A stretch of DNA of 64,000 bases from Bradymonadia bacterium (GTDB lineage Bacteria; Myxococcota_A; Bradymonadia; UBA7976; UBA1532), in the NCBI GenBank assembly GCA_046290225.1, contig JBKAGE010000036.1, forward strand, positions 160,001 to 224,000, in the 5' to 3' direction. The first letter of the stretch is position 1. Each line of letters opens with the position of its first letter. The translations under genes were made by a program, and so were the position numbers. Below are positions 1 through 64,000 of this stretch, piece after piece. The notes below the pieces were generated by a model that was not told the origin of the DNA, ran no database searches, and saw only the letters and a program-made list of their open reading frames with translations.

Positions 1-629
1 CGCGCGATGTTGTTGAACAGCTTCACCAGCTCGGCGCTGACGAAGTCGGTGTGCATGATGTCTTCGGTCAATCGACCGAAGAGGGCCGTGGCGGCCTCAC
101 GGCTGTTCGGATCTTGCGTGCCGATGATCTGGGGCAAAGTGCGCAGCTCTTCGTAGGCTTTGCCCTCGGCGATGCGCTCTGGGCAGAACGCCAGACACAC
201 ATCTTCACCGATGCGATGGCCCGTGCGGCGCTCCAACCACTTGCGCACATATTCGGTGGTGCCCGGCGCCACAGTGCTCCGCAGGCAGATGAGCTGGCCA
301 GTGCGCAGATGAGGGCTCACGCTCTCGAGCACCTTCTGAATCTGGCTCAGATCAGTCTCGATGTGATTGTGCAGCGGGGTGCCCACGGTGATCACCACCG
401 CTCGGCTCTTGGAGATGACCTCGGGCTCGCCGTGCACCTGGAATGCTTTGGTGGCGATGATCTCGCTGTACCCGGGCTCGTGGAATGGCATCACCCCGGC
501 ATTCACCGACTCTCGCAGGTTCGGGTCGATGTCCACCCCGGTGGCGTTGTACCCCACCTCGACGAGAGACAAGCCCAGGGGCAACCCCACTCGGCCAGTG
601 CCTACGATACAGACGTCATACTCGAACAT
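1..629 (-). CDS. Nucleotide-sugar dehydrogenase (UDP-glucose/GDP-mannose/UDP-ManNAc dehydrogenase family); 3' end outside window
   Basis: Own translation (not in ORF track): MFEYDVCIVGTGRVGLP (Rossmann motif), VITVGTP, LRSTVAPGTT, FCPERIAEG, AELVKLFNN. ATG at 629. Confidence 0.9.
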   Translation of the reverse strand, partial: MFEYDVCIVGTGRVGLPLGLSLVEVGYNATGVDIDPNLRESVNAGVMPFHEPGYSEIIATKAFQVHGEPEVISKSRAVVITVGTPLHNHIETDLSQIQKVLESVSPHLRTGQLICLRSTVAPGTTEYVRKWLERRTGHRIGEDVCLAFCPERIAEGKAYEELRTLPQIIGTQDPNSREAATALFGRLTEDIMHTDFVSAELVKLFNNIA

Positions 630-953
630 GTGCGCTCCGTGATCCTGAAGGCGTGGCCTGTGCCACTCCGGTGCCGGGTTATGCGGCGTCAGTTGGGGTG
701 TCGGCGCGAGCGGTGCTGGCCTTGAGACAGCCTCACTCGAAGAGACATCAACACATGGACGCCTCTCGACTCGAGAGTGTGACCCCAGCGGGCGGTCAAG
801 TGTCTCGGGGCTTACCGCGAAGATGCAATCCGGGCAAGGAAAGGCATGCCCCGAAGTGGGGCATTTAGCAGTGGTCAAACCTGTCTCGATGTAGGAGAAT
901 GCCTCATCTGTATAGATGTGTGCCTCTCATTCCTTACACCGAAGGGACTCGAC

Positions 954-3900
954 ATGGCCCTGAAACAGTTCTCCATCGCATGTGCAGGTCTGGCGACGCT
1001 GGCGCTGTGCAACACAGCAACGGCGCAGACGCCGGCCAACTGCGCAGGCATCCTCGCCGCAGGGCAGAGCGTGGGTGATGGCGTGTATGCCATCGACCCC
1101 GACGGCCCTGGCGGTGACGCCCCCTTCAACGCGTACTGTGACATGACCACTGATGGCGGTGGCTGGACGCTGGTGGGCAACCTGTTCAACCGGTGGGCCC
1201 AGACCCCTGCCCCGGGCCCCTTCTTCACGCAGGACATCACTCAGGCAAGCAATGGCTGGTCGGCGAACAATGGCAACGGCACCACCATCACGCCGGCTCA
1301 GCCCGGTGTGTTGAAGGTGGACGACTGGGAGGTGCCCACGGAGATTCGCTACCAGATGGTGGAGCGCTCCAATGGCATCGTCCGCAATCAGGTTGTGATT
1401 GACGACGCGGCCTCCATCACCCACGTCACGGGCCAGTTCAACGTGGAGCGTGATGCACGCAACGGCTCGGCAACGGGCTTCTCCACGCCCTTCAACCAGG
1501 ACCTCACCTTCTATTACGCCAGTGATTACGAGCACACCTGGCATTACTGGGGCGGCATCATGGGCCGCAGCCGCAAGCGCAACGGCTGGCAAATCGGTCT
1601 CTCGGTGAACCAGGCTGATGGCATCAACGGTTACAACAACATCAACGACGATCAGAACCGCGGCCACCTCAACATCGGCGTCGGCGGTGATCCCCAAGAC
1701 AACCGCGACATCACGGGTTACTGGGCCGGCCTCTGTGAGAGTCAGGGCTGCAACGAGCAGTGGGCCGCCAACCTCGGCTCGGCTACGGCCTCGTTCCGCA
1801 TCTGGTACCGCGGCATCTCCGACACCGACGCAGATGGCATCAACGACGAGCTCGACAACTGCCCTGCTGTAGCCAATGCCGATCAGGCCGACGGCGACAG
1901 TGACGGTGTGGGTGACGCCTGTGACGCGTGCCCGAATGACGGCACCAACGACGCAGACAGCGACGGCGTTTGCCAGGACGTAGACAACTGCCCCTCTGTC
2001 TCCAACGCAGACCAGCTCGATGACAATGGTGACGGCTACGGCGATGCCTGTGTGAGCACCGCCGCCAACATCGACCCCACGGCCACTCTGGGCAATGACA
2101 TCATCATCGGCCCCAACGCGGTCATCGGCAGCTACGCCAGCATCGGCGACGGCACCAACATCGGCGGCACTGTGGGTAACAGCGTGGGCATTGGCGCAGG
2201 CTCGGTGGTGCCCGACGGCTCGAGCGTCGGCAACGGCGCCCGCCTTGGAGCCAACGTGGGCCTCGGTACTGGTTGCTCGGTGGAGGTGCTCGCACGCTTG
2301 GGCGACAACGTCACCGCCGGCGACAACTGCTTCTTCGGCAGCAAGGCCAACGTGGGCGCCGGCAGCAGCTTCGGCGCCAACGTCAGCGTCGGTATCCAGG
2401 CCATCGTTGGCGACGGCTCGAGCTTCGCTGACGGCGCCAGCCTCGGCAACAACAGCCAGGTCGGCGCCAGCGCTGATCTGCTCGCCGGAGCCACCATCGG
2501 CAGCAACACCACCGTCGGCCACACCCTCAGCCTCGGCGCTGGCGGCAGCGTCGAAGGCAACACCGTCATCGGTGACGAGGCAATCATCGGCGCCGGCGGC
2601 ATCGTGCGTAGCTACGTGACCATCGGCAACAGCCTCGCCATGGGCGCTGGCGCTGAGTTTGCCTCTGGTGCCGCTGCAGGCGACGACGCCACCGTCGGTG
2701 AGAACTCCGAGATCCGCGGCGAGATCGGCAACAACGTCACGTTGGAAGACCGGGTGTTCATCGGCAACCAGAGCAGCGTCGGTGACAACGGCCACCTGCA
2801 CCACGACGTGAGCCTCGGCATCTTCGTCAGCTTGGGCTCCGGCGTCACCGTGAACGACGACAGCGCCATCTACGACGGCGCGACCCTCGGCGACGACAGC
2901 ACCGTGGGCGAGCGCACCACCATCTTGTTCCGAGCCAACATCGGCGCCCGGGCCAGCATCGGCGACGACGCCATCGTGGACGAGCAGAACACCATCGGTG
3001 ACGACTTCGTCCTGGGGAACAACAGCCGCCTCTGGCCCCGCTCGACGTACGGGCACAACGTCAACATCGGGGCCAACGTGCTCATCCGCGACAGCGCCGA
3101 CGTCGGCGACGGCGTCACGGTCGAGGATGACGTCATCATCTTCCCCGAGAGCACCCTCGGCGAGGGCGCCATCATCCGCCAGGGCGTTGAGCTCGGCGTA
3201 GAGACCTGCGAGACCCGTGTCTGTGGGCAGGTCAACGTGGGCGGCTGCCAGGATGTCGGCGCCGATCTCGCCCCTGGGGCCAGCTCGGAAGATGACTGCG
3301 CAACCATCGATGGCGATCTGGTGGTCAACGCCAACAGCACCTTCGACCCCACCACCGCTTCGCTCGTGGGCCGCGCCCACCCCGACGCGGTGAACTTCCT
3401 CGCGGCGAGCTTCGGCGCCGACTCGGTCACCGTGAACGCCGATCTGTCGGGCCTCGAAGAGGGCGACGAGGTGTTGATCCTCAACCTGTACGGCAGCTCT
3501 GCCCGTCACAGCTCGGTGGGTGCCTACGAGTTCGCGCGCATCACCGCGCTGAACGAGGCCACCAACACCATCACCTTCGAGCAGAACCTCACCGCCACCT
3601 TCGGCAACGGCAGCAACGCCGATCTCATCGACCAGACGATTCTGGTGCAGCGTGTGCCCACCTACAGCTCTGCTGTCATCAACGGCATGATCACCGCTGA
3701 CGAGTTCAACCCCGCCAATGGCCGCGGCGGCGTGGTGGCCTTCCGCGTCGACGGCACCCTCACCTTCGGGGCCAACGGCAGCGTGAACGTCACCGCCATG
3801 GGCTTCCCTGGTGGCAACTGGGGCCAGGGGAACAACGCCCCTGGCCAGAGTGGCTTCAGCATCACCGGCAGTGGCGTCTACTCCCCTGCCAACGGCGGCG

Positions 3901-4487
3901 TGAACCCTCCGGCCAACTCAACTGGTGGCGCCGGTGGCCATGGTAACAGTCACGGCGGGTGCGGCGGCGGTGGCGGTGGTTATGTCATCCGTGGTGGCCG
4001 AGGCTCGACTGGCGGCTCCACCCATGGTACCCACATCCCCTATGGGGGTTACACCATCGGAAGCGCTGACCTCTCTGGTGGCCTGTTCTTCGGCGGCGGC
4101 GGCGGCGGTGGCGGTGACAACGACAACAATGCCCACATCGGCGAGGGTGGCTACGGTGGTGGTATCGTCTTCATCTCCGCCACCGAGATCGTCGATCTTG
4201 ATGTCATTGCCGACGGTGAAGAAGGCCACAACGGTGATGGGGGCGGCGGTGGCTGTGGTTACGCCATGGGTGGCTCCGGCGCCGGCGGCACCATCTACGT
4301 GGTGGCTGACACCATGACCATCCGCGAGGTCTCCGCCGAAGGCGGCATCCGCAACCTCAACGGCTCCGACTGCCGCAGCGACGGTCAGTTCCGTCCCTAC
4401 GGTGGCGAAGGCTCCGAGGGCCGCGTGCGCATCGATGGTGTCATCAACGGCGCCACAAACACCTCCCCGGCGCCCTACCGACCCTGA
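954..4487 (+). CDS. Secreted modular protein A: signal peptide, fibrinogen-like YCDxxxxGGGW domain, TSP3 repeats, long hexapeptide LbH, Gly-rich C-terminal domain
   Basis: ATG 954 after [59 protein letters not shown]; 63 hexad-type units; GGGGGG-rich tail. Confidence 0.85.
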
Positions 4488-4772
4488 TCGGCGCTCAATC
4501 TCTCCTCACGCCTCCCCACGCCTCTCCTCTCTCCTATAGATAGATGCCATTTCGGGCCGTCTCCGGTGCCCGAGACCTCTGATGATCCAACAGAGATTTC
4601 GAGGCACCTCTTCCGACCTTGCACACACCTTACACACCCACCCAAAGACACACCTTGCCCCACCATGAAACACATGTATCTTTATTAGTGACATACTCCC
4701 CACATTGATCCACATTGAGTTACAGGGACGCAGACGGAGCGGCAGAGGGAGACCAGAAGAGTGGAGTGCAGG

Positions 4773-7511
4773 ATGCATCGACCATCACGATCGAAAGCGC
4801 TGGGTCGCGTTTTCGTATTCGGGCTCACAACCCTGACATGTGCTGGGATCGCCCATGGAGGACAGGGCAACAACCACTGTGCCATTGATGACACTGGCCA
4901 GGTCAAGTGCTGGGGTCAGGGCCACAACGGCCGCCTGGGCCAGGGCGACACCTCTCATCGCGGCGACGGCGCCAATGAGATGGGTGATTTTCTCAGTTAC
5001 ATAGACCTTGGCACCAATCAACCTGTCGTTCAGGTGGCTCAGGGCGGGGGTCACACGTGTGCATTGTTCGACGATGGCGCGATCAAGTGCTGGGGTGACA
5101 ACGCCAACGGAGAGCTCGGGCAAGAGGACTTCACCACCCGCGGTGACCAGCCAGGTGAGATGGGGGCCAACCTGCCCTATGTCGATCTCGGCACGGGTCG
5201 TACGGTGGTCAGCCTCTCGGCAGGCTTCGATTACACATGCGCCATCCTCGACAACGGCGGGGTGAAGTGCTGGGGACGCAACAGCTTTGGCAACCTCGGC
5301 CTCGGTGACACCATTCGACGGGGCGCCTCCCCCGGTGAAATGGGCGACAATCTGGAATATGTGGATCTCGGCACAGGTCGAACCGCAGTTCAACTCTCGG
5401 CATCGGTGACGTTCACCTGCGCCGTCCTCGACGATGGCAGCGTCAAATGCTGGGGGCAAAACCCATATGGTCAGCTCGGCCTCGGCGACGTCTCGGCTCG
5501 GGGAGACGAGCCTGGGGAGATGGGCGACGCCTTGCCTGCCGTAGATCTCGGCACAGGTCGTACCGCCATCAGCGTCGCCACTGGCACCTCCAACGCATGC
5601 GCCATCCTCGATGATGGCAGCGTCAAGTGTTGGGGCCGGAGCTTCTTTGGAGAAAGCGGCGCCGGCGACGCACTCACTCGGGGCGACGAGCCCGGAGAGA
5701 TGGGTGACGCCTTGCCTGCTGTGGCTTTGGGGACTGATCGCACGGCCACCCAGCTGGCGTTGAGCGACTTTTCGTCCTGTGCCTTGTTGGACAATGGTGG
5801 GGTGAAGTGCTGGGGCCGCAACAGCTTTGGCAACCTCGGCATCGGCGACACCGCTCACCGCGGAGACAACGCCGGCGAGATGGGCAACGCGCTGTTCTAC
5901 GCAGGTACAGCCTCGGGACGCACGGTGCAGCAGGTCGCGGCCGGCGACAATCACACGTGCGCTTTGATCGACGACGGCACTGTGCAGTGCTGGGGCTACA
6001 ACACCTACGGGCAGCTCGGCCAGGGTCACAAGCTCGCCATCGGTGATGAAGCGGGCGAGGTGATCCCCACCGTGCCCCTCGGCGCTAACTTCACTGCAGC
6101 TGTGTTGGGTGGTGCCACCGGCGCCCCCATCGTGCCCGTGCAGTGCGACGTGCCCGACAACGACGGCGATGGTGTGTGTGGTGACGTGGACAACTGCCCC
6201 ACGGTGCCCAATGCCGATCAAGCAGATGACAACGGTGATGGCCATGGTGACGCCTGTGTCAGCCCCCTCGCCGACATCCACCCCACGGCCACGTTGGGCT
6301 TCGGTGTCGTGATCGGGGCCGAGGCCAGCATTGGCGCCTTCAGCAACATCAACGCCTATGCAACGGTGAACGGCACGGTGGGCGACAGCGTCACTGTGGG
6401 TCGGGAAGCCGTCGTACAGGCAGGGGCCATCGTGGAGAACGTCGCTCAAATCGGCGAGCAGACGCAGATCGGCGCCGGGTGTCAGATCGGTGTGCTCGCG
6501 AACATCGGCCCCGAGTCATCTCTCGGTGACGACTGCATCGTGGGTACCCGCGCAGTGGTCGGCGGAGGCGCCAACCTCGGCGCCAGATGCCAGATCGGCG
6601 CGCTGAGCACCCTCGACGAGCGCGCTCAGTTCCAGGCAGATGTCACCATCGGCAGCAACACCATCATCGGTGAGTTCCCACAGATCAGCGCCAACAGCAG
6701 CATCGGGAGCAACACTGTGGTGGGCAACAACCTGGTCATGACCCTCAGATCCACCATCGAGTCCAACACCACCATCGGCAACCAGGTCACCCTCTTCGAC
6801 GATGTGTCCATCGGCAACTACGTCATCGTCGGCAGCGCCCTCACCATGCTCTCGGGGGCAGAGCTCGCTGACGGTGTGGTCGTCGGCGACGCCGTGGATG
6901 TGGGCTCGAACAGCGAAATCCGCGGCACCCTCGAAGACTTCGTCGTCGTGGGCAACGACGCCTTCGTAGGCAACCAAAGCACCGTGGGCAGTCGGAGTGA
7001 GCTCCAGGACGGGGTCACCCTCGGCAGCTTCGTGACCTTGGGTGAGCTCGGCTTCGTACGCGCTGGAGCCACCCTGTACGACGGGGTGACCATCGGCATC
7101 GACTCTCACATCGGCGAAGACGTCACCATCCTCTACAACACCACCCTCGGCACGCGCCCCGTTGTGGCGACGGACGCCTTCATCGATGAAGGGAACACGT
7201 TCGGAGACTTCGTCCGCGTCGACCTTCGATCCCGCATCTGGCCCCGTGGCACCTTTGGTGACAGCGTCGTCGTGCACCCTGACGTGCTCATCCGCGAGCG
7301 GGCCCAGGTGGGTGATGGGGTCATCATCTGGAACGACGCCATCATCTACCCGGAGACCATCATCGGGGAGACCAGCCAGATCGGCCACGGCGTGGAAGTG
7401 GGTGCCGCAGACTGCGCACTGAGAGTCTGTGGGCAGGTCACCATCGGGTGTGGTGTCATCGTCGAAGACGATCTGGCTCCAGCCTCCACAGTGGGCGCCC
7501 TCTGCGACTGA
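4773..7511 (+). CDS. Secreted modular protein B: signal peptide, RCC1-like beta-propeller, TSP3 repeat, long hexapeptide LbH
   Basis: Seven ~60-aa (K/Q)CWG...GQLG...GEMGD.L..VDLG repeats; DNCPTVPNADQADDNGDGHGDAC; LbH colinear with protein A. Start 4773 or 4761. Confidence 0.85.
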   Translation: MHRPSRSKALGRVFVFGLTTLTCAGIAHGGQGNNHCAIDDTGQVKCWGQGHNGRLGQGDTSHRGDGANEMGDFLSYIDLGTNQPVVQVAQGGGHTCALFDDGAIKCWGDNANGELGQEDFTTRGDQPGEMGANLPYVDLGTGRTVVSLSAGFDYTCAILDNGGVKCWGRNSFGNLGLGDTIRRGASPGEMGDNLEYVDLGTGRTAVQLSASVTFTCAVLDDGSVKCWGQNPYGQLGLGDVSARGDEPGEMGDALPAVDLGTGRTAISVATGTSNACAILDDGSVKCWGRSFFGESGAGDALTRGDEPGEMGDALPAVALGTDRTATQLALSDFSSCALLDNGGVKCWGRNSFGNLGIGDTAHRGDNAGEMGNALFYAGTASGRTVQQVAAGDNHTCALIDDGTVQCWGYNTYGQLGQGHKLAIGDEAGEVIPTVPLGANFTAAVLGGATGAPIVPVQCDVPDNDGDGVCGDVDNCPTVPNADQADDNGDGHGDACVSPLADIHPTATLGFGVVIGAEASIGAFSNINAYATVNGTVGDSVTVGREAVVQAGAIVENVAQIGEQTQIGAGCQIGVLANIGPESSLGDDCIVGTRAVVGGGANLGARCQIGALSTLDERAQFQADVTIGSNTIIGEFPQISANSSIGSNTVVGNNLVMTLRSTIESNTTIGNQVTLFDDVSIGNYVIVGSALTMLSGAELADGVVVGDAVDVGSNSEIRGTLEDFVVVGNDAFVGNQSTVGSRSELQDGVTLGSFVTLGELGFVRAGATLYDGVTIGIDSHIGEDVTILYNTTLGTRPVVATDAFIDEGNTFGDFVRVDLRSRIWPRGTFGDSVVVHPDVLIRERAQVGDGVIIWNDAIIYPETIIGETSQIGHGVEVGAADCALRVCGQVTIGCGVIVEDDLAPASTVGALCD

Positions 7512-7615
7512 CATCTCTGACGCGCTGATCCCAGAAGCGCTCTCGAAGACCTCTTGCGGCCTCGGCCGCCTCTGATGCATCTGGTCTCACGTCGTTCGAT
7601 CACGTGAGGCCCGCC

Positions 7616-8608
7616 ATGCCCATCTCCGACCCGCAAATCACCTCTCCCGCCCTCGGCGACTGGGCCGAAGCCCACACCGCCGGTCGACAGCGCGCCGTGC
7701 TCATGATCCTCGGCGGCCGTCAGCGAATGTCCATGGTGGGCCCCGACACCGCCGACTACCTGCATCGCCTGCTCACGTGGTCGGTGAAGGATCTGCAGCC
7801 CGGCGAGAGCGCCACCCCTTTCATGCTCACCACGACGGGGCGGGTCGAGCTGCACTTCGGGCTGCTGCGGGTCGACGAAGAGACCTTCTGGCTCGATCTG
7901 CCGCCGGGACTGTACGACAAGGCCTACGAGATGCTGGAGCGGTTCCACTTCTCGGAAGATCTCGAGTTTGGCGACATCACTGAGCACGTGAGCCTCGTGA
8001 GCGTGCAGGGGCCTGACGCCGGGAAGGTGCTCGCCGCTGCAGGCCTGCCCGTGCCTGATGGCGATCTTCGGCATGTGGCAGGTGAAATCGAGGGCCAGCC
8101 TCTCCGCGTAGCCCAGCGCAGCCGCATCGGCGGCCCGGGATACGACCTCTGGATCAGCGGCGACATGGAGACGGTCATCGGCCATGTGCTGGAAGCAGGT
8201 GTGGTGCCTGTGGGTGGTGAAGCGCTCCACAGCTTGCGCGTCGAAGGCGGGATCCCCCAGTACGGCGCTGAATACACCGACAAGAGCAGCCCCCTCGAGG
8301 TCTCGGATCTGTGGGGCATCACCGATGGCAAGGGCTGCTACCCCGGCCAGGAGGCCATCGAGATGACCATCGCTCGGGGCCGCCCCCCACGGGCGCTCCA
8401 GGCGGTTGATCTGAGCGGCGAGGCCGAGGTCGGTGACGATCTTGTCGCCAATGGCAAAGCCATCGGGAAGCTCACCAGCGTCGCGACGCTCCCTGACGGG
8501 CGCACCGTGGCCCTCGCTCTCGTGCGGCGTCGCGCCCTCGACGCTGAAGGGGTGACCTGTAGAGATCTGCCGGCGGTGTTGAGGTCCCCGGGCATCGACG
8601 CTATGTAG
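7616..8608 (+). CDS. ygfZ: Folate-binding YgfZ/GcvT-family protein
   Basis: KGCYPGQE signature; GcvT-like VQGPDA and LRVEGG segments. Confidence 0.85.
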   Translation: MPISDPQITSPALGDWAEAHTAGRQRAVLMILGGRQRMSMVGPDTADYLHRLLTWSVKDLQPGESATPFMLTTTGRVELHFGLLRVDEETFWLDLPPGLYDKAYEMLERFHFSEDLEFGDITEHVSLVSVQGPDAGKVLAAAGLPVPDGDLRHVAGEIEGQPLRVAQRSRIGGPGYDLWISGDMETVIGHVLEAGVVPVGGEALHSLRVEGGIPQYGAEYTDKSSPLEVSDLWGITDGKGCYPGQEAIEMTIARGRPPRALQAVDLSGEAEVGDDLVANGKAIGKLTSVATLPDGRTVALALVRRRALDAEGVTCRDLPAVLRSPGIDAM

Positions 8609-8632
8609 GACCTCCACTCTGCTGGAGGCCTC

Positions 8633-9382
8633 ATGCGCGACACCCCGGGCCCGAAAGACGCCCCCGAAAAGACCCCCGAAGAGCGGCAGCTCACCGAGTA
8701 CGAGCGCTACATCCGCACCGAAGCGCTGCTCAGCCTGCAAAAGGCCCCCGCAGATCTGTCGTGCCACGACGAGATGGCCTTTCAGATGGTCCATCAGGTG
8801 GAGGAGCTGTGGATGAAGCTCGCCCTCCACGAGCTGGACCGCGCTCAGGGCTTGATGCATCAGGACAACTTCCCCGAAGCCAGCCGCACGCTGAGGCGGG
8901 TGCACATCATCCTGACCCTCATGGCGAACCAGATGCGGATCCTGGAGACCATGTCGCCGAAGGCCTACTTCACCGTGCGGCAGGTCCTCGGCCGGGGCAG
9001 CGGCCAGGAGTCCCCGGGCTTCAACGCCATGCTCGACGAAGGCCCCCGCATGCGCGAGACCCTCAAGGGCCTGCTCGAGCGGTCGGGGGTGAGCTTGCTG
9101 GAGATTCATCGCGACCCCGAGGCACATCCCGCCCTCTTTGATCTCACCGAGGCGCTGCTCGACGTCGACGACGGGTTTCAGCAGTTCCGTGCCCGGCACC
9201 TGGCCCTGGTCCGACGCATCATCGGCGGGCGCACCCCCTCACTGAAGGGCGCCCCCGCGGATCTGCTCGAAGTGGGGGTGAAGGCGTGCTTCTTCCCGGA
9301 ACTGTGGCTGGTCCGCGAGGCCCTCTTTCGAGACTTCGTCCCCGGGCCTTCACTGGACGACGGCGGCTTCGACGGGCACTGA
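8633..9382 (+). CDS. Tryptophan 2,3-dioxygenase family protein
   Basis: YERYIRTEALLSLQ, HDEMAFQMVHQVEELWMK, GSGQESPGF, FFPELW. Confidence 0.85.
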   Translation: MRDTPGPKDAPEKTPEERQLTEYERYIRTEALLSLQKAPADLSCHDEMAFQMVHQVEELWMKLALHELDRAQGLMHQDNFPEASRTLRRVHIILTLMANQMRILETMSPKAYFTVRQVLGRGSGQESPGFNAMLDEGPRMRETLKGLLERSGVSLLEIHRDPEAHPALFDLTEALLDVDDGFQQFRARHLALVRRIIGGRTPSLKGAPADLLEVGVKACFFPELWLVREALFRDFVPGPSLDDGGFDGH

Positions 9383-9447
9383 TCGGGATGTGATGGCCAG
9401 AGCGCCTCAGGTGGGCGCAGGTCGAGGGCGCGTTGAGAGGAGCACGC

Positions 9448-10812
9448 ATGTCCAAGGACTGGGAGACCCTCGCTGGAGGGCAAGGACAAAAGCCCACTAC
9501 GGGGCGTCTGGGGCGAGCCATCAAGCTCGGCGGCCTCGCCACACGGGTCACAGGCTCTCTCATCGCTGGGGGCATCAAAGGCAAGATCCTCGGCAAGGAG
9601 CGTGGCGCCGCGGCCCAGGCCGATGTGTTCATGAAGAACGCCGATCGCATCGTCGAGACCATGGGGCAACTCAAGGGCGCCGCCATGAAGATCGGCCAGA
9701 TGCTCAGCATCGACACCGACGGCCTGCCTCCGGAGTTCGTCGACCGGCTCTCGGCGCTGCAGAAGTCCGCTCCACCCATGGACTGGGACACCCTCAGGGG
9801 TCAGGTTGAGGGCGCCCTCGATCGACCCATCGAGGACGCCTTCCAGTTCTTCGACCCCGAGCCCATCGGCTCTGCCAGCATCGGCCAGGTCCACAAGGCC
9901 CGACTCTTCGACGGCACTGATGTGGCGGTGAAGATTCAGTACCCGGGCATCGCCCAGACACTGGAGAGTGATCTCAAGAACCTCTCCACCCTGCTCAACC
10001 TCGGTCGGGTCTTCGCCAGCAGAGAGCGCCTCGAAGGTTTCCTCGAGGAAGCGCGACAGAGCCTGCTCGAAGAGGCCAACTACACCCTCGAGGCCGAGAA
10101 CCTCGTGAAGTACGGCCCGCTGCTCAGCAGCTTGCCGGGCATCAGGACCCCCAAGGCGTTCCCCGAGCTCACAGCGCCTACAGTGCTCACCATGGAGTTC
10201 ATCGAGGGCCAGAAGATCGACGACGGCCTCATGGCGATGACCGACGTCGAAGCTCAGCAACAGATCCTCGAGCGGTTCATCCACGCCTTCGTCTGGATGT
10301 TCCACGACCACCAGATCATCCACGCGGATCCACACCCGGGGAACTTCCTGCTCACCGAGGACGGTGACATCGCCCTGCTTGACTTTGGCTGCATCAGCAC
10401 CTTCAGCGAGACCTTCTCCGACGGCATGCTGCATCTGCTCAAGGCTTATTGGGATCGAGACGGCCAGGCCACCCGGGACCACTACCGCCGTCTGGGCTTC
10501 GGCCCTGAAGACGGCACCTTGCCCAGCGCCGAGATGCTCGTGGAGTATCACGACCTGATCCTCACCCCCATGGGACACAGGGGCCCCTTCAACTTCGGGG
10601 ACTGGGCGGTGAACGCCCAGATCAGGAAGTTCATGCGCACCCACCTCGAATTCCTCAAGATGGTGCCGCCGCCGGAGTCACTCATGTATTTCCGGGTGGT
10701 GGCCGGCATCAAGGGTCTGCTCAACCGCGTCGCCGTGCCGGTGGATGTACATGCTCAGGCCGTCGCCGCCGCCGTCCGTCGGGGGATCGTGCCCGAAGGA
10801 GCCTATCGATGA
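9448..10812 (+). CDS. ABC1/AarF/UbiB atypical kinase
   Basis: LKGAAMKIGQ, ASIGQVH, VAVKIQYPG, HADPHPGN, LLDFG; AGGAG RBS. Confidence 0.92.
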   Translation: MSKDWETLAGGQGQKPTTGRLGRAIKLGGLATRVTGSLIAGGIKGKILGKERGAAAQADVFMKNADRIVETMGQLKGAAMKIGQMLSIDTDGLPPEFVDRLSALQKSAPPMDWDTLRGQVEGALDRPIEDAFQFFDPEPIGSASIGQVHKARLFDGTDVAVKIQYPGIAQTLESDLKNLSTLLNLGRVFASRERLEGFLEEARQSLLEEANYTLEAENLVKYGPLLSSLPGIRTPKAFPELTAPTVLTMEFIEGQKIDDGLMAMTDVEAQQQILERFIHAFVWMFHDHQIIHADPHPGNFLLTEDGDIALLDFGCISTFSETFSDGMLHLLKAYWDRDGQATRDHYRRLGFGPEDGTLPSAEMLVEYHDLILTPMGHRGPFNFGDWAVNAQIRKFMRTHLEFLKMVPPPESLMYFRVVAGIKGLLNRVAVPVDVHAQAVAAAVRRGIVPEGAYR

Positions 10813-11660
10813 CCGTACGCCTCGCCTCGACTGTGTTGTTGCTCCGTGAGGCCCCCGCCGACGACACAGGGGCTCAGGTGGAGATCTTCATGGTCCGTCG
10901 CCACGGCAAGTCGCGCTTCATGCCCGACGCTCTGGTCTTCCCTGGTGGGCGACTCGATGACGCTGACTCGGACGCTGATCTTGCCACAGCGTGTGATCTC
11001 ACCGTGGAGGAGGCCGCCATCACGATGGGCCGCCCCGAAGGACTGGGGCTGCTCATCGCTGGTATCCGCGAGACCTTCGAAGAGGCTGGCGTGCTCCTCG
11101 CTGAAGACAAAGATGGTGATCTGATCATCCTCGAAGGTGATCAGGGTGCTCGCTTCGCCGCCCACCGACAGGCACTCAACGAGGGCACCCTGGCCTTCAA
11201 TGCCCTGGTGGCCGACGAGGGGCTCACGCTCCGGACCTCTTCATGTCGCTATGTGACCCGCTGGATCACCCCCGAGGTGGAGCCCCGTCGCTACGACACG
11301 CACTTCTTGATGGCCCGTGCCCCAGCGGGCCAGCGACCCTCTCATGACGGCCACGAGACCACCGCTGGAGGCTGGTGGCGCCCGCAAGATACGCTCACCG
11401 CCTATGAGGCCGGTGAGATCAAGCTGGCCCCTCCGACGCTGCGCATCCTCACGGCGATCTCCACCATTCCCACAGTGGATGGCCTCCTGGATCTGCGCTC
11501 CGGTGTGCCGGACCCCATCGTACCTCAAGGGCACCTGACTGAAGATGGTTTGTTGTTGTTGATGCCGGGTGATCCCGACTTTGAGGGGGCGCCGGTCACG
11601 GGGCGAGATCGATTCTCTCAGAAGGATGGACGCTGGCACTCCGAGGGTGAGCGCTGGTAG
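10809..11660 (+). CDS. NUDIX hydrolase (Nudt19-like)
   Basis: FMPDALVFPGG, IRETFEEAGVLL, WITPEVEPRRYDTHF, LAPPT; ATGA overlap with upstream gene. Confidence 0.88.
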   Translation: MTVRLASTVLLLREAPADDTGAQVEIFMVRRHGKSRFMPDALVFPGGRLDDADSDADLATACDLTVEEAAITMGRPEGLGLLIAGIRETFEEAGVLLAEDKDGDLIILEGDQGARFAAHRQALNEGTLAFNALVADEGLTLRTSSCRYVTRWITPEVEPRRYDTHFLMARAPAGQRPSHDGHETTAGGWWRPQDTLTAYEAGEIKLAPPTLRILTAISTIPTVDGLLDLRSGVPDPIVPQGHLTEDGLLLLMPGDPDFEGAPVTGRDRFSQKDGRWHSEGERW

Positions 11661-11661
11661 C

Positions 11662-12195
11662 TCAGGGACCGGACTGCTCACGACGACGCTGAATGCGGTC
11701 GTGCTCGTAGATGAACAGTGAGGTGCGGTCCAGCAGGCTGCGCATGCCGGGGTGGAACAAGAACCGGTGGGCCTGCTCCTCAGTCGCCCAGACGTGCCAG
11801 ATGCCCTTGCGGGGGTGAGGGCCGTGCTCCCGGGTGGGGGCGGCCTCGGGGATGACGCTCCAGTCCTTCACCTCTCCGGTGAAGAAGGTGACGGTCTTCT
11901 CGATCTCCCGGCCTTCGCGCCGGTACTTGTAGTGTACGTGATCTCGGAAGTTGGGCAGCAGCTCCACGTCGACGATGGCGGTCTCTTCCATCAGCTCCCG
12001 AAGAGCCGTCTCCGTCTCGGTCTCCCCTTCGTCCATGCTGCCCTTGGGGAACTCCCAGGCAGCATCGGGGTTACGCACCAGCACGCTGTGCAGCAGCAAA
12101 AATTCGATGGGTCGATCAGGCAGCCTGCGAAAGGGGATCACCCCGCAGGAGAATTCGTAGTCCACGACGCGTTTTGTTTTTTCGGTTCCGCTCAT
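11662..12195 (-). CDS. NUDIX hydrolase, Ap4A-hydrolase-like
   Basis: SCGVIPFR, WEFPKGSMDEGETETETALRELMEET, KTVTFF. Confidence 0.85.
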   Translation of the reverse strand: MSGTEKTKRVVDYEFSCGVIPFRRLPDRPIEFLLLHSVLVRNPDAAWEFPKGSMDEGETETETALRELMEETAIVDVELLPNFRDHVHYKYRREGREIEKTVTFFTGEVKDWSVIPEAAPTREHGPHPRKGIWHVWATEEQAHRFLFHPGMRSLLDRTSLFIYEHDRIQRRREQSGP

Positions 12196-12311
12196 CTCTC
12201 TTCAATACAGCACCACCCGGTGGCCCGTCGACCCATCATCGGAGCGCCGGGTGTGGTTCACGCACCACGGGCCACTTGCGATGATGCCGGCGGTGGGCTC
12301 CAGGGTGTGGT

Positions 12312-12872
12312 TCACGGACGCTTCGCGGGCTCTTCTACCTGGATCAGATCGACCACGGGCACCCCCTCGTCTTTGGGTCGGGGCGGCGGATCCCACAGGC
12401 CCAGGGCCCGTATGACCCGCTCGGGCTCCGGTGTACCCCGCTCTGCGAAGGCCACCCGGCCACCAGGCGTCACGGCGTACACCGTACGCCTCACCTTGGG
12501 GCCCACTGCAGCACGCCACTGGCGGGCCACATGGCTGCGTGGATCGATCAGCAGGTCGAAGTCCAGGCCCAGGTCAGCCTTGAACCTGCGATGAGAGTCG
12601 GCGTCACCAGCGTTGATGCCGAAAGCCACCCCACCCGCTTCACGCAACTTCTCCAGCTGAGAGTTGAACTGCTGCAGCTGACCGGTACACGTCGGCGTGT
12701 GGTCCCGAGGGTAGAAGATGAGCACTACAGGGCGCCCTCGGAGGTCGTACAAGCGCACCGTACGACCTTCTTGATCGCTGAGGGTGAAGTCCGGGGCGAT
12801 GGCCCCCGCCTCAACCGGGGCCATCGAGAGCTCACCAACGGCCTGATCGATCACTTTGAACAACCGACTCAT
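12312..12872 (-). CDS. Peroxiredoxin (BCP/PrxQ, AhpC-TSA)
   Basis: APDFTLSDQEG, FYPRDHTPTCT, RRTVYAV. Confidence 0.85.
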   Translation of the reverse strand: MSRLFKVIDQAVGELSMAPVEAGAIAPDFTLSDQEGRTVRLYDLRGRPVVLIFYPRDHTPTCTGQLQQFNSQLEKLREAGGVAFGINAGDADSHRRFKADLGLDFDLLIDPRSHVARQWRAAVGPKVRRTVYAVTPGGRVAFAERGTPEPERVIRALGLWDPPPRPKDEGVPVVDLIQVEEPAKRP

Positions 12873-12888
12873 ACACTCCTCCTGAGGA

Positions 12889-13983
12889 TCAGCTACGCAA
12901 ACGCAGCGGGCTCAGCGCCGACCAGTCCGCAGATTCCGTTCTCCCAGTCTGCAGATACTCTACGACGAGAGGGGCGATGATCGGTGCCAGGACCAATTCA
13001 TCGTCACCGAGGGCCCGCACCTGTAGCAAGCTCACCGCTTCGTCAGGGCCCACGATGGGCAGACCATCTGCCGAGATCTCGTGGTTGATCACTCCGCTGG
13101 GGCCCACGGGCAGCTCAGAGAGGGCCGGCGTGAGGGTGGTGGCGAGGTTGAGCAGGTGCATCATCTCCTCGGTGGTGAGCCGCGGATCGAGGCTGGCGCC
13201 CTTGATGGGGCCCACCACGTGCACGTTGCCGTGTAGATCAGGCGTGATGTAGCCCTCAGGCGACCAGATCGTACGCCGGGGCCATCGCCCCTCTTGCAGG
13301 GTGAGCACAGGCTGACGTTGTACGCTCACGGGCAACGCGCTGGGCCCCGGGCCAATGTCGGTGCACACGATGGTCACCGCGGCCTCGAGAGGCCCTTCGG
13401 GGACTCTGACACCGGCCACGGCGCCGCGAGGCCCTTCGATGAGACCCAGGATCGGGGTGCCGAGGTAGAGCTGGGCCCCCGCCTCCGCAGCGCCAGCGGC
13501 GAGGGCCCGCCGGAGCGCCTGCCGATCGGTCACCACATCTTCGGGCACCGACAACGCCGCCACCACATCTTCGGGGAGGCCGGGCTCGAGCGCTCTGGCG
13601 TCGCCGGCGGTCATGGCTTTGAACGGGCGCCCGCCTTCTTTGAGCCAGGCAGCCTTCTGATGGATCTGCTGCAGCCCCTGCATCTCGAAGGCTGGGATCA
13701 GCGCCCCCTCACCAAGGGCCACATGTTGGCCTGCATCAGCCTCGATCCCCTTGACCCATGCAGCCAATCGCTCCAGTCCCAACCCTCGCAAGCCGTTGAG
13801 AGGGCTCGTGGGCTCGGCACGCGTCCAGCCCAGAACGGCACCAGGCACTGGCCCTGATGGGGTCAACACACCGGGATCGACGAGCCTGACCTTCGCCCCG
13901 GCCCGAGCGGCCTCTCTGGCGATGGCGCAGGCCACGAGGTTGCTGCCGAGAATGGCGAGATCGACGGCAGGGCGTCTGGCCAT
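12889..13983 (-). CDS. FAD-dependent oxidoreductase, glycine-oxidase/DAO-like (divergent)
   Basis: Overall ThiO/DadA-like layout (ARALEPGL, DGLPIVGP, LAPIIA); the dinucleotide motif is degenerate. Confidence 0.7.
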   Translation of the reverse strand: MARRPAVDLAILGSNLVACAIAREAARAGAKVRLVDPGVLTPSGPVPGAVLGWTRAEPTSPLNGLRGLGLERLAAWVKGIEADAGQHVALGEGALIPAFEMQGLQQIHQKAAWLKEGGRPFKAMTAGDARALEPGLPEDVVAALSVPEDVVTDRQALRRALAAGAAEAGAQLYLGTPILGLIEGPRGAVAGVRVPEGPLEAAVTIVCTDIGPGPSALPVSVQRQPVLTLQEGRWPRRTIWSPEGYITPDLHGNVHVVGPIKGASLDPRLTTEEMMHLLNLATTLTPALSELPVGPSGVINHEISADGLPIVGPDEAVSLLQVRALGDDELVLAPIIAPLVVEYLQTGRTESADWSALSPLRLRS

Positions 13984-14126
13984 GAGTGATCCTCTCTCGA
14001 AGGGGGCACGCGGTGGTAAAGCGGAGGATGCAACCAGCCTCGGGGTGTGGTGTCAACGGCTGTGTCTGTTGGTGGGGATGGGATTTGTTGTGGTGGGCCT
14101 TGCCCCGAACAGCAGACCCTGTTTCA

Positions 14127-17100
14127 TTGGAACATTGTGATCCTGGATGCCGAGAAGGGGCCATTCTGCGACACCGACTACCCAGAGACTTTCCAGAAGG
14201 ATACCAGGCTGCCATGGAGCTTGGTGAGGGCTCCATGGGCGCCGTCTGGCTCGCCTACAGCGAAGGGGCTCGTGGGCACTGTGCGGTGAAGGTGCTGCAC
14301 CTCGCCGAGCGCAAACGAAACTCCGCAGAGCGGTCCTTCAACCGCGAGGTCCGGGCCATGGCCCGTCTCGACCACGAAGCGGTCATCCGGATCCTCGACT
14401 ACGGACGCACGCCGAAGGGGTCTCCCTTCCTGGCCATGGAATATGTGCCCGGCGTGAGCCTCTCCCGCTATGTGCACGCGCCATGGTCCTGGCCCCGGCT
14501 CTGGACCCTGCTCGACAGCCTGCTCGCCGGTCTGGCTCACGCCCATGCCCGCGATCTGGTCCACCGAGATCTCAAGCCCGGCAATGTGATCATCCACCCG
14601 GACAGCCTCACCCACGGCGCGGTGAAGATCGCCGACTTCGGCATCGCCCTCGCCGTGCACGAAGCCGCCTCGTCGAACCGGCGGGTCGAGGGCACCCCGG
14701 CCTACATCGCTCCAGAGGCCGCCTCTGGTGACGTCGCCTCCGTGGGCCCGTGGACCGATCTCTACTCCCTCGGGGTGATGCTCTTCGAGATCCTCACGGG
14801 GGAGCGACCCTTCAGGGGCCGCAACCTGCTTACCCATCACCAGCGCTCTCCCCTGCCCCCGGTCTCCATCCGCGACGAGGTCGACGTGCCAGAGGGCTTC
14901 GTGGCCATCGTTGAGCGACTGCTCGAGAAGGCGCCCCACGCGCGATACCGCTCCGCTGCCGAAGTCCGCGCCGCCCTCGAGCGGCTGGGCCCCTTGCCGG
15001 AGCGCCAGCGTCTCGGCGATCCGCCCCTCACGCTGCTCGATGACTCCATCTCCCCGGGCTCTCGTTTTGCGCTGATTCCCGCCCGGGGCCCTTCAGGCCC
15101 GGGCCTGTTCCACCTGCGAGAGCCGCCCCTCGCCGGCCGTGATCGCGCCCGAGAGGCCTTGGAGCAGTCCGCCCGGCTGGCGCTCTCGGGCTCTGGCCCC
15201 CGTGTGGTGATCCTGCAGGGTGAGGCGGGCCTGGGTAAATCCCGCCTCGCCGCCTGGATCAGAGAGCAGGTGGAAGAGTCGGGGCACATGCGCACGCTGG
15301 TGGTGCGCTCCGAGCCTCAGACCGAGAACGGCGGTGGCCTGCGTCAAGGGGTGTTGCGCTTCGTCGGCGCCCCGACATCCACCCGCAAAGACGCCGATCA
15401 GGTGCTCTCGGTGGTGCTGCCTGACGAAGAGAGCCGGGCCAACGCCATCGACGTGCTCTGGAGTGACGCGCCCCATCACGGCCCTGGGAGCGAGGTGGTC
15501 ATCAGCCACGCCGCTCGCCTCATCCGCGACCTGTCCGGTGGCGAGCCGATGTTGCTCTGGATCGAAGACGCTCAGTGGTCTCCCGAGGCCAAGGTGCTTC
15601 GGCTGGTCGATCGACTCGCTCGCCCTGACGGTCCTTCTCAGCTTCTGGTGGTGATCACCCTGAGGCCCAGCGCCCGCAGCACGGTGCAGTCCATGCTGGA
15701 TCGACTCCGTCGCAACCCTGCGGTGCGAGAAGTCGACCTGCACCCCATCAGCCCTACAGAGCTGGCCCCGGCCCTCGAGGCCCTGGCGCCCCTGCCCCCA
15801 GGCATCGCCGACGCCGCCTGTGTTCAGGCGGCGGGCAACCCGCTCATCGCGCTGGAGGCGGTGCGCACCTATCTCGAGAGCGAGGGCCTCGGCACCGCTC
15901 CGACAGATCCGGCCCAGGTCCTCACGGAGCGCATCAAGCAGGCCACCGAAGGCCCTGGGGGCGGTGCCCTCAAGAGCACGCTGGCCCGCGCCACCTTGCT
16001 GGGCCGCTCTTTCACCCTCCAACCCCTGGTGAAGTTGTGTGGTGTGCCTGGTGATCCTGAAGCCCCCGCGCTCCATCTCGGCGGAGAGGAGTCAGTGGCG
16101 GCGGCGGTCGATCAAGCTGAGGAGAACGGCTTGCTCATCGTCCAGGGTGCTGGGCGGTGGCGGTTCAGCCACGATCTCGTCCGGGCCCAGTTCCGTAACA
16201 TCTGTCGTTCGCTGGCGAACTGGCAGGCCCTCAACCTCGCCTCCGCAGAGCTGAAATCCCCTCGGGGACACGCCGACACCACAGGCATTGAGATGGAGAT
16301 GGTGGCTCGCCACTATGCCGAGGCCGGCCACATGGAGACCGCCCTCGAGTTGGGGCAGATCTCAGGCCGCCGTCTCTTCGACTCGGGGCTCATGGGCCAC
16401 GCCACCTCGTTCCTGCGCAAGGTCCTCGACTGGGATCGCACCACTCGACGCCTCACGCCTCAGTCTCGTGGTGAGCTTCGGCTCATGTGCAGCGAGGCCG
16501 CTGAGTACGCGGGCCAGCCCGACGAAGCCGAACTTCAGGCCCGCAAAGCCTTGAACCTGGGCGTACGCACGAAGGCCCCTGCGGTGGCGGCCCAGGCGGC
16601 GAGCCGGCTCGCCGTGCTCAGCCTGCACAATGACGACTCCGAGACGGCGCAGACATGGGTACAGAAGGCCCTCAAGTTCGCCGAGCGATCAGAAGAGCCG
16701 CTGGCGCTCTATGCCGCCTGGTACGGCATGGGCGAGCTGAGGCGATACGACGACCAGCTCGACGAGGCGGTGGAAGCCTACGAGTCGGCTTTGGAGAACG
16801 CCCGAGTGGGGGATCTCGTCGGTGAAGCCCTGAGGGCTCGGAGCGCCGTGGCCCACATCGATCGCCTGCAGGGCCGCCTCGAGCGCGCCGAGACCACCTT
16901 CGACGCTGTGGCTGCAGGGGCTTCGGAGGCGGGCTTGGAAGTACTGGCCCTCACCGCCCGGCTGCACCTCGGGCTGTGCGCCTGGGCTCAAGAGGACGCC
17001 CTCACAGCCCGGCAGGCGTTCTCGGAGGTCCGCCAGGGAGCCCGGGGCAACCTGTTTGCCCTCGAACTGTACGCCTGCCTCGGCGAGGCGTGGTCTCTCG

Positions 17101-17321
17101 CCAAAGACGGCGACTGGGAGAACGCCGAGGTCCTCCTGCTCCAGGCAGAAGATCTCCGGTATGATGTGAGGCTACACGAGGTAGAAGCGGCCCGCCTGAG
17201 AGCCAGCCTCAAAGCCCTCGCCCGCAACGCTGGACGCCACGGCGTCCTCGCTTCGCTGGATCGGCTCGAGGTGGTGGTGACCCGCACCCACACCTCGACC
17301 GCTCACAGCGAGGGTTCATGA
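14127..17321 (+). CDS. Ser/Thr protein kinase fused to STAND/AAA ATPase and TPR-like helical repeats
   Basis: LGEGSMGAVW, AVKVL, HRDLKPGN, DFG, APE; Walker A GEAGLGKS; WIEDAQW; FSHDLVR. Start uncertain (13986-14214). Confidence 0.88.
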   Translation: MEHCDPGCREGAILRHRLPRDFPEGYQAAMELGEGSMGAVWLAYSEGARGHCAVKVLHLAERKRNSAERSFNREVRAMARLDHEAVIRILDYGRTPKGSPFLAMEYVPGVSLSRYVHAPWSWPRLWTLLDSLLAGLAHAHARDLVHRDLKPGNVIIHPDSLTHGAVKIADFGIALAVHEAASSNRRVEGTPAYIAPEAASGDVASVGPWTDLYSLGVMLFEILTGERPFRGRNLLTHHQRSPLPPVSIRDEVDVPEGFVAIVERLLEKAPHARYRSAAEVRAALERLGPLPERQRLGDPPLTLLDDSISPGSRFALIPARGPSGPGLFHLREPPLAGRDRAREALEQSARLALSGSGPRVVILQGEAGLGKSRLAAWIREQVEESGHMRTLVVRSEPQTENGGGLRQGVLRFVGAPTSTRKDADQVLSVVLPDEESRANAIDVLWSDAPHHGPGSEVVISHAARLIRDLSGGEPMLLWIEDAQWSPEAKVLRLVDRLARPDGPSQLLVVITLRPSARSTVQSMLDRLRRNPAVREVDLHPISPTELAPALEALAPLPPGIADAACVQAAGNPLIALEAVRTYLESEGLGTAPTDPAQVLTERIKQATEGPGGGALKSTLARATLLGRSFTLQPLVKLCGVPGDPEAPALHLGGEESVAAAVDQAEENGLLIVQGAGRWRFSHDLVRAQFRNICRSLANWQALNLASAELKSPRGHADTTGIEMEMVARHYAEAGHMETALELGQISGRRLFDSGLMGHATSFLRKVLDWDRTTRRLTPQSRGELRLMCSEAAEYAGQPDEAELQARKALNLGVRTKAPAVAAQAASRLAVLSLHNDDSETAQTWVQKALKFAERSEEPLALYAAWYGMGELRRYDDQLDEAVEAYESALENARVGDLVGEALRARSAVAHIDRLQGRLERAETTFDAVAAGASEAGLEVLALTARLHLGLCAWAQEDALTARQAFSEVRQGARGNLFALELYACLGEAWSLAKDGDWENAEVLLLQAEDLRYDVRLHEVEAARLRASLKALARNAGRHGVLASLDRLEVVVTRTHTSTAHSEGS

Positions 17322-19087
17322 GCCACACCACGACGCCCCCCCCTTCAGACACGCTCCGCAACCACCTCGTCGAGCACATCTGCGACTCGATCATCGGCCA
17401 GGACCAGGCCTTGGACGGCCCCTACGGCACCCGTCGCCTGGTCTACGCCGACTACACAGCCTCCGGCCGGGCGCTGCGGTTCGTAGAAGATTTCATCCGC
17501 GACGAGGTGCTGCCCCTCTACGCCAACACCCACACCGAGACCTCGGGCACCGGGCTGCAGACCACGCGCTTTCGCGAAGACGCCCGGGCCATCATCGGCG
17601 AGGCCCTCGGCGCGGATCCCGAGAAGGACGTCGTGCTCTTCGCAGGCTCGGGCGCCACTGGGGCCATCAACAAGCTCATCGACTGTTTGAATCTGCGGCT
17701 GCCTCGAAATCTCGATGCTGAGTACGGGCTCTCTGATCACATCCCCGCAGCCCATCGCCCGGTGGTCTTCATCGGGCCATACGAGCACCACTCCAACGAG
17801 CTGCCCTGGCGGGAATCCATCGCTGATGTGGTGGTCATCGACGAAGACGCTGATGGCCGCATCGATCTCGATCAGCTTCAAGCGGCCCTGAAGCAGTACG
17901 CCGATCGGCCGTTGAAGATCGGCAGCTTCTCCGCGGCGAGCAACGTCACTGGCATTGGCTCGGACACCCGAGCCATCGCCGCCATGCTCCATCGACATGG
18001 CGCGTTGTCGTTTTGGGACTTCGCTGCGGCGGGGCCCTACGTGCAGATCGAGATGAACATGGCCGATGACAGTGAAGACGGCCACCTGCTCTACAAAGAT
18101 GCAGTGTTCCTCTCGCCTCACAAGTTCATCGGCGGCCCTGGCACGCCTGGGATTCTGGTGGTCAAGCGGGCCCTGCTGAACAATGTGGTGCCCTCGCAGC
18201 CAGGCGGTGGCACCGTGGCCTACGTCAACCCCGAAGAGCACCGTTACTTGTCCGATCCGGTGCATCGCGAGGAAGGCGGCACCCCAGCCATCGTGGAGAG
18301 CATCCGAGCCGGCCTGGTGTTTCAGCTCAAAGAGGCTGTGGGCTGGCAACGGATTCGCGCGCTGGAGCACGCCTTCATCAGCACCGCCATCGAGCGCTGG
18401 TCGAGCAACCCCAACATCAGGGTGCTCGGCAACCCCAAGGCATGGCGCCTGTCGATCGTCTCACTCATGATCAAGGCCCCCGAGGCCCTCGCTGCGCACG
18501 TGAGGGGCCCGGAAGAGACCTGGCTGCACCACAACTTCGTCGTTGCCCTGCTCAATGATCTCTTCGGGATTCAGGCGCGCGGGGGCTGCTCGTGCGCGGG
18601 GCCCTACGGCCACCGCCTGCTGGGCATCGACCTCGTGAGCTCACGGGCATTCGAGCGGGAGATCGTGCGGGGCTGCGAGGGCATCAAGCCCGGCTGGGTG
18701 CGGGTGAACTTCAACTACTTCATCTCCCAAACCACCTTCCGCTATCTGCTCGACGCCATCGACCTCGTGGCAGAGCACGGCTGGCGCCTGCTGCCCGATT
18801 ACCGCTTTTGCCCCGAGAGCGGCCAATGGCGCCACCGCAACGCCACCGAGCACCGCGTGCTCCGGCTCGCAGACCTGACCTACGCTTCGGGGCGCATGGC
18901 CTACCCGAGCCGCAAGGCCACCGAGCCCGAGAGCGCCCTAGGCCGCGCCCTGGAAGAGGCAAAGGTGCTCCTCGAGCGTGGCGCCCAGCCTGCTGCGGAT
19001 GCCTCTACCCTCGCGCTCAACGAGGATTTTCAGTCGCTGCGGTGGTTCCCTCTACCTATGGAGGCATGCTCACACCTCAATGGCTGA
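17318..19087 (+). CDS. Class V PLP-dependent aminotransferase/cysteine desulfurase-like
   Basis: YADYTASG, EHHSN, ASNVTG, SPHKF, RGGCSCAGPY. Confidence 0.9.
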   Translation: MSHTTTPPPSDTLRNHLVEHICDSIIGQDQALDGPYGTRRLVYADYTASGRALRFVEDFIRDEVLPLYANTHTETSGTGLQTTRFREDARAIIGEALGADPEKDVVLFAGSGATGAINKLIDCLNLRLPRNLDAEYGLSDHIPAAHRPVVFIGPYEHHSNELPWRESIADVVVIDEDADGRIDLDQLQAALKQYADRPLKIGSFSAASNVTGIGSDTRAIAAMLHRHGALSFWDFAAAGPYVQIEMNMADDSEDGHLLYKDAVFLSPHKFIGGPGTPGILVVKRALLNNVVPSQPGGGTVAYVNPEEHRYLSDPVHREEGGTPAIVESIRAGLVFQLKEAVGWQRIRALEHAFISTAIERWSSNPNIRVLGNPKAWRLSIVSLMIKAPEALAAHVRGPEETWLHHNFVVALLNDLFGIQARGGCSCAGPYGHRLLGIDLVSSRAFEREIVRGCEGIKPGWVRVNFNYFISQTTFRYLLDAIDLVAEHGWRLLPDYRFCPESGQWRHRNATEHRVLRLADLTYASGRMAYPSRKATEPESALGRALEEAKVLLERGAQPAADASTLALNEDFQSLRWFPLPMEACSHLNG

Positions 19088-19203
19088 TGGGCATTCCCAC
19101 CCTCCACTCACCATGAAGTCGAATCAACCAGCTTCGTAGCAAGATGGCGTAGCCCAAGGGTTCATATGCGTCGCAGTGATTTGCTTACTGCGGCGGTCAG
19201 GCT

Positions 19204-19533
19204 CGCTCCGCGGGTAAGAGAGTTTTCGGGCACGGGCACGGGCACGGGCACGGGCACGAGTTGATTCGGGTGTGGACCTGTGGCCGCTCCTGAACTCAGG
19301 GCGAAGGTTGTCATTGAGACTGGGTTGATGCGCTTCAGAATGGCCTGAGGCTTCAGGTCTTGGGCGGTATGGAGTCCAGAGCCTCCACTGAGGAGAGCGT
19401 GGGGCCGAGTGGAGCCTCCACCACCATAAACCCACGAGCGGAGTCATGCCGGGCCACGGGTCCGCGTATGTATCAACTCGTGCCCGTGCCCGTGCCCGTG
19501 CCCGTGCCCGAAAACTCTCTTACCCGCGGAGCG
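19204..19533. repeat. Perfect 62-bp inverted repeat, each arm with (GGGCAC)x5, around a 206-bp spacer
   Basis: 19204-19265 is the exact reverse complement of 19472-19533; lies between convergent genes. Confidence 0.95.
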
Positions 19534-19550
19534 CCCCCACCCCTCGAAGC

Positions 19551-20708
19551 TCATGCCTTCCGGTTGAACCTGCGGCTCAGCTCCCGGCTCACGATGACCC
19601 GCTGGATCTGGCTGGTGCCCTCGTAGATCTGGAAGATCTTCGAGTCGCGGAGCAGCTTCTCCACCGGATACTCGGCGTTGTAGCCGTAACCACCGAAGAC
19701 CTGCACCGCATCACTGGCCACTCGGTGGGCGGTGTCGGCGGCGAAGCACTTGGCCAGCGACGCCTCCAGGGTGTTGCGCACGCCCTGGTCGATCGTCCAG
19801 GCAGACTTCCAGACCAGCAAGCGGGCCGCCTCGATGTCTTTGTACATGTCGGCGATCATGAAGCTGATGGCCTGGTGGCTCATGATGGGCTTGCCGAAGG
19901 TCTTGCGCTCGTGGGCGTACTGGATGGCGTGCTCGTAAGCAGCCCGTGACAAACCCACAGCGCCCGAGGCCACCAGGGGTCGGGTGTGATCGAAGGCCTT
20001 CATGGCGATGATGAAGCCCATGCCCTCATCACCGAGGCGGTTCTCCACGGGCACCTCGACGTCGGTGAAGGAGATGCCTCGAGTGTCGCTGGCCCGCTGG
20101 CCCAGGTTCTTGAGCTTGCCGCTCACCTCGATGCCGGGGCTGTCGGCGTCGACGATGAAGCCGGTCATGCCCTTGTGGCCCAAGGTCGGATCGGTCTTGG
20201 CGAGCACGAAGTACCAGTTGGCCACCTTGGCGTTGGTGATCCACATCTTCTCGCCGTTGATGATGTACTTGTCGCCCTTGCGCACGGCGGTGGTGCCCAG
20301 GCTGGCCACGTCACTGCCGGCGCCGGGCTCGGTGACGGCGTAGGCGCAGAGCAGCGGGGCCTCGGTCATGCGGCCGAGGTACTTCTTCTTCTGGGCCTCG
20401 TTGCCCGCCACCACCACAGGGAGCTCGGCGAGGGTGTTGGCCTCGATGGCGGTGCTGATGCCGGTGCAGCCCCAGGCGTTCTCCTCGCCGATGAGGGCCC
20501 CCTCGAAGCACCCGAGCTCGAGGCCACCGTAGGCCTCGGGGATGTGGGTGTTCACCAGCCCGATCTCCCAGGCCTGCTTGATGATCTCCATGGGGTATTC
20601 GCCTGTCTCGTCGTGATGCGCCGTTGCGGGGCGGATCACGTCACGGGCGAACTGGCGGGCGGTCTCTTGGAGCTGCTGTTGCTCTTGGGAGAGTTTGAAG
20701 CTGACCAT
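19551..20708 (-). CDS. Acyl-CoA dehydrogenase (medium-chain type)
   Basis: [50 protein letters not shown] before ATG 20708. Confidence 0.95.
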
Positions 20709-20829
20709 GGAGATCTCCTCAGGGTTGGGCACGGTATGGTCGGGCACCATACGATTCAGCACGGTGAATGGTCATTCAGCGATTCGCCCATTTAGAGACT
20801 TGTAGGCGTGAAAAGCAAGCGGTGCGCCC

Positions 20830-21170
20830 TCAACCACCTGCCATCGACAAGGCCATCTCTACCAGCGGGTCTTCTTGGCCCGCCCGCGCAACAGCAAGGA
20901 TGGGAAACTGAGCTGTATCAATCGGCCACGCGAGGGCGTCAGGCATGTCTGGACCGACCTCCGCAATCCAAGGAATCAAAGAGAAGCCCAGGCCTGCGGC
21001 CACAAAGGCCAAGATGGCGTCTGCGCTGTTTGCCGAGAGCACCTCTTCCGGGGCCCAGGACAGCGCTTCGAACTGTAGATCGCGATGGGTCGTACCTTCA
21101 GGGTAGGCCACAAAGGGGATGTGTCTGAGGGCGTCAAGATCGGGCGCCTCCAATGCAGTGGCGGTCTCCA
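20830..21170 (-). pseudogene. C-terminal remnant of a LysR-type substrate-binding domain
   Basis: LDALRHIPFVAYPEG...ANSADAILAFVAAGLGFSLIP; no HTH or own start; out of frame with the upstream desaturase. 5' boundary approximate. Confidence 0.65.
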
Positions 21171-22352
21171 CCGAAACCTCGGCAGCCGTGAGCGTGATCG
21201 ACGATGGGCCAGCTTGTGCGTGGTCGGGGCGAGCAGGCCCAGGGTGGTGACCCACACCGCCAGGGTGCTCCACACACCAGGGCCTGCGAGCAGTGTCAGC
21301 GCCAGCGTGATGGGCCCGAGAAACACAGCGGCCTCCCAGGTGGACTCGTAAAACGGCAGCCTGGCGCAAGCGCCCGGACGATCATGGTGCACGTGAAAGC
21401 CACGGGCGAGCCAGGCCAGCCGACCAGAGTCCGGCGACACGCGCTGGTCGAGGAGCCAGTGGGCCAGACCGCTGACGAAGTCAGTGAGAAACATCGCCGG
21501 CAGCAGCAGCGCCAACAACACCCAGGGGCTCGGGGCCACCCACACCAGCGCTCTGATGGAGCCGGCCACGGTCAGATAGACGCCCACACACTTGATGCCT
21601 TCGACGACAGAGTCGCGATCCAGAGTGCTCCACCATGCCCGGAGAGGCTCGATGTTCGCTGCCCAGACACTCTGAGGTGCGGGTTTCGACAGACCAAATG
21701 TCCTGGTCTTCTCCCCTGACCGATAGGTGCCGAAGAGACGGTCCCACACGATGAAGATGCCACCGAAGTTCGCCGGCTCCGCAGGGGCGTGGTGACGCCG
21801 GTGAGCCTCAGGGTGGTTGAGCAAGGCACCGAGGACGCCGAAGTCACCGAGGCTGTTGCTGTGCAGCAGGAACATGGCGCCAGTGGAGGCCATCATGATC
21901 CCGAGGTAGACCTCGGCGGGGATCCCCATGAGCGCCAGGGGCAAGAAAAACGGAAAGGCACTCAGAGGGGCCAGGATCCCGGAACGAAAACCCACCGTCA
22001 GGTTGTATTCGGTGGGCTGATGATGGACCGCGTGCACGGCCCATAGCCCATGGTGCCGGTGAGCGAGGCGATGCTCCCAATAGTAGAGCAGGTCGTAGGC
22101 GATCAGACCCAGCACCCAAGTCGATGGGGCTTGGGCCGAGAGTGCCCAGGCGCCCCAACTCGACTGGACCATGTGGTAGAGCGCCGCCAGTGTGCCCTGA
22201 GTGGCCACGGCAGCCAGGCCTCTCGCCAAACCACAGGTGAGGTTGGTCTTCACATGGGACCAGGCATAGGCCGAGGTGCCCTGACAGCGATTTTGATGGG
22301 CTTCGGCGCAGATGATGGCGACGCCGAGGGGGCAAAGCAGCGTGAGAATCAT
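20976..22352 (-). CDS. Sterol-desaturase/AGMO-like domain fused to a truncated CarF/TMEM189-like domain
   Basis: YYWEHRLAH, HAVHH, HRRHH, NFGGIFIVWDRLFGT; then DFVSGLAHW, FHVHH, HKLAH; the tail after HKLAH looks out of frame. Confidence 0.75.
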   Translation of the reverse strand: MILTLLCPLGVAIICAEAHQNRCQGTSAYAWSHVKTNLTCGLARGLAAVATQGTLAALYHMVQSSWGAWALSAQAPSTWVLGLIAYDLLYYWEHRLAHRHHGLWAVHAVHHQPTEYNLTVGFRSGILAPLSAFPFFLPLALMGIPAEVYLGIMMASTGAMFLLHSNSLGDFGVLGALLNHPEAHRRHHAPAEPANFGGIFIVWDRLFGTYRSGEKTRTFGLSKPAPQSVWAANIEPLRAWWSTLDRDSVVEGIKCVGVYLTVAGSIRALVWVAPSPWVLLALLLPAMFLTDFVSGLAHWLLDQRVSPDSGRLAWLARGFHVHHDRPGACARLPFYESTWEAAVFLGPITLALTLLAGPGVWSTLAVWVTTLGLLAPTTHKLAHRRSRSRLPRFRWRPPLHWRRPILTPSDTSPLWPTLKVRPIAIYSSKRCPGPRKRCSRQTAQTPSWPLWPQAWASL

Positions 22353-22415
22353 GATGTCCCTCTCCTGAACCTTTGAACTCAGGATAGAGGGGCGCCACGA
22401 TGTTCTTCTATTGAG

Positions 22416-22432
22416 TAATCGTCGACCGATTA
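22416..22432. promoter_or_regulatory. Palindrome TAATCG-N5-CGATTA, candidate operator
   Basis: Dyad within an AT-rich patch about 65 bp upstream of the desaturase start. Confidence 0.4.
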
Positions 22433-22464
22433 ATCACTGCAGCTAATCAATTGAAAGTGGGGAC

Positions 22465-23160
22465 TCAGCGCTTCTTGATCCAGAGGGCACCCTCGTCGCC
22501 TGCATCGACCTCAATCCAGGTGCCGGCGGGGGTGGTCTTGCGCTGCCAGAACTTTGCGTGCAGGCGCTCCACCTGATTACGAATCACCGCCATGGACTCG
22601 TCCACGGCGACCTTGAGCGCCTCTTCGAGAGCCGTGTCGATGACCTCGCCCGCGATGGCGGAGCACACCCCACCCACATCGAGCTCTTTGCACAGCTGCT
22701 CAGTGACCTGACGGCGCATCTCCGGCCGCTGGGCGTCGATCTGGCGCATGACCCCGGCACGGTAGGCTTCGGTCTCCAGCGTGTAGAACTGGTCGCGCTC
22801 TACGTTCTCGATCTCGATGAAGTCGAGCACCCGCTTTTGCAGATCAGCGTCTGCCCCCACGGTGGTCTCGCCCTCCGGAGGCACAGCCACATAGCCCTGC
22901 ACGCTCTCGCCCACGACGCCGAGGCGCTTGAGGGCGATCTGCTCGTCTACCCGAGCGCGGATGGACTTCAGCACCGCTGTGCGCTCGGCACGCTGCTCCG
23001 GGGTGAGGCTGTAGCCGCTGTCGGCCTTGCCATCTGCTTGCAAGCCAGTGGCTGCAGGGGGATCGATCAGCTCGGGGGTCTCCTCCGCCTCCTCGGCAGG
23101 TGCAGAAGCACAACCGGCGGCGAGGCAGAGAGCGGCGAACAGGTGAGCGAAACGACGCAT
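22465..23160 (-). CDS. Lipoprotein, YdbL/DUF1318-like
   Basis: Lipobox LAAGC; GVVGESVQGYV, ENVERDQFY, GTWIE...WIKK. Confidence 0.7.
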   Translation of the reverse strand: MRRFAHLFAALCLAAGCASAPAEEAEETPELIDPPAATGLQADGKADSGYSLTPEQRAERTAVLKSIRARVDEQIALKRLGVVGESVQGYVAVPPEGETTVGADADLQKRVLDFIEIENVERDQFYTLETEAYRAGVMRQIDAQRPEMRRQVTEQLCKELDVGGVCSAIAGEVIDTALEEALKVAVDESMAVIRNQVERLHAKFWQRKTTPAGTWIEVDAGDEGALWIKKR

Positions 23161-23303
23161 GAGCAGACTCCGAAGGTGATGCGCCGTTGAGTAGCAACCT
23201 TCAGGCCAAACAGAAAGTCACCTCCACAGGCCAGATCTGGCCATGGTGCAGGTGTCGTGGGGCTCATGGACCCCACGGCAGGTGGCAGCTGCGGTGACCT
23301 CTC

Positions 23304-24818
23304 TCAGGGCTCTGGGGGGGGCTCTGGTTGCACGCACACCCTCACATTGCCGCCCTCGCCATTGTCCCGTGGCAGGCACACGCTGCCTGCAGGGCAATCC
23401 TCAGTGCTACAGCACGGCTCCACGCAGCGATCTTCGACGCACAGCCCGCTCTGGCAGGCCTGACCAGCGCCGGATACACACTCGCTGCCAAAGGGCAGCT
23501 CACCTCTGGGCAGTGGGGCGCAGGCTGTGGTGATGCTGCGGTTGTCTACTCCGCTGAGCACCTGATTGCACTGGTAGCCGTTCGGGCAATCCCGGGCGCT
23601 GCAGCACGGATCGGCGCACTGAGCGCGGTTGTCAGCGAAGATGCAGATGCCGCCGAGACAGTCGAGCTCAAGGAACTGGGAGCAGTCGTCACCGGTACGG
23701 CCAAAGCCAATGCCCAAGGGCACGTCGCACATCATGCGCTGGCCACCGTTGACGTTACGCCACGTGCAGATGCGCCCGCCACAGTCCACGTCGGTACAGC
23801 ACCCGCCCTGGCACTGATCGTCTCCCACATCGCACAGGCCGCTGCGGCACGAGTTCCCCGTGGGCCCGCAGGTCTGGCCCGCGTTGGACGTGAACTCCAC
23901 CCCCGGCGGGAAGATGCGGTCGGGGAGGCAGTACTTCACTCCATTCAGGTAGAGACACCCGAAGTTCGGCGGGCACTCGAAGCTGGCGCAGCACAGCTGG
24001 GCACAGACAGACTGCGGATCTCCAGCGACGGCCACCTGCAGGCACAGCCCGCTGTTGCACTCGTCATCGGTCTGGCAATCATCTCCGAGACTGCCCATAG
24101 GCGGCGGCCCGGGGGGATTGCAGTCTCCAGTGTTCTGGTCGCACATCCACCCGTCGGGGCACACGCCGCTCTGCCGGCAATCGTTTGGATCGGCTGGCAC
24201 ACACCGCCCGGTGTTTTGATCGCAGCGCTCATTGGCACCACACATCAACCCGTCACGGCAATCATCTGGGGCGGGAGGCACGCAGTCACCCGTGTTGGGG
24301 TTGCAGGTCCAACCTGCGGGGCATGGAGCACCCTCACGGCAATCTTCTGGGGGCACCTCGGCGTCGGGGGTCGTGGGGGCGATGCATCGACCGGTGACTG
24401 GACTGCACTCGAGGCCCTGGGCGCACCCTTCAGTGAGACAGCCCGGGCCGCACCGGCCAACGGCGCAAATGCTCGCTGGTGGATCACAGCCATCATCATC
24501 GACGCACTCTTCCACCGGTGGCAGGCACTGCCCGCTCTGGCACGTGAGGCCTGCCTCACAGTCGCGATCGGTCCGGCAATCGAAAATGCAGATGCGGCTC
24601 TCGGTGTCGCAGTAGAAGCCCGGATCACAGTCGCTGTTGATGCGGCACGGCGGCGGCGCTGCGTCGACCTGCGCATCTGCCGGGCGCCGCGGGGAGGCAT
24701 CACGGGCAGGCAACGGCTCGGTGCTCGACCCGCCATTGCTCACCTTGTCTTCGCAGGCGCCGAGGCACAGGGAGAGCCCGATGAGCGCACACATCAACCA
24801 TGGGGAAGAGGCAAACAT
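23304..24818 (-). CDS. Cys-rich repeat lipoprotein
   Basis: Lipobox LGAC; many C-x-C disulfide-type repeats (DDCR...C...C...TG.C). Confidence 0.8.
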   Translation of the reverse strand: MFASSPWLMCALIGLSLCLGACEDKVSNGGSSTEPLPARDASPRRPADAQVDAAPPPCRINSDCDPGFYCDTESRICIFDCRTDRDCEAGLTCQSGQCLPPVEECVDDDGCDPPASICAVGRCGPGCLTEGCAQGLECSPVTGRCIAPTTPDAEVPPEDCREGAPCPAGWTCNPNTGDCVPPAPDDCRDGLMCGANERCDQNTGRCVPADPNDCRQSGVCPDGWMCDQNTGDCNPPGPPPMGSLGDDCQTDDECNSGLCLQVAVAGDPQSVCAQLCCASFECPPNFGCLYLNGVKYCLPDRIFPPGVEFTSNAGQTCGPTGNSCRSGLCDVGDDQCQGGCCTDVDCGGRICTWRNVNGGQRMMCDVPLGIGFGRTGDDCSQFLELDCLGGICIFADNRAQCADPCCSARDCPNGYQCNQVLSGVDNRSITTACAPLPRGELPFGSECVSGAGQACQSGLCVEDRCVEPCCSTEDCPAGSVCLPRDNGEGGNVRVCVQPEPPPEP

Positions 24819-25093
24819 GTGCGGTAATGTGCCAGGGGGGCAGAGATGATGGCAATGCGAGATGGCGCGGTGGTGTACTGAGCAGGTGTGAAGCACAGCC
24901 TCACCCCCTGTGAAGTCCCGGCATCACTCGAGGGGCATCGAGGGCGGGCCTCTCGAGTCAACGCAGCACTCACCCCTGAACAACTCTCTTAGAGTTCGAG
25001 CACTTACAGCCGGCCACGCGGCATCTTCCGATTTTTGGCATCGTCTGTGCTCTCTCCTGCGAGCGAACCACGATTTCACTCAGGAGAATCTAC

Positions 25094-25807
25094 ATGCGCC
25101 GCTTCACCATCGCCGCCGCCGCTGCCGCCCTCACCCTCACCGGCTTCACCGTGACCGCTCAGGCTGAGGTGCCTCTGGCCACCTCCGCCAGCCTCTTCGG
25201 CGGCAGCTCAGGCTTCAGCGGAGACGTGCAGAGCCGCCGAAGGTATCGTAGGAGTCGCCGTCGGCCTCGGGTCACCCGTCGGGTAGAGGTCGTGCACAGC
25301 AACGCGCAGATCCCTGGCGCTGGCCTGATCTTCGGTCAGATCGGGACCGGCACCGTCGGTGGGGCCGAGACCTACGAGACGCCGGTCGCCCTCGGGGCGG
25401 GCTTCCGCTACGAGGCAGGCAACGCTGGGGTGGAGGTGGGCACCCGGGCGGTCTTCGCTGATGACATCTATGGCCAGAACAACCTCACCAGCACCAACCT
25501 GCGCCTGATCGGTCAGTACCACCTGAACGGGAACAGCATGGCCTCGCCCTACTTTGGCGCCGGCCTTGGCCTGACCCACACCTCGATGGAGCAGGATGGC
25601 CTGCACTATGAGGGCTCGGGCCTCTCTGCAGAATTCGCCGCGGGCCTGTCGTTCCTGCGCGACAGTCCTGTCCGTATGAATGTCGAGGCGGCAGCGTCGC
25701 TGCCCTTCCAACGCTTCAACCGCAACGGCTCGGCCTTTGCCACTGACGATCAGGTGTACGCCCCGACCTTCACGCTGAACGTGGGGCTGGGCTTCCAGGT
25801 GTTCTGA
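25094..25807 (+). CDS. Outer-membrane beta-barrel protein
   Basis: Signal peptide, amphipathic strands, SPYFGAGLG, C-terminal Phe; AGGAG RBS. Confidence 0.8.
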   Translation: MRRFTIAAAAAALTLTGFTVTAQAEVPLATSASLFGGSSGFSGDVQSRRRYRRSRRRPRVTRRVEVVHSNAQIPGAGLIFGQIGTGTVGGAETYETPVALGAGFRYEAGNAGVEVGTRAVFADDIYGQNNLTSTNLRLIGQYHLNGNSMASPYFGAGLGLTHTSMEQDGLHYEGSGLSAEFAAGLSFLRDSPVRMNVEAAASLPFQRFNRNGSAFATDDQVYAPTFTLNVGLGFQVF

Positions 25808-25876
25808 TGCTCTGCTCCGGCGCTGCGGCGGCGCCAGCCGCCGTGACGCCGGCGATTTCCCGCCCAGCTGCGACCT

Positions 25877-25983
25877 TTCCGTCCTCGACGCAGCACAGCT
25901 GCGCCTGCGGGTGAAAGCCCACATCTGAACGAGAACTCACCGACCTCACGACGACTGTCGCCACCTCCGCGCCTCCGCGGGGC
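25877..25983 (+). repeat. REP-like dispersed repeat, copy 1
   Basis: TTCC.TCCTCGACG-stem-CGCCTGCGGGTGAA...CCTCCGCGGGG; matches the reverse complement of 56114-56220. Confidence 0.7.
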
Positions 25984-26065
25984 TCGTGCATAGGTGGGCT
26001 GGGGCTTTGAGGGGTTGGGGACTGGGGGTTTGAGTTTTTGGGGATTGGACTGATTTTGAGCGCTG

Positions 26066-27229
26066 TCAGTCCAGGATCTCTTCGAGGAAGTCGCACAGAT
26101 CTTCGGCTCGGGCATCCCAGCCGTCAGGCTCCACCCGTGTGCGTCGGAGAGCGGCGGACTCGGGCGCAAGTTGCAGGGCCTCGGCGATGGCCTTTGCGAA
26201 GGCCTCGGCGCCGTCACCTGTGGGGACCAGATCGCCTACAGCGTTGACGATCTCCGGCATCGCTGTGGTGGCCACAGGGCGGCCGGTGGCCATGAACTCT
26301 CGGAGCTTGAGAGGGTTGATGGTGTCGGTCTGCTCGTTGCGTACATAGGGGATGATCAAGGCATCGGCGCTGGCGAGCCAGCGGGGCACCTCGTTGTAGG
26401 GCACCCCGGGCATGACGTGCACGTTGGGCAACGCGTCGAGGGTGTTCTCGGGGGCAGTCCTTGGGCCCACGAAGACGAAGTGCCATTCGGGGTGGGCCTG
26501 GGCCACGGCGGTGAGCATGGCGGCATCTACTCGGGAGTCGTACAGGCCCAGGCTCATCACCCTCGGGTGGGGCACGGCGGCCATGGGGGCAGGTGCCTCA
26601 CCGCCGGCGGCGAACATGTCGACGTCGACGCCGTGGGGCAGGCTCAGCGTGGGCATCCCCGGACGGGCGCGATCTTCGATCAGCTTTGCTGCGGTGCCCA
26701 CAAGAGCGTCGCAGCGCTCGATCAGATGGCGCTCGAGGGCCTTGATTGCCGTCGCCTCGTAGCCAGGCCACGTCTCGAAGTCGTCTACGCAGTAGTAGAT
26801 GAAGCTCGACTCTTCCAATCGTCCCACCAGGCCCGCCACCGTAGGCACCGTGGTGATCACGATCGGGCGGTGCATGCCCATGGCCTTCGCCTTGCGCACG
26901 ATCAATCGGCTGAGCACCTCGTCATTGATGCGGGCCCCTACAGGGTGACCATAGAACGGGTGCATCGGGGGCGAGAACCGCGTGAGACCTTCGGGCTCTG
27001 GGGCCCACGAAGGGGCGTTGTTCGTCGGGCCGCCGGGGCGCACCCAGCCACGGACCTTCTCCACGGTGCGCTCGATGTCGTAGCGCGTGATCCGCGGACG
27101 CCTCAGGCCGATGGTCTCCACCCACAACACCCGGTTGTGGGGGGCGATCCGCCGGAAGAGATGCTGGCTCGATGAAGGATGTCGACCCCAGTCGTCGCTG
27201 AAGACCACAAAATCCCGACCTCGGATCAT
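26066..27229 (-). CDS. Glycosyltransferase (GT-B, GT4/TuaH-like)
   Basis: YYCVDDF, HGVD, NPLKLREFMATGRPV; ATGA overlap with pbpC. Confidence 0.9.
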   Translation of the reverse strand: MIRGRDFVVFSDDWGRHPSSSQHLFRRIAPHNRVLWVETIGLRRPRITRYDIERTVEKVRGWVRPGGPTNNAPSWAPEPEGLTRFSPPMHPFYGHPVGARINDEVLSRLIVRKAKAMGMHRPIVITTVPTVAGLVGRLEESSFIYYCVDDFETWPGYEATAIKALERHLIERCDALVGTAAKLIEDRARPGMPTLSLPHGVDVDMFAAGGEAPAPMAAVPHPRVMSLGLYDSRVDAAMLTAVAQAHPEWHFVFVGPRTAPENTLDALPNVHVMPGVPYNEVPRWLASADALIIPYVRNEQTDTINPLKLREFMATGRPVATTAMPEIVNAVGDLVPTGDGAEAFAKAIAEALQLAPESAALRRTRVEPDGWDARAEDLCDFLEEILD

Positions 27230-29523
27230 CGCTCGCTCTCCACGCTGTGCTCGGAGGGGGAAGATAGGGCATCGCGGGGCGAGGCGGTAGCTTCCGGCAT
27301 CGGGTAGACGCTGAAGGCCACAGTTGGAGACGTTGCCACTGTGCGGCCATGGTCGTCGAGGGTGGCCACGGCGAGCCGGTGGCGCCCCCGCTCAGGGGAC
27401 CACCACAGCTGATGGTCAGGCTCGGACGTCTCGCCGATGATCTGCTCGTCGAGCAACCACCTCACGGTGACACCCTGGGGCGCTCTGGCCCGCAACAACA
27501 TCTGGCTGTGGGCCTCGCTCACGTCGGGATCCAGGGCAAAGGCGTCGTTGCGTTGAGGCCACTGCACGCTCAGCTCTGGTGCTGTCGATTTGGGCGCGGG
27601 CGACGCGGGCTGCTCGATGTCTTCGTCATCGGCGATGCACCACTCGGAGATGGTGTGCTCACAGTGTGTCAGATCTGCAGAATCTGTGTTGGGGCGGGGC
27701 CGAGCACACAGCGTACATGGTGTCAGGCCCTCTCGGCTGAACGCCCGTGGGGCCTGACCTCGTGTCAGCGTGTCCATGACGGCCCGCCAAAGCGGCGCCG
27801 CGCCGATGCCTCCGCTCACCTGTTTCATCGGCGCGCCGTCGAAGTTGCCCACCCACACACCTACGGTGAACCGATCGGTGAAGCCCACGGTCCAGGCGTC
27901 CGAGAAGTCGGCGCTGGTGCCGGTCTTTGCCGCAGCGGGGTATGGCGTCTCGAGGGGCCCGCTCCGACCGAAAGCGGGGGCCCGGGCCACAGGATCAGAG
28001 AGCATGTCGGTGATCAGGTGGGCCACATGGGCAGGCATGATCTGTGTGTGCTGGCTCGGTGCCTCACCCTGCCGCCACCGGGGTGGGCTGTAGCGTCCTC
28101 CGTTGGCCAGGGTGCGGTAGGCGTTGGCCAGATCGAGCAACCGGACCTCGGCGTTGCCCAGGGCGAGGCCCAGGCCATACTGCCCGGCGTGCTGATCGAG
28201 CCCAGTGAAGCCCAGCCGCCGTAGACGCTGGAGCAACGCCGGCACACCCACCTGCTCGGTCACCCACACTGCAGGCACGTTGTAACTACAGGCGAGGGCC
28301 TGTCGCGGGTAGACCCAGCCATGGAACGTACGATCATAGTTTCGAGGGCTCCACCGCCCTGTGGGTGTGGAGAAGTACACAGGCAAGTCGGGCAGCGGGG
28401 TATGCGGTGGGCCCTTCTCCATGGCGAGGCCATAGACGAAGGGCTTGAGGGTGCTCCCGGGCTGACGTCTGCGGATCACCATGTCAACCTGGCCCTCTCG
28501 CGGATCGAAGAAGTCGGCGCTGCCCACCCACGCGAGCAGCTCGCCCGTTGCGGTGTCGAGGACCACCGCCGCCCCCTGGCTGACCCCACGAGCGCTCAGA
28601 GCGTTCACCTGCTCCGATACAATGCGCTCCACCTGCCTCTGAACATCGAGGTCGAGGGTGGTGGGCACCACGCCAGGGGCCGGGCTCTGGCTCAGGGCCC
28701 AGGTGGTGAAGTGCGGTGCCGTGAGGTTCCGCCGCCCAGGGGCGAGGGTGATGGGCTCCGAGAGGGCCTCGCGCCATGTGGCCTCGTCGATGAACTCCAA
28801 GGTCAGCATGCGATCGAGGATCACGCGCTGGCGCTTGCGCGATCTGGCTTGATGGCTCAAAGGGTTGTTCAGGCTCGGTGCCCGGGGGATTCCCGCGAGC
28901 AGGGCCGCCTCGGCGAGGCTGAGGGCTGCAGAGGATTTGTCGAGGTAGAAACGGCTCGCTGCCTCGATGCCGAAAGTGCCGTGGCCGAAGGGCACGCGGT
29001 TGACGTACTCCGTGAGCACCCCCTGCTTGCCGATGGCCTGCTCCAGCCGCACCGCCAGCAAGGCCTCGTCGAGCTTGCCTCTGAGGCTTCGGGGCGCCCG
29101 TCGCATGTGCTTGACCACCTGTTGGGTGAGCGTGCTGCCTCCAGCCACGACCTCGCCGGCCTGCAGATTCTGAATCGCAGCACGGGCTACGCCTCGCCAG
29201 TCCACCCCGCTGTGATCGAAGAAGCGATGATCTTCGATGGCGATGAAGGCCAGCGGCACCCATGGGCTCACCGACTCGATCGAGCGCCAGTGGCCACGAC
29301 CCTCCATGGGGCCCAGCGCCTCTCTCAGCGGGCGCCCATGACGATCGAGCAGTCTCCAGCTCTCGGTGTCCCGACGGCTCAGATGCTCTTCGGGGAACGG
29401 CGCGCTCCACGCGACGAGGTAGAACACCAGCAACGCCAAAGCAGGGAGCAGAATGACCAGCCCCAAGGCCCCGAGGAGCCAGCGCCGGCGTCGGCTCCAC
29501 CAGGGACCTCGCCTCCCTGGCAC
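27226..29523 (-). CDS. pbpC: Penicillin-binding protein 1C
   Basis: EDHRF, GGSTLTQQ, STLK, SYN, KTG motifs; C-terminal Ig-like domain; near alpha-2-macroglobulin. GTG 29523 chosen to avoid overlap with yceI (track start 29619). Confidence 0.9.
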   Translation of the reverse strand: MPGRRGPWWSRRRRWLLGALGLVILLPALALLVFYLVAWSAPFPEEHLSRRDTESWRLLDRHGRPLREALGPMEGRGHWRSIESVSPWVPLAFIAIEDHRFFDHSGVDWRGVARAAIQNLQAGEVVAGGSTLTQQVVKHMRRAPRSLRGKLDEALLAVRLEQAIGKQGVLTEYVNRVPFGHGTFGIEAASRFYLDKSSAALSLAEAALLAGIPRAPSLNNPLSHQARSRKRQRVILDRMLTLEFIDEATWREALSEPITLAPGRRNLTAPHFTTWALSQSPAPGVVPTTLDLDVQRQVERIVSEQVNALSARGVSQGAAVVLDTATGELLAWVGSADFFDPREGQVDMVIRRRQPGSTLKPFVYGLAMEKGPPHTPLPDLPVYFSTPTGRWSPRNYDRTFHGWVYPRQALACSYNVPAVWVTEQVGVPALLQRLRRLGFTGLDQHAGQYGLGLALGNAEVRLLDLANAYRTLANGGRYSPPRWRQGEAPSQHTQIMPAHVAHLITDMLSDPVARAPAFGRSGPLETPYPAAAKTGTSADFSDAWTVGFTDRFTVGVWVGNFDGAPMKQVSGGIGAAPLWRAVMDTLTRGQAPRAFSREGLTPCTLCARPRPNTDSADLTHCEHTISEWCIADDEDIEQPASPAPKSTAPELSVQWPQRNDAFALDPDVSEAHSQMLLRARAPQGVTVRWLLDEQIIGETSEPDHQLWWSPERGRHRLAVATLDDHGRTVATSPTVAFSVYPMPEATASPRDALSSPSEHSVESER

Positions 29524-29544
29524 CGGAGCGCTACCCTGTGGGCC

Positions 29545-30060
29545 ATGATCTGCACCACCCGCAACGCCAGCATTCGCCTGCTCACCTTCCGCGAAGGTCT
29601 GCTCTCCCGTCTGGGTCACGATCTACAGCTCACACTCGAAGAGTTCTCCCTCACGATCGATCCGGAGACGGGAGAAGTCCAGGGGCGCTTCTTCCCCGCG
29701 AGGCTCGTGGTGGACGGCTCGGTGGAGCGCGGTGTGGTACGGCCTGATGGTCTCAAGGCCAGAGACAAGGCCCAGATCGCCCGAAACGTGCAGCGAGACG
29801 TGCTCCACGTCACCCGGTACCCCCACATCACATTCGAAGGTGCGCTGAGCGACGATGGCGCTTGGGTGAAGGGTGCGCTCACGATGGTGGGCCAGAGTCA
29901 CCCCATCGAGGTGCCCTTCGAGCGCCGCGGTGGCCGTCTGCAGGGCGAGGTGAGCCTCACCCCCTCGCGTTGGGGGATCCCACCCTACACCGCCCTCCTC
30001 GGCGGCATCCGCCTCCAAGATCGCGTAATCCTGCGGTTTGACTTGCCTGATCCCGGGTGA
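29545..30060 (+). CDS. YceI-family protein
   Basis: 3' part of track ORF 28321-30060: TFREGLLSRLGHDL, VLHVTRYPHITF, KGALTMVG, WGIPPYTALLGGIRLQDRV. Confidence 0.85.
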   Translation: MICTTRNASIRLLTFREGLLSRLGHDLQLTLEEFSLTIDPETGEVQGRFFPARLVVDGSVERGVVRPDGLKARDKAQIARNVQRDVLHVTRYPHITFEGALSDDGAWVKGALTMVGQSHPIEVPFERRGGRLQGEVSLTPSRWGIPPYTALLGGIRLQDRVILRFDLPDPG

Positions 30061-30066
30061 CGACGC

Positions 30067-33000
30067 TCAGGGCGTCGCGCTGGCCTGCTCCGCTCGAGGA
30101 TGCACCCACAGTGATCCGCCGCTGCTGTTGCCTCTGACCTCGGGGGTGTACATCTCCTCGGCGATGGCCGGCGGGTGCACGAAGGTGCCTGCGGTGGTGG
30201 CCCGGGCGGTGTAACTGTATTCGTGCACGCCTGGGGGCAGGTGATCGGCGAAGAGCACCACCCGCTCGTCGCGCATCTCGGTGTGATCGAAGGGGCTGAA
30301 CCACTGACTCCGGCCGCTGAGATCCACGCTCGAAGAGCCTGGGCTGTTCGACGCGTCGGCGCTGTTGATCCGAGACTCGGTGAGCAGATCGGTGTTGATG
30401 GCTTCGAGACCACCGGGGATCGGGTCGTCGACGACGACGTAGTATCGGGGAGCGGTGTTGGCCACTCGGAGCCTCACCTGGACCACCTGGCCTTCTTCCA
30501 AGGCGGTGAGGCGCTCACTGCCACCGACGGCGGTGATCCACCGCTGGACCACGATGCCCTGATCTCTCGCCTTGGTGTCGATGGTGCCCGGCACGTACTC
30601 GAGCACGGCGCTGTAGTGCAGCGGCCCCTGCCCCTCGGCGTTGAAGATGATGGGCAATCGGCTCTTGAAGCGCCCGAGGTAGGCCAGCGGGATGGTCTTG
30701 GTGATGCGCCCCAGGCTGTGGCCCTGGAACTGCTGCTGAGCGACGTCTTCTGCCTGACCGCCATTGCCGAGCACCACGCGGCCCACGAGGTTGGGGGCCT
30801 CGCCCTCTACCGCGGCGCTGTAGTCGGCCAAAGCCATGAGGCTGAAGGCGGTCTCCTGCGTGTTGCGCCACTTGCCGCCACGGCGCGCCTTGAGCACGGT
30901 GAACGCCATCCTGGCCAGGTAGGGATGATCAGGTCGCACCTTCACAGCGGCGGCGAGGACCATGGCGGTGGTGCGCACGCTGCTCGAGAACTGCGCGCTG
31001 TAGGTGCTCTGATCGATGTCCACCAGCTGCACGCCCCGGGCGTTGACCTGGGCGCCGTTGAACATCTCCACCAGCAGGGTCTGAGCCTGCTCGCTCTTGG
31101 GATCGAGCTCTGCCATGGCCCGGGCCAGCATGGCCTTGCCGAAGAGGGCCATGCTGGCCCGGCGGGCGTACAGTCGACGGTTGAACTCCCGGCTGCCGGA
31201 CCCCTGTCGCGCGAGGACGAAGGCCGCAAAGGCCCGAGACTCGTCGGTGCGCGGCCGCCACGCCACACAAGGCGACTTCGGATCCCAAGCCTCCTTCAGA
31301 TAGCCACGGGCGCGCTCGAGCACCTTCGGATCCACCGGATAACCCTGAGCTGCAGCGTCACCGAGGGCCAGGGTGGCGTAGGCGCTGCCCCAGTAGTGAG
31401 CGCACGTAGATCCGGGCCAGTACCTGAAGCCCCCGTCGGGCCCCTGCAGTTTGGTGATGGCGGTGATGGCCTCTTCGACGACCTGAGCGGGCTCGCGATC
31501 CCCCACCCACTGCTCGCCATATCGATCCATGAGGCCCTTGAGGGCGACGAAGGGCACCAGCCTGCTGGACTGCTGCTCAAGGCAGCCATAGGGGTACTCG
31601 ATGAGCTGCTCGACGCCCTCCTTGAGGCCCACCAGAGCGCTCGCCGCCATCGTCACCGAGAGCGATCCCACATCTCGACGGCTCGACACCGGCACCTCGA
31701 TGTTCTCGGTCCGGGCCATGGCGGGGATCTCCGCTCTGACCTGACCATAGGTGGCCACCACTTGCGGAGACGCAGGGAACTTGATGGGCAGCGGGATCTC
31801 CACGGCGTCGCTGTGATCTGCGCTGCGTACGGTGAAACGCACCGCAGAGCCCGGGGCGTCAAGGCGACTCGCCCGCTGGACCTTGAAGGCGAAGCGCACC
31901 TCACGGCTCTTGCCCGGCGGGACCATGATCTTGCGGCTGAGGGGCTCCAGGCCCTCAATGGCGCCATCGAGGATCTCCCCTTCGATCCAGACCTCGGTGG
32001 GTGTGTCGGCGAGGGTGTTCACCACGACGCCAGCGGCGAAGGTGTCGCCGATGCGGGCCATACGAGGCAGGGCCGGCCGAGCCATGAGCGGAGCGCTCAC
32101 CACCACCTTGCCTTCGCCCACGCCTCCTCGATCGTCTGCGGTGACCGCCAGGGCCATCAGCCTGAACGTGGTCAGGTTGTCGGGCAGCTGACCCTTCACG
32201 ACCGCCTTGCCGTCGTCACCGGTCTGCACCGCACCTACGAAGAGCGGCGTCGTGGTGAACTTTCGGCGCACGTCGAGGGCATCCTGCCCGCCCCCACCGC
32301 CGCCGCGGTTGCGGCCCTTCTCACCAAAGGCGAGCTGGGGCAGCAGGTGACTGAGGTTGGTGGACTGATAGACGCTCAGGCCCCGTCGGCGATACATCGA
32401 CGCCACGGGATCAGGGGGTTGATACCCTGTGAGGGCCAGAACCCCCTCGTCCACGGCCCACACGGTCACCTCGCTGGCGACGCCGCGACCGTCCTTGTCT
32501 TTGACGTGTACGTTCACCACCAGCGACTCACCGGGGCGCTTGGACTCGGCGTCGGGGCTCAGCTCTACCTGCAGACGTTTGTGCTCAGGGGACACCTTCA
32601 GCTCGGCATAGCCCACCCGGAAGGCCGGTCGACCCGGATCACCATCTCCGCGACCTGGAGGCGCTACACGACCGCGGGTGAGCACGACGCCCACAAAGGC
32701 GTTGGGGATCATGTCGGCGGTGACGGGGATCTCGACGGACTGAGCGTTGCCAGTGAGGGTCATGCGCTTGGACCACAAGAAGCCCTCGCGCTCTACAGTG
32801 AGCCAGGCCTCGGCTTTCTGGAACGGGTTCTGGATCAAGATCCGGGCATTCTCTCCTGGGCTGTACTGGCTGCGGTCGAGAACCACCTCCACCTTGGCGT
32901 CGTCGTCCCGCATCCATGGCGCCTCCCCCTCGCCGAGCACCCAGAGGGCGTCGGTGCTGCGGGTGAGCCGCCCCTGGGCATCTCTGGCCTCGACGACGAG

Positions 33001-36000
33001 GGTGTGGAAGCCCGGCGCCTCGGCCTGCACAGTGCACTTGCCAGGGGCCTCACCTGCTCCAGTGGTGTTCAGCGCGCACCGCGCCACCTCTTCAGGACGA
33101 CGCTCGCTCACGGTCTCGAAGGTGCCCAGGGCCGTCTTCTTCTTCACGGTGTGCCAGACCTGGCGCATCAACTTCACCTCGCCCCGGATGCCCGAGACGA
33201 GGGCGCCGCCGTCTTCGGTGCCTGGGGTGCCCACGGCGACAGCGTGCACGTCGAAAGGCGCGCCTGCCTGAGCAAACCCCTCGGGGCCCTTGAGGCCGAC
33301 CCACACTGCGGCGGGGTGCACCTGCATCGTGGATCGCCCTGCGAGGGTCTGACGATCGACGTCGGTCACCGCGGCCTCCACCGCGTAGGTCCGCACGCGA
33401 TCTTCAGGGGCCTCGCTGGCACCACCGTCGATCTTGAACGCCCCAGTGTCGTCAAGGGTCCACAGCCCCCCGGCGACGACCTCTCCGAGGCCCGAGGTGG
33501 CGGTGTCGTCCCACCATGCGTCCCGACGGCCGAAGGTGTACGCCTCGAGGTTGGCGCCATCCACCGGCTCTGGGGTGAAGTCGGTGTCATAGGCTTGCAC
33601 CGACCAGCGCACCGAAGCGCCGGACATGGCGCCGCCGAAGAGATAGCGCCCTTCGGCTGTGGCCTTCACCGAGGTGCCGGCGACGAGATTTCGCTGCTCT
33701 GGATGCACGTCGACGAGGAAGGCCGGCGGCCGGTACTCAGCCACTGTGGCCTGGGTCTGCCATGTGAGCTTGTCGTCAGCCTGATTGACCACGATCTGGT
33801 ACTGACCCAGAGCGCCGTCCTCGGGCACAGAGAATGTGGTGTGGAAGCTGCCTTGGGGTGAGGCGTCGAGGGTGGTGGTGGCCACCTCTTTGCCTCGTGG
33901 ATCCATCAGCTTCACGTCGAGCGTTCGGTTCTCTGGCGGGGAGAGCTGCCCCAAACGCCGCACGCGGAGCACCCCCTTCACGTAGATCGTCTCGCCGGGC
34001 CGGTAGATGCCCCGCTCGGTGAACAGCAGCCCCTCGGTCCGCGGCCCGTCGCTGGCCCACTCGGACTCCACACCAAGCCGCCACGGCGACAAGATGCCCC
34101 GTGTCGCAGTCGAGGCGAAGGCCACGTCTGTCTGTCCGTCGATCTCGGCCGTGACCTGAGCGGCGAAGAACGGAGGGCCGTAGTACGGGTAGCCCCACTT
34201 GTCCTTCTTGGGCAGGGTCATCTGGTACACCCCGGGGATCTTCGCCAACCCTGAGGCGTCTGTGCGGGCGGTGGCGTGCTGCTTGCCTTCACCGTCGACG
34301 ATGACCACCTCGGCGCCGGCCACGGGTGCCCCCGTGGACAGCCGCCACACCATCACCCGCCCAGCCACCGGGGCCACCTTCATGTGCACCCCCAGATCGG
34401 TGATTTGCACCAAAGTGCGGGCGGGGTATGCGTCCTTCTTGCCCTCGGGGGTCATCTCCACGATGGCGACGCGAGCCCCATCGGATCGACCCTCGAAGAG
34501 CGGCTCGAGGTCGAGCGGGCTACGCATCTGGCGGTTCGGTGCGCCCTCGAGGGGCAGGGAGAGCTTCTGCGCCTTCATGGGCAGCTTCTCTGACCAGGGG
34601 CCCTGCATGTAGGTGAGGGCCTGCTTCACCGACAAAGGCGCCCAGCTGACCGCGAGGCGGGCCACGTTCACGTGATTGACCGGCAGCGCCGCCCGCAGAC
34701 CCCGCTCGATGAGCCCCCGGCTGCCCACGCTGTAGATCTCCGAGGGTCGATCACCTGTGATGAAGGACGCCTCGAACAGGGTGCCCAGGCGCTGGCCGAA
34801 CTCGTCTTCGAGGTTGCCCTCGATCTTCATGCGGTACTCGGTCCGCGGGCTGAAGTTGCCGTAGAGGGTCCAATCGGAGACCGCCCCCTCGTGGGTGGGC
34901 CAGGCGATGTCCACTGGAGGCGTAATCTTGAGGGCCTTCTTCAAGGCCTCCCCGGTCACCGGGGTGCTGAACGTGAGCGTGATGGGGCCCTCCGGGCAGG
35001 TCCCGTGCCACTTCTTACAGCCCACCCAGCGCACCTTCAGCGGGCTGTAGGTGCTGAAGGGCCAGGCGGCGGAGGTCTCTGAAGGCAGGGTGCCGCTGTG
35101 GGCCCGTACCCCGCGCGGGATCACGAGCAGATATCGGGTGTTGAGCGCCAACGGTTGCTTCGGGGTGACCGTGACCACCGTGCGCCGATCGACCACCGGT
35201 ACCCCCGTGGGCCCCAGGACCGGCAGCCTCGGGCTCAATTTCTCGCCTCTCGCCTCCACGATCCGGCGCAAGTTCTCTTCCCACGACTCCGTCCGGACGA
35301 TCTGCGCGGGCACCTCTGCGCCTTCGCTGTCTCGGAACACGATCTTGCCGGCGAGATCTGCTTCGAGGGGCTTCTGGTTGAAGTGCACCTCGAAGCTCTC
35401 ATTTGCCCGGGCCCAGGGCAGGTCGCGCCAGGCGTTCACCGGGTTGCCACCGATGGCCTGTAGCCGTGGCGTCTCGAAGGTGAAGGTGTGGGGCGCCGAC
35501 AGCACCCCACCGTCGAGGGCGACGAGCGTGTCTGAGGTGGTGACGCTGAAGGTCGTGGCCCAGGGCACCGGGCCATCAGGTACGAACTCTACGGTGCTGC
35601 TGCCCACCCAACGCCATCGGCCCGGTACAGGGGGCGCGATGTGCGCAGGTGCAGGGCCGTCAGGTGCCCCGAGGGCGTGTACTGGCCGGTCGAAGGTGAT
35701 GGTGGGCCTCGGGTGATGCTTCACCGGGCCTCTGGGGCCGCTGACCACCACCGAGAGCGGCGCAGCATCGGGGTTCGGGGCGATGCGGGGCGCCCTCGGC
35801 GGGGGCGCGCTCTGGCCAGGGCTCGGTGCCCCAGGGGGAATCACCGGAACAGCCTGATGGGCCTCGACCTGTTCTGGGGGGGTCTGGACAGACCCGGACC
35901 GATGTGGTCCTTCTTTGGATGGGCGCGAAGGTTTGTCGTCACCACAGCCGATGAAGAACATGGCGTTGAGGACGACGATGATCCACGGCAGGGCCGACGC

Positions 36001-36078
36001 CGTACGCGCGTGATCTCGGGGAAGCATCCAGGGAAGAGAGAGCATGGTCGGGCGCTCCAGAGCAGAACTTGCGGTCAT
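30067..36078 (-). CDS. Bacterial alpha-2-macroglobulin (lipoprotein)
   Basis: TERGIYRPGE, VDEGVL, LPDNLTTFR, thioester motif GCLEQ, EEMYTPE; lipobox FIGC. Start may be 36027-36078. Confidence 0.95.
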   Translation of the reverse strand: MTASSALERPTMLSLPWMLPRDHARTASALPWIIVVLNAMFFIGCGDDKPSRPSKEGPHRSGSVQTPPEQVEAHQAVPVIPPGAPSPGQSAPPPRAPRIAPNPDAAPLSVVVSGPRGPVKHHPRPTITFDRPVHALGAPDGPAPAHIAPPVPGRWRWVGSSTVEFVPDGPVPWATTFSVTTSDTLVALDGGVLSAPHTFTFETPRLQAIGGNPVNAWRDLPWARANESFEVHFNQKPLEADLAGKIVFRDSEGAEVPAQIVRTESWEENLRRIVEARGEKLSPRLPVLGPTGVPVVDRRTVVTVTPKQPLALNTRYLLVIPRGVRAHSGTLPSETSAAWPFSTYSPLKVRWVGCKKWHGTCPEGPITLTFSTPVTGEALKKALKITPPVDIAWPTHEGAVSDWTLYGNFSPRTEYRMKIEGNLEDEFGQRLGTLFEASFITGDRPSEIYSVGSRGLIERGLRAALPVNHVNVARLAVSWAPLSVKQALTYMQGPWSEKLPMKAQKLSLPLEGAPNRQMRSPLDLEPLFEGRSDGARVAIVEMTPEGKKDAYPARTLVQITDLGVHMKVAPVAGRVMVWRLSTGAPVAGAEVVIVDGEGKQHATARTDASGLAKIPGVYQMTLPKKDKWGYPYYGPPFFAAQVTAEIDGQTDVAFASTATRGILSPWRLGVESEWASDGPRTEGLLFTERGIYRPGETIYVKGVLRVRRLGQLSPPENRTLDVKLMDPRGKEVATTTLDASPQGSFHTTFSVPEDGALGQYQIVVNQADDKLTWQTQATVAEYRPPAFLVDVHPEQRNLVAGTSVKATAEGRYLFGGAMSGASVRWSVQAYDTDFTPEPVDGANLEAYTFGRRDAWWDDTATSGLGEVVAGGLWTLDDTGAFKIDGGASEAPEDRVRTYAVEAAVTDVDRQTLAGRSTMQVHPAAVWVGLKGPEGFAQAGAPFDVHAVAVGTPGTEDGGALVSGIRGEVKLMRQVWHTVKKKTALGTFETVSERRPEEVARCALNTTGAGEAPGKCTVQAEAPGFHTLVVEARDAQGRLTRSTDALWVLGEGEAPWMRDDDAKVEVVLDRSQYSPGENARILIQNPFQKAEAWLTVEREGFLWSKRMTLTGNAQSVEIPVTADMIPNAFVGVVLTRGRVAPPGRGDGDPGRPAFRVGYAELKVSPEHKRLQVELSPDAESKRPGESLVVNVHVKDKDGRGVASEVTVWAVDEGVLALTGYQPPDPVASMYRRRGLSVYQSTNLSHLLPQLAFGEKGRNRGGGGGGQDALDVRRKFTTTPLFVGAVQTGDDGKAVVKGQLPDNLTTFRLMALAVTADDRGGVGEGKVVVSAPLMARPALPRMARIGDTFAAGVVVNTLADTPTEVWIEGEILDGAIEGLEPLSRKIMVPPGKSREVRFAFKVQRASRLDAPGSAVRFTVRSADHSDAVEIPLPIKFPASPQVVATYGQVRAEIPAMARTENIEVPVSSRRDVGSLSVTMAASALVGLKEGVEQLIEYPYGCLEQQSSRLVPFVALKGLMDRYGEQWVGDREPAQVVEEAITAITKLQGPDGGFRYWPGSTCAHYWGSAYATLALGDAAAQGYPVDPKVLERARGYLKEAWDPKSPCVAWRPRTDESRAFAAFVLARQGSGSREFNRRLYARRASMALFGKAMLARAMAELDPKSEQAQTLLVEMFNGAQVNARGVQLVDIDQSTYSAQFSSSVRTTAMVLAAAVKVRPDHPYLARMAFTVLKARRGGKWRNTQETAFSLMALADYSAAVEGEAPNLVGRVVLGNGGQAEDVAQQQFQGHSLGRITKTIPLAYLGRFKSRLPIIFNAEGQGPLHYSAVLEYVPGTIDTKARDQGIVVQRWITAVGGSERLTALEEGQVVQVRLRVANTAPRYYVVVDDPIPGGLEAINTDLLTESRINSADASNSPGSSSVDLSGRSQWFSPFDHTEMRDERVVLFADHLPPGVHEYSYTARATTAGTFVHPPAIAEEMYTPEVRGNSSGGSLWVHPRAEQASATP

Positions 36079-36119
36079 CGTGTGCTCGCCCAGGGTCGGT
36101 GTCAATCGAAGGCACCACC

Positions 36120-38180
36120 ATGCCACCTTCACCTCTGTGGGTTGTTGGGGAGTCTGAGTTGAACGAGATACCACCGGGTACCCGCCTTTCAGGTGTAGCC
36201 ATCACGGCCCTTCACGCCGAGAGTGACCGGGCGCGCCTCTACACTGGGGCCCAGCTCACCAGCGGTCGTTCGATCTGGCTGAAGCAGCGCAAGCACGATC
36301 CCGAGGGCGAGTGGCAGGCCCGAGGCGAGCGACTGACCTCTGTGGCCGCCACTCACCTGCCCCACGTCCTCGCCGTGGATGCTCACGAGACCTATGGCAG
36401 CTACTGGATCATGACTGGCATCGACGGTGAGCCGGTGACTCGGCAGCTCGACGCCTCTGTCTCCTTTGCCCCTGCTCGGGCGGCGCTCATCACGTTGCAG
36501 GTGTGTCAGGGCCTCGCGGCGCTCCACAGCGCGGGGCTGTGTCATGGTGATCTGTCCGCAGAGCACGTGCTCATCGCACGCGGTCGGCTCGGAGAGCGAG
36601 CGGGCCTCATCAGCGGTGACGGCAAGCAGTACAGACAAGAGGTGCCCACAGCAGAGCGGGCGATGTGGATGAGCCCCGAGCACGCCACCGATGCCCCCTT
36701 GGACGCCCGCTCCGACATCTACCAGGCGGGGCTGCTCCTCTTCACGCTGCTCAATGGCGCACCTCCGTTTCGGGGGCGGGATCCACTGGCCATCATCCAA
36801 CGCCACGCACACATGGTTCCGCCAGAGATCAAGAGCCTGCGACCCGATGTGCCTGCGCCCTTCTCCGAGATCCTGCATCTGTGCCTCGCCAAGGATCCCG
36901 ACGATCGTTACCCCCGAGTGGAGTCGCTCATTCGACGTCTGCGGCCCTTGAGCCGCACCCTCGTCGCCAGCCAGTCGCTGCAGAGCACGGGCCTCGAGCG
37001 CTCTGAAGGCATCATCGCGCTGCCTCGAGCCCCTCAACCGGACGAGGCGCCCACTGCCGATGTCGAAGCCTCCCCAGCGGTCGAAGCTGAGCTCACCGGC
37101 ACCTTCGACGAGCACATCTCCGATGTGGCAGACCCTTTCCGGAGCGAAGACACGACCACGTCCGATCTGCCCTTCGACCCCTCGCCTCTGCCGCGAAACT
37201 TGATCTTGGACAGCAACGACAACAACCCCACCGTGACGGTCACACCGCCCCCCCTGATGTTCTCGGTGACCTCTGCGGAAGACATCGAAGACCCCTTCGG
37301 CGGCGAGGTGCTCACCTCGGTCCCTGACGACTCGCTGCAGTCATCTACGGTGCAAGTGGCCCCTGTCCAGATCCCAGAGGCGCCCAAACCACCGAGCCTC
37401 GGCGACCGGTTCTCGGAGATCATGGCGCGCTACCTCGAACGCCTGCCGAAGATGAGCGACCAGAGCCGTGGTGACCTCATGCGCACGCCGACCCCCACAT
37501 CCATTCTGGGTACCAGCCATCTGTCCAACTTCGTGGAGCGTCTCGTACACTTGCTCGACGGTGATCTCACCGAAGATGGGGTGCCGGAAGATCTCCTGGT
37601 GATTCACGACGCTCTGGCACAACTGGAGACCGCCCACGATCGCGCCATGCTGCTCTGGCGGCGAGACTGGTCTCGGGCCACTCGTCTCCACGGTGCTTAC
37701 TCTGACGATTGCGAGCGCCTCGGCGCAGCCTTGCAGGCGCTGGAGACCGACATCGAGCGGGCCACCACCCGGCTCGACGCCCACGAGGGCGACATCCGAC
37801 ACCTCACCGAGGTGCTTCAAGGGTTCGAGGTCACGTTCATCGAGCGCTTCAGTGTGTGCAACGCCGCGGACTTCGACGCCGTGAGCCTCGCAGAGCTCGA
37901 CAAGGTGTATCTACAGCGCACCGAGGCCGCCGAAGATCTCGCCCGCCTCTCCAACGAGGCCAACCGGCTCAAGCGCAAACGCGCTGACTTGCTCCAGCAG
38001 CACGCCGAGCTGGAGCGCAGTCAGTCGGCCCTGTCCACCCACCGGTGGTCGGAGGTGGAAGATGCCTGCCTCAGCGCTGCTGAAGCAGCCCGGAAGGCGC
38101 AACAGGTCGGGGCGGCTCTAGAGCAACGCTGTATGCAGCTCGGCCTCGCCATCGCCCGCCACGCCCACAGCGAAGGTTGA
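36120..38180 (+). CDS. Ser/Thr kinase-like protein (probable pseudokinase) with C-terminal coiled coil
   Basis: HGDLSAEH, WMSPE, SDIYQAG, CLAKDPDDR; no Gly loop or DFG. Confidence 0.75.
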   Translation: MPPSPLWVVGESELNEIPPGTRLSGVAITALHAESDRARLYTGAQLTSGRSIWLKQRKHDPEGEWQARGERLTSVAATHLPHVLAVDAHETYGSYWIMTGIDGEPVTRQLDASVSFAPARAALITLQVCQGLAALHSAGLCHGDLSAEHVLIARGRLGERAGLISGDGKQYRQEVPTAERAMWMSPEHATDAPLDARSDIYQAGLLLFTLLNGAPPFRGRDPLAIIQRHAHMVPPEIKSLRPDVPAPFSEILHLCLAKDPDDRYPRVESLIRRLRPLSRTLVASQSLQSTGLERSEGIIALPRAPQPDEAPTADVEASPAVEAELTGTFDEHISDVADPFRSEDTTTSDLPFDPSPLPRNLILDSNDNNPTVTVTPPPLMFSVTSAEDIEDPFGGEVLTSVPDDSLQSSTVQVAPVQIPEAPKPPSLGDRFSEIMARYLERLPKMSDQSRGDLMRTPTPTSILGTSHLSNFVERLVHLLDGDLTEDGVPEDLLVIHDALAQLETAHDRAMLLWRRDWSRATRLHGAYSDDCERLGAALQALETDIERATTRLDAHEGDIRHLTEVLQGFEVTFIERFSVCNAADFDAVSLAELDKVYLQRTEAAEDLARLSNEANRLKRKRADLLQQHAELERSQSALSTHRWSEVEDACLSAAEAARKAQQVGAALEQRCMQLGLAIARHAHSEG

Positions 38181-38237
38181 AACCCTCGGGCCCCCTGCCT
38201 GCTCTTTCACCCCACAGCATTCGAATCAGGAGCACGC

Positions 38238-38864
38238 ATGTCTGACGCGCAGTCGGCCGATCGTTCAGAAGAGCAGCGTTTCAAAGACCCGAAGGTGACC
38301 ATCAACAAGGTCTACACCCGAACGGGTGACGCGGGTCAGACCCGCCTGGTGGGCGGTCAGCAGGTGGGGAAGGACGATCTGCGCATCGAGACCTACGGCA
38401 CCGTGGACGAGCTCAACGCCCATGTGGGGGCGGTCATCATCTCCTGCACCGCCGAGGGACTCGACGGTCTCGCCGCGGTCCTGCTCAAGGTGCAACACCA
38501 GCTCTTCAACCTGGGCTCTGTCCTGGCCACGCTGCCCGAAGATCTGCACCCCAAGCAGCCCCGCGTCACCCCTGCGGATATCGAGTGGCTCGAAGGCAGT
38601 ATCGACGCCTACAACGACGGCCTGCCCACCCTGCGCAGCTTCGTGCTCCCAGGGGGGCTCGAGGCCAATGTGCGCCTGCACGTGGCCCGCACGGTCTGCC
38701 GCCGGGCAGAGCGCCTCTCGGTGGCCCTCGCCCGCCAGAGCGAGGTTGATCCGGCAGCGGTGCGCTACCTCAACCGCCTGAGTGATGCATTCTTCGTGTG
38801 GAGCCGATGGGTGATGCACGAAAAAGGTGTGGACGAAGTGCTTTGGGACCCGAACCTGGGGTGA
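38238..38864 (+). CDS. ATP:cob(I)alamin adenosyltransferase, PduO type
   Basis: KVYTRTGDAG, YGTVDELN, FVLPGG, RTVCRRAER, YLNRLSD. Confidence 0.95.
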   Translation: MSDAQSADRSEEQRFKDPKVTINKVYTRTGDAGQTRLVGGQQVGKDDLRIETYGTVDELNAHVGAVIISCTAEGLDGLAAVLLKVQHQLFNLGSVLATLPEDLHPKQPRVTPADIEWLEGSIDAYNDGLPTLRSFVLPGGLEANVRLHVARTVCRRAERLSVALARQSEVDPAAVRYLNRLSDAFFVWSRWVMHEKGVDEVLWDPNLG

Positions 38865-38902
38865 ACGCCGCGCTTCTGAGCGGGTGAGCGGACGACCGTG
38901 TG

Positions 38903-40363
38903 CTACAGCCGCTCCATCCACCCTTCCTGCAACCTGCAGTGCACCTCAAAGCCGAACTTGCGATAGCAGGCGATGGCCGAGGCGTTGTCCTCTGCCACGT
39001 TGAGGGCCACGTACCCCACCCGCTCGAAGATGGCCTGCAGCACCCTGGACACCGATTTCGTCGCCAACCCCTGCCCGCGCTTCCCGGCGTGGGTCACCAT
39101 GTTCCCCACCACGGCGATGTCCTGAGCATCACTGAGCACGTGGATGCCCGCCACGCTCACCAGCTCACCGGCCTGCTTGACCCCGAAGTACATACCCGTG
39201 TCGAGCTGCGCGGGCTCGAAGAAGTTGTCGGGGTAGTACCGATAGAGCTGCATGATGGCCGCGGTGTCGCGGTGGGTCAGCTTCTCGATGGTCTCGTTCG
39301 GCGCAGGCTCCGAGGGCTGAGGCCGCCAGTCGCTGCGTTGGAGCGACATGCGGAGCACGGGCTTGACCGTGATGGGCCGGTAATACTGCGCGAAGGCGTC
39401 GGTGTGGGTCAGCGGGTGGCTCGCGAAGATCTTGCGCGGCAGCAGAGTGCGGGCCCTGGCCAGCAGCGCCATCACATCATCAGGACTGCCCATGGGGAGA
39501 ATGGCGGGCATGCTCAAGCCGCTGTACCAGAGCAGAACCCCCGTGAGGCCTTCCTCTGGCGAGTCCACCCCGAACCAGCGCGTGTGCTCGATGAACGGGT
39601 CATCGAGATCGCCGAGCTGGTAGGCCGCCATCATCCGATCGCGGAGCAGAAACGCCCGCAGCGCCTGATGATCGGCGTCGGTGAGCTGCCTCACCCGATC
39701 GACCCGGTGACGCACCCCCGCTTCGAGCTCGTCGAGCTTGGGGGCCTCGTGGGCCACGGGGATCGGCAGAAGCTCGTGAATCGATACGTCGATCGACCCT
39801 TCAGGCTCTTCGATCTCCGCCTCGAGCGTCTGCTCGGCCTCTTCGCTCTCCATGGCCACCGGCGGTGGGAGCAACTCTCCCTTGGGCACCACCTTCACGG
39901 GCCGGCTCCGGGGGGCCTTCGTCTTGTTGATGAGCTGTACCCCGCCGATGATCATGCCTTTGTCGATGGCCTTGAGCATGTCGTACAGGGTGAGGGCCGC
40001 CACGGTCACCGCCGTGAGCGCCTCCATCTCCACCCCGGTGCGGTCCACCGTCTCCACGATGCTGCTGATCTCGATGGCCTGCTCGTCTCGGAGCGGGGTG
40101 AAGTTCACCTTCACCGAGGTCAGCGCCAGGTGATGGCACAGCGGGATCAGATCAGAGGTCTTCTTCGCCGCCATGATCCCGGAGATGCGGGCGGCGGCGA
40201 GGACATCCCCCTTGGGGGCGTCACCATCGAGCACTTTTTGCAGTGTGCCGTGAGAGAGGAACAGCCGACCTTGGGCTGTAGCTCTGCGGATTTGTCGTGG
40301 CTTGCCGCCCACATCGACCATGTGGGCAGCCCCTTGGGCATCGAGATGTGTCAGATCGCTCAT
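38903..40363 (-). CDS. moaC: Cyclic pyranopterin monophosphate synthase MoaC fused to a GNAT domain
   Basis: LTHLD...[31 protein letters not shown]-terminal RGQGLA and [13 protein letters not shown]. Confidence 0.9.
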
Positions 40364-42111
40364 GTATGGGCTTTACGGCGCCGGCGCCTCACAGTCAAGA
40401 GACCGAGGGCTGCCCACCACCACACGCCCTGTTGAGTCCCCGCAGCTGTGGTGCAGCCACCACCGCCTCCGCCGCCATCGGCCCGCACCACGCCATCAGG
40501 GCCCACACCGCCGTCTCCGCCACCTGGGCCCTCCGGGCTCTCGGGATCATCAGGCATCTCCAGCGGCGGTCGCTCCCCGACGCACTCATAGCCGATGGTG
40601 TCCTGGCGATCAGGGGCACACTGCCCAAAGGTGATGACCTCCAGACACCCCCAACCATCTGGGCAGCAATTCTCCGCGTCACAGTTCCGCGTGCAGTAAC
40701 CTGGATCGACCACCTCCCGGCCGGAGATGACATACTCGACACAGACCAGGCCATCACCACAGATGGGCACCTCCCACGGGCGCTCCGGGTTTACCCAACA
40801 CGCATCGCCCATCTGACGCTGGCCGGCGCTGGGGATCTTCTGACACGCCCGGCCGTTGGGCACGTCGACACAGCGGTAGTCCGCCGGGCACGTGCCCCCA
40901 GGGCAATCGTTGGTGCAATAGGGCACCGTCTGCCCCGCCTCGTTGGTGTTGAGCGGATCTGACAGGCAGAACAGGTCATCACCACAGAGCCCCCGCTCTT
41001 CGGTGCACGGCTCTCCGAAGCCCGGCAGGGGCTCGCCTCCGTTGGGGCCGTCGCCGCGGGCACACACGGTGCCACCGCTGCGCAAGCTGGCGCAGAAGAA
41101 CCCATCGGGGCACATGCCGCCGACACATGGCTGGGAGCAATAGAAGTTCTCACCGTCGTTGATACAGAACAGCCCCTGCTCGCAGCCTACGCCATCACCA
41201 CAGGGCTCGTTGAAACCCGCAGTGGGCGGCGCTGGTGGCTCACCCCGGGCGCACGCCCCCGAGCCGCCGGACAGCTGAGCGCAGTAATAACCGTCAGGAC
41301 ACGTGTCGCTGCCGGGGCTACAGCTCTCGGAGCAATACAGCGCCTGACCGTCGTTGACGCAGAACAGCCCACTGGCGCAAGCCTGGGCGCTGCAATCATC
41401 GCCGAACATCGCCGCGCCAGGGCCACCGCCACCTCCGCCGGGATCATCGGGGATGGGATCAGGGACCTCGCCGCCATTGGGGTAGAGGTCACACGCCCCC
41501 TGAATGTCGTCTGCGCCGAGGGTGCGACCGCTCACGTCGCCGGGCCCCGTGGACGGCCACATGGTGGATCCGGAGACGTTGGTGTGATCGAGGCCCAGGG
41601 CGTGGCCCACCTCGTGGGCGGTGACGCTGGCGATGTCGGTCCGCCGCTCACCGCGACTCGACGAGGCCAGGGCCCCCCAGCTGTGATTCACACCGTTGTA
41701 CTTGATGTCGGTGTCCTGCAGGCGCTCCTGGAAGTCGAAGATCGACGCGGTGATGGCCAGGGCGGCGGCTGAGTCATCCCAACCCGAGTTGCGCCAGCTC
41801 ACCACGTTCTCGCCATCAGCAGAGCCCCAGGCGGTGTTGTCGGTGCGCCCCTCGTAGCGCCACGCCATCTGGCTGCACTCGAGCTCAGTCCAGACATCGT
41901 AGCCTTGTTGAATCGCCGCCAGTGCTTCTGCATCGGAGACCTGATCGTCGAGGCTGCGGTTCACGGTGTAGCCCACGGGCAGATCGGACCGGGTCCAGGT
42001 GGCCCCTGTGGGGTTGTAGGCCGAGGCAGTGCCTCCCAAGGCCATGCTCCCCAAAGTCAGCATGCCCCCGAGGCCCAGCAGCTTCACGACGCGGTGCATA
42101 TGCGTGCTCAT
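40360..42111 (-). CDS. Matrixin (M10-like) zinc metalloprotease with Cys-rich repeats and a MYXO-CTERM-like anchor
   Basis: [11 protein letters not shown] plus Met-turn STMWP; ends GGGGC...[16 protein letters not shown]. Confidence 0.9.
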
Positions 42112-42770
42112 CGGATCCTCCTGATGGCTTTCTGCTGGTCAGGGTCGATCCGCTGGACCCCAGGCTGCAGTACGCGGGGGCCGCTGCGGGCGAGAATGCC
42201 CTTGAGCGCGTCGAGCTTCAGGGCGTCACTCTGCTGAGGCACCCCGTCGAAGCGCAATACGTCGTGATGCCTTTGAGGCACTCGGTTGAGATCGCCTACA
42301 GACCGACGCGCAACAGGACCGTCGGCCCCTGGCTCGAGGGTGTAGAGGCCCTGGGCCATGCCCGTGACCACCCATCGGCCCCCGGGGGTCTGCTCCAAGA
42401 ACACCAGCACCTCTTGCTGATCTTTGAAGGCCGCTACGCCGGGCACATGCATCTCGCGACGCGCGGTGCCCGCCCCCACCACACCTCCAGGCTGATCGAG
42501 GGTGAAGACCGGCTCGGCCCACTGACCCTTGAGCACCTCGTCGACCTCGATGCGCACGGTGGTCCTGATCTGGCCCTTGCCGTCGGGCATCTTGGCATCG
42601 TGGGCAACGATCTCTGCCACGTTGCCGGTGATGATGAGCGCCGACCGCTGCACGAGATCGGCCAGCTCGAGTTCGAGCACGGTGGTGGCCTCGGCGGTGG
42701 GCGCGTGACCCACGGCAGCGGCCCCAAGCAGGGCAGCGCACAACGTCAACGCGCGTGGACGGTGGAGCAT
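42108..42770 (-). CDS. Secreted hypothetical protein translationally coupled to the matrixin
   Basis: Signal peptide (AEA/TT); LADLVQRSALIITGNV, VDEVLKG, EVLVFL, GMAQG; ATGA overlap. Confidence 0.75.
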   Translation of the reverse strand: MLHRPRALTLCAALLGAAAVGHAPTAEATTVLELELADLVQRSALIITGNVAEIVAHDAKMPDGKGQIRTTVRIEVDEVLKGQWAEPVFTLDQPGGVVGAGTARREMHVPGVAAFKDQQEVLVFLEQTPGGRWVVTGMAQGLYTLEPGADGPVARRSVGDLNRVPQRHHDVLRFDGVPQQSDALKLDALKGILARSGPRVLQPGVQRIDPDQQKAIRRIR

Positions 42771-42884
42771 GGTGAAGCCTCTCGATTGATGGGCCCGTTG
42801 AGGGATCTGCCTGTTGCTGAATTAGACTGTCGTTTGAGTTCTTAACTTCGAGCTGTCTGTAGGCACAAGTGGAGGCGTCAGAGT

Positions 42885-45800
42885 TTATGCCTCGGGGGGT
42901 AGTGTTTCGGGGGACGGTGTATCTTCTGGCAGTGGCTCGTCGAGGCGGGCCAGCTCCCCGGTGGCCTCGAGACGCTCGAAGAGCGCTCGGGCCTTCTCGC
43001 GGGCGTCTTCGGCCCTCTGTCGATCCCGACGGGACCACAGGCGCCATTGGGCGGCATAGACCTGGCCCAGCTCTACAGATGGCCCCAAGGGCCCCAGGTG
43101 GGCTTCGGCCTCTTTGATGTGCTCGATGGCGCTTGCGCCGTCACCTTGACGATCCCTGATCTCTGCAAGCGCCCTCAGAGCGGCCCCTGCCCTCGCGGCG
43201 TCGCCCTGAGCACGAGACAACTCCAAGGCAGCTTCAGCAGCTTCGACGGCGCCATCCAGCGTACCAGCGGCGAAACGCACGTCGGCGAGGATGCGCCATG
43301 CGTCGGGGAGCAGGTAACCAGGACCACGGCCCGACAAGCACAATTCGATGGCCTCGAGCAGGCGGGTTTCGGCCTCCTCGACCTCACCGAGTACGAGCAG
43401 GACCTCACTGAGGTTGGCGTATCCAACAGCGAGGCCTGCGTCGCCCGAGAGCGCCTTGATGCGGATCGACTCCAGCAAATAGTCCCGGGCCCGGGTGTAG
43501 TCTCCCTGGGTCCAGGCGAGGGTACCGAGGTTGTTGTAAGAGCGGGCGAGGCCCGGCCGATCCCCAAGGGCAGCCTTGAGCCTGAGGGCCCGCTGATGAT
43601 GAGCGGCGGCCTCCTGGTAACGCCCGTGCTCTTCAGCGAGGATCCCCAGATTGTTGTGGGTCTTGGCCTGCCACTGCTCCTCACCGGCGTCTTCGAACGC
43701 CACGAGGGCGCACCGGTATTGCTGATCTGCCAGGGCGGGATCACCCATAGCGTTGGCCACCACCCCGCGAACGTTGTGGACTGTCCCTGCGAGCCTCAAG
43801 ACCTCTCGTGCCATCCCCGGTGGGGTCGGCGTCGGCAAATGCCGCCGCACGTCGTGGAGCAGATCGAGCAGCATGAGGAGGGTCTCGGATGCCTCTGCGT
43901 ATCCACCCTGAAAATAGCTGCGCCACGCCTGGTCACGCTCGATGGCTGCACGGGCGAGCACCAGCTCCGGGGCGCCTTGTGGCCCGGCCTCCGCAACGCA
44001 GTCATGGGCTGTGGTGAGCAGCTCCGCCTTCCGAGCAGGGTCATCCTCCAACCACGCTCGACGCCGCCAGCGCTCCGCCCGCACGGCTGCAGGCGCTTTG
44101 GCATCACGGGCCAGGGCTGCGTCGAGGAGCCCCAGCGCCCGGCCCCGATCGCCCGCCCCCATGACCAGCTCGCTGAGCAGGACCTCCACCTCGGCGCGCT
44201 CGGCGACGGTCAAGGCCTCGGGGGCCGCATCATCCGCGGTGATGCAAGCCTCCAAGGCCCGCGTCGCCTCGCCCATGGCCCGAGCGTCCACGGCGAGATG
44301 CCCCGCCTTGGACCACGCCGCCGCAGCGCGGCCATGATCACCCGCGGCGTCAAAGTGCTGGCCAACACGGGGCCAGATGTCGGGGCCCTGGTGCTCGATC
44401 TCTTCTGACAGCCACAGCGCGGCGCGGCCATGCCAGGCTCTACGGCTCGCACCTGTGAGGCTGCTGTGGAGCACCTCTTGAATCAATCCGTGCTGGAACG
44501 CCCACGCAGTCATGCCAGGCTGGCTCGCTTCGAGCCTGGGCGTGATGAAGCGCTGGCGCTGGAGCTCGACGAGGGCCTCTCCGACTCCATGACCGAGCAG
44601 CCGCTCTACAGCCTCCTTCCAGAAAGTGCGCCCGAGGATGGAGGCTCCGCGGAGCACCTGCTGCTGGTCTGCTGGCAAACGATCGACCCGGGCGAGGATC
44701 ACCCCCTCCACGGTGAGAGGCAGCGCGGCGTCGTCACCCTGACGGTCCCGCTCCACGAAGGCCAGCTCGCGAATGAAGAGCGGGTTGCCTTCTGCCCGGG
44801 TGAGCAGCGCCGTCAGCGCCGGCCCCTCCAAGGGCAGAATCGTCCGGGCCACCGCTTCGGCGGCACGCCGTTCCAAGGGGCCGAGCTCTACGGTGACGTG
44901 GCCCGGACGCACCCGCTCGGGCCCTTGTCGCGCCATCCACTCTGGCCGCGCGGTGACCACCACCAGCACCTGAGACAACCCCAGACCCAACTCGTCGATG
45001 ACTGCCAGGCCTTCGGGGCCCATCCAGTGGGCATCTTCGATGACCACCATCACCGGCGTGCGTCGCGCCACCCCCTCGATGACTCGGCGAAAGGTCGCCG
45101 GCAGTACACCTGGGGCCGTGAGCTCACCGCCACCCACCTGGCCCACGCCGAGCACCGCGCTCAGCACCCCGAGTCGGTCCATGAGAGCGGGGCCACGCTC
45201 CATGGGCCGGTGGGCGAGCAGGGCATCGATGGATGCGATGCCACCTTCGATGGGGCTGTCCCCTTCAGCGTCCAGTCCGCGGAGCAAACGCCTCAGTGCA
45301 TGACGTTTCTCCTCTGCAGAGTCTGTAGGGCTGACCTCGGCGAGGGCACACAGCACCTCGGCGAGGGCGGTGAGATCAGAGCCCTCACCCAGGGTGGGGT
45401 TGTGACCCCGAGCCACCAGGCACCGATGGCCCACCCGTTCGATGAGAGCATCCACCAGGCGGGTCTTGCCCATGCCTGCAGGCCCGAGCACGGTGATGGC
45501 CCCCTGCCCTGCGCCCTCGAAGACACCCGTGGCCACCTCCACCATGTGGCCCAGCTCCACCGAGCGCCCGATGAGTGGTGCATCCACCGAGATGCGCGGC
45601 GCCTGCACAGCTGCGATCCGACCGACGCTGTGGAGGACATGCAGCCCCTCAGGCAGCGCCCAGACCTGGGCCTCGGCGTGCAGCAGGCCGGGCCCCGTGA
45701 TGACACCCTCGTGCTCGGTCACGGCCCCTGACTCCACCACCACAGTGGCCGTAGACCACGTCTTCGCAAAGCCTTCTGCGGCCTTCAGCGCCCTGCTGCT

Positions 45801-47051
45801 GTCGTTCTCGAAACTGATGGGCCAGCCGAAGAGTGCCCCGTCGACGACCCCGTGCTGAGGCAACGCGGTGCCCCCGAGACGATCGACCTGCTCGAGGAAC
45901 GTCCGTCTGAGAGCGCTGCGCCAGCGGGCCATCGGCTCTGCCTCGGTGAGATCAGAGGGGCTGCGATGCTTCACCATCACCACAGCGGCCCGCCGCACCC
46001 CGGGCGTCGGACCCTGTTGGGCAGTCTCTGCAACCTTGAAGTAGGCGTCGAGCGGGTGACCCAGCAGCCGATAGGCCGCCCATACGGGCCAACCCTCGCC
46101 ATGAGCCTTCACCCGCGCTTGCCGCAAGGCCTCGCCCACGGTCTCGCCGGTCCAGAGCGCTTCATAGAACCAACGTGCAAAGTCGGCCCCGGGCAGGTCG
46201 GGGAGATCGACCACCGTGCCGATCCAATGACGAATCCCAGTGCGCAAGAGCTCCGAGACGAGCCCGCCATCTTCGGAGCGACAGGCGTTGGCGAAGACCA
46301 GTGAGGGCGCGCCCTGACCCCCGAGAGGTTGCACATGGGCCTCGGTGAGGTGGCCGTCGCCGAACCGCCACCCTCCAGGCTGCGGATCGTGGTGCCCGGC
46401 GAAGTGCAGCAGATGATAACCGCGGAACACCCGCTGGGCGTCGGCGACGGCCATATGCCCGCCGCGCAGATCACATTGCACGCCCCCACGCTCGGCGCTC
46501 AAACGCATCAACGCCTCCCCCTCCACCCGAGCGGCAGGCAGGTCGCCGGCTGGATCGGCGATGACCAGCATGCGGTGGCCAGAGTGGGTACTCTGAGCAG
46601 GCTCCAGCCTCAGCTCGCCCCCCCGGAGCCGCGCACCGAGGGCGAAGCGCAGACCCAGTGGGGCGACCCCGTCGTGCAGGAGCGGCCAGGGCCAGGCGCT
46701 CAGTGTGTCATCAGTGACGAGGGTGAGGGCGGCGTGGTGCTGCCCCCATCGCCGGAGGGCTGACTTGACCTGTGGGGGCAACATCAAGTCGAAGAGAATG
46801 CGTCCGTGGGCCGTGAGGGCCTCGGGGATCTGCCGGCCTCGCGCCCCGCTCTGACGCATCCAGCGCTTGAGCGTGCGGCCGAGGGCGCGCCGTTCACCTT
46901 GCAAACGCTCTGTATCCACAGCGTGACGGCCCACCCAGACCCTGGGGCCATGACGCCCGTCTCTCTGGGTGGTGGAGAGCCGACACACAACGGTGTCGGC
47001 GCCTTCGAAGGCCACGTCGAGTTCGATATGCAGCGGACCGTCTCCCATCAC
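42885..47051 (-). CDS. CHAT (caspase-like) protease, degenerate class III cyclase-like domain, STAND/AAA ATPase and TPR
   Basis: HFAGH and FANAC dyad; GALFGWP..ENDSSRA; GPAGMGKT; IEDAHW; TPRs HNNLG, YNNLG. Confidence 0.9.
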   Translation of the reverse strand: MMGDGPLHIELDVAFEGADTVVCRLSTTQRDGRHGPRVWVGRHAVDTERLQGERRALGRTLKRWMRQSGARGRQIPEALTAHGRILFDLMLPPQVKSALRRWGQHHAALTLVTDDTLSAWPWPLLHDGVAPLGLRFALGARLRGGELRLEPAQSTHSGHRMLVIADPAGDLPAARVEGEALMRLSAERGGVQCDLRGGHMAVADAQRVFRGYHLLHFAGHHDPQPGGWRFGDGHLTEAHVQPLGGQGAPSLVFANACRSEDGGLVSELLRTGIRHWIGTVVDLPDLPGADFARWFYEALWTGETVGEALRQARVKAHGEGWPVWAAYRLLGHPLDAYFKVAETAQQGPTPGVRRAAVVMVKHRSPSDLTEAEPMARWRSALRRTFLEQVDRLGGTALPQHGVVDGALFGWPISFENDSSRALKAAEGFAKTWSTATVVVESGAVTEHEGVITGPGLLHAEAQVWALPEGLHVLHSVGRIAAVQAPRISVDAPLIGRSVELGHMVEVATGVFEGAGQGAITVLGPAGMGKTRLVDALIERVGHRCLVARGHNPTLGEGSDLTALAEVLCALAEVSPTDSAEEKRHALRRLLRGLDAEGDSPIEGGIASIDALLAHRPMERGPALMDRLGVLSAVLGVGQVGGGELTAPGVLPATFRRVIEGVARRTPVMVVIEDAHWMGPEGLAVIDELGLGLSQVLVVVTARPEWMARQGPERVRPGHVTVELGPLERRAAEAVARTILPLEGPALTALLTRAEGNPLFIRELAFVERDRQGDDAALPLTVEGVILARVDRLPADQQQVLRGASILGRTFWKEAVERLLGHGVGEALVELQRQRFITPRLEASQPGMTAWAFQHGLIQEVLHSSLTGASRRAWHGRAALWLSEEIEHQGPDIWPRVGQHFDAAGDHGRAAAAWSKAGHLAVDARAMGEATRALEACITADDAAPEALTVAERAEVEVLLSELVMGAGDRGRALGLLDAALARDAKAPAAVRAERWRRRAWLEDDPARKAELLTTAHDCVAEAGPQGAPELVLARAAIERDQAWRSYFQGGYAEASETLLMLLDLLHDVRRHLPTPTPPGMAREVLRLAGTVHNVRGVVANAMGDPALADQQYRCALVAFEDAGEEQWQAKTHNNLGILAEEHGRYQEAAAHHQRALRLKAALGDRPGLARSYNNLGTLAWTQGDYTRARDYLLESIRIKALSGDAGLAVGYANLSEVLLVLGEVEEAETRLLEAIELCLSGRGPGYLLPDAWRILADVRFAAGTLDGAVEAAEAALELSRAQGDAARAGAALRALAEIRDRQGDGASAIEHIKEAEAHLGPLGPSVELGQVYAAQWRLWSRRDRQRAEDAREKARALFERLEATGELARLDEPLPEDTPSPETLPPEA

Positions 47052-47186
47052 CGGCGTGTGTTACCACGGCCCTGGAGGCCGAGGCCAACGGATGTGGCAT
47101 CGATCTCGCGGAACCGGTGTAAGGTGTGCGCCGTGGGGCCGTCTGGTCCTGGCCTGACTTCAGTCGTCGCGAGGTACGAGAGTCAA

Positions 47187-48734
47187 ATGAGCAGGTGGCG
47201 CAAGTTCGAGGGCCGACCCCGAGGGGTGCTGGCGAGTGTACTGGTCCTGGTCCTGGTCCTGGGCTGTGGCATCACCCGCGAGCCCGAGGGCAACACAGGT
47301 GGTGCTGGTGGTGGCTTCGGCGGTGCAGGGGCTGAAGGCGGCGCCGGTGGCCAAGGCGGTGCCGGTGGCGAAGCTGGCTTCGGTGGTCAAGTGGGCGGTG
47401 CAGGTGGCGGCGGTGGCGCTGGCGGTGAGGCCGGCGGTGGCGGCGCGCCTGGTGGTGCCGGAGGCGGCATGGGTGGCGGTGGCGGCGCTGGCGGCTTCCC
47501 CGGTGGCATGGGCGGAGGCGGTGGCATCGTGCCGGACATCTGCTCTCAGTTGTGCCAGGGCGTGGTGCCGTGCCTTGTAGATGGAGATCCACCCATCTGC
47601 CCCGATTTGGACCTCGAAGATCCCGAGGGACGCATGCAAGCACAGGACGGCTGTGTCGCTGCCTGCGAGACACGGCCCGACCTTTTCGAGGACGCACCAG
47701 AGGTATCGTGTGAGGTCATCCTCGACCAGATGCTGCGCACGACGCCGGCATTCGGCGCGGTCTGTGGCCCGGACCTCTACACACCCTGCCCCGATGACGT
47801 ACCTCTCCTCGAAGGGGTCGTCGACGAGCACACCTTGTCGGTCGTCGACGACACCCTCGGGGGCACCACAACCCATTCCGGTACCTGTGGTGGTGTGGGG
47901 CCAGAGCTGATGTACCGGTTCGAGGCCCCTGTTCCAGGCCTCTGGGACTTCTTCCTCGAAACCGAAGCCCCGGAAAACGCACCCGATGCGGTCCTCCATC
48001 TGCGCTCGCTCTGCGATGTCCGTCCCACGGAGCTCGCTTGCAGCGCCGACACCCCAGATGGTCGCGCCGCGGTGCGCATGCGGCTCGAGGGCGATGCATC
48101 TGTCTTCGTGTTCGTCGACTCACTGACCCCCGAGGGCGGCCCCTTCACCCTCACCATCCGGCGCGTCGAGGAGATCCCTGAAGGCCAGCCCTGCGAAGTG
48201 GCCTCTGTGGAGCATGTCTGTGTCGAAGGGCTGCTGTGCCTGCCGTCGCTGATGGAAGATGGCTCTGTCTGCCGATTGCCCGCGCCCCCTCTCGTGGAGA
48301 TGGGGGAGGCCTTCTACAACACCGCGACTGGTGGCTTCGGCGCTCGGCTGACAGCCCACGCGGAAGCCCCTCTGACGGGGTATCGCTATACCCTCCTCGA
48401 TCCCGAGCAAGTGCCCATCGCCACTGAGAGCGGCCAGGGGCCTTTCGTCACTGAGGGCTTCCACATGGTGAGCCGTCCAGATCCCATGGGCCCCTACGCC
48501 CTCACGCTCCTGGAGACGTTGCCTGCGCAGCTCGAGGGACTGGCCACTGTGCGGCTGCAGCTCCTCGACACCTTTGGGGCTGAGGGCCTGGAGATCGATC
48601 TCCCCGTGCAGCCCTCCCTCGTCGCCGACTCTGGCGGTGCGTGTGATCCCGACGGGATCTTCACCCTCTGCCCTGAGGGTGAGCGATGTGCAGTCGAGGT
48701 CGAGCCCCCCACCTGCACACCCGTGGAGGAGTGA
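47187..48734 (+). CDS. Lipoprotein with Gly-rich linker and Cys-rich/PPC-like domains
   Basis: Lipobox VLGC; GTCGGVGPELMYRF..DAVLHLRSLC..ELAC; start chosen to avoid overlap with the CHAT gene. Confidence 0.75.
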   Translation: MSRWRKFEGRPRGVLASVLVLVLVLGCGITREPEGNTGGAGGGFGGAGAEGGAGGQGGAGGEAGFGGQVGGAGGGGGAGGEAGGGGAPGGAGGGMGGGGGAGGFPGGMGGGGGIVPDICSQLCQGVVPCLVDGDPPICPDLDLEDPEGRMQAQDGCVAACETRPDLFEDAPEVSCEVILDQMLRTTPAFGAVCGPDLYTPCPDDVPLLEGVVDEHTLSVVDDTLGGTTTHSGTCGGVGPELMYRFEAPVPGLWDFFLETEAPENAPDAVLHLRSLCDVRPTELACSADTPDGRAAVRMRLEGDASVFVFVDSLTPEGGPFTLTIRRVEEIPEGQPCEVASVEHVCVEGLLCLPSLMEDGSVCRLPAPPLVEMGEAFYNTATGGFGARLTAHAEAPLTGYRYTLLDPEQVPIATESGQGPFVTEGFHMVSRPDPMGPYALTLLETLPAQLEGLATVRLQLLDTFGAEGLEIDLPVQPSLVADSGGACDPDGIFTLCPEGERCAVEVEPPTCTPVEE

Positions 48735-49267
48735 TGAGACGCCCCTTTCACGCATATCTACGCTGGCTGACATATGCCTCTGCGCTCACGCTGACTCTGG
48801 CCACGGTCGTGCCCGGGTGCGGCATCACTCGAGAGCCCGAGGGTCAGAGTGACGCCGACGGCGGCTTCGCTGGTGGTGGAGGCGCTGGCGGCGGTGCCGC
48901 AGGTGCTGGTGGTGGCGCTGCGGGTGCTGGCGGCGGCGTCGGAGGTGCTGGTGGGGGGATGCAGGGCCGAGACGCATTTATCCCTGAGATGGACGCGTTC
49001 ATCGCCCCTGATGCCCTGATTGGCGAAGACGCTGGACTGCCGGACGCAGATCTCCCTGATGGCGAATTTGCCGATGGGGGCTTCCTGGACGGCGATCTCC
49101 CTGATGGAGAGATCGAAGACGGCGGTCTCTTCGACGGTGATCTCCCCGACGAGGGCTGGCTCGACGGCGATTTGCCCGACGGTGATCTCGCAGACGGTGA
49201 GCTGAGCCTCGATGCAGATCTTGATTCCGACTCGGGCATCATGCTCGATGACGCTGAGGCCCCCTGA
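48734..49267 (+). CDS. Small lipoprotein, Gly-rich linker with acidic DG(D/E)LP pentapeptide repeats
   Basis: GGAGGA RBS, TGATG overlap, VPGC lipobox-like site. Confidence 0.7.
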   Translation: MRRPFHAYLRWLTYASALTLTLATVVPGCGITREPEGQSDADGGFAGGGGAGGGAAGAGGGAAGAGGGVGGAGGGMQGRDAFIPEMDAFIAPDALIGEDAGLPDADLPDGEFADGGFLDGDLPDGEIEDGGLFDGDLPDEGWLDGDLPDGDLADGELSLDADLDSDSGIMLDDAEAP

Positions 49268-49299
49268 TCGCTGGGGGCGCCACAGTCTGTCCGGAGATC

Positions 49300-49929
49300 A
49301 TGACTGCCCCCGACGATCACACCCTGCTCCTCCGCTGCATCGACGGCGACGGCGACGCCTGGCATCTGCTGGTGGGGCGCTTCACCCGCTATGTCTATCA
49401 CCTCATCCGTGCGACGGCGCATCGCTACAACGCGGCGCTCTCCGAGGCCGCTGTCGCTGACTTGCACAATGATTTGTTCCTGGCCCTGCTGGAGGACGAT
49501 CGGCGCCGCCTGAGAGCCTACGAGGGTAAGAACGGCTGCTCGGTCCGCAGCTGGATCCGCATCATCACGATCCGCCGCACCCTCGACCATCTGCGCCGTC
49601 AAAAGCCCACGTTGAGCCTCGACGCCCTCACAGATGACTCGGAGGACCGCGCCACCATGCCCGAGCCGGTCGATCCGGGGCCTGATCCTCTGGAACACCT
49701 CATCGAGCAGGGGGCTCAACGCCGACGAGAGGCCCTCGGGGACATCGCCTCGGCGTTGAGCGACGCTGATCGCTTGCTGCTGTCGCTCATCTACGAGCGT
49801 CAAATGCCGGCGCCACAGATCGCCGCCCTGCTCCGGGTGAAGGTGGGGGCGGTCTATACGCGAAAGAACCGCCTCATCGCCCGCCTGAGACGCCTCGCAG
49901 AGGCAGGAGGATGGCTCGATGAAGCTTGA
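49300..49929 (+). CDS. ECF-type RNA polymerase sigma-70 factor
   Basis: Region 2 (DLHNDLFL...SWIRIITIRRTLDHLR) and region 4 HTH (QIAALLRVKVGAVYTRKNR). Confidence 0.92.
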   Translation: MTAPDDHTLLLRCIDGDGDAWHLLVGRFTRYVYHLIRATAHRYNAALSEAAVADLHNDLFLALLEDDRRRLRAYEGKNGCSVRSWIRIITIRRTLDHLRRQKPTLSLDALTDDSEDRATMPEPVDPGPDPLEHLIEQGAQRRREALGDIASALSDADRLLLSLIYERQMPAPQIAALLRVKVGAVYTRKNRLIARLRRLAEAGGWLDEA

Positions 49930-50001
49930 GTGTAAGGCTTGTCTCTTTCTGACGTCCGGTGCACCCAAGTCATCTGACACAGCTTCGGAAAGGAGAGGAT
50001 C

Positions 50002-50676
50002 ATGAGCCACCATCGTCTGTCCGACGAGATCCTGGCGCTCTATCTCGAGGGCCGCCTCGACGGCCCCGAGCTCGACGCGGTGCACCGTGCGCTCGCGGCG
50101 GATCCAGCTCTTCAAGAGGAGCTGCTCCTCCTCGCAGGTGTGGTCGACGTGGAGCCCTCTCTCGACTTCACCCCCTCTGAGGCCATGGTGGCTTCTTTGT
50201 CGAAGAGCGCCACCGATCTGTGGGCGAAGATGGTGCCTTCGACGACACAGGTGAAGTCCGACGCCCTGCTCTCGGTGGCGATCCGCTGGCTCGGGGACTG
50301 CCTAGCTCCTCTGGCGGAGGCGCTTCAGCCCCTGACGCTGCAGACGGCCATGGTCCGGGGTGCGGCTCAGCCTCAAGGGGCTGACGAGCTCCGGTATCAC
50401 GTGACGCTCGCTGATTTGCCTCTGGAGATCGATCTGGCCTCTGAGGGCCCTGGTCGAGCCTCTCTCTTCGTCCGCCCCCTCTCGCCTCCACCGACGGGTC
50501 TGATGATCCGCCTGGCCCTGGGCGGTGAGACCCGAGCGATGAGCCTGCTTTCGGCGGAGGGTGCGTCGATGGACTCGCTGATGCCCGGGGCGTATGAGCT
50601 TATTTTAGAGCAATCAAATCAACCTGTTGCACGCTTGGAGATGTGTTTGTTCGCAGAAGATGATTCGAATGCTTGA
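50002..50676 (+). CDS. Putative soluble anti-sigma factor
   Basis: N-terminal LSDEILALYLEGRL..E...V...L resembles an anti-sigma domain without Zn ligands; beta-rich C-terminus (LMPGAYEL); no transmembrane segment; follows the ECF gene. Confidence 0.7.
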   Translation: MSHHRLSDEILALYLEGRLDGPELDAVHRALAADPALQEELLLLAGVVDVEPSLDFTPSEAMVASLSKSATDLWAKMVPSTTQVKSDALLSVAIRWLGDCLAPLAEALQPLTLQTAMVRGAAQPQGADELRYHVTLADLPLEIDLASEGPGRASLFVRPLSPPPTGLMIRLALGGETRAMSLLSAEGASMDSLMPGAYELILEQSNQPVARLEMCLFAEDDSNA

Positions 50677-50703
50677 CAGCCCCCCCAGTTGGGTGGCAAT
50701 TTC
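50673..50703 (+). promoter_or_regulatory. Possible sigma70 promoter for tRNA-Phe
   Basis: TTGACA at 50673, weak -10 (GCAATTT) about 17 nt downstream. Confidence 0.45.
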
Positions 50704-50720
50704 CCGCGCACCAACGAGAC

Positions 50721-50793
<73 letters not shown>

Positions 50794-50809
50794 CCGAAGC
50801 GCTTTCACG

Positions 50810-50859
50810 AACCCGCCAGGCTGCATGCCTCGGCGGGTTTTGTGTTTTCTGGGCCAAGA
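50810..50859 (+). terminator. Intrinsic terminator after tRNA-Phe
   Basis: AACCCGCC-AGGC...GCCT-C-GGCGGGTT stem followed by a T-rich tract. Confidence 0.7.
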
Positions 50860-50915
50860 AGTGCCAAAGCATCCTGCGTGCGTTCTAGAACGCACGCAGG
50901 CGTGAAAACTCCAGC

Positions 50916-51401
50916 TCAGCCGACACTCAAGCGATGATCGAGCAGGGCATCGTCATCGAAGGTAGCCCAGAGACTGAACGTTCGCCCCGCGAGCAGGGCC
51001 GGCAACCAATACCGATCATCCGCCCACATCTCGTCATACGGCACCGCATCAACCGAGGTCCACAGCGGGATGGCCTCTTCAGTCTCAGTAGGCGCCCCCA
51101 CGCAATCCTCAGCCTTGAAGACCGTGCACTCGATGCGCAGCCCATCGACGAAATCAAAGTAGAGCTTGCCCGCCTCTTCGACCTGTGTGGGCTGGATGCC
51201 CAGCTCTTCTTGAGTCTCACGGAAGGCACATTCGAGGGGTGTCTCACCTGGATCGAGCTTGCCGCCGGGGCCGTTGATCTTCCCTGCCCCGAGACCGCGC
51301 TTCTTGCGGATCAACAACACTTGCCCGTCACGCAGCACGAACAACAGAGTGCAGCGTACAGTGGGATGCCATTGACTCCAGTCGATGTCGTCGACGTGCA
51401 C
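50916..51401 (-). CDS. 8-oxo-dGTP diphosphatase (MTH1/NUDT1-like NUDIX)
   Basis: KKRGLGAGKINGPGGK..GET....RETQEE, MWADDRYW. Confidence 0.9.
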   Translation of the reverse strand: MHVDDIDWSQWHPTVRCTLLFVLRDGQVLLIRKKRGLGAGKINGPGGKLDPGETPLECAFRETQEELGIQPTQVEEAGKLYFDFVDGLRIECTVFKAEDCVGAPTETEEAIPLWTSVDAVPYDEMWADDRYWLPALLAGRTFSLWATFDDDALLDHRLSVG

Positions 51402-51412
51402 CGCGCCCTCGC

Positions 51413-52690
51413 TCAGGTGTCGTCGATGCAGGCCTGGATCTCGGCCTCACATGCAGACTGATCCCCGTTGTTCTCCTGCACGCACACCGCGGCGTCGTTG
51501 TAGATCTGCTGCGCCTCGGGGGTGCCTGCCATGAAGCAGCCCTGCAAACAGGCCTGATCGTTCTGCCCGCAGCCGTTGAAGCAGTTCAACACCTCGCTGC
51601 AGCTGAGGTCCTCACCTGGAGGTGGGTTGTTCCCGCCGCCACCGCCATCGTTGAAGCATGCCTGAATCTCGTTCTGACAGGCCTCTTGATCACCGCCGTT
51701 GGCCTCGATGCACTCGGCGATGGTGTTGTAGAGCTGCTGCGCCTGGGGCGTGGCGCTCTGGAAGCAGTTTTGCAGACAGGCCTGATCGTTCTGCCCACAG
51801 CTCTGGAAACAGCCCAGCATCTCGTTGCAGCTCAAATCATCACCCGGCGGCGGGTTGCCTCCACCACCACCGTTGTCGCCAAAGCATGCCTGAATTTCGT
51901 TCTGACAGGCCTCCTGGTTGCCACCATTGGCTTCGATGCACTGTGCGATGGAGTTGTAGAGTTGCTGGGCCTGGGGCGTGGAGCGCTGGAAGCAGTCCTG
52001 CAGACAGGCCTGATCGTTCTGCCCGCAGCCCTGGAAGCAGGTGAGCATCTCGCTGCAGCTCAGATCATCTCCGGCAGGGGGCGGGTTGCCGCCACCACCA
52101 CCCACGCAGGCCTGAATCTCGGCCTGGCACGCAGCCTGATCACCGTTGTTGGCTTCGATGCACTGCACTGCGGTGATGTACTGGGACTGGGCCTGCTGAG
52201 AGCCCTGCTCCACACAATCCACCAGGCAAGCCTCGTCGTTCTGGCCACAGGCCTCCTGGCACTGCACCACCTCGAGGCAGCTCAGCTCACCCGGAGGGGG
52301 CGGCTCGCCACCGCCCTCACCGCCGACGCCACCGCCGCCGACAGGACCCATGCCGCCCTCACCGCCCTCACCACCAGCGCCGCCGCCAATGGGGCCCATA
52401 CCGCCACCGACAGGGGCACCAGCGCCGCCTCCAGCGCCACCGGCGGCCGCCTCGTCGAGGACACATGCACCAGAGGCCTCGTCACAGCTGAAGCCCGAAG
52501 CGCAGCCATCGACACAGTCCGTGGTGCAGTAGAGGCGATCCACCGCAGGATCGCGAATGCAGACCCCGCTGGCGCAATCGCTGGGGGTCTCGCAGGCATC
52601 ACCGGGCTGGCCCTCACCAGCGCTCTCTTCGCTGTCACAGCCCCACATCGCCGAGGCCAACAGGCACAACATCAACAGCCATCGACTCAT
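51413..52690 (-). CDS. Lipoprotein with four tandem 74-76 aa Cys/Gln-rich helical repeats
   Basis: Lipobox MWGC; repeat LSC.E...C...CGQNDQACL..C....TPQAQQ.Y..C...N.G.Q.AC..EIQAC. Confidence 0.85.
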   Translation of the reverse strand: MSRWLLMLCLLASAMWGCDSEESAGEGQPGDACETPSDCASGVCIRDPAVDRLYCTTDCVDGCASGFSCDEASGACVLDEAAAGGAGGGAGAPVGGGMGPIGGGAGGEGGEGGMGPVGGGGVGGEGGGEPPPPGELSCLEVVQCQEACGQNDEACLVDCVEQGSQQAQSQYITAVQCIEANNGDQAACQAEIQACVGGGGGNPPPAGDDLSCSEMLTCFQGCGQNDQACLQDCFQRSTPQAQQLYNSIAQCIEANGGNQEACQNEIQACFGDNGGGGGNPPPGDDLSCNEMLGCFQSCGQNDQACLQNCFQSATPQAQQLYNTIAECIEANGGDQEACQNEIQACFNDGGGGGNNPPPGEDLSCSEVLNCFNGCGQNDQACLQGCFMAGTPEAQQIYNDAAVCVQENNGDQSACEAEIQACIDDT

Positions 52691-52801
52691 GTCGCTCTCC
52701 TTGAATGTGCGTCACGCAGTGCGACGCAGGAGAGCATCGCCTGCGGGCTCGATTCAACTTCTGGATGTAAACAGGGAATTAAATCAACGCGGCGGGATGC
52801 A

Positions 52802-54025
52802 TCACTGGCACTTCGAGGCACACCCGAGAGACTTCCCCTGCCCCTTCACGGTGCCACACGTGTTGCCATCGCCAGTGAGGGGGCGGGCCAGCTGAGCATC
52901 CACAGTGTTTCCGCAGAGTTTCGTCTCCCGCACCGCGTGGGCCACGCAGGTCCCCTCGGTGTTGAAGTGGGACTGGGCCTCTGCGGCGCAGCGGGCGGCG
53001 AACTCGGCCATGGCCTCGGGCCCTTGAATCTGGGCGTCGCGGATCAGCTGCTTGCCCTCGCCGCGGCGCTTGAAGACCGAGTGACCAGGCAGACACGCAT
53101 AGTTGGGCACGCAGCCGGGCACTCCGATGGCGTCGTTCACCTCGGGGGCGCACTGCCGCAGGAACCCGTCGAACTTCTCCATGGCCTGGCGGTTCTCCGC
53201 CCCGGTTTTGCGCATCAGGATGTCGTAGCCCTGAGACTGGACCTCTGGCAGCCAGCCCTCGTGTACCTTGCAGCCTCCGCACCCCGAGCTGAAGAACAGC
53301 GTGGTGGCCTGCTTGACCTCAGCGAGCTCGGGACCACACACACACGGGTCGTACGGCCCCTGCTGTGCAGGATCTTTGCTGGCTCCCTTGGGGTTGCCCT
53401 GGAGCAGTCCGATCTTGTTGCCGGTGATCTCAGAGGCCACGATGACGGGGGTGGCCTCACACGCGGCAATCCCCACCTGAGCGCCGGTGACCTTCACTCG
53501 ACTCAACACCACGCCAGGGCTCCGCATGGTGGCCTTCGACGGGCAGGTCTTGTCCTTGGGCTGGCCCAGGGCCACACCCACGGCGCCGCCGGTGAAGCTC
53601 GAGCGCACCACCCGAAGGCTCTCGGCGCCATCGGCGACGATGCCTTGCTTCGTGCCCGTGGTGTGCACACCCAGCACCGTGGCCCCCGATCCCGTCACCC
53701 CGACCCCAACGGCGCCGCCCTTGATCTTCAGACGCCGCACGTGCGCCCGAGCGGCGGTGACCTGAACCCCCACCTCACCCGCTTCGAGGGTGAAGTCGCC
53801 GCCGTTGAACTCCGCAGTGTCGCCCGCCACAGTGACGCACACCGAGCTGGCGCTCTTGAGATCGGCGGTCAACTCCACCCGGGCCCCAGGCTGAGACAGC
53901 GCTTCAGTGCAGCTGTCGCAGCTGTCGCACTTCACTTTGCGGGCTGCGGAGGCGGAGGCGGGCAGAAACAAGAGCGCGGCGCCCAGGCAGAGTCCAGAGC
54001 GGAGGAAAACGGAGCGAAGGGTCAT
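52802..54025 (-). CDS. Secreted parallel beta-helix-like protein with an inserted CxxC thioredoxin-like segment
   Basis: Signal peptide; GV.V.G / GI repeats; TTLFFSSGCGGCKVH, GCVPNY. Confidence 0.6.
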   Translation of the reverse strand: MTLRSVFLRSGLCLGAALLFLPASASAARKVKCDSCDSCTEALSQPGARVELTADLKSASSVCVTVAGDTAEFNGGDFTLEAGEVGVQVTAARAHVRRLKIKGGAVGVGVTGSGATVLGVHTTGTKQGIVADGAESLRVVRSSFTGGAVGVALGQPKDKTCPSKATMRSPGVVLSRVKVTGAQVGIAACEATPVIVASEITGNKIGLLQGNPKGASKDPAQQGPYDPCVCGPELAEVKQATTLFFSSGCGGCKVHEGWLPEVQSQGYDILMRKTGAENRQAMEKFDGFLRQCAPEVNDAIGVPGCVPNYACLPGHSVFKRRGEGKQLIRDAQIQGPEAMAEFAARCAAEAQSHFNTEGTCVAHAVRETKLCGNTVDAQLARPLTGDGNTCGTVKGQGKSLGCASKCQ

Positions 54026-54716
54026 GATGGCCTCACCAAAAATCAGCAGACAGCGATCTGCTATCAGCGATCAGGGGTAAGAGGCAACCCAGGGCAATGG
54101 CACGTAGATGGGATGACGCGTCGATGGTGTGGACCATGATGTCTGTTGTTGTGGGGGTGTGGGGGCCGTGACGGGCCACCGGCGCGAGCCTCGACGGCCT
54201 GGGAAAAGGCCGTCTCCCCTCTCACCGGCGTCCCGCCCCGTCCTTCTCTCATCTCTGCCATGGTCTATCTCACCGCTGGGAGCCCACGTTGTGCAACATT
54301 GTTTCAACCGTTTCTGGGCAGGAACTTGGACTTTGCTGGATGGAGAACGGGCTGCAACGCCTCTGAGGCTGAGGTCCGTGGCTCGGGGGGTGGGGCAACG
54401 CTCGCTTCAACCTTCGGGGCCTTCGCGTCCTCGCTCTGCCCCACCCCCACACGTTGGAGGAGGGTTGGGAAGTGAGCGTGTACGAGGACTGTCTGCCTTA
54501 TGGGTAGTCTGCAATCGTAGCTCCGTTGTCCCTGGCGCTTGCGCCTGAGGGACCGATGAAAACGACGCTGCACAGGAGACGATTGTCCTGGATCAACTGT
54601 TGAGCTTTTTGACCCTCGAGCACCCTTGGGAGAACCTCCCACCTGAGGTGGCTCATCCATTGTTTTGAGTGCTGTGCTGGTGACCACATCAACGAGCGCG
54701 CCATCATGGAGCAGAC

Positions 54717-55757
54717 GTGAGCGAGCAGAAGTACAAGCTGCTGGTGTTGTGGTACCGCCTCACCGGTGCCTCCCAGGTGCAGGCGGAGTGGAAGGCGCGC
54801 CGCGCCCTCGATCAGGCTGAGCAGTCACGCGCCAACGCCGATGCTCAGGTGGCCCGCGTGGTCGACCGGCGGTTCAAGTGCCTCTGTGGTCAGCTGCTCA
54901 CTGCCGATCAGAAAGTCTGTCACGCCTGCGGTCGCAAGCAGCGTATGCCCCACTGGGCCCGAGGTGTCACCCGAGCCCTCGGGCTCGTGGTGCCTGATGT
55001 TGCACCGGCAACCATCTTCATCATGGCCATCATCGTGCTTGGCTATGGCATTCAGATCCGAGTGGGCGGCGGTGGGATATTCGATCCAGTCGCTGAGCAG
55101 AACCCCCTGACTAACTTCCATTTGGGGGCCTACCTCGGCCCTGAACGCTGGCGTCAGGTGAGACCCTTCATCATCGCCTTGAATTGGGACTCGCCGACCT
55201 TCCTCAACACATGGTGGCGAAGTATCTCCTATGCCTTCTTGCACGGCGACTTGATGCACATCGGCTTCAACAGCCTCGCCTTATTTCAGGTCGGCCCGCT
55301 CATCGAAGAGCGGTTCGGCGCCGCCCGAGTGCTCTTCGCCTGGGTGATCACGTCGATTGGGGCAGTCATGTTGCCCCCCCTCATCGGGATCGCGGCCGAC
55401 ACTGTCGTCATCGGCGCATCTGGAGCAGTCTTCGGGCTCATCGGCATGGCCATGTTGCAAGGTCACCGCGATGGCGACGCCCGTGGGCGAATGATCCGCG
55501 AGGTGATGATCCGCTGGACAGTGATCGCCACACTCTTCGGCGTATTGATGACAGAAAGTGGAGGCAGCAGGATCGCGCATTCAGCCCACTTTGGGGGCCT
55601 CGCCGTAGGCGCCACCCTCACGCTGCTTCTACCGCCCCCTGATGATCGCCCCGCCCGTCGCGCCCTGAGCCCGATACTCGGCACGGCCGGTATGGCGATC
55701 CTGGTCTTGGCGCTCTACCAGTTCTGGAACTTCTTTCAAAAAGTGATGGCGACCTGA
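54717..55757 (+). CDS. Rhomboid intramembrane serine protease with an N-terminal Zn-ribbon-like segment
   Basis: [31 protein letters not shown]...C..CG. Confidence 0.9.
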
Positions 55758-56041
55758 TGGCACGACCCCAAGCGCTCTCTCCCGAGGCCCTCGAAACCGC
55801 TCTCGAAACCCTCTCCCACTGGCAGGTCGTCGACGGCAAGCTCCATCGCGAGCGCACCTTCGCCGACTTCAACGCCGCCTTTGCCTTCATGACCCGGGTG
55901 GCCATGCTCGCCGAAAAAATGAACCACCACCCGGAGTGGTTCAACGTCTACAACACGGTCAAGATCGACCTCGTCACCCACGATGCTGGCGGCATCACCG
56001 ATCTCGACATCCAAATGGCAAGCATCTCCGACACCTGGTAA
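55757..56041 (+). CDS. phhB: Pterin-4a-carbinolamine dehydratase
   Basis: [26 protein letters not shown]. Confidence 0.93.
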
Positions 56042-56113
56042 CCCCCCTCAAAAGAAGGCCTCCCCACCCCCCATCGGCCGGCCCCTTCAAACCTATACCC
56101 CACGCCAGGCCGG

Positions 56114-56220
56114 CCCCGCGGAGGGGCGGAAGTCACGGGAGTGGTCGACTGCGTCGCGAGGTGTGGTGGCTGGGTGGTGATTCACCCGCAGGCGATGCCA
56201 AAGCATCGTCGAGGAGGGAA
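56114..56220 (-). repeat. REP-like dispersed repeat, copy 2
   Basis: Reverse complement reads TTCCCTCCTCGACGATGCTTTGGCATCGCCTGCGGGTGAA...CCTCCGCGGGG. Confidence 0.7.
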
Positions 56221-56291
56221 GCGCCGGCCAGACGCCGCAGATCGCGACGCAGGCGGCCGCTCACGGGGCTGAAGCCCCGGAGCTCAGGAGC

Positions 56292-59200
56292 TCATCGAAT
56301 CAGCAAGTGGCTGCTGTGGTACCAGCTGTTGTTGCCGCCCATGCCTGAGCCCCAATAGTTCCCGTACATGTAGTTCGAGGTGCTGCTGCCCAGGTAGGCG
56401 TAGTTGCTCACGTGGAACAGGGCCAGGTAGTTGTTGTTCGAAGCGCGGGGGTACCAGTAGTAGTAGCCCGAAGCCGAGCTGCCACCCACATCCGTCCAGC
56501 CGCTGGCGAAGTTGAGCTTGTAGTAGAGGTTGTCGCCCGAGGTGAGATCCTGGTTCGTGCCGTAGTTGGGCATGATGTTGCGGTTCTTCACGCGGTGGAT
56601 CACCTTGCGACCCCAGTTGTCCCAGCCAGGGCTGAAGTTCCCCTGGTCGAGCACGATGCCGAACTCGATGGGCCACTCCACACCGGCGAGCACACGCCAG
56701 TCGGTCCAGGCGCCGTCACTGTTGGGCTGCGCCTCGTACTCCGGGCGGCCGATGAAGGCATCCTGTCGGGCCACCATGTAGAGCGCGTAGTCGCGGTTGG
56801 CGTGGCCCGCAGGGGCGAAGGCCTGGGCGCCGCGCTTGTAGTTGCCCACCACCGTCCAGCCGCCGCCGTCCGTGGTCATGTCGCAGTACACGTTGAAGGG
56901 ATCGATGCCGCCCTCACCATCGGGATCGATGCGGTACACGCCGTCGCCGATGTCACCCTCGTAGCGCAGGTTGACGTCGGTGGGGTTGCGGTAGTCGTTG
57001 CAGGTCGCGGCGTAGCCGTCGTTCTGGTAGGCGCGGTAGCCCGCCTCCATCAGGCGGATCTGACCGCACTCGTCGTCACCCATCGAGCCGCCGATGCCCG
57101 GATCGCCGTTGATGTCCATGCACACGCCGATGGTGACCCCACCACAGCCCACGGCCTGGCAGTCCCCCTCGCCGATGCGCACGTTCTCCCGGATGAAGGT
57201 GCTGTGACCCACAGTGGTGTCGGGGTAGATGACCACGCCATTCTCCACCGTCACGTCATCCTCGAACTCAGCCTCCTCGCGGATCAGCACATTGTCGCCC
57301 ACGGTGAGGTTGTGGCCGAAGGTGCTGCGGGGCCAGATGCGGCTGTTGGTGCCCACGGTGAGGTTGTCGCCGATGGTGACCTGCTCGTCGATGATGGTGT
57401 CGTTGCCCACAGTGGCGCTGGCGCCGATGGAGGTTCGGAACAGGATGGTGCAGCTCTCGCCGATGCTGCCATCCTCACCAAGGACCACGCCGTCGTAGAT
57501 ACCCGTGGTGGCGCCGACGCTGCAGCGAGCGCCCAGGTCGACGAAGATGCCCAGGCTCACGTCGTCGAAGAGCTCGCACTCGTTCCCGACGACACTCTGG
57601 TTCCCGACGAATACGTTGTCGTGCAGGGTGGCCGACTCGCCCACGTCGCCGCGGACCTCACAGCCCCCACCCAGAGTGGCGTTGCTGCCCACCGTGGCCC
57701 CAGAGGCCAGCTCCGCGCCGTCACCGAGGGAGACGCCGTCGCCCACCGTGGTGAAGTCGCTGATCACCACGTTCTCGCCAAGGGTCAAGTCGTTGCCGAT
57801 GGTGTTGTTCGGACCGATGCTGGAGCCGGCACCAGCGTTAAGGCTGTTGCCGACCTGCGTGTTCGAGCCCACCGAGGTCCCCGCAGCGAGGGTGGCGTCG
57901 TCACCGAAGTTCGAGCTGTTCCCCACCGTCACGCCGGCGGCGATGCTGGCGCGGTCACCGAAGATCGTGAGCTCGCCGATGCTCGCCCCGGCGCCGATGC
58001 TGCTGTCAGCACCCACCTCCACCTTGGTGGCCAGCTGGCAGCCGTCACCGAGGCTTGAGTTGGCGCCCACGGAGACCAGGATCCCCAGGGCACAGTTGGC
58101 GCCTACCGCGGTGTTGTCACCGATTTGGCTGTTGGTGCCCACAGAGGCACCGGCACCAACGCTCGCTCCAGCGCCCACGACGACGCCCTGGCTCACCGAG
58201 CCATAGACCGAAGCCCCGTCGCCGATGTGAGCATAGGGACCGATGACAGCGTTCTCCCCGATGAGCAGGCTGCTGCCCAGAACAGCGGTCTCTGCGATGT
58301 TCGCGCTGACGCTCACACAGGCGTCGCCGAAGCCATCACCGTTGTTGTCTGCCTGATCAGCGTTCGACACGTGGGGGCAGTTGTCGACGTCCTGGCAGAT
58401 GCCGTCGCCATCATCATCGTTGGTGGCGTCAAAGGCACATGCATCACAGGCGTCGCCAGCACCATCGCCATCACTGTCGGCCTGATCAGCGTTCGCCACG
58501 AGCGGGCAATTGTCGTCACTGCAGACGCCGTCGCCATCAACGTCGTCACACTTCGGCCGATCAGAGAGCGCAACCACATTGAAGGCACCATTCAAGGGGA
58601 CATAGGACAGGCTGTTACCCATCTCCCCATTGTTGTCGCCGCGATTGCTGGTGTCGCCGAGTCCCAACTGACCATAGTTGTTCCAACCCCAACACTTGAC
58701 ACCACCCTGGTCGAAAAGGGCGCACTGGCTATAGATGGCCATGTTGATCTCTTTGATGGTCAAGCCATCGCCGAGGGGCACCCTGTTCAGGTTGTTGCCC
58801 ATCTCCGCAGCGCTGCTGCCGAGGTTGGTGGTGTTGCCGGTACCAAGCTGACCTTGAGCGCCATAACCCCAGCACTTCAGGGTGCCGTCGGTGAGCTCGG
58901 CGCAGACATTGTAGACATCCACCCAGATGTTCTCAGCCAGCAGAGGATTCCCGCTACCATCGGTACCGAGATCCACATAGCTTTCATTGCTGGGGTTGGA
59001 GACGTTGCCACCAGCGCTGCGGCCCAGCTGCTCATAGCTGTTGTTGCCCCAGCACTTGACCCGCTGGTTGTCCAACAGCGCACAAACAGTACCCCACCCG
59101 ATGCCAACTTGGAGGGCGGTGCGGCCGGGGCCGAGATCGATGGCCGGCAGATTGTCACCCATCTCATTGGGGGCATCCCCCCGGTTTCCGCCACCACCGA

Positions 59201-59909
59201 GGCCGTTCTGGCCATAGTTGTCGACGCCCCAGCACTTCAACGCGCCGTTGTCCAAAATCGCGCAGCTGTTGTGATACCCGGCGGCGATGTCCACGGCTGT
59301 GCGACCGGCGCCGAGCTCAGCGTAGCCGAGGTTGTCACCCATCTCGCCGGCCTGATCACCCATGAAGCCGGAGTGGCCGAGGCCCGACTCCCCGTGGCTG
59401 TTGTAGCCCCAGCACTTCACCTTGCCGTTATCGAGGATCGCACATGTGTGATAGGTCCCGGCGTCGACATCCACCGCGTAGCGCCCAGTACCGAGCTGAA
59501 CCGCCGGAAGAGCGTCGCCCATCTCGTTGGCTTGGTCACCATAGTTCGCGGTGGTGCCCAGACCCGTCTGACCATATTGGCCATTGCCCCAGCACTTCAG
59601 CTGATCATTGTCGAGGATGGCGCAGCTATGGCTCCACCCGCTGTTGATCTGTTTGACTGAGCGACCAGTGCCGAAGTTGATGAACGGCAGGTTGTCACCC
59701 ACCTCACCACCACCATCGCCCAGGCTGGTTGTGGAACCCTGGCCGAGCTGACCGTGAGAGTTGTAGCCCCAGCACTTTGCCTGGCCGTTCTCGAAAAGCG
59801 CACAGTGATGATAATCATGCACCGCGAGGGCAGAAGAAGTGCCCAGCAGGGTCAGCACCCCTGCGGCGCCGAGCGCCTTCAGCAGTGAACGGTGAGAAAT
59901 CGTGGTCAC
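56292..59909 (-). CDS. Secreted modular protein C: signal peptide, RCC1-like propeller, TSP3 repeats, long hexapeptide LbH, C-terminal fibrinogen-like YCDxxxxGGGW domain
   Basis: GGAGG RBS and GTG 59909; seven KCWG repeats; TSP3 motifs; LbH colinear with A and [14 protein letters not shown]. Confidence 0.85.
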
Positions 59910-60015
59910 GGCAGCCTCCAGACACACACATCATATTGAGAGGTCAGCATGTGTAGGAGGCTACCGCATATAGAAAGAGAAAGACACACTCAGTGTGCCC
60001 CGATCTCATTTTGGG

Positions 60016-60531
60016 TTATGCCTCTGGCAGGTAGCCCCGCCAGGGCTCGGGCATGCCCGATCTCCAGCGGTGCGTGAACCAGAGCAGCTCTTGCAACGAT
60101 TGCGGGCGCTTGGGCGACCGCTTGAGGTACATGCCCGCCTCCTCGGGGGTCCGATCAGCCTTGAACTGGTTACACGGCCTGCAGGCGATGACCAGGTTGT
60201 CCCACGTGCCGCCGCCGCCCCTCGATCGAGGCATGACGTGATCCAAGGTGGCCTCTCTCACCGTGAGCTTCACGCCGCAGTACTGGCACCGACCACCGTC
60301 TCGTGCGTGCAGATTGCCCCTCGACAGCTTCACGCCGCGACGACTGCGGTGATGACGTACCTTGAAGCGAGCCACCGCGGGGGTCTCCATCACCAGCGAG
60401 GGTGAGGCCACAGTCTCCCCTGTGTAGGCTTCGAGGATCTCCACCTTGTCGAGGGCCCACAGGGTGATTGCACGGCGCCACGAGATGCGGGCCATGGGCT
60501 CATAGTTCGCAGAGAGAATCAGTGTCTCCAT
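60016..60531 (-). CDS. HNH endonuclease (McrA-like)
   Basis: RDGGRCQYCG, TLDHVMPRSRGG..TWDNLVIACRPCNQFK; GAGGAGG RBS. Confidence 0.93.
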   Translation of the reverse strand: METLILSANYEPMARISWRRAITLWALDKVEILEAYTGETVASPSLVMETPAVARFKVRHHRSRRGVKLSRGNLHARDGGRCQYCGVKLTVREATLDHVMPRSRGGGGTWDNLVIACRPCNQFKADRTPEEAGMYLKRSPKRPQSLQELLWFTHRWRSGMPEPWRGYLPEA

Positions 60532-60974
60532 GAGATCACCTCCTCAGATCAGGCTCAAATGAGAGCCACGTGGTTGGGGGCAGCCGCACAGCACACAGGC
60601 CACGGCCGCAAGGGAACCAGAACTGAGAGGAGAAGCAGGCTGGTGGGGGGATCCGGAGACGCTGGCGACCGGACCCTTACCCTGGCCGGCCGCTTGCTCC
60701 GAAATCTATTCGAAGGCGTCCGTCAGGTGCGCCGCTGGGTATCAAGGCCCCGCTTGAGCAGCGTGGTCTCTTCGATGCGCCCCAACGTAAAGATCGCATT
60801 GGGGGCCACGACCTCGAGACACACCGGTGCTACGCCTGCGGGGCGAAGACTGATGGCATGCTTGAGGTGGGCATACATGGAAGATCGGCCTCGAATGTCA
60901 GAGGGAGTATTGCAGGCAGGGTAGGGAGTGCTTCCAGGCCGTGTCAAGAAAGGCCCTGGAGGCAGGCGAAGTGA

Positions 60975-61994
60975 TTACTCTTTCTTCTCGGCGCACTCGG
61001 CGCGGGCGCCGTCGGCCTTGCAGCGCAGCTTGCGCAGCAGCTTGAGCATCTTCTTGTCGTACACCTTCTCCTGGTCGCGGAGCCGAATCCGGACTTCTTG
61101 GAACATGATGTCGTACTTGGCCTTGTCGGCGTCGGGGATGTCCACCCAGTGCTTGGCGTCGACGCCAGCGTCGGAGCGCTTCACCACCTTGAGGAACTTG
61201 TCGAAGTTCGCAGCGGCCCAGGCCCGGGACTTCTCACCGAAGCCTTCGGGCATGCTGCCGGGGCGCGTGACGAGCTGGAAGGTCAGCTGAGCCAGGGGGT
61301 AGCGGATGACACCGCCATTTTTGCCAATGCCCTTGTAGAGTTCGAGGGCCTTGTAGCCCAGCGAGGGCGAGTAGGCGGCCTGCACGCTGCCGTTGTTGAA
61401 CATGCCGCTGAAGGTGGCCAGCTCCGCGGGCACCATGGAGGCGCCCACGTGGCGCACCATCACCTGGGCGGCCTTGTCGAAGTCCAGGGCGGCGATGCGC
61501 TTGCCGGCGAGCTCGCCCACGGTGTCGATGTTGCGATCGTTCACGAAGAGGAACACCGCGCCGCCCGGGAAGACCCCGGCCACCTCATAGTCACCAGAGC
61601 GCATGAGCTTGCCGGCCTTGGGTGAGGCGAGGTTTTTGATGAGCTTCTTGAGCAGCGGGTACTCCGAGAGCGCCCCCATGGCCTCGATGGTGCCGGTGAA
61701 CTTGTTGAAGGCCCGCGTACGCGTACCGGTGAGCAGCGCCACGTCGCACTGGCTGGCCTTGAAGTCTTCCGCGGCGATCTTCTCGTCGGTGAAGGGCTTG
61801 AGGGTGAAGTCCACCCCCCATGCCACGGCGGCGGTCTTGTAATCCTTCATGAACTGGAAGCTGTCGCCGTTGGCGCCGCTCGGATCGTAGACGCACAGCG
61901 TCTTGGCCTCGCCGGCAAATGCAGAAGAAGCCGCCAGGGTGCCTACGAGGGCGGCGGTGGCCATGAGAGCGGCCCGGATGTTGGTCTTCGTCAT
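60975..61994 (-). CDS. Putative solute-binding protein (DUF6091/TRAP DctP-like)
   Basis: Signal peptide; LCVYDPSGANG, DEKIAAEDFKASQCD, FNNGSV, ALELYKG. Confidence 0.75.
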   Translation of the reverse strand: MTKTNIRAALMATAALVGTLAASSAFAGEAKTLCVYDPSGANGDSFQFMKDYKTAAVAWGVDFTLKPFTDEKIAAEDFKASQCDVALLTGTRTRAFNKFTGTIEAMGALSEYPLLKKLIKNLASPKAGKLMRSGDYEVAGVFPGGAVFLFVNDRNIDTVGELAGKRIAALDFDKAAQVMVRHVGASMVPAELATFSGMFNNGSVQAAYSPSLGYKALELYKGIGKNGGVIRYPLAQLTFQLVTRPGSMPEGFGEKSRAWAAANFDKFLKVVKRSDAGVDAKHWVDIPDADKAKYDIMFQEVRIRLRDQEKVYDKKMLKLLRKLRCKADGARAECAEKKE

Positions 61995-62035
61995 GTTCGT
62001 CGCTCCATCGCCGCGGTGGCGGCGGTTTCTGTCCA

Positions 62036-63055
62036 TCACTGCTCGGCGGCGTCTTCGTCTTCGAGATCGTCGAAGAGGCCATCGTCTGTCTCTGTCTCCC
62101 CTGCTTCGTCCCAGAAGGTGCCGAGGCCACCCACGGGGGTGCGGTGACCCTTGGCGGCGGTCCAGAGGCGATCAGAGGTGTGCTGCACCACCAGAGTGGC
62201 GTTGGCATCGAGAAGCTGCCATTTCGGATCGGGGGCGGTCTTCACGGCCTTCGCGTGGTCGACGATGGCCTTGCGCACCACGTCGGGCTTGCCTGCGCCC
62301 ACGGCGGCGAGGATCTGCACCGCCCGGGCAAGGCGCACGTTCTTGGCCTCGCCCTTCTCCACGGCTTTCTGGAGCGCGGCCCAGGGGTCAGCCCCTTCGG
62401 GGGCAGCTCCGGGCACGCTGGTCCAGACGGCGGCCTTGAGCGCCGAGGGCACGCCCCACCACGCATCATCGTTCAGGCACTCCGCTCTGCGGGCCACCTT
62501 TGGGGGGATGTCGAGGGGCACGCCGGCCTCACCACCCGTGGCCCGATCGTGGGTCACCGCCTGGGCGCCGGCCATGAGCCCGAGCAGGAACAGGCTCTTG
62601 TCGTTGTCCTCTTCGAACTCGGGGCACTTGTCTTCGCCGAAGGCCGCAACAGAGGCGTTCCATGCGCCGAGGTAGCGGATCGCCGCCACGCGGTGGTGGC
62701 GCTGCTCCTCGATGCGGGCGTCCTGGGCCTCGGGCACATTCTTCTGATGGATCGCCCTCAAGTGGCGCAGCTCGGCGGACCAGGCAGCGCCCTCGGCACA
62801 AATGCCTGCAGAGAGCCGGGTGATGATCGCTGCCCGGTGGGGGGTATCGGTGACCCTTTGGAACGACCGGAGGAACTGACCCATCGACACACCGGTCTCA
62901 CAGGCCTGATCGACGTCGGGCTCGCTCATGGCAAAGGGCACCATGTGCTCTGTGGTGTAGCCGATCATGGTGTCTCCAGTGAGAGCCTGGATGCTGCACC
63001 CCATGGAAGGGAGCAGGCAGGCAAGGCCGACGCCAAGGGCTCGGACGATCTTCAT
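62036..63055 (-). CDS. Helical lipoprotein, TatT-like partner of the solute-binding protein
   Basis: Lipobox SMGC; all-alpha; CLNDDAWWGVP, SDRLWT...GHRTP; directly upstream of the binding protein. Confidence 0.55.
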   Translation of the reverse strand: MKIVRALGVGLACLLPSMGCSIQALTGDTMIGYTTEHMVPFAMSEPDVDQACETGVSMGQFLRSFQRVTDTPHRAAIITRLSAGICAEGAAWSAELRHLRAIHQKNVPEAQDARIEEQRHHRVAAIRYLGAWNASVAAFGEDKCPEFEEDNDKSLFLLGLMAGAQAVTHDRATGGEAGVPLDIPPKVARRAECLNDDAWWGVPSALKAAVWTSVPGAAPEGADPWAALQKAVEKGEAKNVRLARAVQILAAVGAGKPDVVRKAIVDHAKAVKTAPDPKWQLLDANATLVVQHTSDRLWTAAKGHRTPVGGLGTFWDEAGETETDDGLFDDLEDEDAAEQ

Positions 63056-63138
63056 CGGGCGCTCCTGATATGTGGGAGAGCCCCCGTGGTTAGTCGTTTT
63101 TTCGGGGATCGTAAAGAGAGTTGGGCAGGGTCGGACCC

Positions 63139-64000
63139 TCAGGGCTGATGGCGGGGCGGGGTAAGGCCGAGGCCCTCGAGGGCGGCCTCGTCCCCTTCGC
63201 GGTTCAGACGCCAGTAGGGCATACGCTTCGATCCAGTGAGGGCAGCGGACTCACCATCACTGCACTGCCAGCGCACGATCCGGTGGGGATACGCCGCCTC
63301 GATGGCCGCTTCGCATGTACGCCCGGACACGGACCAGCGGGCGGTGTGCGTGGTGAACTTCCCCGCTGGCACCTCGACCTCAGTGGTCTCTTCGACAAAC
63401 TCGAGGGTGCCTGCTCTCACCTGGGCGGGTGTATGGAGGAACCGATCCTGGAGTGCTGAGGAGACGAACTGCGCAGCCTGTCGACCTGGGCGCATTTTCA
63501 GTGTGTCGAGCTGCCTCAAGACGATGAACAGTGCATCTTCAGCGATGGCGTTTCGCCCCAGATCCAGAGACCGCTGGCCCGACTCGCCGTCGAAGTAGCT
63601 GTTGATGCTCACCTTGGCGCCCGTCTCGTCGAAGCGGGTGTCCTGAAACATGTGACCGCACCACTCCTGGCTGGAGAACGAGATCTTGAGCGGGCTGAAG
63701 CTGCGCTGAGGATCGACGAAGACGCTGGTCATCACGCTGTAGTCGTAGACCCCTGTTTGGAACTTCCGCACGTGGTTGAGCTTGAGCACAGTGCGATGAT
63801 CGGGGTTCTGCGGATCATATCGATCCACTTTGACGCCTCGACGGGCAGAGAACGGCTCGGTGACATAGACGAGCACAGCCCTGCCGGGGCGGCTCTGACC
63901 ATACCTGGGCTGAGTGAGCGTATAACCGTTCAACTCCGCCTGGCCGTCGCTCCAGTGCTGCCAGAACGGGTTGCTCTGTGCCGTCGCTGCACCGCTGAAT
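63139..64000 (-). CDS. Conserved secreted hypothetical protein; 5' end outside window
   Basis: Frame open to the window edge (FWQHWSDGQAELNGY); VYVTEPF, TGVYDYSVMTSVF, SQEWCGH, RMPYW. Confidence 0.75.
   Translation of the reverse strand, partial: FSGAATAQSNPFWQHWSDGQAELNGYTLTQPRYGQSRPGRAVLVYVTEPFSARRGVKVDRYDPQNPDHRTVLKLNHVRKFQTGVYDYSVMTSVFVDPQRSFSPLKISFSSQEWCGHMFQDTRFDETGAKVSINSYFDGESGQRSLDLGRNAIAEDALFIVLRQLDTLKMRPGRQAAQFVSSALQDRFLHTPAQVRAGTLEFVEETTEVEVPAGKFTTHTARWSVSGRTCEAAIEAAYPHRIVRWQCSDGESAALTGSKRMPYWRLNREGDEAALEGLGLTPPRHQP

Follow-up and report, generated by a model that had tools for sequence, protein, structure and literature searches.

A lineage-expanded and apparently undescribed family of proteins, in which exchangeable heads are mounted on a common hexapeptide stalk, is encoded in the genome of a Bradymonadia bacterium and appears to be a mosaic adhesin repertoire with a surprising scaffold. 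An earlier note on the window (the whole stretch of 64,000 nucleotides that was analysed) had proposed a head-swapping stalk family from three genes, here called A, B and C; a core profile search of the genome bore this out and revealed a family far bigger than three, with about 40 members genome-wide. The reading that we favour, and that we regard as on balance probable, is that of recognition rods, secreted and probably trimeric, whose repertoire is restricted to one lineage. The earlier note had known of no described system with such an architecture, and a search of literature titles, with subscription journals mostly outside its scope, likewise found no description of a TSP3-solenoid-head protein. 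The hexapeptide beta-helix is a textbook scaffold of cytoplasmic enzymes, and in this family it would serve a structural purpose outside the cell, with roughly double its usual length.

The genes of the window and their paralogues

Gene A (954..4487, forward strand) is an intact open reading frame of 1177 amino acids that starts with a Sec-type signal peptide (954..1025). The N-terminal fibrinogen-like (FReD-like) head that follows (1026..1817, end approximate) carries the motif YCDxxxxGGGW and matches NF040941 (70.9 bits against a cut-off of 30) and Pfam Fibrinogen_C, the models being matched over the first 46 or so amino acids only. The TSP3 repeats (1821..2057) end in a GDxC that adjoins the solenoid, and the stalk core of 395 amino acids (2058..3242) consists of 21-22 coils and a Cys cap (3207-3242), with a conserved edge in coils 12-22. 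The Gly-rich C-terminal head (3303..4484, start approximate) resembles AgmC-N (NF047640, E 1e-16), with a score of 60.7 that lies below the cut-off of 275; it is similar to unnamed Myxococcota and tailed-phage clusters (ESM Atlas 0.96-0.97) and has no match in PHROGs or the PDB. Gene B (4773..7511, forward strand; 912 amino acids, intact, with a GTG upstream at 4761) encodes a signal peptide, an RCC1-like beta-propeller head (4860..6110, limits approximate; WD40_RLD above cut-off, UVR8 with E 3e-28), a short TSP3 stretch and the stalk core with cap (6264..7448), and has no C-terminal head. Gene C (56292..59909, reverse strand; 1205 amino acids, intact) encodes a signal peptide, an RCC1-like head (58575..59822, limits approximate), TSP3 repeats, the stalk core with cap (57126..58310), and a disulfide linker with a C-terminal fibrinogen-like head (56295..57125) that is 72% identical to the head of the metagenome protein P0031.

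From the end of the TSP3 repeats through the Cys cap, each of the three proteins measures 395 amino acids, and their alignment is gap-free with 41-47% identity. The Pfam matches (A: partial Fibrinogen_C, TSP_3 and Hexapep with 117 bits; B: RCC1 and Hexapep with 129 bits; C: RCC1, TSP_3, Hexapep with 148 bits and partial Fibrinogen_C) reproduce the module orders of the earlier note apart from the TSP3 repeats said to be common to all three, for which B has a single weak match of 14.7 bits, below the cut-off. The frames of the three proposed signal-peptide proteins are intact; their signal peptides were assigned by inspection and with the help of a crude rule that is passed by all 34 paralogues described below and also by 1337 of 3049 background genes, and is thus weak on its own. 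Twin-arginine export was rejected, as the strict motif is present in 2/34 paralogues versus 52/1337 background genes.

The core profile search of the 8.6-Mb genome yielded 34 complete canonical paralogues, including A, B and C, together with 10 divergent genes and, where contigs end, 6 fragments of the core. Four more end fragments were found, giving five N-terminal and five C-terminal halves, so that the canonical family comprises about 39 genes (34 complete and about five broken at contig ends). The paralogous cores share 36-93% identity, nine of the genes form a single 32-kb array on C35, and the 45 family ORFs occupy about 185 kb or 2.2% of the assembly. Inspection by eye revealed no dedicated partner gene or operon conserved around the family loci. 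The named relatives of a kinase near the locus are labelled Myxococcota, Myxococcales, Persicimonas, Bradymonadaceae, Bradymonas and one Deltaproteobacteria; these labels and the 20 MYXO-CTERM matches of the genome point to a host in the Myxococcota, perhaps in the Bradymonadia. Members of the Bradymonadia are described as predators (PMC11509652, PMC7460792).

The heads of the 34 complete paralogues form 14 combinations. N-terminal heads are of the RCC1 type in 20 genes, of a multi-RCC1 type in two (frames of 3,537 and 5,203 amino acids) and FReD-like in seven, while an L-lectin, an Ig/PKD head, a TSP3/CglD-like head, a head of unassigned type and no head at all occur once each. C-terminal heads are FReD/COLFI-like in 24 genes and absent from six, and a Gly-rich, a LamG, an F5/8-like (below cut-off) and an unassigned type occur once each. 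The module is thus followed by a further head in 28 of the 34 canonical members, whereas the other six end within about 24 amino acids of the cap, and most divergent members also end right after the solenoid; head size varies between zero and over 4,700 amino acids. Among 30 C-terminal segments, FReD matches were full-length in three and partial in 23; in A and C they were partial only. The three full-length heads match ficolin/tenascin FReDs over about 190 amino acids (E 4e-32 for the one searched), but most FReD matches cover only about 45 amino acids and diverge afterwards.

Anatomy and fold of the stalk

Each coil of the stalk core is built from three [LIV]-G-x-x-[STAV]-x repeats, and 64 strands precede the cap. 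These correspond to 21-22 coils and, with the textbook rise of 4.8 A per hexapeptide coil, to a length of about 10 nm, in agreement with the 21 rungs and 10 nm given in the earlier note; its description of the repeat as uninterrupted is nearly exact, as the gap-free core contains two conserved 4-residue short turns. The length is practically invariant: the distance from GDxC to the cap is 389 amino acids in 31 of 32 genome cores and 391 in the remaining one (two of the 34 canonical cores could not be anchored by the pattern and were left out), and it is 389 in 12/12 members from outside the genome, that is, in 43 of all 44 measurable members.

Inward-facing cysteines on adjacent coils occur in pairs, with both present versus only one in 22 versus 6 sequences for columns 73/91, in 14 versus 2 for columns 127/145, and in 22 versus 7 for columns 245/263 (46 sequences, which are related), and the cap contains two invariant cysteines. 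The pairs and the cap cysteines indicate disulfides in the stalk and an extracytoplasmic location of the proteins. The sequence conservation is also asymmetric. In coils 12-22, a single face out of three shows conservation (entropy 0.71 versus 2.01 and 1.80), whereas in coils 1-11 the same face is hardly conserved (1.83 versus 2.04 and 1.91); this face is the most conserved one in 15 of 21 coils (p=5e-5 in a coil-level permutation over all coils). It carries nearly all aromatic residues of the stalk, 8.7 per chain versus 0.4 and 0.3 on the other faces, and is an aromatic and charged edge rich in W, Y, F, R, D and E. Judged from this conservation, the edge is the signature of an interface, and by analogy with the LbH enzymes three chains would probably trimerise through it. 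A groove that binds the same partner or glycan in all members would explain the edge equally well.

Two rival explanations concern the nature of the solenoid itself. It might be an active periplasmic or extracellular enzyme, either an acyltransferase or related to gamma-carbonic anhydrases, for the closest solved sequences are LpxD, QdtC, LpxA and GlmU (E 2e-18 and weaker) and the conserved edge contains R, D and E. However, the NCBIfam enzyme models listed all scored below cut-off on the stalk, no conserved His was found in the core (the best column has 12/34), the alignment of the 34 paralogues contains neither inserted loops nor active-site loops, the AlphaFold2 model of the A core lacks helices, including the C-terminal helix bundle, and the 21-22 coils contrast with about 10 in the enzymes. 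An enzymatic function is therefore extremely improbable, and the non-enzymatic extracytoplasmic spacer of the earlier note, which had named a conserved acyltransferase active site as evidence to the contrary, is supported by the missing His and loops as well as by the paired core cysteines. The other rival explanation, that the stalk is a right-handed triangular beta-helix with hexapeptide repeats, would be compatible with any view of its function. AlphaFold2 predicted a confident, continuous and right-handed solenoid for the A core (mean pLDDT 90.2), and when the shorter C-terminal half of the C core was modelled to see whether length was responsible for this hand, the result was again right-handed (mean pLDDT 89.6). 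The top distance-based matches of both models are LbH chains (Z 18-21), which at an rmsd of 11.6-12.1 A are their mirror images, the best right-handed helices superpose at 2.2-3.5 A, and no LbH protein is among the Foldseek matches listed. Right-handed triangular helices with similar short turns do exist, namely bactofilins and DUF3494, and neither bactofilin nor ice-binding-protein folds are among the structural matches listed; Foldseek against viral models gave no informative match. Against a right-handed fold, all 60 listed of 148 sequence matches of the core to solved chains are LbH proteins, and the best right-handed solved chain reaches only Z 14.5 with at most 13% identity. In addition, two reports describe a bias of AlphaFold2 towards right-handed solenoids for repetitive sequences (PMC12775518; bioRxiv 10.1101/2025.03.18.644030). 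Because the sequence matches LbH proteins, no good right-handed chain was found and this bias has been reported, the right hand of both models is probably an artefact, and a truly right-handed stalk is unlikely. The earlier note had counted non-LbH models against its left-handed LbH; taken literally, both models are of that kind, although the mirror artefact is the likelier explanation, and the name LbH for the stalk is one given from sequence.

Re-assortment of heads on a shared stalk

The earlier claim of exchangeable heads is borne out not only by the 14 architectures but also by mosaic genes. Gene A and a C54 paralogue are 85% identical in the N-terminal head and in the core and 20% identical in the C-terminal head. 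The gene C35:190661 combines an N-terminal head that is 89% identical to one paralogue type with a C-terminal head that is 86% identical to another, and a C83 RCC1 head shares 78% identity with that of a gene whose core is just 55% identical. An identical tract of 503 nt lies within the stalk of two genes with heads that are 62% and 30% alike, and strong recombination breakpoints were detected in eight of 34 cores (MaxChi; the values are uncorrected maxima over as many as 28 triplets for each gene, and thus only chi of about 35 or more was counted). The core trees have long branches.

The comparison with members from outside the genome extends this picture. Nine of 11 outside C-terminal heads have a single counterpart in this genome with 59-74% identity, compared with a median of 31% between FReD paralogues, while the other two have no clear counterpart (20% and 33%). 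In contrast, outside and genome cores share 44-56% identity and, with the exception of one pair, cluster by source. Because heads are closer across sources than stalks, the heads are a conserved repertoire, whereas the stalk evolves in concert within a genome. At the sequence level, the shared stalk is thus shown to be the platform of recombination, by which heads from a stable pool are combined anew. It should be noted that shuffling is not universal: heads are paired differently in four outside genes (P0026, P0040, P0045 and P0058), while the architecture is kept in five (P0031, with gene C, and P0032, P0036, P0059 and P0125), so that several head pairs are preserved across sources. Chimeric assembly at the near-identical stalks, where contigs break, could explain some of the mosaics within the genome, and is an unlikely cause of the pattern across sources. 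Hypervariable heads of the DGR type were rejected, as the heads are more conserved across sources than the stalks.

The known members outside the genome are 12 full-length metagenome proteins and a partial protein in NCBI, which is encoded on a contig of 2.5 kb and bears the label Phycisphaerales. No match to the family was detected in the genomes of 40 relatives (E 1e-30) or in 112 other genomes of the class (E 1e-60, at most 16 candidates scored in each), and 400 genomes of the phylum (8 candidates scored per genome) gave a single weak match; many genomes in all three sets are incomplete. One family search was diluted by TSP3-only matches. A scan of genome_contigs gave 40 loci, all of them generic hexapeptide matches at E 1e-8 or weaker, none of the 107 pattern matches in metagenome_contigs or the 91 in viral_contigs was a close relative, and the ESM Atlas contained only leads under 0.9 for the stalk core.

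A looser superfamily surrounds these members. All 36 proteins that were picked by appearance from 134 further matches listed contain Hexapep, and many of them combine it with TSP3, C- or L-lectin, PKD, FG-GAP, LamG, EGF, trypsin, GH43, M12 or M19 domains. Several have the GDxC junction as well as a special corner, one per coil. The GDxC-solenoid junction ends many unrelated large proteins (lectin, PKD, FG-GAP, trypsin, M19) and elsewhere precedes GH43, M12 or EGF domains. The heads, too, occur in other contexts. FReD-like motifs were detected in 29 of the 40 relatives, mostly with 1-12 matches, compared with 53 in G006 and 42 in the genome of the window. In the G006 stretches examined they are arranged in tandem, and the stalk that carries them resembles phage tail-fibre families (E 1e-18); in G038 they are found on DUF4215 repeats. 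Two of the G006 fibre tips also contain a domain with 58-63% identity to the N-terminal head of C35:187479, the one of unassigned type. Relatives thus appear to mount the same pool of heads on phage-fibre or Cys-rich stalks, and nothing else speaks as strongly for the hexapeptide rod as a stand-in for a fibre stalk as this occurrence of the same heads on other stalks.

Proposed recognition rods and known systems

In the favoured reading of secreted recognition rods, the chains would be exported by Sec, the disulfides would be formed in the periplasm, the TSP3 collar, judged from its family, would bind Ca, and release would probably proceed via type II secretion, the secretin of which is present in the genome. 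The TSP3-capped solenoid would be a rigid, non-catalytic rod, and packing of three parallel chains along the conserved edge would present three copies of each head at opposite ends and enable avid, multivalent binding at both. Judged from their families, the heads (RCC1, fibrinogen-related, L-lectin, LamG, F5/8-like and Gly-rich) may bind glycans or proteins of prey, kin or surfaces. Family proteins have no detectable C-terminal TM segment, no lipobox and no MYXO-CTERM (for which the genome has 20 matches), and no anchor family was found in the 30 C-terminal segments. Because no anchor was found, the rods might either be bound to the cell non-covalently or be released as two-headed bridges.

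An alternative that is unlikely, though still the strongest of the functional ones, is that TSP3 and the solenoid together are a display or sorting tag, the edge of which binds a surface polysaccharide of the cell itself, a scaffold protein or the secretion machine and thereby keeps secreted domains of unrelated kinds on the cell surface, trimerisation not being its role. This would fit the missing anchors, the proteins that stop right after the solenoid and the GDxC-solenoid junction shared by many otherwise unrelated secreted proteins; furthermore, the composition of the edge is that of glycan-binding grooves, which are rich in the same residues. A tag would, however, not obviously need an invariant length, most canonical members carry a further head behind the module, and FReD/COLFI heads as well as hexapeptide helices are usually trimeric. 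A precedent for surface binding is the invariant domain of the MAT fibres of Bdellovibrio bacteriovorus, proposed to bind the predator surface (PMC10769870). Clearly less likely is co-polymerisation into a coat, lattice or matrix, similar to an S-layer or fibril, with the stalk length setting the spacing and the heads as decoration. The constancy of the length in spite of widely diverged cores, also across sources, the homogenised stalks and the large share of the assembly would agree with a lattice. However, both ends of the solenoid are capped (by TSP3 and by the two invariant cysteines), which argues against end-to-end filaments, the divergent members vary in length, and the heads differ enormously in size. 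A more far-reaching version of the recognition rods, which we consider rather improbable, is that a constant length and homogenisation within the genome enable paralogues to co-assemble through the common rod, resulting in combinatorial, ficolin-like recognition in a predatory bacterium. About 39 chains could then yield thousands of heterotrimers with up to six different heads each, and the coil would possibly be right-handed. A TSP3-solenoid module for display, widespread on secreted enzymes and lectins and so far undescribed, would in this version have its most elaborate branch in the family.

The closest functional parallel is the MAT fibres, described (PMC10769870) as 21 paralogous signal-peptide proteins of a predator with a conserved stalk and swapped lectin-like tips, for which broad prey recognition was proposed. 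They have an invariant N-terminal domain of about 130 amino acids, phage-like beta-prisms that are intertwined, and capping loops; many also have S74. The fibres they form are long and flexible (about 55 nm in the Bd3182 model; same source). Both systems have a large repertoire of signal-peptide paralogues and chimeric tips on a shared stalk, here recognised from sequence alone, whereas the present family differs in its hexapeptide solenoid of fixed length, about 10 nm, its TSP3 collar, its variable heads at both ends and the RCC1 and FReD head types. An invariant N-terminal domain of the MAT type is absent, the N-terminal heads after the signal peptide being RCC1 in 22, FReD in 7, other types in 4 and none in 1; a proxy HMM from the G006 fibre N-terminal domains matched 11 other ORFs and no family member, the capping-loop motif V-G-G/N-x-x-x-P-x-x-x-L was present in 0/45 ORFs, and no S74 was found in the 30 C-terminal segments. 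The family would therefore work like a MAT repertoire without being a member of it, as N-terminal domain and stalk differ, and would represent a second, independent answer to the problem of building a broad recognition repertoire in a bacterium.

With the LbH enzymes (LpxD, LpxA, GlmU, Cam, and YdcK), the stalk shares the hexapeptide motif, the 18-residue triangular coil and the best sequence and distance-matrix matches, but it has twice the coils, paired core cysteines and adhesin-type flanks, is secreted, and lacks the catalytic His and loops. In the gamma-carbonic anhydrase Cam, salt bridges of Arg59/Asp61/Asp76 support the trimer (PMC12635333). Like ficolins, tachylectin-5A and intelectins, many family members have a FReD head on a stalk; unlike ficolins, they are bacterial, have a beta-solenoid in place of collagen (no collagen family was found in Pfam and domain searches of the family proteins) and a second head at the other end, and most of their heads diverge after about 45 amino acids. 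By analogy, such a protein may work like a ficolin with a beta-solenoid for collagen, though it is no ficolin. Trimeric autotransporter adhesins of the YadA/UspA1 type contain an extracellular trimeric left-handed beta-roll (PMC7616799), and UspA1 matched the A core model with Z 12.2. Here, the solenoid is a spacer, no C-terminal barrel exists and six of the 34 proteins end near the cap; identity with this class was rejected, as none of the 30 C-terminal segments contains a beta-barrel anchor family. In trimeric autotransporters, the beta-roll is a head with shorter repeats, carried by a coiled coil that is followed by a beta-barrel at the C-terminus. The myxobacterial CglD, MtsC/D and AgmC also have TSP3 in secreted proteins, and the N-terminal head of C56 resembles CglD/MtsD (below cut-off), as the C-terminal head of A does AgmC-N; to our knowledge, none of them carries a long hexapeptide solenoid.

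The wider TSP3-solenoid module carries the database name LpxD-like acyltransferase, an annotation that recognition of the module would correct. Glycan arrays could now be used to probe some two dozen conserved FReD-like heads of bacterial origin, and a rigid 10-nm rod, presumably locked by disulfides and able to take up domains at either end, would be a useful scaffold.

A second repertoire of fibre-type proteins

The fibre-type N-domain of proteins from G006, a genome of the same family, was also found in 11 proteins of the window's own genome (G000), which constitute a second repertoire of this genome. Their genes lie at C71:57340, C53:38319, C77:126590, C76:27337, C39:78577, C4:32066, C50:28239, C52:32158-36065 (three genes) and C2:89656, and the motif of the fibrinogen-related domain (FReD) is absent from all 11 proteins.

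In G006 itself, FReD-tipped proteins are separately expanded (53 motif matches), and their genes form tandem arrays (L105-L109; C18:46001-63000, C16, C176, C40 and C2). They consist of a signal peptide, an N-domain of about 130 residues and a phage-tail-fibre-like stalk, and they resemble the mosaic adhesive trimer (MAT) fibres of Bdellovibrio. Lipoprotein-like proteins of another related genome, G038, bear FReD-like domains on stalks of Cys-rich DUF4215 repeats and are encoded in tandem pairs (L110 and L111; C13 and C11).

Matches outside the genome and divergent members

The partial NCBI protein P0023, which is labelled Phycisphaerales and comes from a 2.5-kb contig, is 74% identical to A's region, and its N-terminus is nearly the same as that of the G000 paralogue C35:187479; it has probably been mis-binned, or else acquired by transfer. 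The one weak match among 400 genomes of the phylum, with 8 candidates scored per genome, is a large secreted-looking protein (L097, G300:C285), the hexapeptide solenoid of which is internal and flanked by other extracellular domains.

Within G000, giant proteins of 3,500-5,200 residues combine many RCC1 propellers with a terminal TSP3-solenoid (C44:74949-90557, C77:71967-82577 and C36:69437-81331; L020, L010 and L024), and a divergent member (L028:1067-2866, G000:C29) has a dockerin-type domain ahead of this module. Wider TSP3-solenoid members (P0224, P0239 and others) have an arginine ladder along one corner with 18-residue spacing, and two such FG-GAP/long-solenoid matches are named LpxD-like acyltransferase in the source database.

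Other genes in the window

A is divergently transcribed from a UDP-glucose/GDP-mannose dehydrogenase gene (3-878, minus strand), which is followed past the window edge by an epimerase-like gene; this context is not present at the other family loci. Directly upstream of C, on the same strand, is an HNH endonuclease gene (60016-60531, minus).

Three further genes are on the minus strand. A 425-residue protein with a lipoprotein-like start (51413-52690) contains a Cys-rich repeat, 'LSC..CF..C.QND.AC', in four copies with Gly/Pro linkers between them, and Pfam returned no family above the cut-off for it. A bacterial alpha-2-macroglobulin (2035 residues, 27226-36174) is encoded near a PBP1C-like gene, an ordinary finding, and a 1388-residue protein (42885-47051) combines CHAT (caspase-like), AAA and TPR domains.
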